DNA from: Pecten maximus | Taxonomy: Eukaryota | NCBI RefSeq assembly: GCF_902652985.1 | Contig: NC_047018.1 | Span: 30,132,001-30,196,000, forward strand | Length of the DNA stretch: 64,000 bases | Reading direction: 5' to 3' | Part shown: in pieces, positions 1 to 64,000 of the stretch | How the letters are laid out: each line of letters begins with the position of its first letter | Position numbering within the stretch: the first letter of the stretch is position 1 | Position numbers and translations under genes: made by a program | The notes under the pieces: model-generated | Databases searched by the model: none | The model's input: the letters and a program-made list of their open reading frames with translations, nothing else | What the model was told of the DNA's origin: nothing

Positions 1-244
1 GGCCAACAGGAATGACTAATGCATTATATCATTTGTTTCAAATTGTAAAGAAGAAAACGTTTGAAGTACATATTAATACTATTATGGAACAACTTGATCC
101 TGACATAAATGTAATTTGTCATATTGCAACTAGTATCAGAGAACTGACAAAGGCACTATGTTTTGACGGTCCATCTGATACGCCATCGCTGTTGGTGTGG
201 TATCCATGTTTGTGATTTAACCTCACAGTTACCTCAAAGTTGAG

Positions 245-540
245 TTATTACATCGTTCATTGGACCTCCTGGTCCATTTGTTATAATATCGTTCATTGGC
301 CCTTCTGGTCCTTTGTTAGCATGTTCTTCATTGGACCCTCTGGTCAATTTGTTATCATGTTCTTCATTGTACCCTCTGGTCAATTTGTTATCATGTTCTT
401 CATTGTACCCTCTGGTCAATTTGTTATCATGTTCTTCATTGTACCCTCTGGTCAATTTGTTATCATGTTCTTCATTGTACCCTCTGGTCAATTTGTTATC
501 ATGTCTCCATTGCACCCTCTGGTCAATTTGTTAGCATGTG
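245..540. repeat. 39-bp minisatellite, ~7 copies
   Basis: Unit CATTGTACCCTCTGGTCAATTTGTTATCATGTTCTT(CAT); overlapping ORFs show 13-aa periodicity. Confidence 0.93.
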
Positions 541-1393
541 TTGCGTTTGACCTTGTCTGTTCATTTGTATAAAATGTTATATTAAAGTAAAATATTAAAA
601 TTGATAAAGTAAAAAGGCCGGAATGTTGTTAATTATCATGTAAAATCGCATCAGTTACTAGTTAGTTCTGTAATAATGATAATGATGTTACAATACAACA
701 CTTAGTATGATAAAAATGAATCGCTTAGTGATGTTAAAATAATATCACTTATTTGTTAATATTTTCATTTCAGGTGTGTATTTTCTATTTGGCCTTACCA
801 ACAAAGTTGGCATTTAAACTTCGGTAAACGTTAGAATGTCCCGTATGAATACATTGTTGACAGTGAGTGAGGTCGAAATGGTCAGGTCCGGCCCCGATTC
901 GGCACACATACGTTATTTTTTTTTAATTTTTACATTTTGTGAAATTATATTTTATAAACTATGCAAAGCAAGACAATATGTGAATTGAAGATTTGTTTTT
1001 TTTTAATTTCTCACGGAAATGGAATAAAAAGATGATGTAATAATGGAACTATATTCTATATTGTTCATGTAGTTGACAATCTTTCCTGCCAAATTGGAAC
1101 AGCTGTTTTGCCATTCAATCAAATGTCGCGCTGTTCTGTCAGTGCGTATAGCGTCCAATGAATGACTATTATTACTATTTTGAAGTTGCGTAATCAAACA
1201 ACTAGCAAAATGTAAATATAACATATATGTATATATATATTTGTTGTTTACTGGTGTCTAAACTGAACATTTTACAGGCAGTGGGTCAGGTAATCTATTG
1301 TTAAATACATACATGGCTTCGTAGTTAATGATACGGCAATAATACCGTATACCACTAATTGTTTGATGAAATTGAATAATATGCCGATGATCA

Positions 1394-2986
1394 AATACAC
1401 CACTGAGACGTTAATTATAATGTTATAATACACCACTGAGACGTGAATTATAATGTTATAATACACATTGATACGTGAATTATAATGTTATAATACACCA
1501 CTGAGACGTAAATTATAATGTTATAATACACCATTGAGACGTAAATTATAATGTTATAATACAGCACTGAGACGTTAATTATAATGTTATAATACACCAC
1601 TGAGACGTTAATTATAATGTTATAATACAGCACTGAGACGTTAATTATAATGTTATAATACACCACTGATACGTTAATTATAATGTTATAATACACCACT
1701 GATACGTTAATTATAATGTTATAATACACTACTGATACGTTAATTATAATGATATAATACACCACTGATACGTTAATTATAATGTTATAATACACCACTG
1801 AGACGTTAATTATAATGTTATAATACACCACTGATACGTTAATTATAATGTTATAATACACCACTGAGACGTTAATTATAATGTTATAATACACCACTGA
1901 GACATTAATTATAATGTTATAATACACCACTGAGACGTTAATTATAATGGTATAATAAACCGCTGAGACGTAAATTATAATGTTATAATACACCACTGAG
2001 ACGTAAATTATAATGTTATAATACGACACTGAGACGTTAATTATAATGTTATAACACACAACTGAGACGTTTATTATAATGTTATAATACACCACTGAGA
2101 CGTAAATTATAATGTTATAATACACCACTGAGACGTTAATTATAATGTTATAATACACCACTGAGACGTTAATTATAATGTTATAATACACCACTGAGAC
2201 GTTAATGATAATGTTATAATACACCACTGAGACGTTAATTATAATGTTATAATACACCACTGAGACGTAAATTATAATGTTATAATACACCACTGAGATG
2301 TTAATTATAATGTTATAATACAACACTGAGATGTTAATTATAATGTTATAATACACCACTGAGATGTTAATTATAATGTTATAATACACCACTGATACTG
2401 AATTATAATGTTATAATACACCACTGATACTGAATTATAATGTTATAATACACCACTGAGATGTTAATTATAATGTTATAACACACAACTGAGACGTAAA
2501 TTATAATGTTATAATACACCACTGAGACGTTAATTATAATGTTATAATACACCACTGAGACGTAAATTATAATGTTATAATACACCACTGAGACGTTAAT
2601 TATAATGTTATAATACACCACTGAGACGTTAATTATAATGTTATAATACACCACTGAGACGTAAATTATAATGTTATAATACACCATTGAGACGTTAATT
2701 ATAATGTTATAATACAGCACTGAGACGTTAATTATAATGTTATAATACATCACTGAGACGTTAATTATAATGTTATAATACACCACTGAGACGTTAATTA
2801 TAATGTTATAATACAGCACTGAGACGTTAATTATAATGTTATAATACACCACTGAGAGGTTAATTATAATGTTATAATACACCACTGATACGTTAATTAT
2901 AATGTTATAATACACCACTGAGACGTTAATTATAATGTTATAATACACCACTGAGAGGTTAATTATAATGTTATAATAAACCGCTG
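1394..2986. repeat. 33-bp minisatellite, ~48 copies
   Basis: Unit ATTATAATGTTATAATACACCACTGAGACGTTA; the (VVYYNIIINVS)n ORFs are translation artefacts. Confidence 0.97.
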
Positions 2987-5900
2987 AATCTTACATGGGC
3001 CTGTTCCAGAGACAAGGGCTATCTCAACTCAAGTGTAAGAGTTTAGCTTGCCAAGACGGACGATTCTATTAATCCCCTCCTTAGCAACCGCGGGATCACA
3101 CTGTCAAGTATACGAGAAAACAAAGCTTTAAAGACCCTATGTGTTCAGTTGTTAATGCTGAATACTACAACGAAATACAGGGGTCATACGTTGCTAGTAT
3201 TATGAGAAACTCGAAGTGGAATGTGCACCTGTTGTTTATATGCTCCCTAATACGGCTCAGGAACCATAGGTTATACACTCGGGTCACTAGGTCTATATTA
3301 CTTAATATATGTGTGTTTTATTCAGCTACTTGCCTTGAACTTTCTCAAAGTAAACACTGGCCACTCATGATTTTATAGATGATCAAACTTGTTCGTAACT
3401 TTTAAATGAACTTCCAACCTCTGTTTTGTCTAAAAGAAATTAATAGCAGTGATATCTAGGCCTGCTATAGACTATTACCTGTATATCTAATGAAGGATAA
3501 TATGGTAATAATTATCAATTACTAAATGAATGAAAATAAATAAATACATAAATGAATACATAAAAAATAGATAAAAGAAGTTATATGGCTGATATTTAAT
3601 CATGCTCTATTTATATAAATTGATTAACTTCAAAGTGCAGAAAGGGTATTTAAAACACATTATCAATAATTATTACTATAATTATAATAAATGTTAAAAT
3701 GATTTTGTGGCATGTTAATCATAGCTGATAGGTAGCACACAGCAGGTAAGTTATTGGTTTGTTTTCTGAGATGACCCCGACAATGAAAATTTTTTATTCT
3801 CATAAACATATAAAGTGTAGAGAATTATATACAAAACTGTACAGGACATATGATGTAATACATGGATACATTTGTTAAGCAAGAGCTTATATTAAACAGT
3901 ATTGATTCGTATTTGCTTAATTAATTTCACAAGTGATTTCAATTTATCATCTACTACAAAATTAATAAGAGGCGTATTAAACTTGAATGTACTGGGTCTT
4001 ACATAATAGTATAAAGGTTACATAAAGGTTAATAATTTCGAATATTGGATTTAAAAAACCTGACTGCGTGACCACTATAAATGCATTTCAAGCTTCAACA
4101 TTATAAGATTACTAATGGCTCAATGTTGTACACGTATGGTCCTAAGCTACACTGACATATCATAGAGCGAAACAGCTGTATGGGGCAGATAAATTTTTTT
4201 GGCCCCAATGTATTTAACTCTTAACGTGTGTTTTGTACAAGACGTATAATGTGGTGAGTAAGAAGGGAGAAGAAAACTCCTTAACGAGGTTTCAATGGGT
4301 ACAGTTGTTTTATACATCTTACCGGTAAGCAAAACTCACAGTTTGCGGTGTTGTTAAGAAGTGTAATGTCGTTGTAGGTACCAAGGAAAACAAATTTCAG
4401 AACGAGATAAGGAACAAATATAAAGATGTAATACTGCAAGGCTACCATTACACATTTCTTACATACAGCGAGTAATGACAAATATATTCATTCCTTGTCT
4501 TCTTTAATTCTATGTGGATATGACTTCAACTTAAACAAATGGACTGTTACAATAACAACAAATCCGTTACGATAAATACGATGCCTACAGTTTCAACATC
4601 ACGTGTTAAAAGACGAGTGAGGGGAACACAGTTAGGGTCAGTATTAACACGTATATAAGGATAACTGACCTTGGCGTCGGCCATTATTTTAAGAATGCTT
4701 CAATGATTAAAAGAAACATACAAATACATTGTCCCTGTGACCCTGACACTATAGGCGGATAGAACCCGTCATACGTGTGACATGCTGACATGCTTACAAA
4801 TGGGTGTTCAAAAGATTACCTGCATCTAAGCAATTGAATACTCGGATTTCCATTATATTATCATCGATATCATAGGGTTTACGTCGGCTTTTGGTAGTTG
4901 TTCTTCTAGGAACATCCTCGATAGTAAAAGAATAAGATTTACTTACGCTCTCTACACCCATTGAATATGTCATGGCAAAATCGAAGGCTCCGACACTGCC
5001 AAGATGTGGATAAAACAAGACGACTAGTATAATCATCTGATGTACATCAAATGAATCTCGAGATTGCCACCAATATGACTTTGAACTTTGTTGTTTTTCC
5101 TCTTCAATCTTCATAAAAAACTAAATTTGTTAGCGTCACACGCAGGATTTGAATGGCATGCGCTTGAAATCCCTCTGTGAAATAAAGGTCTCAAATTGTT
5201 ATCCTTTTTTTTTGCCAAAACTGGAGCAATATTTCATATTGTTCAATTGATACCTCCATATATTATAAAAAAGGTAATTTATGCTTAGCTAAAGATATTA
5301 AATATGTAAGCTTTAAAAGTTAGTTATTAGTTTTGTTGCTATGGTAACAGGTTGACTTCTATAGGCTGTAACAATAATATCACTTGCATCGTTCCCCCTT
5401 TGAAACTTTGAAATTGACACACCGGAAACTCGCAATGACCAGGAGTAAATATACTGATGATTCATTTGTATATACATGTAGTTATCCTGGTTACAAAGTA
5501 AACAAGATTGAAAGTTGTTTATCCTGATTACAACTTAAACAAGGTCGAACGTTAAACCTTGAATAATTGTATGCGAAAAAATGTATCAGGGACATTATCC
5601 GTCTGTCAAACCTATAAAGCAATCCGCTTATAGTTTTATCTGGGTCACGGATATTTAAACCGGTAGATTGATATGTATACCTTTAATTATTTAGCATCCG
5701 ATTATTGCTCATTTAACAGAAATTTGATCATACAGAGTTGAAGACTAACATATAGTTGAAGTTAAAGTCTCTTATTTACACAGACATGTAGGACGTCTTA
5801 CGTGTAGCAATATCCGCTTTAGGATATGGGTTCTTGTTTACACAGACATGTAGGACGTCTTACGTGTAGCAATATCCGCTTTAGGATATGGGTAAGTTAA

Positions 5901-6579
5901 CTTAATACTGACGACACATCAGTAATGCACATATAATTACAGTCCTGCACAAACTAGAACACAAATGTAAATAATTATCATATGAACTTATATGAACTAA
6001 TTTATCGCAATTTACACTTATTTATAAATTACTGATGAGTCAATGGTGTACACGTATGGTCCTTAGCTTACACTGACATATCATAGAACGAAACAGCTGT
6101 ATGGTGCATATTAATTCATTCTGAATCCAATGTGTCTAACACTGAACCTGTGTTTTGTACAAGTCGTATAATGTGGTAAGAAGGGAGAAGAAAACTCCTT
6201 AACGAGGTTTCAATGGATGTAAAAGTTTTATACATCTTCCCCGTTAGTAAAACCCAGTTTGTTTTGTTTTTAAAAAGTTTAACGTCGTCACAGGACGGGT
6301 ACCAAGGAAAACAAATTTCAGAAAGAGATTTGCAACAGGCACAAAAGCAAAGTCGTTATATTACAGTGCTGTCATTACTCGTGTCTTAGAGCATGTACTG
6401 AGTAATGACAGATGTATCACTTCCACGTCCCCTGTTAATGTTAGGTGACTTAAAACAAAAGGACTGTTACAATAACACAAACAGATAAGTCAGTATGACG
6501 TGTTAAAAGACATGTGAGGGGACACAATGTTGGTCAGTATTAACACGTATATAAGGATAACTGATCTTCGACATCAGCT

Positions 6580-7165
6580 ATTATTATACCTCACTTTTGT
6601 TAGAATTCTTTTCATTGGACGAAAACATATCACCTGACATTTTATAAATCGAATATCCCCCGACAAATGCCGTCGCCGGGGTATAACCCGTCGAATAACC
6701 ATGTAACCATGGCAGCAGAGTATTATACCCCGGTGTAATAACCCCTCCGCCCCATGAATAACCCTTCGTCATCGAACGCGCCTGCATCGGAAGTCGGGCA
6801 GTGGAACTCTTTTGCGTTTGTTGTCGTCTGGTTCCAAAAATACAAACAACAACACAGGCTTTTGAAATGGCAGTGTCATCACGATTTGGCCGATCAACAG
6901 AAGTAGAAATAACAGCGATATTGGACAGAAAGGATGCTTTAAACACCAAAAAGGCCACAAAATATGCTCTTCAAGCTTTACAAGCATATTGTATCGAAAC
7001 AAAATCAATAAAATACAATTTATTAAATTCAATTTATTGTGTTTTTTTGGTATAATAAAACTATTATGACCCTCTGTGTCGGGATACGCCCTCGGGAAAA
7101 TAACCCTTCCCAGGGACATAATTCTGGATATATCCCTCCACAGAGGGCCATAATTGTATATTATT
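6580..7165 (+). mobile_element. Non-autonomous Crypton-like DNA element inserted in copy 2 of the triplicated block
   Basis: Absent from the paralogous site near 9030; flanked by direct repeat ATTATT (6580-6585, 7160-7165); TTATTATACC/GGTATAATAA inverted pair (6581, 7049); 3' hairpin arms 7063-7078 and 7139-7154. Confidence 0.75.
6867..7055 (+). pseudogene. N-terminal remnant of a Crypton (DUF3504/KCTD1-ZMYM-type) protein
   Basis: MAVSSRFGRSTEVEITAILDRKDALNTKKATKYALQALQAY resembles the SRF..E.I..(x)..NTK..T..A N-terminus of animal Crypton proteins; no recombinase core follows. Confidence 0.65.
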
Positions 7166-9518
7166 TCATGATCAATAATTAAATAAAACACCCAATGTAC
7201 ATATGACCCTGACATTATAAGCGGATAGGAGCCATTAATACGAGTGGCATGCAGACATGCTCTGTATGACAATACAAATAGGTGTTGGAAATCACCTAGA
7301 TATCTGCAGCTTAATTATTGATAACTTCATTTGGATATCCATAGTATCGTCGATTTTTGGCCTCGATACTCCATTTACTTAACTCTCTACACCCCTGTGA
7401 TATGTCCTGTTCCGACACCGCCAAGGTGTGGATAAAACAAAACGACTAGTATGATCATCTAATATACACTAAACGAATCTCGATAAACCATATTCTGGCT
7501 TTGAATCAATCCTAATCTATTAGCGCCACACGTTTCTTGTTATAATAAGTGGAGAATACAGGTATCCTTAATAGTTAAGACTGTTTACTTTGAGATCAAA
7601 AAGTCGCTAGTTCGAAGCCCGGCACGGAGTTGGTACTTTTGGTCCCGAATATGACGCGACAGGTGGCGTAACTGGTCAAGATGAAGTATGTGATTTGTCA
7701 ATGTAGCAGTAAATGGAAAAAAAAGTTTGTAACAATAATATCACTTGCATCGTTTCCCCATTGAAACTTTGAAATTGACATACCGGAAACTCGCAATGAT
7801 CAGGAGTAAATATACTGATGATTTATTTGCATATACATGTATTTATCCTGGTTACAAAGTAAACAAGATTGAAAGTTAGTTATCCTGATTACAACTTAAA
7901 CAAGGTCGAACGTTAAACCTTGAATAATTGTATGCGACAAAAAATGTACCAGGTATAACATCCGTCTTTCAAACCTATAACGCAATCCGCTTATAGTTTT
8001 ATCTGGGTCAAGGATATATATATACCGGTAAATTGATATGTATACCTTTAATTAAGGTAAGCTTTATATATAGCAGTAATTTAGCATCCGATTATTGCTC
8101 ATTTAACAGAAATTTGATCATACAGGGTTGAAGACTAACATATAGTTGTAGTTAAAGTCTCTTGTTTACACAGACATGTAGGACGTCTTACGTGTAGCAA
8201 TATCCGCTTTAGGATATGGGTTCTTGTTTACACAGAAATGTAGGACGTCTTACGTGTAGCAATATCCGCTTTAGGATATGGGTTCTTGTTTACACAGACA
8301 TGTAGGACGTCTTACGTGTAGCAATATCCGCTTTAGGATATGGGTAAGTTAACTTAATACTGACGACACATCAGTTATGTACATATAATTACAGTCCTGC
8401 ACAAACTAGAACATAAATGTAAATAATTATCATATGAACTTATATGAACAAATTATCGCAATCTACACCTATTTATAAATTACTGGTGGGTCAATGTATG
8501 GTCCTTAGCTACACTGACATATCATAGAACGAAACAGCTGTGTGGTGCAGATTAATTTATTTTGGATCCAATGTATCTAACTCTGAGAGTGTGTTTTGTA
8601 CAAGTCGTATAATGTGGTAAGTAAGAAGTGAGAAGAAAAACACCTTAACGAAGTTTAAATGCATGCAGTAGTTTTATACATCTTCCCCGTTAGTAAAACT
8701 CACAGTTTGTTGTGTTTTTTAGAAGTTTAACGTCGTCACAGGACGGGTACCAAGGGAAACAAATTTCAGAAAGAGATTTGCAACAGGCACAAAAGCAAAG
8801 TCGTTATATTACAGTGCTGTCATTACTCGTGTCTTACAACATGCACTGAGTAATGACAGATGTATCACTCCCTCGTCCCCCGTTAATGTTAGGTGATATG
8901 ACTTTAAACAGAAGGACTGTTACAATAACACAAACAGATAAGTCAATATGACGTGTTAAAAGACATGAGGGGACATAATGTGGGTCAGTATTAACACGTA
9001 TATAAGGATAACTAACCTTCGACCTCAGCCATTATTTCATGACTCTTAAACCAAACACGCAATATACATATGACCCTGACATTATAAGCGGATAGGAGCC
9101 GTTAATGCGGGTGACATGCAGGCATGTTTTGTATGACAATACAAATAGGTGTTGGAAATCACCTAGATATCTGCAGCTTAATTATTGATAACTTCATACG
9201 GATTTCCATGATATCATCGTCGATTTTTGGCCTCGATACTCAATGTACCATATTCTGGCTTTGAACCAATCTTAATCTATTGGCGTCACACGCAGGATTT
9301 GAATGACACGCGCTTGAAATCCCTCCACAAGATAAAGGTCTCACATCTATCATTTTTGGACCAAACTGGAGCAATGTTTAATGTATCAAACCATTAAATA
9401 TGTCAGCTTTAAAAGGTTAGTTTTCAGTTTTGTTACTATGGTAACAGATTAGTATATGTAGGCTTTGAAATCGACACACCTGAAACTCAAAATAACCGAG
9501 AATAAACAAGTTATTCTT

Positions 9519-9940
9519 ATTATAACTGTATAAATGGAGACACTAGGTATCCTTAATAGTTTAGACTGTTTACTTTGAGATCGTAATGTCGCTAGTTCGA
9601 AACTCAACACGGACAGGGTATTTTTCATTACTCCTTCCTATACAGATTTGGTGTTGTTGACCACTCCAAGTGAAATCTATAGGGGATTGAGAGGATCCCT
9701 GGGAGCTATAGAACATGGGATGTGGTGAAATCTATAGGGGATTGAGAGGATTCCTGGGAGCTATAGAACATGGGATGTGGTGAAATCTATAGGGGATTGA
9801 GAGGATTCCTGGGAGCTATAGAACATGGGATGTGGTGAAATCTATAGGGGATTGAGAGGATTCCTGGGAGCTATAGAACATGGGATGTGGTTGTGTTTGG
9901 GGCGAAGACATTGTGAAGGACGGAGTAGTGTAAAATGTAA
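9519..9940 (+). mobile_element. Degenerate TRIM-like element with a tRNA-related terminal repeat (biv-TRIM-like)
   Basis: tRNA-like head with B box GTTCGAAAC, ending ...TATACA (9643); PBS-like TTTGGTGTTGTTGACC; purine tract GAAGGACGGAGTAG before TGTAA; related solo head at 7536-7640. Confidence 0.5.
9670..9890. repeat. 55-bp tandem repeat x4
   Basis: GTGAAATCTATAGGGGATTGAGAGGATTCCTGGGAGCTATAGAACATGGGATGTG at 9670, 9725, 9780, 9835. Confidence 0.95.
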
Positions 9941-10803
9941 GAGTATGAGGTCACCTTACTAGCTTTGACTAGCGCATCTTGGATGTGACTAGCCGGAATT
10001 TCTCTTTAGTCTTTATCTCAAAAACGATTTCTGATTACAAATACTTATTGCTTTAAAATCTCAATCGGAAGTACTGTCCGCTTTATATTTGACACATGTT
10101 TCTTCACTAAGTTTCAGGGTTTTGTTTCAATATAGCAATTTAAACTCATGCGGTAAGATAAATATAGAGATCTGTGATTTTACTTTCAAAAAATGTCAGT
10201 TTAAAATACACGAAAATATGAATGTGACTGATGTAAAAGATTTAACATTTAACTAAATCGGACATATGCAAGATTGTTGTTTATTGTAGTAAGTGTTAAT
10301 CTTACCTACAACTTCAGTCAATATCTGAAGATAACGTCAGAGGTAACCCGCTGATTATAGAAGCCACACAATGGTCCTTTGGCGGTCCCATTGACGACAA
10401 TGTTCACTGGTATTATAACTACTTCTGTTCCAATGATAGAAAAAATAATAACATATCAACAAAAGTCACAATGTTGTGAACATATCTATTTGAATGAAAA
10501 ACACTATAGGTCTCCTATATTCGGTATAGTGTCCGGAGAAGGGGCATTGCTAATACTCTAACCGCAACCAGTATAAAGTATCAGGAGTTGTTCCCCTTTG
10601 TCCTAATATTTTGGAGCGGACAAAGTATTGGATTCATGATATGGATTCGATAATGGAGAATAAATGAAAGATGCATACAAAATGTGTATTGAAAAAGACA
10701 GATAATTGTATGTGTCTTGAGATTTCCACCGATGAGTTTTATGTTAGTGTAATAAAGTTTTGGGTCTCCGCATGTATCTAATTATAATGAAATGAGTATG
10801 AAA

Positions 10804-10902
10804 AAAAGTATTGCGTTTATTCACAAAAGTATTGCGTTTATTCGCAAACGTATTGCGTTTATTCGCAAAAGTATTGCGTTTATTCGCAAAAGTATTGCGT
10901 TT
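10804..10902. repeat. 21-bp tandem repeat x~5
   Basis: AAAAGTATTGCGTTTATTCGC units. Confidence 0.9.
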
Positions 10903-12419
10903 AAACGCAATAATTTTTTTTTTTTTTACATATAACATTTGGCACCAATGGGCTTCCGTAGCTAAACGAAAATTCGCTGTTTTTCATCTTTTAAGATACA
11001 CACTAGCTAGGGAAGGTACAAATCCTATGACCGAATCCAACAGGAAATGACAATACCAACAATCATTACAATACTGATGACGTCATATGTCCCTACAGGG
11101 TTAGCGTTCAAGTGGAAAAAGTCTTCAATGTTTTGTATCTCTGACATAATAGGACTAAGACCACAATTAAGTACTTCCGGGTTCAGGCCCCACGAATGAA
11201 GTCCCCTCAAAAATGTATGTATTTCAGGAAAACAAATCAATTGCCTCTTTGAACTTGATTTCTGTTGATGAATTTAATGTGGATTTATAGTAGAGATGTC
11301 AATCTAGGTTTTGTGATGTAAAATAATAATATTGATCATTTATTATGTGCTCCAGGACACTGTGTGATGAGTCCTGATTTGACCTCTACCCCTGACCCGG
11401 ATGTATATAATCCAAGTTGGTGACACATTTTGACAGCTATCTCCAGAAAATGCCCAACATGCTGGGTTGAAACTTTTATATTTTGCTTCTCAGATGTTGG
11501 TCTTGGCCAGGTGAGATGGAAAGTTGCATATGAGATTTTGGGAATTTATTATGAATTTTAATGTTACAATGAAACATATAGCGAAGCTAATTGTGGTCTC
11601 AGTCCATTGCACAGTGATAAATGCTATATGTGAGAGTTAGCTCCCTTCATGTGTATCACTTCCTTCTTTATCTGTTGAGGGATGCAGACATTAAATATGA
11701 GGGTAATTATAGAGAATATATCGTGCTAAGCTAATAGACAGTGATTTAATGACTATTTGAACCTAATCGGTGAAGGTCTTCCTTTGTGTCAACTTCTACA
11801 ATCCATGTGTAAAGTATAGCGTATAACAGTTAACATTAGTTAATGCGTCAATTGATAGAAAATATTGGCATAATTCATTTTATGTTCTCAGATTTTGCCG
11901 GCCACAAGACACAGCAACAATTAATGTAAATAAGACGTGCGTAAATAGCTTGTGCATAACTGCATATTCAAATTGATGTTTGAATTTTTAATTGAAAAGG
12001 GAAATTGAGTAAAATAGTTTCGATTCCTAACTTTGATTTATTCAAATTTAATACCAAAGATAATCTAAATCATATCAATTAGATACATGGTTATTGGGTC
12101 GGTTCTAACAGTGGCATTCTTGAACTCAAAACATTGTTTTCAAATTGAGATTATTGTTTAAGGATGTTGGATGTATTGTGACAGATATGCCTGTACAAAG
12201 ACAGATATGTGTCAATGGTGCATTAAAACATGGATTTAGTACAAGGTACACCTTCATTGATGCAAGAGACATAAAACAAGTAATCTCGATGGGGAGTTGG
12301 GAGAATACAAAAGAGAATATAGATGAGGGGTTCGTCAACCCTAACATGTGATTTGATATTTGGATACTGCATTCACCAAACCAATCATGTAACCATTTTG
12401 ATAACTTTAGACACTAGTA

Positions 12420-12592
12420 CCGTGAAACCTGACTACAGCCCATTGACTTTAACGACATACTGTATAATCCGACCTTATCCATCGGAACGGTGACATGTTC
12501 AAATGCGATTGCCGACATTGACTTTACCGACACACTGCCATATCTGACGCGATGACTCTGTTCAATAAGTGTCGGTAAAGTCAGGTTTCACT
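12420..12592. mobile_element. Degenerate MITE (Tc1/mariner-pogo-like termini)
   Basis: Inverted repeats GTGAAACCTGACT (12422-12434) and AGTCAGGTTTCAC (12579-12591); TA at the left flank; internal TGACTTTACCGACAC copies. Confidence 0.6.
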
Positions 12593-13349
12593 TCGCAAAA
12601 TCCCGGCGTAGTTAATTTGGTACTTTTATATTTCATTCGTCAGCCCTATCTGGTATTTTGATCATATTGGATATTAATTACAGGTATCAACTGAAGTATT
12701 GAATGACGCTCCATAAAAACCCAAGGATCGCTTTAAAGTTACATTTCACTGGCATTGTATGTCACAGGCACATTGAAAATGCAGTTTTATATTGGTGTGA
12801 GGATTCTGCCGTATCTATGATAAAGTTAATATCTTGAGGTGAGAGTAACGTATGTCTGTTGAACAGCCCTTACTAGTGATTTAAAGAACATGTAATATGT
12901 GTATACAAATATAATACTAAGTATAACATGATGTACCGACTTCTGAATAGCGAGCAGCTCTCCTTCTCACTGGTATCGTTCATAATACAATTTAAAGCAC
13001 CCCACGAAAAGGGTCAATCAAGGAAAGTGACCCAGTGGACTCGCACACCACTCTGTCACTTTCTCCTGTAGGGGACCTGACTATGATCAACTTAATCCCA
13101 TTAATTTATCACACAGACTCGGGTATCATATCTATAAATGTTGTTATTACAGATTTCAATACGCTATAAAATTTACTTAAGGCTTATATGATATTTGTAC
13201 AGTTTGAAATATGATGATATATATTACGATACATGTTTTCTAAGTATTGGACCGGTTCAGAAAATACACACGTCCGATATCCAGATCATACGAAATTTAT
13301 CAGATTTTTGAGGTTAATGTATGGAGCGCCGTAGCTGAAATGGATGACT

Positions 13350-13745
13350 AAAGTAATATATTAAGTGATATTTTCGTTTTATTATATTTTACCATTGAAA
13401 TATAGAAAATTATTCATTCTATAAAAGTTATATTTTTCACCAATGACAAATATCACTTTCTCTGGTCTGATTATTGTTCATTAGTGAAAAATATCACTTT
13501 TTTTCTGATTTGACCAATCAGAATAATGCCTGCAAACGACAATGGTATGTTTTGCTAGAAAAATCTAATAAACAGAATATCTAACAATATCTTTAGTAAT
13601 ACCAAATATATTTCACTCGTGTGGCTAATATTTTGATATTTTTCACGAGTGCTCTCACGCGTGAAGAGTGAAAAGTACCAAAATGTTAGACCCACTCGTG
13701 TAATATATATTTGGTATAACTGAAGACCCTGTTAGATATCCTCTA
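13350..13745. mobile_element. Non-autonomous element ending in a ~170-bp imperfect palindrome (Crypton-like terminus)
   Basis: Fold-back 13572-13744: ATATCTAACA/TGTTAGATAT and TACCAAATATAT/ATATATTTGGTA arms; left boundary approximate. Confidence 0.55.
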
Positions 13746-16739
13746 GTTTCTATCTATTTATAGATAATTACAGGTATTGTAAATTGTTATTCGCTTATGT
13801 GTCTTTCGTTCACTGATTAATTTGTAAAGGTCAGACAAAAGATAAAAACTCTTCAGTACTTGTATGTACCGGAAACTACAGACCTTATATCAATATAGCA
13901 CACGCTGTGGGGGACCACCTGGACACACCTAATCACTGCTGTTGGCTACTCAAACTCTAATCATCAAATTTGTTTATCGATAAAATTTCGTTAGATCTCC
14001 TATATATAGATACATTACAATTTCCTTACAGATTTAAAAACTTGTTTAGATTTGTTTGGGGCTTATTTATGCAACACTTGTAACTCTCTTTAAATGATAA
14101 CAGGTGTTATGACGTTTGTCAGAAATCTATATCCATTTATAACTGTCGGTCGTACTAAATTTCAATAGACTATCTGATATATAGAGAATTTAAATGTGAC
14201 CTTTTGTATGCAATATTATGAATTGCAATTCCCAGCATTTGTCAAAATTTATTTCGAATTTCACACACGTATTAAGTCTCTTATTCAAGTCTGATTCACC
14301 GGTTCTGTGAACTGTATATTTGAAATGGTCTATTACCAATGATGTTGACTCATCATAGCATTATCATTGAGGTTATGATTGAGCACTTGGATGCTAGAGG
14401 GAAGGAAGGACACTCCGTTCTATTTTCGTAAATCAGACATAAGATGAATGATGAATGGGTTAAAAAGTTGACAAGATGTGGTTTAATGAATTGATTATTA
14501 ATTCAATAAAATTATCGGAAAGTCATCTTCTAATTTGACTTCAACATTATCTGACAGATATATGCAACCATCCAATCCTCTTTTTCTATATTTGGCCATT
14601 TGCATTGAGCATATCAGAACAATGTCTGTAGACCCGGATGTATGTGGCTGTACTGTCAAACTCCTGAAAGTTACAGATTTTAGCGATTTAAACCTGAAAA
14701 CGACAAGCGAGGTACAAGCATTAAAATAGCGAGAATACAGTAAAAACATTGTTATAGTATTCTTTCTGTATATCTCTCTATAAACTATTAATGTAAATAA
14801 AACTTGATACAAATCACACTTAAATGTAAATAAACCACAAAAAGAAACGAGACCAATGGATGAAACATTGATATAAGTAGATATATAATCGGTGAAGACC
14901 TCCCGGAGTTTAAATCATATCTATCTGCATGCGTCATACGAATATATTAGATTGATATGAAAGTTACACCTGTCCTCTATAAGTAATTCTTATACAAATT
15001 TAGAAGGTCAATATTTAAAGCTTCGTGTAAACATATTTACCTTTTAACTTCAGGTATACGTGATAGAAGAAGGTCTGTAAGCACGAGCAGTTACAATCGC
15101 AAGTTGTTCTCTAAACTATCATAATGATGATTTAAATAGCTGGCTTTTGGTTCCAGGTTCTCAAAACGGACCCCTGCAGCGTAGATAAGCCCTTGGACCA
15201 GTCAAACACTAGCACAAAGAGATGTCCAAGGGGTACTCAACGTGTCCTTGAGTATTGAGGATGTGACAAATTGACAAGTTTTGAGATTATGCCTCCCTGT
15301 ATTCTGAAATACTATCTGGTAATCATATTTTGTTCAGTTGTCATAAAAGTGGTCATAAAACCTCACATTACGGTAAGACGAGAGAAAAATACATACGGCT
15401 TCAATACATCAACCCAAATCAAAGTGACTCCTTGTCATCTACATGTATATTGTTAAATAGCACATCATACATATGTTACTCTTGGTGAAACAAAATGTAT
15501 GATTAGTAAGAAACATTGACGAATACACTGGTAACTTATTTACTATATGAAAATTAGTAAAGATTCTAATAAAACCGAACATTATGTTATGGCCGGTTAT
15601 ATTTGCGGGTCTAAATTTTTGCGATGTCTAAAATGGAGAAATTAAAGATGAATATGCAGTTTAAAATTCTCTGATCTGGACATACCAGAAAATCAAATTT
15701 TCACTAATGTTGAACCGTTACATACATGTACATGTATATATTTATATATTGGTGTTCAGTAAAAAACAAAAAAAAAAAAAAACGACAAAAATTTTACGCT
15801 ATAAATTTGCTCTTCGTTAAATTGTAAACATTAATGTACTGCCTTACCTGAAATGATTTGATCAAGGATACATAAGTGAATAGCACATTTCATTTGATGA
15901 ATTTTAGGATGACATATACATTTTTTTTAATTTCATAACTATTGCGAAACAAGTTATACAAACTTATATTAATCACGTTGGTGGGCACGGGTGGAAGCGC
16001 GCCTAGGTGAAATAGTTAAATTAATTTACCATCATACAGTTTTTTCGTCCATATGGGATTCGTCAGTGATGCTAAGGGCTAAAATCATGACCATTCAGAA
16101 GTGTTTAAGTATATGGTCTGGCCATAAAGGACAATATTTAACACTGATCTGCCGTCAATGTTTATAAGGGGTCATAATTGGTGTTTTACTCGCCACCAAC
16201 TCAAGAAGTATCCGAATAACGTTTAAAAAAAAAAGCAACAGAATATCCACAAAACAACAAAACATTTAGATGCAACCAGATGAAAACCAGATTAAACAAG
16301 GGTAAAGCATCGATTTGTTTGAAAACCCCTGGGAAGGAACAAGAACAAGCATTCAAGGTGTTGCTACAGTAATGCATGTGCCCTACCGGCACAAGGAAAT
16401 TGAATATTTCTAAATCAAATCATGGTATCGACAATAACTATTTCCCAAAGGTCTTCAGCAACCTGCACCTGTTACTTTCTCCGTCAATTGTTGACATCCG
16501 TCACATACATCCCAATAATAGGAACAAACATTTAAATATCGAATTAACTGGGACATGTTAACACCTTAGGTAAGGACAGAAGTGATGTTACACTCCAGAA
16601 ATGAAAAATTAACTATTCGGAAATGGAAATCATCATGTTGATCAGACAGATTAGTTAAAAGCTGTCCCTGCTGGTTACGATATAAGATGGATGTAACCGG
16701 CGGATGTCAAATAGTCTTATGTTGTGTTGATTTTTATAG

Positions 16740-16950
16740 GGTTCATCTGATCGAAGCTTTTGTTATTCAAAGATAAGGCATCGCCAATACTCCTTCAGGT
16801 GAGAATGATTGAATTTACATGGTATCCGTTATTGCCTTTACAAGATATCTGTTATCTGTTCTGATAAGCTCTTCATTTTTATCAGTCTAGTATGAAAAAA
16901 AAATTACTACAAAGGGGCGCAGTTTGTTCCCATGGGTATGGCAATATTCA
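16740..16950 (-). pseudogene. Penelope-like element RT remnant
   Basis: Minus strand of ~16913-16942 translates to AIPMGTNCAP, matching the PLE RT motif GIPMGTNCAP; surrounding sequence is degenerate. Confidence 0.65.
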
Positions 16951-18189
16951 AAATACCAAACAAATAACAAACAGCCCGGTTATACAAAAGTAGCATTACG
17001 ACAAAAAAGAGACCTGGTTGTTCTTGTTTTATATATTAATAATTAATTATTATAAATATTATGTATAATCAAATGTATATAATTAAATACAAATAATTCA
17101 TATATATAGTATAATTAAATCTTATTTCAAACGGTATGTAAAGGAGAAAGACAACTGTTGTAAAACATTCACTTGTGACTTTGTGACAACGTCCAGATTA
17201 TATACTTTGTACTTAAGGTGGTTTTTATAACGAAATATTGGAAATTATTAAATATTGAATTATAGGTCTTATGCACCTTCCTTCCCACATGTTGACATTT
17301 CTGTAGACCTACGACCTATGGTTCCTAGATATAACCGATCAGGAAATAGAGCGAAGTTACTTAAATATGAAACTCTGTAAAAGTAAAGGTAAGACTAACC
17401 AGCTGTTAAACACGGTATACTATATAAGAGAAATCATTCCTATTTATATAGAGATGTATAAAGTAAAATAATTATTTAAGCATATGACATAATGAAGATC
17501 AATCGTAATTAGGACTACTGTTTACTGAAATTCCCAATATAAAGCAGTGATATACAACGTAATTTCCTGGTTCTGTATGGACACGTTTTGTGTTTATTTA
17601 AGAAACACAATCTACTTTATTATGTATTGTCGATAATAACGTGTTATTGTTGGCACCGTTGTATCTAAATTTATCGTATAAATCTCATTCCTTACCTCAG
17701 CCAATCAAATTACTTCCTTGTTTACTTCCTTACGTGTACATGTATATCTTTAACATCTAAAGGTGTGTTATGTAGAGTTTATAGTGAAATGCATGTCTCC
17801 TAGTTTACTTGCAGAATCCACATTCATTGTACTGCAGTAGTCAGCTAGTGGTTGTTCCAGATTTAATAGATCTTTCATTAATGAATTAAATTCTTTTGTT
17901 TTCGAGTGGTTTAATGTATGTTTCGATTATTAGTTGAGTTCTTCATGGAGCAGTAATAATTCTGAAATGCAAATCAAACTATAAAAAAAATAATTCCAAA
18001 TCGATAAAACGATGACAAAAATTGAAAATTTAAAAAAAATTGCATGGAGACACTTAAAATACGAAAGTCAAATTATCAATTATTAAACTGAGAATTAGTG
18101 TATTGACAGAGGAAATACTAGGCATACAAACAAACATCGTACACGTTGGACTAGATGTTGTATATTTAGTCCTATCTTCCCCAATGAGA

Positions 18190-18450
18190 CCATAATGTTG
18201 ACCACAGGCTTTCCTATCAGTATGCATCTCGAAACCTTGTGTTTTTAGGTTTTCTTTCAGCAGACGACAACTGTCACGGAAATCGTGATAATGGGAGCAT
18301 TTCCTTGAACTTTGAATCAAATTGGGCATATAAATAACTGTTAGGAAACAGGTATGCTACTGTCTAGAAATGGGCAAGTAACGATTAGGAAATTGAAATT
18401 ATCACGCTTAGCACACGACTTAGTAGAGCGTTGTCTATGGATAGAGAAAG
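18190..18450 (-). pseudogene. Penelope-like element RT C-terminal remnant
   Basis: KRDNFNFLIVTCPFLDSSIPVS and LIQSSRKCSHYHDFRDSCRLLKENLKTQGF resemble the PLE DKRDDFNF.IVNFP and LIRYSRACS..DF motifs. Confidence 0.7.
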
Positions 18451-18458
18451 AATACCAC

Positions 18459-18643
18459 ATCAGAAACATTGTGTTGATCTTATATTTACTTACGTATCAG
18501 AAACATTGTGTTGATCTTATATTTACTTACGTATCAGAAACATTGTGTTGATCTTATATTTACTTACGTATCAGAAACATTGTGTTGATCTTATATTTAC
18601 TTACGTATCAGAAACATTGTGTTAATCTTATATTTACTTACGT
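18459..18643. repeat. 37-bp tandem repeat x5
   Basis: ATCAGAAACATTGTGTTGATCTTATATTTACTTACGT units. Confidence 0.95.
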
Positions 18644-18659
18644 ACCATTTGTAAGTGTG

Positions 18660-19170
18660 ATGTAACTTATTACCTTACAGTATATCGATGAAGAAGTAGC
18701 AGAGACCTTGTAAAGTCCTTCAATATCACCTATTGGTATACTGACTATCTGGTATCTTTAAATAACAAAAACAGGTACTTGATCGAATATACCCTGTACA
18801 ACTTGAAATCAAAAACACTACAGATTCATTAACATCAGCCGCTTACTTCCATCTCTACTTATAACGTAGTCACCAGGGACAGCTCACAACGAAGCTGATT
18901 GATAACCGTTATGATTTATAATTGTTAATTATCCATGCATCTCTGTTTCCCCTATCTACGGTGTTTACATGTCCCTGTTGATTCGATACTCAAGGACTTG
19001 TTCCGATCACAACGATTTCCGTGACAGATGTCAACTACTTACGGAAAAATAGCAACACAAGGTTTCGAGAGATGGAGGTTGATGAAGACAATGGGAAATG
19101 TTATGGTCGACGTACATCATGATCTCATTTGGAATATTCTATGTCCTTGTATGATATGAAGTTCGACGTG
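18660..19170 (+). pseudogene. Penelope-like element RT remnant, inverted relative to 18190-18450
   Basis: QLEIKNTTDS and SPIYGVYMSLLIRYSRTCSDHNDFRDRCQLLTEK; multiple stops and frameshifts. Confidence 0.72.
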
Positions 19171-21613
19171 TCCTATGCCTGTTGATATGCCTAACGGTTC
19201 CGTTGTCACCAACCCAGTTCTCATTTTGAGAAAGTGATCCCCGGAAGACCTAGTCATATTCTCCTTAAACCTTTTTAAAGAGGAAAACTTGGTTTAAGAA
19301 CTTTTGTTTGATTATGAATGCCTTACCTACTGACAATTTTAAACTAGTGGATTTCCTTAAGCTAAATAAATTGATGAAACTGGGGCTGAGCTATCATCTT
19401 TAAAACATTGGGAATGGTTTTAGACAGTGCTTTATTATCATGGCGTGTATACAACTATATAATGTGTATGCAATACAATACTTTTAGACGTTACGTTTCC
19501 TTCTTATATCACGCAGATACATATTCCTTTTATGTAATTCTTTTTTTTTCTTTTGTGTTTTTTTTTCTTTTGTTTTTTTCTTTCATCACATGTTATTAAT
19601 TAAAGGGACTATATGGTTAGAAAACACTATGAGAAATGGATATAAAACGTTATATTTTCTATATGTATGTTACAAAACTAACACTTTCTCTTAATTACAA
19701 AAATTAAAAGTCACTGCAACCATTTACGATATATATCTAAAAAATAAAAAAGGTAAACATTTCGGTCTCGAACTAATTCATAAATTACCGCTCGTAGCCT
19801 GAAAATGCGCATGCGCATAAACCGAGAAAAAAACAAAATGGCGGACGCAAACCAGAAAAAACGACGAGGTCCTAAAAGTTACTTGACGGAAAGTGCAAGA
19901 AAACGAAGGAAAAAAGAATCAGAACAGAGAAGAGGAGAGGCGAGAATCTACATAAGCAAAGAGATAGATAGATGGCGAAAGGTAAAGGAAGATCTCGCAC
20001 TGGAGACTGATTCTACTTTAGCGAAGCTGCTTCTTGACAGGTAAGCTTAACGCTACGGTATCATGTTAGATATATAACTACTGTATATATAATAGATAAA
20101 CGTATCCAATATTGCCATTGATAGTCCGGTATCCACCGTTTAAGCATGATTATGTTATTGAACTTCTCTACTGAAAGTGTCATCTGGTAATGGTTAAATA
20201 GTAATTGTATATAAATTTACAATAGTGACACAACGTGTTTGTTGTTGAACGCAAAGTGGGGCCCAATTGGGGGTATTCGTTCTTAGGAAAATTGATGTGG
20301 TGAATAAATACAAGGGCTATTCGATATTATATGGCGGTACTGGTGATATGAAAATAAACGACAGTGATTATAAACATCACATTTATAATAAACAGTGCAA
20401 CGTATGTTTATAAAAAATATAAAATGCATATGAAATTCATTAGACGGCAGATCTAGATTTTCATACATGTATATATCATTTATGTATTGTAGTACATATA
20501 CATTAATGATTATCATATATGGCAGCAAAAGTCCTTATTATTACCGTTTCATATACAACACAGTAAAGTACAATTAAATGTCATTTTAAAAAAAAAACAT
20601 CAGTATTGTTTTATATTCAAATAATGAATGGTATTGAAAATGTCAATTTCAGTTATGAATTTAAGAAAATATCAGATAAATCCACCACTTCAACCGGCCA
20701 CATCCATATGCATTCCACACCTGCAAGAAGATATATACCTCCACGAGAGTATTCAGAAAGTGAAGTCACTATAAGGTATGTTTATATGATTAAGTTTGAG
20801 GCAGTTGGAAATGTGGTGTAGCATGGTATGTATAATGACCATTATAATTACCGATCACACATACAGATACATAACTTCTATTCTAAATTTAGGACTGGCA
20901 TTATCAATCATTTACTGTCAATGAAGCACATTAAGAATAAAATGTATAGTGTTGGTGGGCAAACAATTGCAAGATAAACAACATCAACGATTTATACAGT
21001 TTGTGTTGATTTGATTTCTTTTGTTTTGTTTTCCAACTGTTGGTAATTCTATGACTAAAAAGTTTGTTCTGTATGTTTATGTGTGTTATTTATGTTTTTT
21101 TAAATGAATATTTTAGGTGGATGACTATCTGTTTGGTCTTTGAAGCTGTATATATATATGCACACATGTATTTATATAATGATTCCAGCATGTTTCTTTT
21201 ATATATATGTTGCTAGATAATGGATATGTTATCATGTAATTAAGTGAAGATTTATATACATGATGTGTATATAGGTTCTCTTTTTATTTAGTGGTCGAGA
21301 AATGTCAGGAGTGTTTGTGCAAGAATGTTGGAAAGACATGTCATTGCCTGGACCATCCGCAAGTGATTTTCAGTAAGTACAGTATGTACATGTACCAGTA
21401 TGTATTTGCATTGCTCATTTGTAATTCGGAGTACGAGGAAATTCTATAATATTGATCTATAAGTCAAAATGATCTCAATGCATATGTTCAGCTCAACAAA
21501 CCTCCATCTTTGCATTCAAGAAAAATGATCTGCGTCTTTTCCGAGAATATTTTAGTGTTTCACAAGAGAATTATCTTTTAGATAGTCAAACCTCTGTCGT
21601 CTGTGAATAATGA

Positions 21614-22008
21614 NNNNNNNNNNNNNNNNNNNNNNNNNNNNNNNNNNNNNNNNNNNNNNNNNNNNNNNNNNNNNNNNNNNNNNNNNNNNNNNNNNNNNNN
21701 NNNNNNNNNNNNNNNNNNNNNNNNNNNNNNNNNNNNNNNNNNNTATTTGTGTGTATGTGTGAATAATGAATCTGCTACATGTATGTGTGTGTATGTGTGA
21801 GTAATGAATCTGCTATGTATGTGTGTGTATGTGTGAGTAATGAATCTGCTATGTATGTGTGTGTATGTGTGAATAANNNNNNNNNNNNNNNNNNNNNNNN
21901 NNNNNNNNNNNNNNNNNNNNNNNNNNNNNNNNNNNNNNNNNNNNNNNNNNNNNNNNNNNNNNNNNNNNNNNNNNNNNNNNNNNNNNNNNNNNNNNNNNNN
22001 NNNNNNNN
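21614..22008. other. Two assembly gaps (21614-21743, 21877-22008) flanking a ~33-bp TG-rich minisatellite
   Basis: N runs; TGTGTGTATGTGTGAGTAATGAATCTGCTATGTA-like units between them. Confidence 0.95.
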
Positions 22009-22368
22009 GTACATATGTATTTTCTTCTGTGTTATGTATTACATAGATAAACAAATTACATTGGAAAAATGCTTTGAAAAAGTAATCAAACTGAATATAA
22101 ATATAAATACTACAGTTATATTTCTTCTTCAGACATTTCAAACATGATTGAAATAAATGATTTTTCTGAACTGCAGTGTCCAGAATCGTAGGTAGAAGTA
22201 ATATTTTTAGAAAGAACGATCAATACTACAATAAACAATTAATGTCATTTATTATATCTATTTTGAAGGAATCAACATATTCAGAAGGCCGATATCACTA
22301 CCAAAGAGGCGAGCAGCTTCATGAATCCTTTTGAGTAAGTTTCATTGATGTATATTACTGTGGGGTTA

Positions 22369-22586
22369 AGGGCTGTGGTGGCTGAGTGGTTAAGGTGTCC
22401 TGACACTTTATTACTAGCCCTCCATCTCTGGGTTGCGAGTACGAAACCTACGTGGGGCAGCTGCCAGGTACTGACCGTGGGCTAGTGGTTTTTATCCGAG
22501 TACTCAGGCTTTTCTACACCTCAAAACGTGGCACGGCCTTAAATGACCCTGGCTGTTCATAGGACATTAAACAAAACAATCCAATC
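22369..22586 (+). mobile_element. tRNA-derived SINE with V-type central domain, in transposase intron 4
   Basis: A box GTGGCTGAGTGG, B-box-like GTACGAAACC, V-domain-like GGTTTTTATCCGAGTACTCAGGCTTTTCT, AAAC/AATCC tail; target duplication CTGTGG(G/A)GTTA at 22358 and 22587. Confidence 0.85.
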
Positions 22587-23430
22587 CTGTGGAGTTAGAC
22601 CATCACATCCCAGAGTTGAACTAAACATTTTTTTGCTTTCTTGTTTTTCTACTTTTTTTTTCATTTTTTGAATGTATCGTAGGTTTTCAGCTACTTATGA
22701 ATGAAGACTGAGTATCACAAATTAGTTAAGTCAAGTATGCAATATTAGTTTTATTTTTCCAATATTCAAAATTATACCAATTTATGTATTTTAATTATTT
22801 ATAGACAAACATTTTTGAGACAAGCTATGCTGTTCTACAATAGCTCCTGTTATGATTTGTTTTCTGTTTTTTATATTTTTGTTTTCTCCTTTTATCAGCT
22901 TAACAATAGATGTCACTGAAAATGTCGACGAGGATGACCAAACCACTGATGATGAGGATTATGAACCAAGTTTCGACATCACTCTCAGGTACAGAACAAT
23001 TCAAAATTCAAAATGGTCTGTATCCGAGATATGGATGACCTAGCTCAAAAATTTTATTCCTGGCTGTAATTTGGTGTTTTTTGACTGATTTACCTTAACT
23101 TGGCAAAGATGTCCAGTTCACAGAAATCAACACTCCAGTATAAAGTCTAGGTCAAGGTCACAGAGTCCAAAGTCGATGTCAAACTTTGATCCTTTTCACT
23201 GATGAATATTTATTAATGACACTTTGAAGCAGTGTTTGTCAAAATTAAGCAATGATTCTACTGACTAAAGGTCAAGGTCACTGGAATTTGGTATGTTTGT
23301 AAATGTCAATCATAAAACCTATATGGTCAATTTGGAGGATATATTACCACAAGACATTCCGGATTCTTGATGAAGTGTCACAGTTCCGGTTATATTTTTA
23401 AATGTCAGATATTTATTTCTCCCTCAATTG

Positions 23431-24583
23431 TTTTTAGCTCACCTGCCCGAAGGGCAAGTGAGCTTATGCCGTGGCGCGGCGTCCGTCGTCCGTCCGTCCG
23501 GCCGTCCGTCCGGCGTCAACTTTCCATTCAAACAACTTCTTCTCAATAACCAAAAGGCCCAGAGACCTAATATTGGGCCTGTAGCATGCTGGGGTGAAGG
23601 GCTACCAAGTTTGTTCAAATGAATAACGTTGACCTTCATTCAAGGTCACAGGGGTCAAAAAGGCTAAAATCTTTAAACAACTTCTTCTCAATAACCAAGA
23701 GTCCCAGGGAGGTGATATTGGGTCTGTAGCATGCTGGGGTGAAGGGCTACCAAGTTTGTTCAAATGAATGACCTTTACCTTCATTCAAGGTCACATGGGT
23801 CAAGTATGCTTAAATCTTTAAATGACTTTTAGTGAAAAGCCAAAGTGCAGAGAGACATTATTATATTGGTCCTGTAGCATGCTTTCAAATAACTGCAGGA
23901 TCCATATATGAAAAGATCACTGCATTGCAGGTGAGCGATTTGGGCCCATTGTTATTAGCTCACCTGCCCGAAGGGCTACAAAGTTTGTTCAAATAAATTA
24001 CCTTGGCCTTCATTCAAGGTCACATGGGTCAAATAGGCTATAATCTTCAAATGACTTCTTCTCAATAACCAAGAGGCCCAGGGACTTGATATTGGGCCTG
24101 TAGCATGCTGGGGTGAAGGGCTTCCAATTTTGTTCAAATAAATATTTATCTTTTATTTGTTTAATGCTGTGTAGGAATGTTAGACAAAGGATTGCAGACC
24201 ATTGAAGCAATGGATTCATGATTGGGCCCAGCCCCTTTGACCCTTCAGGGTCAGACTCACCATTTATGCAAAATCTGTTCCCCTGTTTCTGACCAAATTG
24301 GGTTCAAATCCATTCATAACTTGATGACTAGTAGCGATTCAAAGGAATTACCTCTATTTCCCCCACTGGGCCCCGCCCTTTTGGCCCCTTTAGGGTCAGA
24401 GTCACCATTTATGCAAAATCTGTTCCCATTCTGCCAAGGATGTTTCTGGCCAAATTTGGTCAAAATCCAATAAGAACTTTTTGACTAGTAGCGATTTGAA
24501 GCAAATGTTGACGGACGGACGGACGACGGACGCTGCGCCATTGGCATAAGCTCACCGGACCTTCGGTCCAGGTGAGCTAAAAA
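23431..24583. mobile_element. Fused Helentron-associated non-autonomous (HINE/DINE-1-like) elements in opposite orientations
   Basis: TTTTTAGCTCACCTG + hairpin + (GTCC)n at 23431; mirror-image end (GGAC)n...CAGGTGAGCTAAAAA at 24583; internal ~145-bp repeats; a further start at 23955. Confidence 0.75.
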
Positions 24584-25734
24584 CAGAGTTGAAATGTACT
24601 AGTATTTATCATTTGAAAAGACAATGTTTACGTTCATAATAATCTTCGAACAGAAATTATTTTTTCTTATATTTGTCTTACAGAAGTACAGCAGAACTTG
24701 AAAACTATCACCAGTTGATATTAATGTATGCAGCCAAAAGGTTTGCTTACACTCCGCCTGTTTACAAGGCACGCACCATTTTGGCAGCTCTTGACTACAA
24801 CTTCCACATCGATAGAGAAACGAAGACAAATGCAGATGGCTCAGTAAGGTAAGGATTGCGATATTGCCAGTTCTGGTAGTTCCTGTTATATATTTATTTG
24901 TACATGGCATAATGGCTGAAGACACTGATATTTTGAATATCGTACTTGTTATTTTGGTCTGTTACTTCCTTTATACTCAATGTTTACATGGTTTATATAT
25001 TTGTTTCTGTGTGTTCGGATGAACTGATTGCATGACTTTTAGGATTTTCTTTTGTTTAAAGGTACCACAGAACTTACAACAAGAAAAGTGGAAGGTGGTC
25101 CGCTGTGCCCTACAAAGTGAAGAAGAAATACAGCTACATCAGTGACCTGATTTCTGCTGTAGTTGAAAAGAGGCTACTTGATAGAGAAGGAATGCATAAA
25201 AGCAAGACGTTATCGCCCTCAGATCCCAGACACATTTCCAGCGTTTTAGCCCCCCCTGCCTCCACCTCCTACTGCCACATTAGTAGAAGAAAAAAGGTCA
25301 AGACTTAAGTGATTCTAGTGTCACAAATAGGACTCAACAATCTGCTGGCTACTCCTCCTTAACCACTTAGGAGATTTCAACAAAACTTGCTACAAGGCTA
25401 CTGTCATTATTCTATGAATAACCTCATTGGGGAAGTGGGGATGTTGTTAGGTGTTGGCCCACAACAGCTACATTTGTAGCTATTATTTGTAGTATATGCC
25501 ATATAAGATTTGGGTTTCACATGTGTTTTATGTTTCAAAATTCATGTGCAAAACTAATCTACTACTTGTCGGATGGAAAATGTATGTCTATGAAAAGTAT
25601 TGTGTATGTACCAATTATTGTGTCACAAGTTTGGCTTGTTCACACATTTTGTATGTATGGTGTGATATTCACAGGTATGATGTATATGTGACAAGTTTGT
25701 TAAGTATAATGTATGCGTCACAAATTTGCTAAGT

Positions 25735-25930
25735 AAAGTGTATGTGTCACAACTTTGCTAGGTATGGTGTATGTGACACAACTTTGCTAAGTTTAATGTA
25801 TGTGTCACAGGCTGGCTAAATATGATGTATGTGTCACAACTTTGCTAAGTATGGTGTATGTGTCACAACTTTGCTAAGTATGGTGTATGTGTCACAGGCT
25901 GGCTAAATATGATGTATGTGTCACAAGTTT
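25735..25930. repeat. ~29-bp tandem repeat between the convergent Kolobok genes
   Basis: TGTATGTGTCACAACTTTGCTAAGTATGG-like units. Confidence 0.85.
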
Positions 25931-26465
25931 GGAATGTGTCTTTAGTATGGTCTGTGTATGTGAACATTACAGTGTTCGGGGATGATCATCTGTATTCATA
26001 GCCTTTTTTGTAGTGAATTCGTCTACAGATTTTATTTGGTGCTAACAATAAAAATATGACACAAGTTCTTGGATGCTCGTTGTTTTATTTGGCACTGACA
26101 CAAATTTTCAGTAACCACATTATTTAAATTACAAGATTTCTTACAATCTTCCCATGCATTATAATTCAACATTCCTTATCTACACATACATATGTAAAGT
26201 ATTTTAAAATCATCATCATCATAACAGTTTTAAAATCATCATCATCATAACAGATACATTAGTGAATATCACCACTTCAAAACATGATTATACAAACTTA
26301 TCTATGACACATCATCATCATTATACAAACTTATCTATGACACATCATCATCATCATTAAACATCCATGGACATTGGTACATAAGTGAACATATTTCAAC
26401 AATTCATCATTTACATCATACTTATCATTGGACAAATACCTTATATAACACATATATGATATCAA

Positions 26466-28391
26466 TTAAGCAATCCTGAATGCCTTGAAACCAGTGTACT
26501 GTCCAAATTTATCAGGGAACCCGTCTCTAATTTTCCAAACCGCACGGCTTGGGATGACCCGTCTGTCACCAGTACCAAGACGACCAACTTGCCACAATAT
26601 ATATTGTCTGTAGGCAGCATGCCTGTTGGCTTTCTTCCAGTCCTCCTCATTTGGCAAAGCAAACATGTCTTGCCTGTAAAGGCGTGCTAGGGCCAAGACA
26701 GCTTCGTCCAAAATAAGAACTTTGAAATCCTGATGGGGAAAAGATGGAAAATGTGTGTAAATTTCTAAAACAAACTTATTAAAAAACTTTACATTTCTGT
26801 AATTAAGCTGCAATAATTCAACAACAATGATAACATAAAAAACAGAAGTGTATTTTTATGAGATAATTCTAGCTACACATGTATTGCTTATTATGTTAAA
26901 CAATTTAAGACAATCTTACCGGAAGCAAAGTTATACAATTTGGTAGATCTTTCTTGCAGCAGAGCTTCTCTGGTTGTGTAGGCATTTCTCTGCAGTTACC
27001 ACAAACACCAATCTGGACTGTACATGTTTCCATCTGGTCTGGGATGGTAACCTCCACTGTTTCCACTACTGTCTTTGACCAAGTCAAAAATCAAAGAAGG
27101 AAACTGCTGTGCTGTCTGATGCAAAATATACTTAGTCTCTTCATGTGACATTTCATCAATTCTTGTCTGGAATAGATACATAAATAATCTTTTTAAATGA
27201 CACTTCTGTAAGAGATTTGGGTTATATAGTTACATTTGGATACTAAATAATTGGATAATGTAATTGGATATTTTTACAGTACAGTGTACAGGATCCAGAA
27301 AATTAAAAAAGAATATATTGAAATTATTACTGAATAATGATATGATCACACAGGACAGATAAAATAAATGAAAAAGTGTTATATATGTATTCAATACCCA
27401 GAAATGTAAAATCGCTGTAAAAGCAAAGTTTAGAACAGCTAAATGTTGTTTCTAATAATAATGGTTTGATATGGTTGGTGAATTAAATGATTAGTAAACA
27501 TTAATTACTTTCAATATTTATCTTCTGGCTTGCAAGCTGGTTGCTGCATTTTCTGCCCTGTCACTTTCCTGGCCCTGACGTCTTCCACAGGCTCCTCTTC
27601 CACCAACTCTTCTCCCTCGTGCTGTGCCGGTTCTAGATCTATCAGAGCTACGACCTATGCCTTGTCCCCTAGCACGTGAACGGCCTCGCCCTCTTCCCCT
27701 AGCTCTGACAGGACTGTCTAAACTTGAACTTGTTCCTTGCGAAGCTGGTGATGGAGTCTATGACACAACATAATATATAATTAGCCAGCATATATATATA
27801 TATATATAGTGTTGATGTCCCAAGCGATTGAAATTTTCTATAACTATCAAAGGAAGAAGGAACATAAAAGTAGAAACATAGCGGACCTACTCATTACTTC
27901 TGGCATTTATTCTGCACAATTAAACTTTTCACAATGACATACATGTAGCCTAACACTGGTGTGTCGTATGTCACACGTACATGTGTAGTACTCTTTATTA
28001 CTTGCATGTATTCATACCAAAATGATTAACGCAGACTTTATTGTAAACATTAAATATGATTGTATACAAAGAAAGTATCAATACCTGTGCATTTCTGAAA
28101 AGAAAACAGTCACAAACAAGCTAAAATCTTATTGAATTACTGAATACATCTAGTTTCTGTTCCGATTGTAATTACCCTTTTTGGGGCCCCACTAGTTGAA
28201 CGGCAGTGATAGATATATATATTTATCGCACGACAAAGCCCAAATAACACAAATTACCCAGCTCAATTTTTGAAACTTATATATTATAACAATATAGAAT
28301 CATTATTTGCGAACATAAATTAGCAGAAAGGCGCAAAGTATGTGTTATACCGAAGACATGTGCGTTTGTTTACACTTACCTCGTAATCCAT
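26466..28391 (-). pseudogene. KolX (P2X7 intracellular ballast-domain-like) accessory gene of Kolobok; exons 28391-28380, 27757-27509, 27166-26920, 26729-26466
   Basis: Phase-0 GT-AG introns; WC.CGNCREMPT..EKLCC...CIT and RHAAYRQYILWQVGRLGTGDRRVIPS.AVWKIR..FP...GQYTGF motifs; in-frame TAA near the end of exon 2 and a frameshift near 27003. Confidence 0.85.
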
Positions 28392-31047
28392 TTTTTCTTT
28401 GCGACGGATGTAAATAACTGCGTCACGTGACAAGCCATGTGACCTTTTCGGCTTTCTCCGTAAGCAACCGAGCGTGATATTGTTTACAATGTAAACAATG
28501 TTCCGACCCCGAAAATATGTACAAAAACACCCAACTTGACGGTGTAGCCGCTTGTATCGCTTAATTATGGGTATATCTTATTATTCAAAGGCCGAATTCT
28601 TCAATTCCTGAGGTTGATATCTAAGGTAATAGTCCCTTTAACACTGGCCCTGCTTGGCGGGTCTACCTGCGAATCCAAGTGTTCCCAGAATTTACATCCA
28701 TATCCACTACCGAACTAACCGTTAGTAAAAAGAAACCCAAATTATATATGGCGCGGACTCTTATTTTGTCCTAATCTATATTTTCATTATTCTTACACTT
28801 GTAATTTTCTTTCACTGATGAAATTTCGATAATTACTTAATTTCTGAAATCCCATCCCTAAGTCTACCTAGTGTCCTATCTTTATCTATGGGACAACATT
28901 TCCTCGTTCTCAACGTGTGTTTGTGTATGAATTACGATTGTATTGTACATGTATACATTTATGAGATTTAAAAAAAAAACACAATTTTACTAATTAAAAT
29001 CGATCAGATTGCTGTGCGCCGTTTTAGGACCATATCATGTGTAAATGGCTGTGTCTACATCCCTTAGTTTCGATTTCTTTGTGTTCACGAGAAATACAGA
29101 CCTACTTCCTCGTACCAAATACATACATGTGTATTTATATTGATATTAATTACTCTTAGTCCTTATTTGGCGTAAATTAATTTTCGTTTCATTATATTTT
29201 TTTGAAGTATAACTTAATATTCGTACTATTCAGATTAATCATAATTGTCATTTAGGGACAAACTGATGTCGCCAATAGATTCAACCACATTACACAGCGG
29301 AAATAGCAAGTATACTGAGGTTAGTACAGGGTATTTTTAGACTCAAGTCTAAAAATAAAAAGCTCTGTATAGCCAAAAATATCATAACTTAATTTATATT
29401 TGGACTGATATTAAAGATCTGATATAAAATATACACATAACTTCCTTATATATGATACAGCGTTTTTATAACACACGTGCTGATTACCTAGCATGTATAA
29501 TGTATGTATATGTTAATTAGCTTGGCGATGACGGACAGGTCTACGATCGATTTATTATGTAACCAATAACTTCACGGAACTTTTGAACTGGGTCCTAGTT
29601 TCCGGTATGATGACACAACACACTGTACAGTAAACACTACAATTTAACTAAAATTTGTAACCCTTTGAAAACTCTCTGCATCGTATTTCAGGAAATTCGT
29701 TTATTCTGATTTCAAGATTTCCTTTTATTTTTTTTCAGTAGCTCGATTCTGAAATAAATTAATATTTTTATTATCATTTCATAATATTCAGTTTGAAACT
29801 GTATTATATAAAATTAATGCACATGTAATTCTAATATCCAATATTCCTTCAAGAAGGAAAACACAGAATCTTAAAAAGAGACGTTTCGGCCTGGTGTTTT
29901 CTGTGTTTATCGTGGTGAGGGCAATCCATTTGAAACAGGTGTTATTTTTAACCATATGACATCAATCTTTTTCTGCCATTAAAGTACATGTATGAATTTG
30001 AATTTTACTAAAAATATGCCACTGCTACTGTGCATAATTTTATCGTGATCAATTTACTTTCAAATATAATACCGATACACGAGTCACGTGTACTCTACAG
30101 GATGTAAAACAAAACTTTACAAAGTCGTGTCTTGATTCCCCAGACATATAGCTCTAATCTTTCATTAAAACATGTTCAGTTTATGTTTATGGACAATAGA
30201 GCTTTACCTGATAAATACAATATTTCCCTTTCTATTTATGATGTGTATCTGGGTCATGACTGCAGGGGTCGTCCAGTACAATGTACGCTGATACCTTATA
30301 TTAGACTATTGATCTCAAGTAGTATCATAATTATGTATGTTAAATCATTTTAGTTTATTTATGTATCTATTTATTTTATTTATATATTTATTCATTTATG
30401 TAAATGAATGAATGAATTTATTTATTTAATAACATTTATTTATCTCTCAAATCGTTAATTCCTTCATAACTAGATTCCCAATACTGTACCATGAACTCTC
30501 ACTTTTGTACTTCTATCCCAGTAATCACGTCTATTGGCTTGGTAAGCCTGCCCATAGCAGATCTAGATACCTACCATCAGTCCCACTCTCGATGTAATGG
30601 TCGGGTATCTATACTAAAATCTAGATTTATCACCGACACGACTGACACCATCGATATCCCCCACGAACACACGGGTTATCACCTATGAAATATTACATAA
30701 ACAAATAAAGACCATAAGCCCAAACTAAATAGCTCCTGTTGAGATAGGTGGTCATAAATCCAGGTTTGATACAAAATGTTCACTGTTATTTCTTCATTGG
30801 AACTCATAGTATTGTCATGGACGCCATGAACTTAAAATTCACACTAGGAAACTTCCGGTTGATCGATTCCGAATTCACGACCTTGACATGTTATTTCCGG
30901 TTCATCGCTGTGTACGGCTTATTTTTGTTTTTTGTTTTTTTGTTTACATGAGATTGATATAATCGAAAAATTGTTTTGAAACAATAGATGTCGATAAAAT
31001 GCTGTAAACTGTCATGCATGTGTTTGTCTCGCTGTTCAAGTACATTT

Positions 31048-31254
31048 TTTATGACATCTCTGTCTTGTACACGAGCTAGGTGACCACAGCTAGTTTGCTG
31101 TTAAGAAACACTAGAAATTGATAATGAAGACATAATATGTGTTGAAAAGGTCATTTATTAATGACAAATCAATTTCAGATATAAAGATATACCCCCAAGT
31201 TATAAATTAGAGAAATTATGACTATAACAGCAAAGATGGGGTAAAAAATAGGCA
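31048..31254 (-). repeat. Split direct repeat B2 (207 bp)
   Basis: Matches 31808-32014 (offset 760); carries a minus-strand AATAAA at ~31154-31159. Confidence 0.95.
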
Positions 31255-31428
31255 TGACATAATACCCAAACAGTACATCCATAATATATTTAAATCAATA
31301 TAAAGATTATATAACCTCAAGATACCATTTTCAACATGATGAAAAGTTGGTATATGCATATTAGCAAGTATAAGGAGTCTAAAATTGACAGTTCAATACA
31401 TGTTACACTGGGAGGGCATAAGGGTGGG

Positions 31429-31812
31429 AAATCAAAAGTGTTAAAAAACTTCCATCAGTGGAGATAAACTTTTACACTTGATTTTCCCAATGGAGGTGAC
31501 GCTACTGAGGGTCAATCTCCTCTGTGATAGGTCCGGTGGCTGGGCTACGTGGCTGCTGATTGGCTGACCAATCACACGCTTCTATCCCTTAAGCCAAAAT
31601 GACCAGAGGTCAGTCAAGTCCTGGGAATTTTCCATCACGTGGCCCAGACATGGACCTCCTTCTTGACCCCTCAATGTTAGCCCATTTACATAAAAACCAG
31701 AACAATGGGAGATGCGAGTGGTGCCAATGCCCCTCTCAACATATAATAAACAAACAATTACAGACTGACATAAATGTATTTATTTATACAGATATAAATA
31801 AATGTTATTTAT
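31429..31812 (-). repeat. Split direct repeat A2 (384 bp)
   Basis: Matches 39020-39403 (offset 7591). Confidence 0.95.
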
Positions 31813-32014
31813 GACATCTCTGTCTTGTACACGAGCTAGGTGACCACAGCTAGTTTGCTGTTAAGAAACACTAGAAATTGATAATGAAGACATAATATGT
31901 GTTGAAAAGGTCATTTATTAATGACAAATCAATTTCAGATATAAAGATATACCCCCAAGTTATAAATTAGAGAAATTATGACTATAACAGCAAAGATGGG
32001 GTAAAAAATAGGCA
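31808..32014 (-). repeat. Split direct repeat B1 (207 bp)
   Basis: Matches 31048-31254; overlaps A2 by TTTAT (31808-31812). Confidence 0.95.
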
Positions 32015-32421
32015 CTGATGACCTAGTCCAGATATTGTATAGAATGAATATATCTAGGGCAAGGTCATCGCCCCATCCAAGGTCACCAAGCTCGAGTAAG
32101 TGAGATAGTTGATATTTTCCTGATACCGATGATAGGAAATAGGTTATCAAATGACCAGAAGAATTAATGGATATATTTTTGATAAGCTCAAATGATTTGA
32201 ACCCCATGATATAATATGACCGAATGTACACAGGCAGAAACAGTTCGTGCACTGTGACATGATCACATGAGTTACATAAAACAACATGATACAGGTCGCT
32301 CTGTCAGATAACATAAAGCTTTCGTAAATAACACAAACTGATGTGGACTGAACTGACCTTCCTCAAACTAATATAAGTAACCGCGGAGCTTGCCAAGTTA
32401 ATAATAAATTTAAACAACAAT

Positions 32422-33108
32422 GTTATAACTAGAGGAAGCAGGCAGTACTGACCTTCCAATTATAACAAAATATTAAAATAATGTATACAAGATATTGAAA
32501 ATTTCAATAACAAGAACCGTTACAACTCTAGGAAGCAGGCAGTACTGACCTTCCAAAAACCAAGTGGCAAATAATAGACATAAAAACTGCAAATATAAAT
32601 TGACCAACAATGTTACAACTTAAGGAAGCAGGCAGTACTGACCTTCCCATCATAACAAAGTAACAATATATACACATAATAATGAAAACACAAAATTCTC
32701 AAAACAATGTTACAACTTGAGAATAACACAGTACCAATATATACACATAATAATGAAAACATAAAATTCTCAAAACAATGTTACAACTAGAGGAAGCAGG
32801 CAGTACTGACCTTCCCACCATAACAAAGTATCAATATATACACATAATAATGAAACATAAAATTCTCAAAACAATGTTACAACTAGAGGAAGCAGGCAGT
32901 TCTGACCTTCCCATCATAACAGAGTATCAATATATACACCTAATAATGAAAACATAAAATTCTCAAAAAAAAAAATGTTACAACTAGAGGAAGCAGGCAG
33001 TTCTGACCTTCCCATCATAACAAAGTATCAATATATACACATAATAATGAAAACAGAATTCTCAAAAAAAATGTTACAACTTGAGGAAGCAGGCAGTACT
33101 GACCTTCC
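32422..33108 (-). repeat. Array of conserved 36-bp hairpin cores with ~57-65-bp AT-rich spacers in the Ngaro 3' region
   Basis: GTTACAACTAGAGGAAGCAGGCAGTACTGACCTTCC-like cores at 32422, 32519, 32612, 32780, 32876, 32977, 33073; partial core at 32709. Confidence 0.92.
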
Positions 33109-33198
33109 AACTCGTTCAATTCTAATGACAAGATGCAGACCAATGGACAGATGAATTCATGTTCAGAAAAATAACTATAACCTGATCTTTTATCCGTA

Positions 33199-34161
33199 TT
33201 ACTTGAATATACTGATACGAATATACGAGCGAACTGCATCAGACTTCCAACGACCATACTTCTGCAAAATAGATTGCGGAACACCTAGCTGTGTAGCCGT
33301 AGTGGCAGCTCCGATTCTGAAGGAATGACCTTTATATACTTTTGTGTCAAGTTTTAAAAATTTCAAAACTGATTGAAGAGATTTGCAAAAGAAGGAATAT
33401 GTAACAGGGGCACCATCAGCAAATTGAAATAATGGACCTGTGCTATGTTTGGTTGATTCAAGGTATTTGCGTAATGCTGATACTGGGCAGTAAGTCTTGT
33501 CTGCTTTAACAGGGATTTCCAGCGTTACAGGGTGATTGTCACAATGTTTGAAATTTGTGATTTTGACAGTCATACCTTTAAGTAGGGAAGTATGGTTGTC
33601 ATACAAAAACGTTATATCACTTGTCTGTAAAATAGTAGACACCGAGTTATTATGGTTCAGGGTAATTTCGCCAATGCGCAAAAATGCGTGAAAAGCCAAA
33701 AGAAACATAGCTCTGCAAAGACAAGCCTTAAAGTGCGGGAAAATTGTTTTACCAGTAGCATTGATTATATTTTCCAAAATATCTAAAGTGATTGGAAGTC
33801 GACAATCTGAAGAGCACCTACTGTTTTGGACACCTTTTAGCAATTTTTTTATATAAAATAGGTCAGTGGGATCTTCCATGTTTTCCATCTTGTGTATGAA
33901 ACTGATAGCTGACATGTATGAATAAATAGTGGCCGAACTTAGATTCTTTGCGAACAGGTGTACAATAAATTTTGCCAACACATTCTGTGGAATAGGAAAA
34001 ACAACCGGTGTTGAAAAGTTTGACCTATGAAAATCCATGAATGAAGATAACACGCGCTTATAACCAGATCTGGTGGATGGTGCTAGGGAGGCTGCCAAAA
34101 GCTGAGATGTTAAAGAGTCGTAAGAAGAGGAGGTATCGAGACCGGGTGCGGATCGAGCCAC
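33199..34161 (-). CDS. Tyrosine recombinase (YR) of the Ngaro element
   Basis: 320 aa; FLRIGE (Arg), GHSFRIGAAT (HxxR) and GRWKSDAVRSY (Trp, Tyr) catalytic motifs. Confidence 0.95.
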   Translation of the reverse strand: MARSAPGLDTSSSYDSLTSQLLAASLAPSTRSGYKRVLSSFMDFHRSNFSTPVVFPIPQNVLAKFIVHLFAKNLSSATIYSYMSAISFIHKMENMEDPTDLFYIKKLLKGVQNSRCSSDCRLPITLDILENIINATGKTIFPHFKACLCRAMFLLAFHAFLRIGEITLNHNNSVSTILQTSDITFLYDNHTSLLKGMTVKITNFKHCDNHPVTLEIPVKADKTYCPVSALRKYLESTKHSTGPLFQFADGAPVTYSFFCKSLQSVLKFLKLDTKVYKGHSFRIGAATTATQLGVPQSILQKYGRWKSDAVRSYIRISIFK

Positions 34162-35939
34162 GGTGCGATTTTGTGCGCCTCCTGAAATTGGAAACGAGAC
34201 AATTTGTCAGCCACCACATTAGTGTAACCCGGGATATGTTTAGCACGAAAATGTATGTTAAACTTTAATGTGGATAACACCAGTCGCCGGACCAGTTTCA
34301 TCAAAATGGCATCCTTAGATGATAATTTGTTGATGATATCTACTACTGCTTGGTTATCACAAAGAAACAGAATCCTATGATTTGCTAACTTTTGACCAAA
34401 CATCTCCAAAGCAATCACAATTGGAAAGAGTTCTTTCACTGTTATGTGTGTAACCCTCAATTCATCTGTCCATTGCCCTGTAAACCAACTGGCACCAAGA
34501 ACAGCCGCATAACCACCATGTACCCCAGCTGCATCAGAATACATTTTGATTGTATCTGACGATATCCATTTGTCAAATAAGAAAAAAGCCTTCCCATTGA
34601 AATATTCCAAAAACAAAGACCAAGCCTGTAGGTCAGCTCGAGCCTCCTTATTAAGCCTAATAAAATGATGAGCGAGTTTAACGCCCTTAGTTAGGTCAAT
34701 AAGACGTCTTAAAAAGGCTCGACCGGGGACGATAATCACACAGCAGAAATTCAGGAAACCAATAATTTGTTGTAAATGCTTTAGTTGTATACGCCTTTTG
34801 TTTTTAAAGGAGTCTATCAGACTATGGGCCTTAAGGAGTTTTTCCTCTGGGAGACTAGCTGTCATAGATTTAGAATCTAACTGTATGCCATAAATGACTA
34901 TTACTGTAGAAGGCCAGTGGGTTTTATCCTGTTTTATCGGAATACCCAGGAATTCTGTGGTTTTCAGAAATATCTCTAAGTCAGACCTGCATTTTGAGGA
35001 AGAGGGAGGACCTGCAAAGAAGAAGTCGTCTAACAGGTGTGACATGAAGGCTTTGTGCTTGTTAGTCATGTACCATTGGAGAGCGCAACTCAGTTTTTCA
35101 AAGAGTTGGCATGATGATGAACACCCCATGGGTAGGCACTTATCAAAATAATACTTGTTATCCCACATAAAACCCACATATTTGTATTGTGACGGATGGA
35201 TGGGAAGAAGCCTAAATGCATCCTCAATGTCAGCTTTTGCCATTAGGCAGCCTTTGCCAAACCTCTGTACTAAGGCAATAGCATGCTCAACAGTTTCATA
35301 TTGAACAGCAGAAAATTCTGTGGGAATTAAATTATTGACTGAATTACCATCTGGATATGACAGATTATGTATTAATCTAAATTTTCCCAGTTCTTTCTTA
35401 GGAATTAAACCTAAAGGAGAAATAATCATGTTATCGAAGGGTAAAGATTCATACGGACCTGCTATTCGACCTTTTAGGCGTTCCTTTTCTATTTTTTCCA
35501 AAACTCTTACAGGGTTATCGACAGCTGATTTATGATTGGTTGGGATAGTTTTTGAAGGAACGACATCCCCTGATATGCCTAAATGAAAACCTATCGAGAA
35601 ACCCTCGTATAAGAAATCTGTGAGCACTTGATCGTAGTTAAGAAGAAGACTTCTCATGCGCTTTGCGTGAATTGGGGTTGGTAGAGTTAACATTATTGTG
35701 TCTAAGCTGGGACTGGTTGATAGGCCAGTGGCAGTTCTTGGTGGCAATTTTTTTGCCGCACACACAACACTCGTGTTTGAATCTACAGGAAGATCCATGC
35801 TTACAGGTCCCTTCAAGTGCGAATCCCCAACAATAGCCATAGGGAAGTTTAGGCTTTTGCTGGAACTTCCCTCGAAAGGGCTGAGAGTTCTGGGAAAAGG
35901 GCTTGGCTTGATTGGGTTTTCCATATGGTGTTTGTACAT
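34110..35939 (-). CDS. Pol: reverse transcriptase + RNase H of the Ngaro element
   Basis: KFRLIHNLS, KADIEDAFRLLP, LPMGCSSS, HLLDDFF (RT); YSDAAG, KELFPI, LCDNQA, ADKLSR (RNase H); overlaps gag and YR; true start uncertain. Confidence 0.95.
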   Translation of the reverse strand: MYKHHMENPIKPSPFPRTLSPFEGSSSKSLNFPMAIVGDSHLKGPVSMDLPVDSNTSVVCAAKKLPPRTATGLSTSPSLDTIMLTLPTPIHAKRMRSLLLNYDQVLTDFLYEGFSIGFHLGISGDVVPSKTIPTNHKSAVDNPVRVLEKIEKERLKGRIAGPYESLPFDNMIISPLGLIPKKELGKFRLIHNLSYPDGNSVNNLIPTEFSAVQYETVEHAIALVQRFGKGCLMAKADIEDAFRLLPIHPSQYKYVGFMWDNKYYFDKCLPMGCSSSCQLFEKLSCALQWYMTNKHKAFMSHLLDDFFFAGPPSSSKCRSDLEIFLKTTEFLGIPIKQDKTHWPSTVIVIYGIQLDSKSMTASLPEEKLLKAHSLIDSFKNKRRIQLKHLQQIIGFLNFCCVIIVPGRAFLRRLIDLTKGVKLAHHFIRLNKEARADLQAWSLFLEYFNGKAFFLFDKWISSDTIKMYSDAAGVHGGYAAVLGASWFTGQWTDELRVTHITVKELFPIVIALEMFGQKLANHRILFLCDNQAVVDIINKLSSKDAILMKLVRRLVLSTLKFNIHFRAKHIPGYTNVVADKLSRFQFQEAHKIAPWLDPHPVSIPPLLTTL

Positions 35940-36858
35940 GATTTATGCGCATGGCGGCCATACGCCATAATTCGTCATGTACTATGTTCCAGTTGACTGG
36001 TTGAGTACGACGCAATTTTCTAAAATTTTCATCATAAAATTTGACAGCTTGAAATCCATAATTTTGATTTAACAATCTCATAGTGTTTCCATACTTCAAC
36101 AGATGAGATATCTTTTCTGGAAACTTTTCCGTATAAATTGACACGAAAATGTCAAAGGCCTGATTCCATTGACTGATGTTTGCAACTGATTTTGCTTTGG
36201 AACTAGCTGTCAAGCCAAGCCCATTACCCTCATAGGTCAACTTTAGTTTTGTTTGTTCAGATTCATAGGACGGAAAAACTAGCTCACCAAATTCAATAAA
36301 TTCGTTTTCCATAATTTTCGCTCTGATTTTGTCAGAGACATTGTACCCTAAAGGGAGAGATGAGGTACATGTTAAAAAAGCCTCATTTGCAGGTCTATTA
36401 GCAATGTCTTCACCTTCAAACATTCTTTGAATGGCAGGTAAACCATTAATGTCCTCCTGATTATGTGCAGTTGATTGGTGTGGGACAGCCAGCTGGTCAA
36501 TGTCACGAGCACTATGCGTTTGTTCTTCACTAGATTCATTTTGAGCCGTGGATGGCCCACTAAGTCCCTTTGCACTCAGGACCTGGTTCACAACATCAGC
36601 CACTATGGTTGCTGTTTCCTGTCGTACTTGTTGGACCACCTGACTTACAATATCTGCGATGTTGACCCCTGACAGGGGAGATTGGACAGGTCCCTGTAGC
36701 TGGTCAGCTGGTGGAACAGAGTTTTCTTCATTGTACATCGCCTCAGGAACTGGTGGTGTGGTAATTCTTGTCGCTTTGCGTGGTGTGGAGGACTTTTTGG
36801 ACTTTGATGTTGTCATCGCTACACGTTGACGCTTTTTGGGAGGTGGTTTGCCAGACAT
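35638..36858 (-). CDS. Gag-like ORF1 of the Ngaro element
   Basis: First ATG at 36858 (MSGKPPPKKRQR, NLS-like); KIRAKIMENEFIEFGEL and W..AF.IF..IY...YDENFR motifs of DIRS/Ngaro ORF1; C-terminal Cys/His cluster CWGFALEGTCKHGSSCRFKHECCVCG. Confidence 0.88.
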   Translation of the reverse strand: MSGKPPPKKRQRVAMTTSKSKKSSTPRKATRITTPPVPEAMYNEENSVPPADQLQGPVQSPLSGVNIADIVSQVVQQVRQETATIVADVVNQVLSAKGLSGPSTAQNESSEEQTHSARDIDQLAVPHQSTAHNQEDINGLPAIQRMFEGEDIANRPANEAFLTCTSSLPLGYNVSDKIRAKIMENEFIEFGELVFPSYESEQTKLKLTYEGNGLGLTASSKAKSVANISQWNQAFDIFVSIYTEKFPEKISHLLKYGNTMRLLNQNYGFQAVKFYDENFRKLRRTQPVNWNIVHDELWRMAAMRINHVQTPYGKPNQAKPFSQNSQPFRGKFQQKPKLPYGYCWGFALEGTCKHGSSCRFKHECCVCGKKIATKNCHWPINQSQLRHNNVNSTNPNSRKAHEKSSS

Positions 36859-37374
36859 CTTGACTTTAGTCTGTCCCACAGTGACTACCCTGTAAAATTT
36901 AGATTGTGACAATAACAGTGTTTGTGAATAAAAACCCAGTGCAAATGTAAATATTTGCCCTGTGCGAAGCCTAAAAGACAGCCCAAGTTATACATATATA
37001 CTATCCCGTGTTTAAATAATTGATTGATCTGTGGAATTGGCCATGATAGCCTGTTTACAGTAATGGTATTATTAAATGGATACGCACATTGATGCAAACA
37101 ATCAATATAAATTTATATGGGATTTAAAACCTAAATTGAGAAACCACTAGAAAAATTCCATAATGATCTCCATTTTTAACATTATATTGTAGTTTGATGA
37201 ACTAAATCACCTTAATAAATAATGTTACCCTGTTATATATAGCAGCACATGTATAAATCATGGCTTAAATATAATATACAGGCATATTGTAGTCCAAGTT
37301 GGAATCTCTGAAACATACTCGTACCGAATACAGACCTATATGACAAGCGCATTAATACATTATTATAATTAAAG

Positions 37375-37820
37375 CAAACAATAATGGCCAGCAAACAGAC
37401 CCATGAATATTGATTATATCCAAACAGACAATAATGGACTATGAATAGCCCCATGCATGCTGAATATATTCAAACAGACAATAATGGCCTAGGCCCATGA
37501 ATGCTAAATAAACAGAATAATAAACAAGCAAACAATAATGGCTATATTAATTGACCCATGAATGTTGAATAAAACCAAGCAAACAATAATGGCCTATCAC
37601 AGACCCATGAATGCTTATAACTATATTCAAAACAGACAATAATGGCCTAGCCCATGAATGCAGTAAGAAACATAGCAAACAATAATGGTCTATTACTATA
37701 TAAAGACCCATGAATGCTGACAACATCAATCAATATGTATTGCGTAAATTAAATAGGCTGTATCCTAACCTGGCAGAGCCAACAATTATGTTCGAACAAT
37801 AATGGTCCATATTCAGACCA
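37375..37820 (-). repeat. Array of 7-8 two-motif hairpin units upstream of gag
   Basis: Conserved CARACAATAATGG and CCCATGAATG separated by variable segments; period ~45-60 bp. Confidence 0.88.
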
Positions 37821-38218
37821 GTTTACCAAAATGCAGTACCTAATATCATGTCCCACGTACAATGTAAATCCACACAGATCTATTTCCAAGATCTATACCC
37901 AATTTCAATAATAATCTGTTAAAGTTAAATAATGACAAAAGGTATTCGTCGGAATGGTTAGAATTACAAGGCTAATATATATAGATCCTAACACTGTACT
38001 GCTATCATAAACATTAGGTATTTTGTACACAATAATAAATCGCGATTATCTCCCTTAGACCATGAAGATCGCCACATCGCAAGATCTGTGCTAATTATAC
38101 GCAGTTAATGAAGATGGAGCATAGAAAGCCAACTATAGGACAAAATTTCCACTGTTAGTGACCACTTAACTCGATTAACTTGCTACGGGACTTACAATTT
38201 ACTCATGTTGGCACTGTT

Positions 38219-38803
38219 TCACTGTAGCATTATCGTCTTCGCTTGAGAGCCTATCGCCGATCTGACGCTCCTCGCATATTTTTTCATGCCCATCGAATTT
38301 AAGTGAACGTTATCTCTCGCGTAGAGTGCCCTAGAGTCTTGCCAGAAACCTCGATGTTTCCAAAACACAATAGTGATCCCATCTACCGAAGATGCTAGCG
38401 AATTGTTGACTACAGGAAGTTTTGTGTTGTACTCGCCATTGTCGTTAAAACGAGGCAGTAACTGTCCGATTACAACTCTCCGAACCGAGGGCGCGTTCGA
38501 AACACGGTACGCCAAGTTCAGTATGGCATTTGCTAGATCAACTGGATGACAGCTAGGCTTTGATAAATCGTTGCCTCCAGCTTGTATGAACACAATATCG
38601 GGAGGATAGGACGTATATATATCCGAAGGAAGTTGTAAACACTTTGGGCCTGGGTATACAGTACCTCCACCGACACCAGTACACGAAACTTGAATCACGT
38701 TTCCGTCAAAGTTGAAATTATTAAAATCATTGTCAGGAGTAGACGCAAAACAGCCTAATCGACGTACAAAAGAATGTCCTAGCACTAAGGCAAGCAAAAC
38801 CAT
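38219..38803 (-). CDS. SGNH/GDSL-family hydrolase carried by the Ngaro element
   Basis: 194 aa; block I VLGHSF (Ser), block II GVGG, block III QAGGNDL, block V DNVH (DxxH); lies inside the A1-B2 boundaries. Confidence 0.9.
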   Translation of the reverse strand: MVLLALVLGHSFVRRLGCFASTPDNDFNNFNFDGNVIQVSCTGVGGGTVYPGPKCLQLPSDIYTSYPPDIVFIQAGGNDLSKPSCHPVDLANAILNLAYRVSNAPSVRRVVIGQLLPRFNDNGEYNTKLPVVNNSLASSVDGITIVFWKHRGFWQDSRALYARDNVHLNSMGMKKYARSVRSAIGSQAKTIMLQ

Positions 38804-39019
38804 TCTTAAAATCTATATGAGGCGGGATATTCCGATCGCCGTATATAAATACCTCCGTAGGCTAGCTAGGCCTAACAGGCATATAAAAACCGGATTGAAT
38901 TTACCTTGTAGCAGCGAGATATCCTCCTTATGTAACCACCAGGGTCTGTCTTACAGATGGACGTAAAACACAAATCGAAAAGTTCGATTTCCACTTCAAA
39001 TAAAAGAAAATCAAAAGTC

Positions 39020-39403
39020 AAATCAAAAGTGTTAAAAAACTTCCATCAGTGGAGATAAACTTTTACACTTGATTTTCCCAATGGAGGTGACGCTACTGAG
39101 GGTCAATCTCCTCTGTGATAGGTCCGGTGGCTGGGCTACGTGGCTGCTGATTGGCTGACCAATCACACGCTTCTATCCCTTAAGCCAAAATGACCAGAGG
39201 TCAGTCAAGTCCTGGGAATTTTCCATCACGTGGCCCAGACATGGACCTCCTTCTTGACCCCTCAATGTTAGCCCATTTACATAAAAACCAGAACAATGGG
39301 AGATGCGAGTGGTGCCAATGCCCCTCTCAACATATAATAAACAAACAATTACAGACTGACATAAATGTATTTATTTATACAGATATAAATAAATGTTATT
39401 TAT
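39020..39403 (-). repeat. Split direct repeat A1 (5' terminus, probable promoter)
   Basis: Matches 31429-31812; contains the dyad GATTGGCTGACCAATC with CCAAT boxes on both strands. Confidence 0.95.
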
Positions 39404-40194
39404 ATGTGAGATTTCAAGTGACACCGTGTAGGAACTGGTCGGGGCCACTACATCAAGATATTCAGAGTACTATGTTGAGTCCACGGGGTACGGTGTAACG
39501 ATTGTCACTTCAAAAGCAATGACATAAAAATGATATAATTCAATTAAGTAAGTCAAAACTTCCACACAGTTTAATGGTTTTATTTAAAAGTTGTTTTTTT
39601 TTTTTTTTTATTTTTTTTTTTTTTTATTTTTAATTTTTGAAGACATTTTTAATACATGAATAGATAATAACCTCATGCACACATACATACCCTCAAACAT
39701 ACACACATCAGTTCCAGAATGTATGGTTTGCCATTATATATCATCATGATCAGAATAACCTCAAGATCTTTCATTGTCTTAAAAGCAACCTCATCCGCAT
39801 CATCATACTCATCATCACCATCGTAATCACATCATCATACAAGTCAACATACTCTCATCATCATAGTATCATCACCATAATCTCATCATACTCATCATAA
39901 TAATTAATCATCATTCTAATCATCTTCATAATATCATCATCATTAACTACAAAGGTAAATGCATGTACATAGGAGACCATACAAACTCCTATAAATGTGA
40001 ATGTACTCTGATAGACATACATGTACATACACATATTCAGTTTCCTGGTAGCCTGATCAATCCTATTGAGGGCTCAGTTTCTGTGTTGGTCATATCAACT
40101 CTATCCACGTCTACCGAGTCATCAGCAGGATTGACCACGCTCCACACTGATAAGTACCTCTTACACACACACACACACACACACACAATTGGAA

Positions 40195-40225
<31 letters not shown>

Positions 40226-40376
40226 GGATAGACAAAGAAGATAGACAAAGGATGGGACCATTTAATACATAAAATTAAAATAATATACCTTGAAAGGAGA
40301 TGGAAAGTAATTATTATCTGCTTATTTAATGAGTATCAGCAACACAGCACTGGAGAAAAAAAAAGAGATATGGTAA

Positions 40377-43300
40377 TTATAAGTCGGAGATTTTCCCCCA
40401 GTTTTTCCACTCTTTTTCAAACTTTTCCCTACAGGCTTCTCCTTTACTATATGCAATAAATTTTTGCGTCTCATGATATTGTTTAAGAGCACTTATCAGA
40501 CCATTGATGTTTAAAGACTTGTGAAAACATCGCATTTTATAAATATATTGTTTGATAACAAGGAGAATTTCATTGTCAACTTTACAGTTATTAGGATTTT
40601 GAGATAGTAGTCCAAAAATAAAAGATTGCTTATTGAAATTAAATGGGATAAAAAGAGCATCTAATAAAATTCTAAGACTTTCTAATAAGTTCTGAACTTC
40701 ACAACATTCCCACAAGATATGTATGATAGTTTCAATTTCAGAATTGCATAAAGTACAAAGAGGAGAAATTACTAGCTGTGATTTGAAAAGAAAAGAGTTT
40801 GTGGTTAAGATGTGATGATTAACTCTGTACTGAAACCACTGAAGTTTGGTATTTTTTGTAGCAATAAAGGGAATCTTGAATATCCTAGTCCAAGTTGTAT
40901 CATTCAAGTTAAAAACTTCATTCCACTTCTTTTTACCTGTAGGAACATTGTTATTTTTAATAAAAATATTATAGAAATCCTTTGAGCCTTTTCTGTGTTT
41001 CATGAATAATTCTATGTTCATTGGCAAACAAGGATATGGGATTTTTAATACAGGAATTTCTTTTGAAGACAAAAACTTTCTTACTGCTGACAAAAGGCTA
41101 TGATACTGAAGAAAATTAGTTTTTACTTGATATGTGCGAGTTACTTCTTGGAAAGTGTGAAAACATCCAGTATTATGATCTGATATCAAGTCATTTATCA
41201 TAATTATGTTTTTGTTATAGAAATTCTTAAAAAATACTGATTTCTGGCCAACAGTTATATCTTTATTAAACCATAGTGGTGTTTTTAGGATAGAATCTTT
41301 CATAATGCTATTTTTTTCGATTGATAGATTTAAATTGTACCAGGCTTTAAACACATCAGCCCAGAATATATTACTGCAACTTTTTGCACATTTCTGCACA
41401 TAATCATTGCCACAATTGGCTAGCAAATCAATGTTAATGTAACTTTTCAAAATAGCTTGCCACTTGGCTGTAGTTTGAAAAAGCCTTCTCACCCAAGATA
41501 ATTTTAATGAATCTATAAAAGCTTTTATATTTATCATTTTTAAACCACCATTTAGATAATCTTGAACAATAAATTCTCTTTTTACTTTATCTGTTTTGCT
41601 ATTCCACAAAAATTCAAAAAGAATGGAATTTAGTGTTGAAGTAAACTGTTCATTAGGACTAGGGAGTGAAATAAAGAGATGGTTAAATGTGAAATGAGGA
41701 GCGATTTAATAATATGGATTCTACCGATAGGGGTCAAAACTCTTCTTTTCCAGGTTTTAAGAAAAGACTTTAATTTAATTAGTTTTTTATCGAAATTCAG
41801 TTTTGGTATCTCATGTAGGTTGACATGAAATTCAATCCCCAATAGCGTAAATTTGTGTTTGCCCCATTGCAAATTAAGATCTGGTAGGAAAGTATCGTCA
41901 CTGAACTTTTTACTACCTATCCAAATTACCTGTGTTTTAGAAACATTAATTTTAAGACCAGAAATTTTAGCGTATAAATTAAGTTCATTAACTGATTCTT
42001 TAAGAGATATCTCTGAGCCGTTCAATGCCAAAGATGTATCATCTGCATATTGTGAGAGTAGGATCGGACTTCTATTGACTTCAATGCCTGTTATATTTTT
42101 ATTATGTCGTAATTTGATAGCTAATATTTCTGCACATAGGATAAAGATATACGGGGCTATCGGGTCACCCTGTCGGCATCCCCTTTTAACATTGAAGAAT
42201 GAAGACAAGTTTCCTCCCTGAATGATTGCGGCACTGACATTTTTGTGAAATACATTTATCCAATTTCGTATGTTTTCCCCAAAACCAAAAAATTTTAATA
42301 CTTTTTCAATAAACTCCCATGAGACTGAATCAAAGGCTTTTTGGAAATCTATCATAAGCAGCATCCCTGGAATATTATTATCCTCTGTATATTTCATTAA
42401 ATCATAAACTAACCGTGTATTTTCCCCAATATATCGTCCAGCGAGAAAACCTGTCTGATCCTTATCTATAATTTTGTCTAAAACTGTTTTTATTCTATGT
42501 GTAATTGTTCCAGATGCTATTTTATATATCACAGTGAGTAATGTAATTGGTCTCCAGTTTTTTATAAAATGCCTTGGTTTGTCTCCCTTTGGTATGCAAG
42601 TCACAATTCCACGACGTTGAGAAATAGATAATTCACCTTTTTTGTACCCTGAATTTATAGATCTTACCACAAAATTACCCAAATATTTCCAAAAACATTT
42701 AAAGAACTCAGCTGTAAAACCATCTATGCCAGGACTCTTGTTGTTTTTCATGCTTTTTAATGTTTTTCCTGCTTCTTCTAGAGTTATAGGACCTTCTAAC
42801 TTTTCAGCATCTTGTCTATTTAGTTTACAAACATTACAATCTTTTAACAAATCTTGCAAGTGAACATCTTCTATTTCATTTTCATCATTATAAAGATTTT
42901 CATAAAAACTGCGAACTTCATCTAAGATTTCATCTTGCTTTGTAATAACTTTTCCATCATCTAATTGCAATTTAGGAATTATTTTCGAGGTAAAATTTCT
43001 ATTTTCCAAATTAAAAAAGTAGTTAGTTGGTTTCTCACCCTCTTCAATCCATTTAGCTCTTGATCTTACTATACTGCCTTTAATTCTATGTTGTCTTATT
43101 TTTTCTAATTCTTTCTTTTTAGATTCTAATTGTGCAAAATTAATATCATCTTCTTCAAGTTTTTGAATAGCTGTTTTTAAATTATTCTCATTAAGATTTC
43201 GTTGTTTCTTGAGATAGGTTGAATAAGAAATTGTTTTGCCTCTGATGTGTGTCAATAAGGTTTCTAGAAAGAGACAATCATCAATAGTAAACTGAAGGTC

Positions 43301-44172
43301 TGCATCTGGTATGCTTGATATATTGAAAAGATTATATAAAGGCAGACAGTTTATTCTTTTAGATTCCAAAATACATTCCTTAACAAGTTTTAGATAGTTT
43401 TGATCATGTAGTAAACTGTTATTAAATTTCCAAATACCTTTACCTGTTTTGAATTCAGTAAGTTTAAGAGATATTGATGGGAAAGAGTGGTCTGATCTGT
43501 ATCCTGTTTCTATGTTTGATTTTACTGTATTTGAAAGTAGGTTTTCAGTCAGAAGAAAAAAGTCTAGACGGGCCTGTTTTTTGGGGTTACTTCTCCTCCA
43601 GGAGTACCTTTTTAAATTCTCGTGATGTTCCCTAAAAATATCAATAAGAGAGAAATTATCAATAATTTCCAAAACTTTGTCCCTAGCTTTAGGATTATTG
43701 ATATGCTTATAACTATTATCATAGTCTAAACTGGGGTCTAAGACTAGGTTAAAGTCGCCACAGATGATAACATATTTATTGTTAAAGTCTTCAACTGTCT
43801 CAGATATAAGATTATAAAATGCAGGGTTATCTTCATTTGGACCATACAAGTTAATGAGTGTTATGTTAAAATTTTCAATGCCAATTGCTAGTGCAATAAA
43901 ATTACCATTAGGTCCTCTTCTCTCTTTAAATATTTTAAATTCAAAATTATTTTTAAATAAAATGGCAACACCCCTCGAGTTGGATTTGTAAGAACTGAAA
44001 AAACACTGGTAACCCCACTGATTTCTAATGATACCTTCGTTTTCTTCAGTAAAGTGTGTATCTTGTAAACATATAATATTGCATTGCATTGATCGAAAGT
44101 AAGAAAAAATATCAGTTCGTTTAGTTTTTTCTCCAATGCCGCGACAATTTGCTGATATAATCGAAATGCTAT
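40377..44172 (-). CDS. L1 ORF2 (APE endonuclease-RT-CCHC), one frameshift near 41688; N-terminus probably supplied by splicing
   Basis: ISIISANCRGI, LQDTH, GDFN, RLDFF, SDH (APE); NWRPITLL, RQGDPIAP, QYADD (RT); CTLCNSEIETIIHILWEC; a 1-nt shift restores FNHLFISLPSP and joins the two listed ORFs. Confidence 0.9.
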
Positions 44173-45239
44173 CTACGGTATAAACACAAAGCTATCAAAT
44201 TAACTGTCCCCATCCCGAGAACAAAGAAAGAAAGAGAAAGAGACAGCGAGTAGATAGAAAGAAATAGACTGTATAAAGACATAAAATACATACGTGAGGT
44301 CAACGACCTAAAGACCACTGCCAACCTAACATACTACACACGTTTTCTTTCTGAAACAGCATCTACACCACCATATTGTTGTCAGACAAGAGTTATCTTA
44401 CCGGAAGTTGTATAATACATTTCCGGACTTGGTGTAATCCGGAAAAGAGATATCGTATGCATTTTATATAAAGTACCAATATTTAATGTGTTAACGTTGT
44501 AGGTAACCCTACAGCTGTCACTGATTATTTAACACCGTTGTACATTGTAACTTTGACAGGATTTTGCACAAGAACAATAAATACAACCCATACTGATTTT
44601 TTTCCCTTGAAAATTAGATAAAACATATACAATATAGACCTAGATGAATATAAACCAGAAAAATATATACATTGTAGCTACTCTTATGCCACAAACAACC
44701 AGTATAATGTATGTACATGTACGTAGTCAAACAGACTGGCAAGAAATTCGAGCATGTACTGAATAAATCTTATATCTAAAAACAGTGGATAAATAAAAGA
44801 GAAACATTGGTATTTGAAAGAAGTGTACAAAAAAAACAACAACAAAAAAACAAACAAAAAAACAGGGCAAGTATGTTCTGCCAGATGTTACTGATTATAT
44901 AATGGACAGACTCCAAAGAGATTAATGCACTTTTAGATGTATATTTCCACATATTGGAATGTGCGTAGAATTTTGAGTAAATAAAGGGGGAAAAAATCAC
45001 AGGCTACATATACAAAAAAGCTACATCTTACCTGGTGTTACAGAAATGTATGTCCCGTAATCACATGGAAAACACGCCACACACTAAGAAAAGACACACA
45101 TACACACGCGTACACATTATATTACCAATTAAATTCCAAACACTGTCAAAAGTTATCGGTATTAACCAGGAGGAATGAATTCCTGGCGGCACCGTGGTGC
45201 CAAAGTTCCATACCGATATATTATCCATTAAAATTAAGT

Positions 45240-46010
45240 CTACTGGAAGTTGGAATCATTCTTCAAAAAACTTTCGGTGAGCCGAGTACCCAGTGAAAGT
45301 CTCCTCTTTTTTCCATTTGATAGTATGGCAAAAAGCTTTCCGTCGATACTGAAAGAGTTTTTGACACAGGGAAGTTTGTAAGCATCCGCCAGTATCCTTT
45401 GATTGGTCCTTGTGAGATCCTCGAAAATAGTAATACCAGATTTTTTCAACTTGTACCGGGATTTTATCACTTCGTTTCGTTTGAAACGGCGCACAAATTT
45501 CACAATGATATTTCTGGGTCTGTCTTTGTTAAATTTTCCTAGTCTGTGAGCAATGTCAATGTCAGAACTGGTAAGCTGCACATCAAGTTTTTCATTCACA
45601 AACTTTACAATTTTCTTAGCACAGTCTTCAGCAGTTTCCGAGTCTGATGAGTCTTCCAGGCCATTTATTCTGAGTGAGTTTTTCCTCCCATGCTGCTCTA
45701 AATCATTACTCCTCGCCTCCATGATTTCATTCGAATTTTGCAGTTCAGCAACTTTTCCCTCAAGACTGCTAACATTCTGGCGTAAATTTTCATTTTCTGT
45801 CTCAAGATCAAAGACCCTTCCTTTCAGCTCCTCTACCAGTTGTTTGTTCTCTGCTCTGATAGCTTCCTTTAGCTTGTTGTATCTTTCCTCCATGTACTGC
45901 TTAGTAACTACATTGGACAGCATTTCAGTTATTTCCTCTAGTCTGTCATCAATGGTTTTTTCCGATCCTGACTTTGTACTTCCATTTCTATGACGATTGC
46001 CGGTAGGCAT
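45240..46010 (-). CDS. L1 ORF1 (coiled coil + RRM + CTD)
   Basis: 256 aa; heptad-rich region followed by RKNSLRINGL, DIDIAHRLG, PRNIIVKF, IFEDLT. Confidence 0.9.
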   Translation of the reverse strand: MPTGNRHRNGSTKSGSEKTIDDRLEEITEMLSNVVTKQYMEERYNKLKEAIRAENKQLVEELKGRVFDLETENENLRQNVSSLEGKVAELQNSNEIMEARSNDLEQHGRKNSLRINGLEDSSDSETAEDCAKKIVKFVNEKLDVQLTSSDIDIAHRLGKFNKDRPRNIIVKFVRRFKRNEVIKSRYKLKKSGITIFEDLTRTNQRILADAYKLPCVKNSFSIDGKLFAILSNGKKRRLSLGTRLTESFLKNDSNFQ

Positions 46011-46519
46011 ATTTACTCCTTTGTATAGTAGATAATACAGTTCATAAAGTGAATATAGTCAGTGTAGTCCAGGTAAATCTAGGTAAGTGTAGTGTTGGTT
46101 AACAGTGTTCACCAGCTGGGTGTCAATCCATTGTTCAAATTTCACATGTCCAAAATCAACATTTTTAGAAAAAAAGATCCAGAGATATTTTTACGAGGAT
46201 GGTGACGGTTCACTCGCACATTATTATGCCAAAAAAGATCATACGCAGTTTCCAATAAATCGATGAAAATAGGTTTTTTGTCAGAGCTCCAAAAAAGGTG
46301 AACTACCCAGATCTGTGTGACCTTGACCTTCTCTTAAAAGTTGTTAACGTTTAAACATATTTTATTTGTTTCAAAAGCATTTAAGGATTAGTTATTACAA
46401 CATTACTAAGGCCTTCTCCACATACATAATATATAGATTGAGATATAGCATAATGTGATCACAATGAATACCATTTTATTACGAAAATAATTCAAACAGA
46501 TATATGTCTTATCATATTA

Positions 46520-47090
46520 CCGAAACCTTTGACAGGATTTTATATAATTTTGCACATTTCTAAAAATGTTTGTGTTAACATTTATTGTCAGATTTTCATT
46601 TCCTTTGAGTAGTAAGCCTAAATCAGTGACAACCTCCAGATTTAAATTTTCTAAATTAGAGAAAAGGGTACGTCTTTGTGTATTATAATGAGGAGATGTG
46701 AAAAGGAAATGATAGGCATTCTCACAGAGATTTCCACAAGAACGGTTAGATTTACTCTAAAAGGATCACATTTTGAAACAACTACATTTGAACCTCAACT
46801 TAATATGCAAAACAAAATCCTTTCCCAAAACTGTACAAAGAAGGTGCATTTTAGCGATTTACTGGATGAGAAATAGCGGATTTAAAAACAGATAGAGAAG
46901 GAGACGATCTTATTTCCAAGTTCAAACTGTTCCAAGAAAGTAAAGTTGATGGTAAAAAAGAAGGTCGAGTACTGATCAGTCTATAGCTTGGAACCGCGAG
47001 ATCATTCCTGTATCTTGATAGATAGGGATTGTTTAACACAACACTAGGTGACAATAGGTCATTACGAAGACGAGGAGTGATACTATTTAT
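46520..47090 (-). pseudogene. Old 3' fragment of a CR1/L2-type LINE
   Basis: SFLPSTLLSWNSLNLEIRSSPSLSVFKS and SCGNLCENAYHFLF...HYNTQR motifs; degenerate. Confidence 0.7.
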
Positions 47091-48564
47091 GTTTGGTAGT
47101 TTGACAGTTAAGGACTAATCCTGATCAATTGAAAACAAGCATTAGTTGTTGTATATATTTATACAATACCAAACGTTACATGCTTTATCAAAATGAATGG
47201 AAACTTGAAGTGATTAAAAAATAAATTTGAAATTCTATCAATCCCCAACTCCATATTTAGAGTGTAACTATCGGTCTAACAGCCGTCATTATTAGGACAC
47301 TGCTATCATGTTTCCATCCCCTTGGTTTACTTGGTGCCATTTTAACCATTCTTTGTGACTAACAGTGTGTACACTGTCGGCGATGTAACATTACATCCAA
47401 TCTAATCACAAACATGATAACCAACATTATCTGCTCCAGTTATAAAACACATCTACTTTTACTGTATACATTAAGGTGAGTTTTTTCTCTCACAAAAACA
47501 GAAACATTGCGTACGTCATCAGTTATAAGATTTTGAGGTAAGTTTGGTGCGTAAAGCCTCCACAACGATTGTCGGGACGGCTGGAAACTGATTGACACAG
47601 TCTGAAAATTCGATCTGTTTAAAAGATCTCAAGATAAATCTGAACAATATAGTGTGTTACTCTTTATCACTGACCAGAACTTGACGGATCAAATAAAGGG
47701 CCCCAAACAACGCCCGTTATTGTGCATACCGACCTTGTGTACTTGTCGTGCTGGATTATACAAAAAAAAAACATCTTTATTTCCAAGTGTTTTTTTTATA
47801 AACGAATGTATCAATCTTCCTAATTTATTTAACAACTCCAAAGCATGTTTTCATGGTGTAATTTATAATCCATTTTGGATTATGCTAAGTCTTTTAGTGT
47901 TTTCTACAATATAATGCAAGTTTATGATCTTCTGGAAGCTTTAATTCTTTCTTGACATGACGTCCTTTTAATAATAAAATAATACGTTATTAGTGTTTAA
48001 GAAAAAATATGTTTCCTATTATCAGTACCAGTATATCATTTCTAACATACAATCAATAAGTAGTATCATTTCCGGTTCACCGGTACATGTGTCATGACCT
48101 TTTGAACTGCACTCTTATTTCCGGTTCACCGAGGTTGTAAAACTGGAATATTTGTTTTGTTGTATTGACAAATATTTAAACATTTTACCGGATGACACTT
48201 TAGAACACATAGTTATTTGAAACAAACAACATTGTTGTGAATGAAAACCGCAGCCGATAACACTTATGATTGACAGTTAAAAACACATCCAGTATTATCC
48301 AGTACGTACACATTTCTACATTGTTTCCGCCGTCCGTAAGTTTAAATAACAAGCCTTGCTCCTTTCATTATTGACTGACAGTACATCATGGGACACTATC
48401 GTAGTACGGATGAGGAGATATCCATTAAATATTGTTATTCTAGTCTATCATATCGTCTTCCATTATGTATCGTTTATTTTACAAAATAGGAATATTTGAC
48501 TGCTTTTTTCACAGATTAAATGATTAAATAATGTTTTGTATCGAGTATGTCTTCCGTCTCCCTC

Positions 48565-49036
48565 CAACCTCGCACCCTCCCAAACCCCAACCATGACATC
48601 CTCGCACCCTCCCAAACCCCAACCATGACATCCACGCACCCTCCCAAACCCCAACCATGACATCCACGCACCCTCCCAAACCCCAACCATGACATCCACG
48701 CACCCTCCCAAACCCCAACCATGACATCCACGCACCCTCCCAAACCCCAACCACGATATCCTCGCACCCTCTCAAACCCCAACCATGACATCCTCGCACC
48801 CGCCCAAACCCAAACCATGACATCCACGCACCCTCCCAAACCCCAACCATGACATCATCGCACCCTCCCAAACCCCAACCACGATATCCTCGCACCCTCC
48901 CAAACGCCAACCACGACAGCATCGTACCCACCCAAACCCCAACCACGACATCAATGCACCCTCCCAAACCCCTACCACAACATCATCGCACCCTCTCAAA
49001 CCCCAACCATGACATCCTCGCACCCTCCTTAACCCA
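48565..49036. repeat. 32-bp C-rich minisatellite, ~14 copies
   Basis: CCCTCCCAAACCCCAACCATGACATCCACGCA units. Confidence 0.95.
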
Positions 49037-49234
49037 AACCAATCATTCTAGATAATATATTCTCTAAGAGGAGACGACATAGCTCCCGAATGGTCGGTTC
49101 CTCTGACAGTTTCGTGTCCCAGTGAACATGACGCATGTCTCATTAACCAAGTTGTCCGAGACAAAAATAACAGACGGAAATGCTACACGTAAACACTGCA
49201 TAGTTAATATTCTTATTACCTATTACATAAATGA

Positions 49235-50200
49235 TCATACAGGGACGTACAGGGACATACAGGGACATACAGGGACGTACAGGGACATACAGGGACATAC
49301 AGGGTCATACATGGACATATAAGGACATACAGGGACATACAGAGACGTACAGGGACGAACAGAATCATACAGAGACATACAGGGACATACAGAGACGTCA
49401 GGGACATACAGAGACATACAGGGACGTACAGGGTCATGCAGGGACATACATGGACATACAGAGACATACAGGGTCACACATGATCATACAGGGACGTACA
49501 GGGACATACAGGGACATATAGGGTCATACAGAGACATACAGAGACATACAGGGTCATACAGAGACATGCAGGGTCATAAAGGGACGTACAGGGTCATACA
49601 GGGACGTACATGGACATACAGGGTCATACAGAGACATACAGGGTCATACAGAGACATACAGGGACGTACATGGACATACAGGTCATACAGAGACATACAG
49701 GGTCATACAGGAACGTACAGGGTCATACAGGGACATACAGTGTCATACAGAGACATACAGGGTCATACAGGGACATACAGGGTAATACAGGGACAAACAG
49801 AGACATACAGGGACATACAGGGTCATACAGGAACGTACAGGGTCATACAGAGACATACACAAGGTCATACAGAGACATACAGGGTCATACAGGAACGTAC
49901 ATGGTCATACAGGGACGTACATGGTCATACAGAGACATAGAGGGTCATACAGGGACGTACAGGGTCATACAGGAACGTACATGGTCATACAGGGACGTAC
50001 ATGGTCGTACAGAGACATAGAGGGTCATACAGGGATGTACAGGGTCATACAGGAACGTACATGGTCATACAGGGACGTACAGGGTCATACAGAGACATAG
50101 AGGGTCATACAGGGACGTACAGGGTCATACAGGAACGTACAGGGTAATGCATGGGCATACAGGGTCATACAGGGTCATACAGGAACGTACAGGGTCGTAC
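49235..50200. repeat. 10-bp minisatellite, ~95 variant copies
   Basis: AGGGACATAC / AGGGTCATAC / AGAGACATAC / AGGAACGTAC variants. Confidence 0.95.
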
Positions 50201-50963
50201 ATTAGCCGTAATTGGTAAGCAACCTTGTTGTCTATAACTGTTCCTGTATGTTTATATATGTTTATGCTGAACCAGATGTTTGTCAAACGTGTTTAGTTTT
50301 GTTAAATAGTCACGGTGTCCCTCTCTATTGAGTGCTGGGTAGACTTTGAACATCAGTGTACTGACTTACATGTATCCATGCAGTTATAATATTCATTATG
50401 TAACTCTATAGTAGACCTAATATAGCATTTGGTTGTCATACATAGAGATTGTATAGCATGTATGACCTATTGTTAACACTTACATTGGTGTCTGAGTAAA
50501 ATGAAAATATCGACATCTTGTATCGTTTTAACGTACCATTTAGAAATATTTCAATTTCTACTCAAGTTGGACTCAATGACACTACCAAACTTAATCTGTT
50601 TCATTTGCTCATGAATTTGACCAGATTAACACTGATCAGTGCGTATGAATACATGGTTAAAATCCTTCCGCGGAACTATTTCACTTTTTCTACATTGTCA
50701 TTATAAACATGGAATAATTATTAACATTATCAAATTTATAATGCATTCTTGTATTTTATGAAAGACCAGATATGCTAGATACTTCTATTTTGACAAAATA
50801 ATGCTGTTTTTAATACAAAAATTGCGTACTATTTTACTTAACCGACAAGACATGCACAATTCGGAACTCCTCGGGCTTTTCCGCATTTGGACTTGCACAA
50901 GCTTCGAGACATTAACATCTAGACCGACTTTTTTATTCGAAAAAAAAAAACAATTGAAATATA

Positions 50964-51170
50964 AGGATTTAATCATCTTGATTTGGTCGATTTCATGGGG
51001 TCATGAATTGAGTTGCTCTTGAGACAAATTTGATGAACTGCTTTTATTTGGTCGATTTCATGGGGGTCATGGATTGAGTTGCTCTTGAGACAAATTCAAC
51101 ATCAAATTTGTCTCAAGAGCAACTCAATTCATGACCCCATGAAATCGACCAGATCAAGATTCAATCCCTA
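50964..51170. repeat. Fold-back element with one arm duplicated
   Basis: TGGTCGATTTCATGGGGTCATGAATTGAGTTGCTCTTGAGACAAATT twice in direct orientation, then its reverse complement (~51105-51152). Confidence 0.85.
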
Positions 51171-52894
51171 AATCGTTGCTTAATTAACATCTGACCGTCA
51201 ACGAAGGAAATCATTGTGACCATGCAAATACAAATCACGGTTATCTCCCCTTGAATGCTAGGCAGCATCTAGGATATTCGGAAAGTACTAACCGTCATAT
51301 TTTTCTTCAGTTTGCTCAGCTCAGTCTCAACCAATTATCACAGGAAATTAAAATTGGGTTTTAAACATTAGATTTACGTCTGTTACAAACGTCTCTCTGA
51401 CGTCATTGTCACTGTACAATAATACACTACGATTTATATTGGAACGTGTGGCTAATCAGACAGATTGGCTGTTCAATTTGAAAGAATTGTAGAAACATTT
51501 TGTAGGTAGATTGAAAAAAAATATATGAGATTATACCTAAAAGCAGGTAATCTCGAGTAATTTCAGATATGTCAAAGAAACGCAGTGCATCTCATAGACG
51601 TGCCTCTTATATTATAGATAGTCAAATGTCCGATTCCCAATATAACAACTTCTGTGATAGATGTTGACTACCGAAAAAAAACATTATATGGTTTCGAGAG
51701 GTGCAGATTTGTGTAGACTACGGACATCTTTGACAGGCAATATCATGATTATATTGGGTACTCATACTGATTCATACTGACTTTAACACAGTACTGGTGT
51801 TTGGTACCTCGAACAGAAATTGAGAATTGACTGGTATTAGATATAACCTATCACTGAATAATGTTAAATTTTACAATGCAAATTATATTGTACAATAAAA
51901 GCACGATGATGAAATCCTCGGTACCCGTCAGTTTTTCTTAACAATATATGCATCATGAACCTCCTTTTCCGTGTTATAGTCCGTTCCACAAAAAGTGGCT
52001 GTACTAAAAGTTCTGTACTTTCATATATACATTGTATATAAATTTGACATGCTATCAGTTGTATAGTGATCGATCGTATTCTTTGTGAATAAATGTCTAA
52101 GAAAACCTCATGTCCCTCGTGGTTATTTTCTGAAGCAGTGTTAATGATGGAAACTTCCCATGGTTCCACAGTACCATATCAGTTATTGATGTGGCGGGAA
52201 CTCCTACGATATATCTAATTAATTAGTATATTGTTGTCATAAGTATGAATACACTTCTGATTTAATATCTAACTTGTAAACAGAACTTTGACAGGATTGA
52301 TATTATAAAGATTCACTTATTAGTTTGGTTGTTTGTATCTTTGTAGAAATATGTTTGTATAAGTTTTATAATACTGATGCTAACTTACGTTATAACAGAC
52401 AAATATTGATGATATATGGGGACACACTACCGAGATGGAGAAAAAAAATCCGGAAAACGTATTAACTATGCTTTTAGGTGTTACGTGGACATCTTTCTGA
52501 TTTCCAATATCCCAGTAAATTAGTGAATGCATCACGTGACAGTTTCCAGTAAACTTAATATGATGATGATTAATAAGACTGCATTTGAATCAGGAATATA
52601 TTTTTTATTAATGTGTCATTTGAAAAGATACATCCACGTATTCAGCTTGCATTCAATCTTAACTTTGTTTCGTTTTTAACTGCATATCTGCATTTTGCAT
52701 TGACCGCTACATTGACCAATCACATACTTCATCTTGACCAGTAACGCCGCCTGTCGCGTCATATCCGGGCCAAAAAAAATTATTATACGGCTATGCCGAA
52801 AAATAATTAACATTTTATATGAAATTGCCTGTGTAGTATACATGTAACCCTGGTAAATACATGTACTTGCCGCAATATACCGCTCTGCTAAAGA

Positions 52895-52968
52895 GATCTA
52901 CTTAGCTCGATCTGTTGAGCGTAAGACTAGTAAGCCAGAGGTCCCGGGTTCGATCCCTAGCGGAGGCA
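52895..52968 (+). pseudogene. Degenerate tRNA-Thr(AGT)-like sequence or tRNA-derived repeat head
   Basis: A box TAGCTCGATCTG, loop CTAGTAA, B box GGTTCGATCCC; acceptor and anticodon stems mispaired. Confidence 0.6.
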
Positions 52969-54187
52969 GTGATTTGAATTTAATTAACCATGCGCTTTGT
53001 TACATACGTGTAATATCATCAGTTTTAATCTATCGAGAACAAAATCAGTTGTCATCTTCTTGAATATCGTAAACCGTATTGAGAGTTATCTCCCTTGCAA
53101 TTGTGTAGTAAATATATGTAATTTTAAGAAGCAAAACAACAAGAAGTAATCAAGTTTATATTAAAATTTAATATTTAATAAAATAGACTAGATTGTATAT
53201 AACATTGTATACCAATATCACATTGTATATAAATAAGCAAAATGAAGTTGATTATGTTGAATATTTTGGCAGGGTCAGTCTAACCATTATCTCGTAAACT
53301 TTTATGATAATCCGATTCAACGAGAAAAGTCACAGTTCTGATTTGTCCATTTATCAGATTCGTATTTTGAAGAGTCCACTTGAATTCATGACACAGTTAT
53401 AAATCCGGTGACAAAAGTTAATTCAGCCAATCAGCGCACGACAGTATCTCCAGACCGGTATGGATTGATTATTCCAAACCCTTTCCGTATTATGTCTGGT
53501 TCTGTTCGGCATCCTGTCGTCACGTGATCACTTTCTGCTTTCTAGTTTCCTGTAAAATACAAAAGGTGAGCTAATTAGTGACAGATCTGATATGTACATG
53601 TATAAACAATTCTAAACTGGAAAGCGTTTGTAACCACATGTGTACCGTATTAATTAAACCGTTACACGAAGGCAATTGTATGGACAGTTTGTTACATTAT
53701 TCCGCCAATCATATCAAACATACTCCAAGACATGGTAATCCGATTATCAGTCACTGACGCGACACATTTTTAGTTTGTTTACTATTTTAATCCCAATTGT
53801 TCATTTTTGAAGAATCTACTTACCATTAAGTATCGGAGTAATTCACTCAACAGCGTCGACGCTGTCGTCTGCTCGTCACTCTCGTCTGACACGTCTCCGT
53901 TCACTAATCACCATGAGTTGTTATATCCGGATTTATCTGCTGCTACTAGAGGGTATTAAGCCACTCTCTCCAAAACATTCCCAAACTGATCAAAATGTTC
54001 TGTTGAATCTCGTATTTGGTTTTGGCAGTCCTATTTGGTTCTGGTACTGCCTTCCCTAGTACAGCACTATTACAAGGATGATGCTGGTTTGAGAAATATC
54101 CAATGTGTTATCCTTACAAGAAGACATTACATGATATATCAGTTTTCCATATGACATGAAATGATATGATGTTCTCTGTCTATGCGC

Positions 54188-55019
54188 TCACACTGTAGTT
54201 TCCTCATCTGAACCAGACTCCTCCGTAGAGTAGATTTCATCGTATCCAGAGTCACTCGCGAAAACCTGGCCATACTGGGAACTGAGATCGCATGACTTCC
54301 AGTTGGCGTGTAAAAGACTAGAATTAACTGGGTGCTGTGGCTTAGGCGCGGAAAAGTCTGTGGTGGTGTTCGAATCACATTTGGAAATGACGATACCCGG
54401 TAAAGACATGGAGGATGACAAGTTTGTGGTAGAAATGTCATTGATTTCACACGAGCTGGCACCCAAGTCCTTGGCACCCCCGTGACGTCGTTTGAATTTG
54501 ATTTCCTCTATTGTCTCGTTTAGAGTCAGTAACTGTTTCATCAGGGACAGATCCTGGTCCATAAGTCCAGCCTGGAAATCAAAATAGAAATAATGTCAAC
54601 ACCAAGAGAATACAAAATAAATATTACCTCAACCAATAGCGTTATTAACATTTACATGACATAAAACTTTTCCACTGTCATTACTTAAGGGTAATATTGT
54701 GTTGTAAAATAAAAAGTTGCAAATTGAAACTCAAAATTATTTTTGAAGAAAAAAATATTTTTGCTGTATTTTATCCATTACAAAAACTTACCATCTCTTG
54801 TCTTAATTTATCCATTGCTGAGTCCATGAAACACTTTGGTTTTTCACTTCTTCCTTCTGTCTTTTTATTTTCCTCCTGTTTTCCCATTTCTTCCTTAAAG
54901 TTTTCTGTCACTCGTTGTCTGTCCATGTAAAATTCACGACATGCATTTGAAAAGTCTATAGAAGCATAATAATGGTCCTGTTCCTCCATCGCTTGTCCAG
55001 ACGTCTTGACCATTGTCAT
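54188..55019 (-). CDS. LURAP1/FAM89-like leucine-repeat adaptor protein, 2 exons (55019-54792, 54571-54188), 203 aa
   Basis: ATG|GTAAGT donor and TTCCAG|GCT acceptor (phase 0) join to give AMDKLRQEMAGLMDQDLSLMKQLLTLNETIEEIK, resembling the LURAP/FAM89 (and FAM167) helical motif; Ser-rich tail. Confidence 0.8.
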
Positions 55020-55197
55020 AGATGACCACTTGACCAGAACTAGTTATATATATTGAAGTAGAATATCCTCGGTGCTGTCTCGGATACTACAGTAGGAAGT
55101 ATACCCGTTAATACAGGATTTTAACAGTTAAGCTTTATCCAACCTTACTATTGCGTATACAGGTGCAATTCTAAATCTCTACTACAACCCACCTGCC

Positions 55198-55204
55198 TTA
55201 TATA
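55198..55204 (-). promoter_or_regulatory. Candidate TATA box of the LURAP1-like gene
   Basis: Minus-strand TATATAA ~180 bp upstream of the ATG. Confidence 0.5.
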
Positions 55205-56257
55205 CCACACCTGGATAAAGCCTACCTGTAGTACGTACCAGACGTCCCTGTTCGTAATTGGTCGTTATTATTACGGGGTAAGCTTACGGTTCCAGGTAAG
55301 TTAACGTAAAGATACCGTGTACATACACAATGATTGACGTTCGAAATAATCACAGTTTAACTTGCCCACGCTCCGCCCTCTCACCTGGATCACTAAAGCG
55401 TAAAATGTGTGTGATCATGTTTACAAGTTATACAGAAGTCCCTGTCTGATATAAATCGGCAAGGTTCTGATCATAGTGGTACATAGATCTAGACAGTCTC
55501 CATTACATCTCCCTATACAATACATGGGTGTTCAGAACCATTCGTGTTAAGAATTAACAATAAAACACATACAAAATTACAGAAATCTTAACCTACAGGT
55601 CTATTTACGGAAAATCTTAACTTTATTTTCAATTATTTATTTTGAAGATTTTGATTTTTGTTTATGATACGCTAGTGATAGTTTTGATTCCCAGGACGTA
55701 GATAATTTAGCTTTTTTTCTTCTAAATAACGAAAATGTTACCGATTAATTAATTCCTATTATACGTTGTATGTAAGCTGCCTAGGCTTGGTATTATACAG
55801 TGTACATCTTGTAGAACTCGATACTCATTAAATACATCCAACATTATACCCTGTATTAGTGACGGGTACAAACTCTACTGGCATACGGCCACAAGTCTGA
55901 TTGTCTATCACCAGACAAGGTACACATTTACAAGGTGTTTGGTTCGTTAAGACACAAGTTATTAATCTTAATTAAACTTTGAGATGTTCAATTTCAATTT
56001 GTCTTATTCTCTTAATATCCACATTTAGTATAGTAAAAACATATTTACGTAGTCATATATAATGCTGTTGTTCAATAGATATGTATAACAATATAAACAC
56101 GAGTCTGTAATTAATGGTTATATGGAGTGTAACATCGTCATAACAATATATTACTGATGAAACCATTATAACAAAAGTACATTACACATCAATAGTGCGT
56201 AGACAGACACCCAAAACTCCACAAGAATATTGTCTTCTCAGCAAGAAATTCTCTTTT

Positions 56258-56365
56258 CAGGAGCAATAGTTTCTTTCGTTAGGAGCAATAGTTTCTTTTT
56301 TCAAGAGCAATAGTTTCTTTTCTCATGAGCAATGGTTTCTTTTGTCAGGAGCAATAGTTTCTTTG
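56258..56365. repeat. ~22-bp tandem repeat x5
   Basis: CAGGAGCAATAGTTTCTTT-like units. Confidence 0.85.
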
Positions 56366-57047
56366 TCGAGGAAAATGCTGTCTTTGGTGCAGGTAATTTC
56401 TCTACCAGAGCTGGCGTTGTCCTTTCCTTTAGGTTAAAACCAAGTATAGTCAGTATAGCAGTTACAATTGATATAAGTTTGTTTTCACAATTATTGAGTA
56501 ACACACATACAAACCTAATTGTACCTATATCTAACAATGAGTATGTTTTAAACGAACCGTTTCCTTGGATCTATTTCAATTGAAATACTATACCCACGGA
56601 GAACACATGTTAGACGGAGTATAATATAGTATATCTGAAGCAATTTCGTCTTTGAAATAGTCCGTTATGTTCGCGTGTATATAGGAATATTAAGTGTTTT
56701 AATTTCAGCTTTCGTTATAGCGTGATCAAGATTACAGATGAGAACAACACTTTAGACGTCAATCAAAGCCCATTAAAGTACAATATTGACCAACGTGAGA
56801 GGGCAAATGACTTCATACTGAACAAACGATTTCTATTTATAGACTTCTAATGTTCTTGTACATGTACTTTGCCTGTACTTTCAGATTTAATCACTCAAAT
56901 ATCGTATTCACCCCTGTCCCTGTATATTGTATACCACATCTGAAGGTTATGACTTCAACTTTCTGCCCAAGGTGAAGGTTGATTATATATATATATGTAC
57001 TACACTTTGTGTAATCGTTTAACAGTACAACAATACATTCATTTCAT

Positions 57048-60000
57048 ATCTACGACACCCCTTCGTGTAATACACTTAGCTATGACACCCCTTCGTGTAG
57101 TACACTTAGCTACGACACCCCTTCGTGTAGAACACTTAGCTACGACACCCCTTCGTGTAGTACACTTAACTACGACTCCCCTTCGTGCAGTACACTTAGC
57201 TACGATACCCCTTCGTGTAGAACACTTAGCTACGACACCCCTTCGTGTAGTACACTTAGCTATATGACTCCCCTTCGTGTAGTACACTTAGCTACGACTC
57301 CCCTTCGTGTAGTACACTTAGCTACGACACCCCTTCGTGTAGAACACTTAGCTACGACACCCCTTCGTGTGGTACACTTAGCTACGACACCCCTTCGTTG
57401 AATACACTTAGCTACGACACCCCTTCGTGTAATACACTTAGCTACGTCTCCCCTCCGTGTAGTAAACTTAGCTACGACACCCCTTCGTGTAGTACACTTA
57501 GCTATATGACTCCCCTTCGTGTAGTACACTTAGCTATATGACTCCCCTTCGTGTAGTACACTTAGCTATATGACTCCCCTTCGTGTAGTACACTTAGCTA
57601 TATGACTCCCCTTCGTGTAGCACACTTAGCTACGACACCCCTTCGTGTAGCACAATTAGCTACGACACCCCTTCGTGTAATACACTTAGCTACGACTCCC
57701 CTTCGTGTAGTACACCTAGCTACGACACCCCTTCGTGTAGTACACTTAGCTATATGACTCCCCTTCGTGTAGTACACTTAGCTATATGACTCCCCTTCGT
57801 GTAGCACACTTAGCTACGACACCCCTTCGTGTAGTACACTTAGCTATATGACTCCCCTTCGTGTAGCACAATTAGCTACGACACCCCTTCGTGTAATACA
57901 CTTAGCTACGACTCCCCTTCGTGTAGCACACCTAGCTACGACACCCCTTCGTGTAGTACACTTAGCTACGACTCCCCTTCGTGTAGTACACCTAGCTACG
58001 ACTCCCCTTCGTGTAGCACACCTAGCTACGACACCTCTACGTGTAGTACACCTAGCTACGACTCCCCTTCGTGTAGTACACTTAGCTACGACACCCCTTC
58101 GTGTAGCACACTTAGCTATGACACCCCTTCGTGTAGTACACTTAGCTACGATACCCCTTCGTGTAGTACACTTAGCTACGACACCCCTTCGTGTAGTACA
58201 CTTAGCTACGACACCCCTTCGTGTAGTACACTTAGCTACGACACCCCTTCGTGTAGTACACTTAGCTACGACACCCCTTCGTGTAGTACACTTAGCTACG
58301 ACATCCCTTTCGTGTAGTACACTTAGCTACGACACCCCATCGTGTAGTACACTTAGCTACGACACCCCTTCGTGTAGTACACTTAGCTACGACACCCCTT
58401 CGTGTAGTACACTTAGCTACGACACCCCTTCGTGTAGAACACTTAGCTACGACACCCCTTCGTGTAGAACACTTAGCTACGACACCCCTTCGTGTAGTAC
58501 ACTTAGCTACGACACCCCTTCGTGTAGTACACTTAGCTACGACACCCCTTTGTGTGGTACACTTAGCTACGACACCCCTTCGTGTAGTACACTTAGCTAC
58601 GACACCCCTTCGTGTAGAACACTTAGCTACGACACCCCTTCGTGTAGTACACTTAGCTACGACACCCCTTCGTGTAGTACACTTAGCTACAACACCCCTT
58701 TGTGTGGTACACTTAGCTACGACACCCCTTCGTGTAGAACACTTAGCTACGACTCCCCTTCGTGTAGCACACCTAGCTACGACACCCCTTCGTGTAGTAC
58801 ACTTAGCTACGACTCCCCTTCGTGTAGTACACCTAGCTACGACTCCCCTTCGTGTAGCACACCTAGCTACGACACCTCTACGTGTAGTACACCTAGCTAC
58901 GACTCCCCTTCGTGTAGTACACTTAGCTACGACACCCCTTCGTGTAGCACACTTAGCTATGACACCCCTTCGTGTAGTACACTTAGCTACGACACCCCTT
59001 CGTGTAGTACACTTAGCTACGACACCCCTTCGTGTAGTACACTTAGCTACGACACCCCTTCGTGTAGTACACTAAGCTACGACACCCCTTCGTGTAGTAC
59101 ACTTAGCTACGACACCCCTTCGTGTAGTACACTTAGCTACGACATCCCTTTCGTGTAGTACACTTAGCTACGACACCCCATCGTGTAGTACACTTAGCTA
59201 CGACACCCCTTCGTGTAGTACACTTAGCTACGACACCCCTTCGTGTAGTACACTTAGCTACGACACCCCTTCGTGTAGTACACTTAGCTACGACACCCCT
59301 TCGTGTAGAACACTTAGCTACGACACCCCTTCGTGTAGTACACTTAGCTACGACACCCCTTCGTGTAGTACACTTAGCTACGACACCCCTTCGTGTAGTA
59401 CACTTAGCTACGACACCCCTTTGTGTGGTACACTTAGCTACGACACCCCTTCGTGTAGTACACTTAGCTACGACACCCCTTCGTGTAGAACACTTAGCTA
59501 CGACACCCCTTCGTGTAGTACACTTAGCTACGACACCCCTTCGTGTAGTACACTTAGCTACAACACCCCTTTGTGTGGTACACTTAGCTACGACACCCCT
59601 TCGTGTAGAACACTTAGCTACGACACCCCTTCGTTGAATACACTTAGCTACGACACCCCTTCGTGTAATACACTTAGCTACGTCTCCCCTCCGTGTAGTA
59701 CACTTAGCTACGACACCCCTTCGTGTAGAACACTTAGCTACGACTCCCCTTCGTGTAATACACTTAGCTACGACACCCCATCGTGTAGTACACTTAGCTA
59801 CGACACCCCTTCGTGCAGTACACTTAGCTATATGACTCCCCTTCGTGTAGTACACTTAGCTACGACTCCCCTTCGTGTAGAACACTTAGCTACGACACCC
59901 CTTCGTGTAGTACACTTAGCTACGACACCCCTTCGTGTAGAACACTTAGCTACGACACCCCTTCGTGTAGAACACTTAGCTACGACTTCCCTTCGTGTAG

Positions 60001-60782
60001 AACACTTAGCTACGACACCCCTTCGTGTGGTACACTTAGCTACGACTTCCCTTCGTGTAGTACACTTGGCTACGACTCCCCTTCGTGTAGAACACTTAGC
60101 TACGACACCCCTTCGTGTAGAACACTTAGCTACGACTTCCCTTCGTGTAGAACACTTAGCTACGACACCCCTTCGTGTGGTACACTTAGCTACGACTTCC
60201 CTTCGTGTAGTACACTTGGCTACGACTCCCCTTCGTGTAGAACACTTAGCTACGACACCCCTTCGTGTAGAACACTTAGCTACGATACCCCTTCGTGTAG
60301 TACACTTAGCTACGACACCCCTTCGTGTAGTACACTTAGCTACGACTCCCCTTCGTGTAGTACACTTAGCTACGACTCCCCTTCATGTAGTACACTTAGC
60401 TACGACACCCCTTCGTGTAGTACACTTAGCTACGACTTTACTTCGTGTAGTACACTTAGCTACGACACCCCTTCGTGTAGTACACTTAGCTACGACTCCC
60501 CTTCGTGCAGTACACTTAGCTACGACTTCCATTCGTGTAGTACACTTAGCTACGACACCCCTTCGTGTAGTACACTTAGCTACGACTCCCCTTCGTGTAG
60601 TACACTTAGCTACGACTTCCATTCGTGTAGTACACTTAGCTACGACTCCCCTTCGTGTAGTACACTTAACTACGACTCCCCTTCGTGCAGTACACTTAGC
60701 TACGATACCCCTTCGTGTAGTACACTTAGCTACGACACCCCTTCGTGTAGTACACTTAGCTACGACACCCCTTCGTGTAGAT
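57048..60782. repeat. 30-bp satellite array, ~124 copies
   Basis: TACGACACCCCTTCGTGTAGTACACTTAGC units; the long ORFs here are artefacts. Confidence 0.98.
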
Positions 60783-63700
60783 ACTTACAGAAACAATACA
60801 ACAGCGGATCTAACGAAACACAATTACATGTATCACAATTGCTAAAAGTATGATCGATTGTTATTCGCTTTAAGCTATAAAACGGGAGGTACAAAGGTGG
60901 CCGAGTGTTTCAAATGATGATTAATGGAGATAGCCTCAGACCTCGAGATTTGTAGGAACATATTAGGGTTATTTACCAAACAGATAGGGTATGTAAATCA
61001 GGGTCATCATACAATAGATAATTGATCGATTATTGTTTATACCTACAAAGTGGTAAAGAGATGAGACAAATGTAATTAGTGATTATTAACTGAAATTACT
61101 TGTTGATCACCAAAAGCGTCAGAAGATTTATAAACACAGGACGATCGATCACTTAATTAACCAATTTATGATTATTGAATACATATAAAATGAAAAATAG
61201 CATCAAAACAAATCTGTTGATATCGCGAGCTTTTTCACAACTGTATAAATATACATATATACATATTAATCGATAACCGTTACATAAACAGAAACAGCTA
61301 CATATCAACAAGGTATCAATTACCATATAAAAACAATACTTAATTAGTAATTAATTATGGTATATACATTAAATTACAAACAGGTGCCAGCTGTACAATT
61401 AGCATGTACAATCAATATAACAATCAATAATACATGTACATAATTTATTTTTATTGTCGCGCGATCCGTCAATGAGAAAAATAATCTCTTTATTTATCTG
61501 AATTAGGGTCCATTGTGTGGTCCTTTGATCTGTACTGTTTTCTATTGTACTTACCTCTTTGTCATTTTTATTTATTTCATTTGTTATGCAGTATGCTGAT
61601 AGTTCTCTATTGCATTGGCTTGTCAGGTCCGTTCATTTTAATACGTATATTTGAATTCCTCTCCAATTATACCATCAAAAGATGCAATGATTTCACATTT
61701 CTATTATTAAAGTTCATATTAAAATTGATCAAAATATAGTTCATAACTAATTCGATAGGTATTTACCCAAATTCGGCGATAACCAATGATATTCTGTCAG
61801 CTGATAGCAGGTGGGTGGACAGACAGCCAACTCATAATTACCGAGGACACTTCTAACTTCGGAGATATCAACCTCGGGGGGATGAAAATTGTATAATTAT
61901 CAAAGTGTTGGTCGCAAACTTTGACGAGATTTGAGAACGATACTTTCATTTCACCCAGTCACACTTTGTGTGCAACAAGAGATCGCATTTTTATACAATG
62001 CAGTGATTCAAATATTTCTAAACATTATCTTTGTACAATGGTAAATGCAGTAATTCATATATATTTCTAAACATTATCTTTGTACATTTATGGTAAATAC
62101 TTTGAAATTGCACAAAATTCACTCCGATTAGCATTGACAAAAAAAAAAAAAAAAAAAAAAACATGTCGTGCACACAGGGTAAAAATTATAATGCGCATTA
62201 TGTCGTAATATACATAATGATACCTAATATTCATTATCAAAGACACCACCATTGTACACATGTCTATAAAACGGCGTCCTATTCTACATTCTACGTGATC
62301 TTGACAAATCACCTCCATGTTCGAACCGGATTTCTACATCAGTGTAGGGTATAACTTATACTTCAAAGGCAAACGTATGTATTATGTATGTCAAAATACA
62401 AAATTATCATCTATTTGAATTGATATTTTTATTCGAACATGTGATATCATTAACCACAGCTTTACAAATACCAATGAATGCTCTCATCCTGAGGTGTTAA
62501 TAAATAAAACTATTCATTGAGAGGAAACGGAAGTTTTTTTAGTTACCTGTACCTTCACTGGCGATACTTACACCAATACGATTATATAAATAAAATATTA
62601 CATATTCAGTTTCTTTTGTTTAATATGCAGCATTAGCTTTATGTTAAATGATATCAGACACCAAATCAGGTTAAATACAGCACACCATTGGATTGTTGAT
62701 CAGGGAAATACCAAAGGCCAAACCAGTTTGTGTCTGCTGAATTTGAATAACAAATGCAAGTATTGTTTTAATGTGCATCAGATGACCTTGAGATCCGACC
62801 TTTAGACTGCCGTGACATAGGTAAGGTTGTTACCGCAGTGTATTTACCTGTCAGGTATGCCGTTAACGATCCTTTGATGTGACTTTCCTGAGAGACAACA
62901 CCTTCTAGGACAGGTAAACGGCCAAAGGTTGTGTTTACTATCTGTCAAAACCACCAGAGCTGCTGGACATTCTAAATAATTAGCGACACATAAATATGTC
63001 CGGACCTACTGGGCACACTGTGGTTGATGTCATCATCTCCCGCCTTTTTGTGCTTACTTTCGTCCACCCAAAGTCAAAAGGTCAGTGTACAAAAACAAAA
63101 GTCGAGGCAGCACACATCTACTAGTTTTCAATACCAGATGCCGGTGTCGGATTTCTCTTAAGAATGCATATATTTTCGAGAAACTTGAGGGAGAAGACCC
63201 ACACCGAGGGATTGAACCGATATATACATGTAGACACAACAAGAAAAACGTACCTTGTAGATATCTACATGTATAGACGTAAGATATATCAGTATTCGTT
63301 TGTAGAATTATTGAAATCAAATGCACATGCTCCCAAATTTGAAAATGCTTGATCTTCAGGAATATTTCACAAATGTTATTCATAAAAAGGTACATTGATA
63401 TGCATTTCAGAACCAATTTTGTTTCATGAACAAAATATTGAGTCAAAGATTTGATATGTGAATTTGAATAATGGCGCAAACAGATTTGGGCAACTGATGT
63501 TTTCCTAAATGTTTGTTAATTATTTGTATCTACACCGGCTGAACTTGCTTCCCGACATGTTGCTTTTGCAATTGTACCCAGAAATGAACGTATAAATCCT
63601 TGACTCGGGCCCTTGTCCTTGTTACTGGAGGGCGTTGTAGTGTGTGATGTGTTCGTATATTGTAACTGTAAACAGTACAATGACAGTGTTTATAATGTAT

Positions 63701-64000
63701 GAATGCACCGATGACACGTGTATTTATCATCACCCCGGCAATGTGCGGCATACACCCCATTTGCACGCTCAGATAATTAGTCTTGTCAGCTTAAAAATAA
63801 TCATTATTTATACATTTTCTTTGTCATTCATGCAAGTTCAAAATAATTTCATTTTCCATTTTCATTTCAATTATATAAACATATAATAATACGGTGTAAT
63901 TTGTCAGGAGATGGAATCAGGTACAAGAAAAACATGCTACCTTGTAGAATGCCTAAATATGTTCTAAACTCAGTACCAGACCTATACATTCTGTAGTCGG

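Follow-up and report, generated by a model that had tools for sequence, protein, structure and literature searches.

Predicted bulged RNA hairpins repeated in the 3' tail of a Ngaro retrotransposon of Pecten maximus and found in other mobile elements

Downstream of a recombinase gene in Pecten maximus a short repeat returns seven times at a period of about 97 bp, which raises the question of what carries such an array, which part of it is conserved and what might read it. The window analysed here is a stretch of 64,000 nt (NC_047018.1 of assembly GCF_902652985.1, positions 30,132,001-30,196,000, forward strand). An earlier note on this DNA had proposed that selection acts on both the repeated core and the spacing, as in a functional RNA or DNA array, with protein-binding sites or processed small RNAs as candidate functions.

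The array and the element that carries it

The seven 36-nt cores and one partial unit described in that note are present (Table 1), with 92-100% identity among the cores, 96-100% among their 24-nt hairpin parts and core-to-core spacings of 97, 93, 168, 96, 101 and 96. Its account of the spacers also holds: the identity between spacers 1 and 2, and of either to the remaining spacers, is 62-73%, close to the chance level given by shuffled AT-rich spacers (mean 60%, maximum 70% of 200), and spacers 3-6 are mutually 83-92% identical and are therefore recent duplicates. The degenerate eighth site is likewise found in both other genomic copies of the element. As the 918 Mb of the genome contain the exact 24-mer 13 times, at three loci that are all copies of the window's element, and the reversed 24-mer 0 times, the array is not a product of chance. 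Nor is it a CRISPR array, as had been judged from the start, since unique spacers of fixed length are lacking: four spacers are duplicates, the period is not kept in relatives and no cas gene was found among 7 scanned ORFs, of which 4 belong to the element and 3 are neighbours.

Table 1. Features of the element in the window (positions counted from the first letter of the window)
Feature	Position	Strand	Remarks
Array of seven bulged RNA hairpins (predicted)	32422..33108	-	inside 36-nt family-specific cores
Starts of 36-nt cores	32422, 32519, 32612, 32780, 32876, 32977, 33073		last ends 33108
Starts of 24-nt hairpin units	32434, 32531, 32624, 32792, 32888, 32989, 33085	-	each +23
Partial unit	32709-32720	-	only GTTACAAC part retained
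Degenerate eighth site	about 32339-32362	-	5' arm kept, 3' arm lost
Tyrosine recombinase ORF	33199..34101	-	PF00589 E 3.9e-5, below curated cut-off
Reverse transcriptase / RNase H ORF	34110..35645	-	PF00078 E 2e-9
Gag-like ORF, candidate reader	35638..36855	-	basic N-terminus, tandem CCCH + CCHC fingers; zf-CCCH E 0.0013, below cut-off
Stand-alone SGNH hydrolase ORF, second candidate reader	38219..38803	-	5' of gag
Intron	36889..38903	-	donors near 38904 and 38195, acceptor near 36888
Second motif array, inside intron	about 37378-37807	-	eight motifs, GGCCATTATTGT in element sense
Split direct repeat A1	39020..39403	-	384 nt, 100% identical to A2
Split direct repeat B1	31805..32014	-	210 nt, 99.5% to B2
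Split direct repeat A2	31429..31812	-	
Split direct repeat B2	31045..31254	-	
AT-rich palindrome adjoining B1/A2 junction	31778-31803		within A2
Larger, separate predicted RNA structure at start of B1	31988..32085	-	

The array lies within the transcribed 3' tail of a Ngaro (split-direct-repeat, tyrosine-recombinase) retrotransposon. The element has A1-B1-A2-B2 repeats, gag, RT/RNase H and tyrosine recombinase ORFs and a GDSL match, with no methylase family at E<=0.01 in the scan of its ORFs, and this set of repeats and ORFs agrees with the definition of Ngaro in the sections consulted of PMC9210276 and PMC3783388; the RT, the recombinase and the minus-strand orientation given in the earlier note are all confirmed. 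The R, H, R and Y residues of the recombinase are invariant in the alignment, the first hairpin begins about 90 nt past its stop codon, and the SGNH protein retains its catalytic S, G, N and DxxH. The palindrome at the repeat junction is likely the recombinase site. The separate structure at the start of B1 has a G-rich/C-rich outer stem, a long inner hairpin and a 3' internal loop, and with a similar fold in at least four sister families it is a candidate replication element. In the deletion derivatives of the element B1-A2-B2 is always kept and the tail with it, for which reason they are no test of the hairpins; the reading of the family's deleted copy as a spliced product was rejected. The Ngaro element is adjoined by a LINE-type endonuclease-RT element in two frames on the minus strand (40377-44191), and the window also holds long tandem arrays at 1394-2987, 49236-50194 and 57050-60787, with units of 33, 10 and 30 bp.

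Contigs cover the array in four sequencing runs (three studies), of which two are recorded as RNA and two guessed to be RNA, although such contigs tell neither the strand of the tail, nor its ends, nor its levels. Within a control stretch only small repeats are covered in the same four runs (7-10 of 30 bins) and unique DNA is uncovered; two short repeats elsewhere in the window (11150-11610 and 13390-13745) have high RNA-contig depth in all four. Contigs of two of the runs show the joints 38904->36888 and 38195->36888, with GT-AG ends on the minus strand, and as the array is 3' of both it would be on every splice form. A packaging signal of the retroviral type sits only on unspliced genomic RNA and was therefore rejected as an explanation. 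For a genome-only or DNA-level signal the second motif array, inside the intron, is a better candidate, and 15 of 17 other families scanned have a repeated motif of their own in the same intron region. The SGNH stop codon lies only about 24 nt ahead of the second splice donor (38195-38219), a distance that would presumably spare an SGNH-gag message from junction-triggered decay.

The conserved unit and its predicted fold

Relatives were drawn from 90 stretches around recombinase matches (132 of 931 candidates scored; two loci in twice), so that 91 tails were scanned, the window included. From them ten motif patterns were defined, which label 47 of the 91, all matches in the tails being on the element's sense strand, and four unlabelled tails viewed by eye likewise hold repeated motifs; at least eight hairpin classes coexist in the one genome. 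The array proposed in the earlier note does have counterparts in sister families, as the hairpin of the window (class A) is carried by families with 58% and 41% recombinase identity, within other stems, and its period in these two nearest sister families is about 48 and 44 bp. Since stems and periods differ in this way, the 36-nt core and the 97-bp period are family-specific, and on the comparison of tails what is conserved is not the 36-bp core but a bulged hairpin of 24 nt. Thus the proposed selection on the core stands for the hairpin and falls for the GUUGUAAC part, which is absent from sister families, whilst that on the spacing is contradicted: two other copies of the window's element have spacings of 168, 168, 94, 97 and 97, 127, the range is 44-168 bp in relatives, and other hairpin classes are irregularly spaced at 60-350 bp.

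The lowest-energy fold of the unit has a 5-bp stem, a GU bulge on the 5' side, a CAG/CUG upper stem and a 6-nt loop (6-7 nt overall), and we infer this to be the fold of the hairpins. Alternative folds of the 24-mer were rejected (-3.5 and -2.4 against -5.7 kcal/mol), as they misfit the loops found across hosts. Against the fold, a single hairpin has only -5.7 kcal/mol, five sense windows give mixed z-scores of 0.39, -0.18, -1.70, 1.18 and -3.04, and when the whole array is folded only two of the seven local outer stems exceed a pairing probability of 0.3.

It is the outer pairs that argue for this fold. Among 26 distinct flank pairs of class A, pairs 3-5 can form in 23, 21 and 21, against a shuffled expectation of 19.2, 12.2 and 14.2 (p<=0.001, an optimistic value because the rows counted are related), and pairs 2-5 of class B in 18, 18, 18 and 17 of 18; covariation is also found in class D, weakly in class F and not significantly in class C (8 flank pairs), and it fades past pair 5-6. 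Five lineages have built five stems around one inner sequence (GGAAG/CUUCC, GUGAG/CUCAC, AAGAG/CUCUU, GGGAG/CUCCC and UGGAG/CUCCR). The same fold with other loops is found in 10 of 80 Ngaro-like metagenome tails, the best 80 of 543 loci, with 26 sense and 0 antisense matches against a shuffled mean of 1.25 and a single match in 70 kb of recombinase coding DNA, for a bulged-CAG pattern fixed only after the data had been viewed; one locus of these best 80 carries class B twice. A scan of viral contigs gave at least 120 stretches, and the 80 listed are single matches that were taken as chance. With outer stems that covary and a fold that recurs in the tails of other hosts, the earlier suggestion of a function as a structured element is supported.

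The same evidence bears on several other readings. Neutral tandem duplication would account for the four recently duplicated units and their similar spacers, and is hardly credible given an inner motif that is invariant beside spacers at chance level and stem covariation between lineages whose recombinases are 25-58% identical. Small-RNA precursors with a phase of about 97 nt, which the earlier note had put forward, would fit the longer predicted stems into which several window copies extend; with the loss of covariation beyond the first pairs, stems that are mostly of 5 bp and no fixed period, they appear very improbable. Hairpins that act without a partner or from RNA to RNA, by blocking nucleases, by dimerisation or through condensate contacts between repeats, are improbable too: the repeats can cross-pair in the whole-array fold and the loop region of the window contains the palindrome AGUACU, whereas the loops of sister families (GAUU and GGUU variants) are not self-complementary, and an Rfam scan gave no family at the gathering score, with four weak matches at E 0.56-2.7. 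At 24 nt and such a low stability the unit is small for a ribozyme or an exonuclease block.

Sites that work as DNA, also part of the earlier proposal, could be an enhancer array, for which AGGTCA, which we take to be a nuclear-receptor half-site, comes to mind, or recombinase or anti-silencing sites like VANC targets, where family-specific short motifs are multiplied by tandem duplication, as in VANDAL (PMC5735166, in the sections consulted). Covarying stems, an excess of G-U over A-C of 34 to 7 at pairs 1-5 of five classes and an orientation in the sense strand only would be unexpected for double-stranded DNA sites, and the repeat junction has an unrelated palindrome of its own, so we regard such sites as quite improbable.

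Lineages, candidate readers and sharing between mobile elements

The hairpin class follows the trees of RT, recombinase, Gag and SGNH (FastTree; 63 of 94 rows for RT, 74 of 97 for recombinase and 56 of 81 for Gag, near-duplicates and short rows being left out), with each subclade of one large Ngaro clade having its own class, and as the class tracks all four proteins alike the trees cannot name a reader. Array-bearing elements across hosts form one recombinase clade (support 97), within which the bulged-CAG fold is found in the window's subclade (support 95), a second subclade and a single locus besides; outside the clade are class G and a small number of other repeats. In three recombinase copies of the window's clade (L048, L049 and L050) a 22-bp satellite interrupts the sequence at nearly the same point.

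In both clades Gag combines a basic N-terminus with tandem CCCH-CCHC fingers, and no class-specific residues were seen by eye in the fingers. The SGNH gene is 5' of gag in 24 of 25 array-clade loci having both A repeats, whereas in the array-less clade it is placed behind the recombinase, where the window's clade has its arrays, or is not detected. The 5' and 3' SGNH proteins form separate groups with support 100 (L086, L097, L106, L108, L113 and others), and the last helix has 2-5 K/R in 17 of 17 of the 5' proteins against 0-3 in 8 of 8 of the 3' ones; this basic helix of the 5' SGNH is a single clade-level difference and only a lead. PMC3905857 offers a precedent, itself speculative in the section consulted, in which arginine-rich peptides bind structured RNA elements. 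An RNA-binding SGNH protein like Oskar was rejected as a model: the SGNH fold is common to the window protein, the esterase of the ZfL2-1 LINE ORF1p (4C1B) and Oskar OSK, yet OSK has lost the catalytic triad and binds RNA (PMC5785220 and PMC10792757, as far as consulted), whilst the 5' SGNH proteins, that of the window included, keep their catalytic residues, have 4C1B as the best PDB sequence match (E 9e-13) and do not have OSK among the matches listed.

The strict motifs of classes A-D hardly occur outside mobile elements. Genome-wide, the class A pattern gives 98 matches and its control 2; 97 of the 98 are in retrotransposon tails, with 70 in tails of the window's clade, 6 in a distant recombinase family and 21 in a gypsy family, and the remaining match is stemless. 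The distant family has about 25% identity to the window recombinase, and its Gag gave no tblastn match to the window Gag; class A is absent from the first 840 nt in six relatives of this family (51-57%) and in two at 36%. L087/L089 have one A-like match, at +743, which was left out of the captures for its poor stem. The tails of four distant-family relatives (L205, L215, L219 and L221) repeat, after the stop codon, GGACA/GGACU words that were not counted against chance and that presumably resemble the m6A consensus.

The gypsy family encodes Gag, protease, RNase H and integrase, and in nine of nine copies with an internal tail the hairpin precedes the polypurine tract by some hundreds of nucleotides. 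Its variants have loop-letter changes or G-U pairs, and between two subfamilies 20 nt are unchanged amid diverged flanks, one pair having changed in a compensatory way (C-G/A-U) and another from U-G to U-A or the reverse. It is not a general gypsy feature, being found in 0 of 40 related gypsy tails, where one loose LTR match is stemless. Three copies of one related gypsy family have a weak look-alike with a GA bulge, and another gypsy relative (L442, about 2090-2350 in element sense) has four hairpins with UCAG loops and a compensatory change, in the LTR behind a TATA box.

Classes B, D and C have 67, 50 and 60 strict matches against 0, 0 and 2 for the control. Inspection of 18 loci without a nearby scored recombinase match, two class C loci being left out, gave 14 Ngaro elements or tail fragments, 2 pogo elements, 1 KDZ-like transposon and 1 satellite. 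Class C is tripled behind the pogo transposase in 2 of 4 copies, in data compatible with transfer in either direction, and the motif is absent from the sole KDZ relative (80%), so that pogo and KDZ are at present weak cases of sharing suggested by motif matches.

Such sharing brings in the possibility that the same hairpins are read by RNA-binding proteins of the host, which would stabilise, export, translate or localise the transcript. No Ngaro protein would then be needed for class A in the gypsy and distant recombinase families or for class C behind pogo, and the retention in gypsy is explained at least as simply. Against this are the near absence of strict motifs outside mobile elements and the many classes, each invariant within its lineage, with loops that differ between lineages inside one host; the geometry also departs from that of Egl-type signals. 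Whilst the retention of the hairpin in unrelated elements keeps a host reader in play as the main rival reading, we think it rather unlikely.

A proposed function and its known parallels

As the fold is kept in relatives and the motif occurs in two unrelated retrotransposon families, the hairpins are likely protein docking sites, and we give about even chances to the reading that they are RNA docking sites for a protein probably encoded by the element itself. A reader descended from the element is favoured because there are many classes, none of them varying inside its lineage or present in non-mobile DNA, and eight or more classes in one genome fit readers that co-diverge with each lineage. 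The protein, more probably Gag, through its basic N-terminal motif or its CCCH-CCHC fingers, than the SGNH protein, would read the bulge and loop of each hairpin; the Gag binding put forward in the earlier note is thus plausible. With hairpins on all splice forms, the likely effect would be a Tat/Rev-like control of what becomes of the RNA (stability, export, translation or RNP nucleation) rather than a selection of the unspliced genome only; copy number would add avidity with spacing left free, and an element that had acquired a hairpin by capture would profit in trans.

A fuller version, which is speculative and which we consider unlikely, is that one large Ngaro clade is Tat/Rev-like throughout, every lineage pairing a hairpin code with an RNA-binding factor of its own (Gag, or the 5' SGNH and its basic last helix), and that unrelated elements (gypsy, the distant recombinase family, perhaps pogo and KDZ) captured single hairpins to hijack the factor. 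If true, transposon orders would be trading a portable RNA code, and the protein-hairpin pairs would amount to a natural, orthogonal library. With any reader encoded by the elements, at least eight short orthogonal RNA-protein pairs would exist in one genome. Retention in unrelated elements points either to hitchhiking between transposon orders or to an unrecognised host pathway exploited by several transposons.

The closest parallels in shape are small bulged hairpins of RNA viruses and retroviruses on which proteins dock, such as HIV TAR, the MS2 operator, the RRE and the CTE. Like these, the array hairpins appear to have a stem, a short 5' bulge, a short upper stem and a loop, with a variable lower stem and a fixed bulge and loop, and a conserved bulged stem-loop with covariation is what the alignments suggest for the array. 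The array differs in being multi-copy, in the 3' tail and in lineage-specific classes, and the likeness drawn here is one of shape.

For the question of how elements of the DIRS order recognise and prime their own RNA, the hairpins offer a defined, testable cis-element for which the natural class swaps are built-in controls. In the parts of PMC7192593 consulted there is no known primer for the order, and the sole hairpin mentioned is that at the 3' end of DIRS-1; a text search of the Ngaro papers PMC9210276 and PMC3783388 gave no mention of 'hairpin'. No paper on such arrays was found in a search that covered literature outside subscription journals, Repbase and supplements and that probably missed '3 UTR' spelled with a prime sign. 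The window element resembles the Ngaro superfamily as described in the sections consulted of these three papers, with A1-ORFs-B1-A2-B2, gag, RT/RNase H, recombinase, an SGNH hydrolase and no methylase seen, and departs from it in the SGNH ORF, which here precedes gag and is removed by splicing; in PMC9210276 this ORF follows the recombinase, an order also found in the array-less clade of the same genome.

A small stem-loop common to unrelated RNAs, a retrotransposon included, is also known from the Egl-BicD signals of host mRNAs and of the Drosophila I factor, which uses a gurken-like localisation signal (PMC13186709, as far as consulted). In those signals the upper and the lower helix each need at least 6 bp and the bulges are on the 3' side, whereas the array hairpins are predicted to have 5 bp, a 5' bulge and 3 bp around a fixed inner sequence, and with helix length and bulge side both different an Egl-type localisation signal was rejected. 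The VANC/VANDAL system, in the account consulted (PMC5735166), shares with the array family-specific target motifs multiplied by tandem repeats in non-coding regions, and differs in that its targets are DNA in plant DNA transposons, whereas the evidence from the array points to RNA structure.

Follow-up and report, generated by a model that had tools for sequence, protein, structure and literature searches.

The minus strand of the window, a 64,000-nucleotide stretch of Pecten maximus contig NC_047018.1, carries an intact split-repeat tyrosine-recombinase (YR) retrotransposon with the order hydrolase-gag-pol-YR. Two 5′ donors, with first intron bases at 38904 and 38195, share one gag acceptor and probably yield a gag message, an esterase-first message and the unspliced genome, and the switch is likely a choice between these two donors and not between two acceptors. 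That the longer intron, of 2015 nt, is real can be held with high confidence. Three forms are found in sequencing-run contigs, namely unspliced, joined from donor 1 to the acceptor and joined from donor 2 to the acceptor. Altogether, four independent joints fall on GT..AG ends, two in run contigs of the element's own family and two in genomic copies from other families, while splicing in RNA is observed for the element's own family only.

Architecture and classification of the element

The element is a Ngaro-type YR retrotransposon (order DIRS) with a variant layout (Table 1). It has split direct repeats in the arrangement A1...B1 A2 B2, the gag-like, RT/RNase H and tyrosine recombinase ORFs, and no methyltransferase, the pol frame ending 27 residues past the RNase H match (Pfam). 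The hydrolase, an optional feature that is placed after the YR in the hydrolase-bearing Ngaro-like elements covered by the available parts of PMC9210276, PMC7192593 and PMC6681497, is found here 5′ of gag. Two other classes were considered and excluded: the PAT-like class, defined in the available part of PMC7192593 by split repeats plus a methyltransferase, because Pfam finds no methyltransferase in the element, and the DIRS1-like class, with inverted terminal repeats and an internal complementary region, because the ends carry direct repeats only. Given that A1 equals A2 over 384 nt and B1 equals B2 over 207 nt, the insertion is young. Among the element ORFs, Pfam returns RVT_1 at 37.5 bits and an RNase H-like match at E = 2.5e-4, and the YR frame matches Phage_integrase at E = 3e-5, under the Pfam cut-off. 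The spacer between hydrolase and gag is non-coding, AT-rich and 1.36 kb long.

The hydrolase has the catalytic Ser, Gly, Asn and Asp-x-x-His of SGNH/GDSL enzymes, and S11, G46, N78, D164 and H167 are invariant in 12 of 12 aligned copies; judged by its sequence, it is a putative esterase. A PDB sequence search gave weak GDSL matches only (best E = 0.016).

Elsewhere in the window, a near-complete LINE (40377-46058, minus strand) lies 1 kb upstream of A1, with a coiled-coil ORF1 and with endonuclease, RT and zf-RVT split over two frames near 41630-41705. An array of a 30-nt unit in more than 110 copies, with plus-strand open frames, occupies 56900-60900, and nested inverted repeats with 61-nt arms at 98%, possibly a small DNA transposon, are present at 50975-51160.

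Table 1. Features of the element, listed along its minus strand from the 5′ repeat; positions are those of the window.
Feature	Position	Strand	Remarks
A1 split direct repeat	39020..39403	-	384 nt, identical to A2
Leader exon 1, portion seen joined to gag	38905..38993	-	X5 contig record 13; contains no ATG
Donor 1, AAG|GTAAAT	38899..38907	-	first intron base 38904; rank 1/375 GT; used in joint
Long intron	36890..38904	-	2015 nt, GT..AG; encloses whole hydrolase ORF; X5
Upstream ORF, six codons	38862..38882	-	sole ATG between A1 and hydrolase start
Two AG sites before hydrolase ATG	38805..38814	-	38813 and 38805; candidate acceptors
SGNH/GDSL hydrolase ORF	38219..38803	-	194 aa; Pfam Lipase_GDSL 34.8 bits, cut-off 23.6
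ATG 13 nt beyond hydrolase stop	38196..38206	-	joins gag frame after donor-2 splice, 14 extra residues
Donor 2, ATT|GTAAGT	38190..38198	-	first intron base 38195; joint in X7 and X18; kept in copy L007
Short intron	36890..38195	-	1306 nt, GT..AG; non-coding spacer only; X7 and X18
Imperfect ~50-nt repeats within spacer	37359..37733	.	repeat analysis
Shared gag acceptor, TTTTACAG|G	36889..36905	-	end of both joints
Gag-like ORF	35638..36858	-	406 aa, basic N-terminus, weak CCCH finger
RT/RNase H ORF	34110..35939	-	609 aa; stops after RNase H, without methyltransferase
Tyrosine recombinase frame	33199..34206	-	335 aa; first Met is residue 57; candidate phase-1 acceptor 34182
~96-nt repeat array, 3′ region	32406..33131	.	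repeat analysis
B1 repeat	31805..32014	-	207 nt identical to B2
A2 repeat	31429..31812	-	384 nt, same as A1
B2 repeat	31045..31254	-	begins 174 nt after A2

Splice sites and joints in sequencing-run contigs

Splice sites were scored with a generic matrix of textbook frequencies and ranked among the sites on the element strand between 39420 and 33000. An earlier, sequence-only reading had proposed that one leader expresses either the hydrolase or gag by means of a single donor, CAAG|GTAAAT, and two acceptors, TTTTAAG|A-ATG before the hydrolase and CTAAATTTTACAG|GG before gag. All three motifs are where it placed them: the first intron base of the donor is 38904, the AG of the hydrolase-side site ends at 38805 (implied intron, 100 nt), and that of the gag-side site ends at 36890, 31 nt upstream of the start codon of gag at 36858 (implied intron, 2015 nt). 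The donor had been put just inside A1, which is wrong, as A1 spans 39403-39020 and the donor is 115 nt downstream. The gag acceptor, described as strong, is good but not outstanding (rank 25 of 340 AG sites); its AG is kept in all three copies that cover the site, and a candidate branch-point run, CTAAAT, lies directly before its pyrimidine tract. Donor 2 is positioned 24 nt beyond the hydrolase stop.

Part of the element is contained in 20 of 24 listed runs, and four runs from four studies (X1, X5, X7 and X18) were compared with 33200-39410; these data are assembled contigs, not raw reads, with one contig per run behind each joint. The proposed removal of the hydrolase ORF by a ~2-kb intron that joins leader to gag is borne out by one of the four: an X5 contig, at a depth of 21.6 and with 90 nt on the short side, skips exactly 38904-36890 (2015 nt, GT..AG), alongside unspliced intron contigs at a depth of 7-8. 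X7 and X18 each hold one contig that skips 1306 nt from the donor at 38195 to the gag acceptor. The isoform that retains the hydrolase uses this second donor, which had been missed, and not the proposed 100-nt intron. X1 holds a single unspliced contig (33200-39049, 5850 nt, depth 40), which supports the predicted unspliced RNA. Both joints remove GT..AG-ended segments exactly, as is expected of U2-type introns, with RNA on record for X7 only; for X1 and X5 the tool guesses RNA, and X18 is of unknown kind. The small totals of X1 and X5 (87 and 177 million letters vs a 918-million-base genome) fit RNA, as does the lower depth inside the intron in X5.

The X7 contig additionally jumps from gag (35947) to 32082 without GT/AG, and may therefore derive from a deleted copy with the intron already lost. 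No contig in the four runs ties A1 or the leader to the donor-2 joint in the element's family. Two further runs, X6 and X17, which are outside the joint counts, hold 0.64 of the element words, against 0.649 predicted for donor-1-spliced RNA alone. For another family, L041 (3000-8760), comparison with X5, X2, X7 and X10 gave no splice joint in contigs; those of X5 and X2 run unspliced through its donor 2 and acceptor, and X7 and X10 barely cover it. The X5 depth on L041, 28.9 over gag/pol vs 13.9 over spacer and hydrolase, fits partial splicing but proves nothing, and contigs keep one path, so that minor forms drop out.

Relatives in the P. maximus genome

Protein searches of the genome gave 141 hydrolase and 150 gag matches, and in 47 of 99 oriented loci, picked from these match lists, the hydrolase lies upstream of the gag core. 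Since this layout is so common, annotation that expects a hydrolase after the YR would miss or split such elements. The textbook layout gag-pol-YR-hydrolase is also present (L072-L076, L088, L097 and L109-L119; 17 rows in the tree below), as is a hydrolase-free split-repeat group (L100-L106), and thus three layouts coexist. In a quick RT tree of 52 rows, all from the P. maximus genome and without named Ngaro references, the 3′-hydrolase elements form one branch (support 100) among the 5′-hydrolase ones, apart from seven hydrolase-free rows. This branch is nested within the 5′ type when the tree is rooted on the long branch to the hydrolase-free elements. Four rows (L082, L107, L108 and L061) were called 5′-type by family likeness or as intron-less copies, and no direction of evolution between 5′ and 3′ hydrolase is drawn from the tree.

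Splice-site enrichment was assessed in 22 representative families, each with a hydrolase identity of at most 73% to the nearest other; L079 was left out, being 89% identical to L040, and the donor-1 and pre-hydrolase tests did not include L059 and L062, whose hydrolase ATG is unusable. Compared with spacer windows, higher scores are reached by the top donor in the 120 nt preceding the hydrolase ATG (donor 1), the top donor between -12 and +28 nt relative to the hydrolase stop (donor 2) and the top acceptor in the 50 nt upstream of the basic N-terminus of gag, with p = 5.5e-5 (n = 20), 1.4e-4 (n = 22) and 1e-6 (n = 22), respectively, values that are optimistic because the windows were set after viewing, gag starts were hand-picked by protein motif and the families are related. 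The control 90th percentile is exceeded by donor 1 in 8 of 20 families, by donor 2 in 8 of 22 and by the gag acceptor in 6 of 22, and at least 4 of 22 families (L036, L038, L050 and L062) lack donor 2. Conservation of the splice sites, named earlier as a check on the splicing proposal, is thus found for donor 1 and the gag acceptor, both kept in related families.

Four families (L031/L033, L032, L034 and L041; five loci) have their first in-frame Met 49-80 codons past the gag acceptor. In these, removal of a GT..AG segment of 1767-1948 nt puts the last exon-1 ATG, which lies 13-16 nt upstream of donor 1, in frame through to the gag stop, and in unspliced RNA this ATG opens a short upstream ORF only.

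Two genomic copies have lost introns. L082 matches family L052 at 93-97% but is missing exactly the 1937 nt of GT..AG sequence that run from donor 1 to the gag acceptor and contain the hydrolase; 1 of 17 matches spans the full junction. L061, which is decayed and related to L029, retains its leader, donor 1 and hydrolase and is missing the 722-nt donor-2 intron, together with 2 nt just past the junction. These copies, which were picked for odd spacing so that no rate follows, show that both splices occur and that spliced RNA can be copied back into DNA. The intron-less copies anticipated by the sequence-only reading therefore exist in sister families, but none is present among at least 42 leader and at least 8 gag-5′ genomic matches of the element's own family. 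Its proposal that unspliced RNA serves as the genome agrees with the unspliced form seen in X1; given that spliced RNA has twice been written back into DNA, a spliced RNA may fill this role as well.

Several derivatives are also found in the genome. L066 and L067 are hydrolase-only derivatives of family L040 that have kept the repeats and lost gag, pol and YR, and L063, L065, L068, L070 and L078 are hydrolase ORFs without gag or pol nearby. L015, L018, L019 and L020 are solo A-spacer-B units of ~766 nt, as recombination between A1 and A2 would give. The older copies L009 and L011 carry a ~500-nt insertion in the intron, 40-80 nt upstream of an intact gag acceptor. Five derivatives (L002, L003, L014, L016 and L017) begin or rejoin within ~20 nt at 32074-32095 of the window, a rearrangement or truncation hotspot ~60 nt before B1, and the X7 contig jump to 32082 falls in the same spot.

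Relatives in metagenome contigs

A metagenome contig scan with an alignment of 12 5′-type hydrolases, a query that favours the 5′ type, gave 79 loci (from the best 80 of 146 confirmed), in 40 of which the contig is long enough to judge the order; in all 40 the hydrolase precedes gag/pol. These contigs are inferred to be animal host DNA; the Atlas clusters closest to them are from eukaryotes, most often Mollusca, Cnidaria, Chordata and Annelida. Among 27 distinct loci with 120 nt upstream of the hydrolase, 14 contain a donor that fits the consensus at 6-7 of 7 positions (controls: 4 of 84 windows in the spacer, 20 of 308 on the reverse strand), and nine have the GC-type donor G|GCAAGT vs 0.2 expected, located 37-114 nt before the hydrolase ATG (L124, L130, L133, L139, L142, L148, L154, L170 and L184). 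A clear basic gag start is recognizable in 9 of 14 representatives with gag in view, and by eye, without a control, each of the nine has an AG 1-8 nt upstream that follows a pyrimidine-rich run. Donor 2 is not enriched in the metagenome loci (3 of 28 vs 34 of 285), and it was therefore rejected as a universal feature. Thus, the layout and donor 1, often of the GC type, recur in unrelated metagenome contigs, and donor 2 does not.

Expression of the hydrolase and gag

In the proposed mechanism, one transcript would start in or near A1. With 38 ATGs separating the start codon of the hydrolase from that of gag, scanning ribosomes could not plausibly reach gag on unspliced RNA. Splicing from donor 1 to the acceptor takes the hydrolase out and would make the gag ATG the first start codon after the leader, giving the gag mRNA. 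With donor 1 left unused, the hydrolase would be the first long ORF, after the six-codon upstream ORF, and donor 2 would then remove the AT-rich spacer, a step whose joint is seen in run contigs and whose linkage to a leader comes from copy L061. RNA in which neither donor is used, as in the unspliced contig, would be the full genome. Messages can be degraded when a splice junction lies beyond a limit of 50-55 nt from the stop codon, and with donor 2 within ~25 nt of the hydrolase stop, the junction would remain inside this limit and the message would escape such decay. Donor 1, which is of the GC type in many distant relatives, may be kept imperfect to leave a sufficient share of the RNA unspliced.

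A different role has been considered for donor 2, namely the splicing of a second gag message whose promoter would lie within the hydrolase ORF, with the ATG at 38206 adding 14 residues and the hydrolase coming from unspliced RNA only. Contig pieces start at 38574, 38473 and 38444 in three runs that have no cover over 38608-38815, which may hint at such a promoter, and there is a TATA-like run at 38621; the 38206 ATG is in frame with gag and has an A at -3. The three starts differ by 130 nt, however, and contigs cannot reveal starts; moreover, several ATGs intervene between 38590 and 38206, an ATG before donor 2 is not general among families, and L061, albeit from another family, represents an RNA spliced at donor 2 that extended as far upstream as the A repeat. 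An internal promoter is therefore unlikely to account for donor 2.

The arrangement favoured by the sequence-only reading, one donor with two acceptors, in which a 100-nt intron (38904-38805) makes the hydrolase mRNA, is likewise improbable. Such an intron is of workable length, it would take out the six-codon ORF and with it the sole ATG that separates A1 from the hydrolase start, and the AG at 38805 is kept in all three copies covering the site. Its joint is found in none of the four runs, of which only X1 covers the stretch, unspliced; three of the four lack cover at the site, and the loss of minor forms from contigs could hide it. The acceptor at 38805 nevertheless ranks 211 of 340, which is chance level, while the AG at 38813, 8 nt upstream, ranks 14 of 340. 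Across families, acceptors before the hydrolase are not enriched over spacer windows (p = 0.59, n = 20), with 1 of 20 above the control 90th percentile. Furthermore, four of the 20 families (L025, L036, L048 and L049) lack any AG in the stretch from donor 1 to the hydrolase ATG, this stretch is 26-50 nt long in six families, and the retrocopy L061 keeps its donor-1 region unspliced.

Finally, it is very improbable that the joints reflect deletions in DNA or chance cryptic splicing that does nothing for the element. In favour of this reading, its family includes many deleted derivatives, the X7 contig contains a non-splice jump and L041 lacks a joint. Against it, the four independent joints fall on GT..AG ends, gag in four families has no usable start unless spliced, distant relatives retain donor 1, even in GC form, and none of the at least 8 genomic gag-5′ matches (G000) joins the leader directly.

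With the choice between two donors as the preferred reading, the YR frame may add a further layer. In 19 of 19 families, this frame is opened by a phase-1 acceptor-like site located at the C-terminal motif of RNase H (window 34182), and the codon at this site is CAG in 13 of 13 families vs 48% elsewhere in pol; no joint into the candidate acceptor at 34182 occurs in the run contigs. The top donor inside gag is in phase 1 in 16 of 22 families, a bias not used as evidence because glycine codons alone give it. Taken together, a bolder picture is put forward tentatively, in which a widespread animal YR lineage would practise retrovirus-like splicing in reverse. The esterase would come first, inside the intron of gag, a weak and often GC leader donor would set the esterase:Gag:genome ratio, and donor 2 would protect the esterase message; the leader or gag donors would also feed the start-less recombinase acceptor, and the 5′-esterase layout may be older than the 3′ one.

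Comparison with known systems

In retroviruses and errantiviruses, a leader donor is spliced to a downstream acceptor to generate the subgenomic env mRNA, and the unspliced RNA is the genome. The element turns this scheme round: its core gene, gag, depends on the splice, and the first position is taken by the accessory gene. Two questions on DIRS-order elements are touched by this arrangement, that is, how several overlapping or separated ORFs are expressed from one transcript and what purpose the hydrolase has. It also shows that YR retrotransposons with introns can retain them through an RNA cycle, and the locus offers exact junctions, natural intron-less copies and an intact young element suited to splice-site mutation.

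Plant Ty1/Copia elements produce a spliced subgenomic GAG RNA, and the likeness is that alternative splicing lets one transcript supply both a Gag message and the full-length genome (PMC5580714, in the part available). In contrast, their intron lies after gag and is tied to early termination, whereas that of the present element lies before gag, has two donors and removes an accessory ORF. Accessory ORFs are likewise carried by other retroelements, including the extra ORFs of Ogre and the GDSL esterases of Terminons and LTR elements, for which membrane passage has been suggested as a possible role (PMC6431247). These belong to other retroelement orders, however, and the available part of that source describes no splice switch around an accessory ORF.

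For DIRS-order elements, no function of the hydrolase has been proven according to the available part of PMC9210276. The texts of PMC9210276, PMC3266345 and PMC3783388, without supplements, contain neither 'intron' nor 'splic', PMC10294476 has a single mention of DIRS and Ngaro, and a literature search without supplements found no paper that describes a 5′ hydrolase or native splicing in Ngaro elements. In the available part of PMC9210276, DIRS-53_XT and DIRS-54_XT of Xenopus resemble the P. maximus element in having A1...B1 A2 B2 repeats, gag-like, RT/RH and YR ORFs and an SGNH hydrolase, and in lacking a methyltransferase. They differ from it in that their hydrolase follows the YR, whereas here it stands before gag, inside the intron.

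What the first reader, a model, noticed from the sequence alone, without database searches (positions are those of the whole stretch)
44172..45228. L1 element whose ORF2 appears to require spliceosomal introns
Seen (minus strand): the ORF2 frame contains the first APE motif (DSISIISANCRGI) upstream of the first ATG (44089) and is closed by a TAG a few codons earlier, with no ATG in between. An acceptor TTTGTGTTTATACCGTAG|AT sits exactly there (44173/44172, phase 1). Two phase-1 GTAAGAT donors restore the frame. Route (a): ATG TAT TAT ACA ACT TCC G| (44420-44402). Route (b): an ATG 11 nt after the ORF1 stop, MDNIS|GTATGG (45228-45214), then a 52-nt exon TTTTCTTAG|...CCAG| (45083-45032). Inference: the ~1-kb inter-ORF spacer is intronic and splicing controls ORF2 output. 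That is unexpected for an element copied from its own RNA with cis preference, since the introns were retained in this target-duplicated insertion.
Basis: partly seen in the sequence, partly recalled or inferred. Interest (0 to 1): 0.75.

Follow-up and report, generated by a model that had tools for sequence, protein, structure and literature searches.

The report
Scallop L1 whose ORF2 lacks ATG
A young jumping gene (L1-type LINE) in a mollusc genome has lost the start codon of its second gene, yet that gene is still kept intact by selection; it is probably translated by an unusual restart mechanism and not, as first proposed, by splicing.

Summary
On the minus strand lies a full-length L1-clade LINE with a poly(A) tail and target-site duplications (46333-39594). 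ORF1 and ORF2 are separated by a 1,066-nt spacer, and ORF2's conserved endonuclease N-terminus lies upstream of the first ATG.

This is a family trait: 7 of 8 sister copies share it, and the 8th has an insertion there. Three related families share it too. In 14 of 18 related families an ATG sits at the codon homologous to GTA 44176-44174, so the start codon was lost. No upstream coding exon is needed.

ORF2 stays under strong purifying selection in two families that lack the ATG (dN/dS 0.07).

Splicing got no direct support:
- Contigs from four runs cross all three proposed junctions unspliced.
- 0 of 81 ORF1-ORF2 pairs lack the spacer.
- Donor 45214 lies in a covarying RNA stem.
- Donor 44402 lies in a conserved ACTTCCGGT motif.
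- The "acceptor" TAG area is where a uORF stop meets the ORF2 start, as in most families. This fits termination-reinitiation.

One reader site stands out. G|GTAAG at 45032 is a strand-specific 5'-splice-site-like motif, fixed in position and present in 15 of 18 families. Its role is unexplained.

The parts
39594..46333 (-). Full-length L1-clade LINE: 5'UTR, ORF1, spacer, ORF2, 3'UTR and poly(A). It is flanked by the 10-bp target-site duplication CAACTTTTAA at 46343-46334 and 39593-39584.
   Evidence: eight sister copies align colinearly, and the copies compared have different flanks, each repeated at both ends.
45240..46010 (-). ORF1, 256 aa, with a coiled-coil N-terminal half. The stop TAG is at 45242-45240.
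   Evidence: only weak coiled-coil Pfam hits; no L1 ORF1p hit in the PDB. Homologues lie upstream of ORF2 in related families.
45155..45217 (-). Conserved three-way-junction RNA element just after the ORF1 stop. Helix 1 pairs 45217-45211 with 45161-45155; hairpin 1 is 45201-45188; hairpin 2 is 45186-45166.
   Evidence: in 8 families, 97.3% of cells pair against 22-47% when slid, and 5 pairs change on both sides. MFE -28.1 kcal/mol, z = -4.96, same structure.
45026..45035 (-).
   Evidence: G|GTAAG occurs in 15 of 18 families, 191-263 nt after the ORF1 end in the 12 families where that end could be placed. Counts are 20 sense, 4 antisense and 4.5 expected. The flanks cannot be aligned.
44400..44408 (-). 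Read on the opposite strand it resembles an ETS-type binding site (consensus recalled, not tested).
   Evidence: present in 12 of 18 families, always in this orientation, 57-444 nt upstream of ORF2. The bases after CCG|GT are not donor-like in most families.
44217..44268 (-). CT-rich (pyrimidine) tract upstream of the ORF2 start.
   Evidence: mean pyrimidine content is 71-73% at -100 to -60, against about 53% elsewhere in the spacers of 18 families.
44169..44291 (-). A 40-codon upstream ORF (ATG 44291 to TAG 44171-44169) whose stop overlaps the first codons of ORF2.
   Evidence: in 13 of 18 families a uORF of 29 codons or more ends within 12 nt of the ORF2 start, against 6.4% of control positions.
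44174..44176 (-). GTA, the codon homologous to the ORF2 ATG of related families. The in-frame stops TGA TAG lie at 44197-44192.
   Evidence: the homologous codon is ATG in 14 of 18 families, ATA in family 2, and no ATG in L050 and L062.
41630..44173 (-). ORF2, first part: APE endonuclease and reverse transcriptase. The frame is lost near 41688 through a 1-nt difference private to this copy.
   Evidence: Exo_endo_phos 1.4e-12, RVT_1 7.5e-34; human L1 ORF2p, E 6e-85; 8 of 8 sisters differ from the window at that point.
40377..41687 (-). ORF2, second part, in the shifted frame, with a zf-RVT domain.
39594..40376 (-). 3'UTR with a poly-C run, a (GT)n run, an ATGATG-type minisatellite and a terminal A-rich tail (39631-39594).

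Best explanation
This is a recently active L1-clade LINE. In its family the ORF2 start codon has decayed: the homologous codon is ATG in most relatives, ATA in the nearest family and GTA here. ORF2 is nevertheless still made.

The most likely route is translation from the unspliced bicistronic RNA by an initiation mode that does not need an AUG. A short upstream ORF (44291-44169) is translated and stops on top of the first ORF2 codons. The ribosome then restarts there (termination-reinitiation, or stop-start coupling).

Shown here:
- the ATG is lost in every sister copy that can be read at that point;
- ORF2 is under purifying selection in two families that lack the ATG;
- the uORF stop meets the ORF2 start in most families;
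- no spliced form appears in contigs or in genomic copies.

Inferred:
- the restart mechanism itself;
- how ribosomes reach the uORF across a spacer holding 23 ATGs.

The exception is G|GTAAG at 45032, a lineage-wide 5'-splice-site-like motif whose function remains open.
For: - 7 of 8 sisters read ...TGA TAG LCVYTV DSISIIS with no ATG; one of them has a change in the in-frame stop pair, and the 8th has an insertion there.
- Of 18 non-redundant families, 14 have an ATG at the homologous codon and 4 do not.
- dN/dS between the two families that lack the ATG is 0.07 over 570 codons. 3 of 9 family-1 copies keep an open frame of 1264 aa or more.
- The frame aligns with human L1 ORF2p from residue 7/8, so no N-terminal exon is missing.
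- uORFs of 29 codons or more end within 12 nt of the start in 13 of 18 families, against 6.4% at control positions. Nine families have overlapping AUGA, UAAUG or UGAUG arrangements. All four families without an ATG have long uORFs (40, 68, 67 and 103 codons).
[quoted passage not shown] - No spliced contig and no spacer-less copy, 0 of 81.
Against: - No experiment or read-level RNA data supports this. The only RNA evidence is assembled contigs of low depth that carry the flanks of particular copies, and three of the four runs are only guessed to be RNA.
- The CT-rich tract has no stop in any frame, so part of the uORF-length enrichment is a by-product. The families are related, so they are not independent trials.
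- GTA is not a near-cognate start codon.
- I found no consistent complementarity to 18S rRNA like that of viral restart signals.
- It is unexplained how ribosomes reach a uORF about 950 nt past the ORF1 stop.
- The conserved 5'ss-like motif and the pyrimidine tract followed by AG are exactly what a real intron would show.
Confidence: 0.55

Rival explanations
1. A genuine, conserved spliceosomal intron lies in the inter-ORF spacer. Its donor is G|GTAAG about 200 nt after the ORF1 stop, and its acceptor follows the pyrimidine tract some tens of nt before ORF2. Alternative splicing tunes ORF2 output, for example by shortening the spacer, while unspliced RNA remains the template that is copied. 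Splicing would not supply the ATG.
For: - The donor-like motif is present in 15 of 18 families, strand-specific (20 sense against 4 antisense and 4.5 expected) and anchored 191-263 nt after ORF1, while its distance to ORF2 varies from 422 to 1264 nt.
- Pyrimidine content is 71-73% at -100 to -60. 3'ss-like AGs occur in 11 of 18 families, at 2.7 times the density found elsewhere.
- The middle of the spacer varies in length and cannot be aligned.
Against: - No joint was seen in the contigs of four runs, and unspliced contigs cross the donor and the acceptor region.
- 0 of 81 ORF1/ORF2 pairs have a spacer under 685 nt. In human L1, spliced copies make up about 2% of full-length elements (PMC5860796, passage read).
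- G-runs sit between the pyrimidine tract and the AG in many families, which is atypical for an acceptor.
- No consistent ORF bridges the hypothetical junction.
Confidence: 0.2
2. One reading: ORF2 acquires its ATG only through splicing onto acceptor 44173/44172, by route (a) 44402>44172 or route (b) 45214>45083 plus 45032>44172.
For: - The frames work on paper.
- TAG|AT and AG|GTAAGA are conserved in family 2. There, an ATG lies exactly 52 nt before the donor, in the required phase.
Against: - The ATG is ancestral at the codon next to the proposed acceptor.
- Route (a) is closed by an in-frame TAG in family 2.
- L050 lacks any usable AG.
- Donor 45214 is inside a covarying helix.
- There is no spliced contig and no spliced retrocopy. 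With cis preference, such copies should dominate.
Confidence: 0.05
3. The G|GTAAG motif is a U1 snRNP binding site used without splicing, for example to suppress premature cleavage and polyadenylation across the long AT-rich ORF2, or to control nuclear retention. This is compatible with the best explanation for ORF2 initiation.
For: - Conservation is confined to the positions that match the 5'ss consensus.
- There is no evidence of a used acceptor or of spliced copies.
Against: This is purely inferential. It does not explain the pyrimidine tract.
Confidence: 0.15
4. Family 1 no longer translates ORF2 and is copied in trans by the many related active families. The open ORF2 frames merely reflect the youth of the copies.
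For: - Many related families in the same genome have intact ORF2 frames of 1264-1307 aa.
- Only 3 of 9 family-1 copies keep a full open frame.
Against: - dN/dS is 0.07 between families 1 and 2, both without an ATG, with synonymous sites near saturation.
- Two further families without an ATG have several intact copies each.
Confidence: 0.07
5. An internal ribosome entry site in the 3' part of the spacer (pyrimidine tract and neighbouring sequence) places ribosomes directly on a non-AUG codon.
For: - A pyrimidine tract lies at a fixed distance from the start.
- A review raises intergenic IRESs with non-AUG starts as a possibility for LINEs (PMC3894237, passages read).
Against: - No conserved structure was found there: only the window family folds better than shuffles.
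- Rfam gives nothing.
Confidence: 0.1

Closest known systems
Unconventional, AUG-independent translation of mammalian LINE-1 ORF2 (Alisch et al. 2006, as summarised in PMC4091050; passages read)
   Same: Both are bicistronic L1 RNAs whose ORF2 needs no AUG of its own. In human L1, an upstream ORF must be translated to completion. The ORF2 protein here aligns with human L1 ORF2p (E 6e-85).
   Different: In human L1 the result comes from engineered mutants and the spacer is 63 nt. Here the ATG is naturally absent in 4 of 18 families, the spacer is 0.7-1.8 kb, and a separate uORF, not ORF1, ends at the ORF2 start.
Stop-start (termination-reinitiation) coupling: SART1 LINE UAAUG (PMC3894237), calicivirus VP2 and influenza B BM2 (PMC2793014); passages read
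   Same: An upstream ORF's stop overlaps or abuts the restart codon (AUGA, UAAUG or UGAUG in nine families). Non-AUG restart is tolerated in the viral systems.
   Different: The upstream ORF here is a 29-103-codon uORF inside the spacer. No consistent 18S rRNA complementarity was found. Nothing has been tested experimentally.
Splicing of human L1 RNA and spliced integrated retrotransposed elements (SpIREs; PMC5860796, abstract and passages read)
   Same: Splice-donor-like sequences lie inside an L1.
   Different: Human sites are adventitious and the spliced copies are dead ends, about 2% of full-length elements. Here one donor-like motif is conserved across families and no spliced copy was found (0 of 81).
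Retroelements that keep an intron and need splicing for a full reading frame (Ogre LTR retrotransposons; Penelope-like elements). Recalled; only a search listing was seen.
   Different: No spliced RNA, no frame restoration conserved across relatives, and an ancestral ATG right at the ORF2 start.

Membership tests
L1-clade non-LTR retrotransposon | ORF2 with an N-terminal APE-type endonuclease followed by a reverse transcriptase | tested here: met
   Pfam Exo_endo_phos 1.4e-12 and RVT_1 7.5e-34.
L1-clade non-LTR retrotransposon | ORF2 closest to L1 ORF2p and not to other LINE clades | tested here: met
   Human L1 ORF2p E 6e-85 over residues 3-829. R2 proteins reach E 8e-22 and cover only the RT region. 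No clade phylogeny was built, so L1 versus Tx1 is not resolved.
L1-clade non-LTR retrotransposon | Poly(A) tail and variable target-site duplications | tested here: met
   The copies compared have A-rich tails and flanks of their own that are repeated at both ends. The window TSD is 10 bp.
L1-clade non-LTR retrotransposon | ORF1p of the coiled-coil/RRM/CTD type | tested here: inconclusive
   Only weak coiled-coil Pfam hits, below their cut-offs. No L1 ORF1p hit among solved structures. No fold was predicted.
Retroelement whose ORF requires splicing | Spliced transcripts joining the proposed sites | tested here: inconclusive
   No such joint in 4 runs, and unspliced contigs cross all sites. These are contigs, not reads, and 3 of the runs are only guessed to be RNA.
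Retroelement whose ORF requires splicing | Splice sites and restored frame conserved in relatives that also lack the ATG | tested here: not met
   Only donor 45032 is conserved. Route (a) is closed in family 2. L050 has no AG. Donor 45214 is in an RNA helix.
Retroelement whose ORF requires splicing | No conventional start at the ORF in related elements | tested here: not met
   14 of 18 families in this genome and 36 of 43 distant relatives have a Met just before the endonuclease motif.
Termination-reinitiation (stop-start) translation | The stop of a translated upstream ORF lies within a few nt of the restart codon | tested here: met
   16 of 18 families have a uORF of 10 codons or more, and 13 of 18 one of 29 or more, ending within 12 nt. 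Controls give 19% and 6.4%.
Termination-reinitiation (stop-start) translation | An upstream RNA signal complementary to 18S rRNA | tested here: not met
   Duplex scans of -80 to -15 against this genome's 18S rRNA gave no shared target site. This was a crude test; helix 26 was not mapped.
Termination-reinitiation (stop-start) translation | Downstream ORF expression depends on translation and termination of the upstream ORF | not testable with these tools
   Needs reporter assays or ribosome profiling.

The most novel reading that the evidence does not exclude
A whole lineage of active mollusc L1 elements carries a functional, selectively maintained spliceosomal 5' splice site, and perhaps a complete intron, in a modular 0.7-1.8 kb inter-ORF spacer. 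These LINEs would then use the host splicing machinery (alternative splicing or U1 binding) to control ORF2 expression while still being copied from unspliced RNA, which is a retrovirus-like division of labour not described for L1. Alongside this, ORF2 is initiated without an AUG in several natural families.
Probability: 0.22. Interest if true: 0.8.

Novelty: new variant of a known kind. Interest (0 to 1): 0.45.

Why it matters
AUG-independent translation of L1 ORF2 is known mainly from engineered human elements. Here, four natural and apparently active L1 families have lost the ATG while ORF2 stays under strong purifying selection. That would make the phenomenon ancient and general.

The long spacer also offers discrete conserved handles for dissecting how ORF2 is reached:
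- a covarying three-way-junction RNA;
- a 5'ss-like motif;
- an ACTTCCGGT motif;
- a pyrimidine tract;
- a uORF that stops on the ORF2 start.

There is a practical consequence. Annotation that insists on an ATG would start this ORF2 at Met29 and cut off invariant endonuclease residues.

The splicing idea is not supported as stated. The conserved donor-like motif is still worth a direct RNA test.

Tried and rejected
- **Long-range pairing between the G|GTAAG and ACTTCCGG motifs (a shunt-like structure).** Duplex energies were no better than for control windows in most of the 10 families tested: the fraction of controls at least as stable was 0.04-0.77, and at or below 0.13 in only 3.
- **18S rRNA complementarity upstream of the restart site.** No shared target site in 18 families.
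- **A bridging ORF running from the post-ORF1 region across a hypothetical junction to the ORF2 start.** 4 of 14 families have no ATG-ORF reaching the donor, and the rest are inconsistent.
- **A conserved hairpin made by the CT tract and the following G-run.** Only the window family folds clearly better than shuffles (z -3.8); 16 of the other 17 lie between -0.9 and +1.9, and L050 reaches -2.7.
- **Rfam on 44100-46400.** No match at E up to 1.
- **Protein database search.** 826 relatives were found, but they are ORF calls on contigs. They cannot show spliced models, and the best reaches only 63% identity.
- **Metagenome relatives.** Of 80 loci, 43 could be read at the ORF2 start, and 36 of these have a Met there. 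GGTAAG lies 150-300 nt after ORF1 in 1 of the 11 loci where ORF1's end was placed, and ACTTCCGG in 0 of 43. Both motifs are therefore specific to this genome's lineage.
- **Earlier notes of this scan.** One unchecked note makes the same kind of claim for another L1 family, and another notes a long spacer. Neither has a follow-up.
- **Literature.** Searches for L1 or non-LTR elements with an inter-ORF or spliceosomal intron listed nothing of that kind among the 20 best of 461 and of 446 papers. That is no proof of absence. Supplementary files were not consulted.
- **Left out.** I did not search any collection with a joined (spliced) sequence. Spliced copies were sought exon by exon, through the coordinates of ORF1-end and ORF2-start matches.
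Full report
**What is there.** On the minus strand lies a 6.74-kb LINE (46333-39594). It is bounded by a 10-bp target-site duplication (46343-46334 and 39593-39584) and ends in an A-rich tail. Its layout is:
- 5'UTR of about 320 nt;
- ORF1, 256 aa, 46010-45240;
- a 1,066-nt spacer;
- ORF2;
- a 3'UTR of about 780 nt.

ORF2 has APE endonuclease, RT and zf-RVT domains. Residues 3-829 align with residues 7/8-820 of human L1 ORF2p (E 6e-85), so it belongs to the L1 clade. Eight sister copies in the same genome are 97.4-99.7% identical and colinear through the spacer, apart from nested insertions, one internal deletion and 5' truncations. The copies compared have flanks of their own that are repeated at both ends.

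The window copy has a private 1-nt difference near 41688 that shifts the ORF2 frame; 8 of 8 sisters differ from it there. Of the nine copies, 3 keep an open ORF2 frame of 1264 aa or more.

**The observation.** The ORF2 frame is closed by TGA TAG (44197-44192). Six codons later comes the conserved endonuclease start DSISIISANCRGI, and the first ATG is at 44089. Beginning at that ATG would remove six residues invariant in 10 aligned relatives. The feature is not damage to this copy. Seven of 8 sisters have the same ATG-less stretch ahead of DSISIIS, one of them with a change in the in-frame stop pair; the eighth has an insertion of about 350 bp exactly there.

**Relatives show a lost start codon, not a missing exon.** I read the ORF2 start and up to 1.3 kb upstream in 18 non-redundant related families of this genome. 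Their ORF2 N-termini are 57-73% identical to the window's.
- Fourteen families have an ATG at the codon homologous to GTA 44176-44174.
- Four do not: the window family (GTA), its nearest relative family 2 (ATA), L050 and L062.
- Among more distant relatives on metagenome contigs, 36 of the 43 that could be read have a Met there.

ORF2 of families 1 and 2, both without an ATG, differs at 71% of synonymous but only 14% of non-synonymous sites (dN/dS 0.07 over 570 codons). The protein has therefore remained under selection. Since human ORF2p has only a handful of residues before the aligned point, all that is missing is an initiation codon.

**Tests of splicing.**
1. *RNA.* Of 24 runs listed, one is on record as RNA and the others are guesses. 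I laid four runs from four studies on 43600-46400.
   - No joint appears at 44402>44172, 45032>44172 or 45214>45083.
   - Contigs cross each site unspliced: X1 record 1 (43600-44376), X1 record 3 (44867-46329), X3 records 10, 13 and 14, and X4 record 20.
   - The loose ends equal the flanks or nested insertions of particular sister copies. These contigs therefore come from specific loci (read-through transcripts or DNA), not clearly from L1-driven mRNA.
   - Contigs drop rare forms, so this is absence of support, not proof of absence.
2. *Spliced retrocopies.* I paired the coordinates of 150 ORF2-N-terminus matches with 118 ORF1-C-terminus matches, which gave 81 pairs. Spacers range from 685 to 1788 nt, or longer where there are insertions, and none is shorter. 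If ORF2p came from spliced RNA and acted in cis, spacer-less copies should be common.
   - Donor 45214|45213 lies in helix 1 of a three-way-junction RNA element (45217-45155). This element is supported by covariation in 8 families (97.3% of cells paired against 22-47% when slid; 5 pairs with double changes) and by folding (z = -4.96). That explains why TCGGTA is conserved.
   - Donor 44402|44401 lies in an ACTTCCGGT motif present in 12 of 18 families, always in this orientation. The bases after GT are not donor-like in most families. In family 2 the route (a) frame carries a TAG and no ATG.
   - The "acceptor" TAG conserved in family 2 is the stop codon of a 68-codon uORF there.
   - L050 has no AG between its in-frame stop and the conserved motif.

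**What probably happens instead.** In 13 of 18 families a uORF of 29 codons or more ends within 12 nt of the ORF2 start codon or its homologue. At control positions in the same spacers the figure is 6.4%. For uORFs of 10 codons or more it is 16 of 18 against 19%. Nine families show the classical overlaps AUGA, UAAUG or UGAUG. In the window the uORF runs from ATG 44291 to TAG 44171-44169.

This geometry fits termination-reinitiation. Published work says that human L1 ORF2 translation is independent of its AUG and needs completion of an upstream ORF (PMC4091050, passages). It also says that restart can use non-AUG codons (PMC2793014, passages).

Caveats:
- The CT-rich tract has no stops in any frame, which inflates uORF length.
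- The families are related.
- GTA is not a near-cognate codon.
- I found no rRNA complementarity.
- With 23 ATGs in the spacer, how ribosomes reach the uORF is unknown.

G|GTAAG at 45032 is not a chance site.
- An exact G|GTAAG occurs in 15 of 18 families, and two more have AG|GTAAA.
- It lies 191-263 nt after the ORF1 end in the 12 families where that end could be placed, while its distance to ORF2 varies from 422 to 1264 nt.
- It is strand-specific: 20 sense, 4 antisense, 4.5 expected in 23,355 nt.
- Its flanks cannot be aligned.
- A pyrimidine tract (71-73% at -100 to -60) followed by an AG is present in 11 of 18 families.

This looks like an intron, or at least like a U1-binding site, and it occurs equally in families that have a normal ATG. 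If there is splicing, it does not serve to supply the start codon. The motifs are absent from distant relatives.

**Verdict.** The conserved donor-like motif keeps a regulatory-intron reading alive at roughly one chance in five.

The same kind of claim was noted, unchecked, for another L1 family of this genome by this scan (s1-792008). My cross-family comparison suggests that its "donor" may be the ACTTCCGGT motif, but I did not examine that locus.

Noticed in passing
window 45155-45217 (minus): A conserved three-way-junction RNA element lies 25-90 nt after the ORF1 stop, with compensatory changes across 8 L1 families and a single-stranded TGGAC-like motif. Rfam has no match. Its function is unknown; candidates are a protein-binding, packaging or translation signal.
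   Followed up: partly
window 44400-44408 (minus) and the spacers of L014, L027, L049, L050, L053, L055, L056, L060, L062, L064, L065: ACTTCCGGT lies in one orientation only, 57-444 nt upstream of ORF2, in 12 of 18 families. On the other strand it resembles an ETS-type site (recalled consensus). It could mark an internal or antisense promoter. It is absent from the 5'UTR of this element.
   Followed up: partly
sister copies L035, L036, L037, L038, at window-equivalent 44632-44637, 44371-44376, 44040-44043 and 44169-44172: Three of four nested insertions in sister copies fall within the 1.07-kb spacer (16% of the element). One is about 3 kb, with terminal inverted repeats and a 6-bp duplication, so it looks like a DNA transposon. 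One, of about 350 bp, sits exactly at the ORF2 start.
   Followed up: no
window 46318-46333 (minus): All full-length copies begin with GGTCAAGGTCACACAG after 0-5 variable bases. GGTCACAC resembles an insect core-promoter motif (recalled, not tested).
   Followed up: no
window 39750-40260 (minus): The 3'UTR holds a poly-C run of about 30 nt, a (GT)n run and an ATGATG-type minisatellite. One sister copy (L033/L047) lacks 40222-39693.
   Followed up: no
L059 and L064, about -75 to -57 from the ORF2 start: In two families a second G|GTAAG lies 18-20 nt after a strong AG that follows the pyrimidine tract, an arrangement like a mini-exon.
   Followed up: no
G000 genome-wide: There are at least 1,145 first-look candidates for this ORF2 N-terminus. 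Dozens of copies in many families at 57-73% identity have open frames of 1264-1307 aa. This is a very diverse L1 lineage that appears to be currently active.
   Followed up: partly
window, whole: The window contains 262 N. I did not locate them or try to fill them.
   Followed up: no
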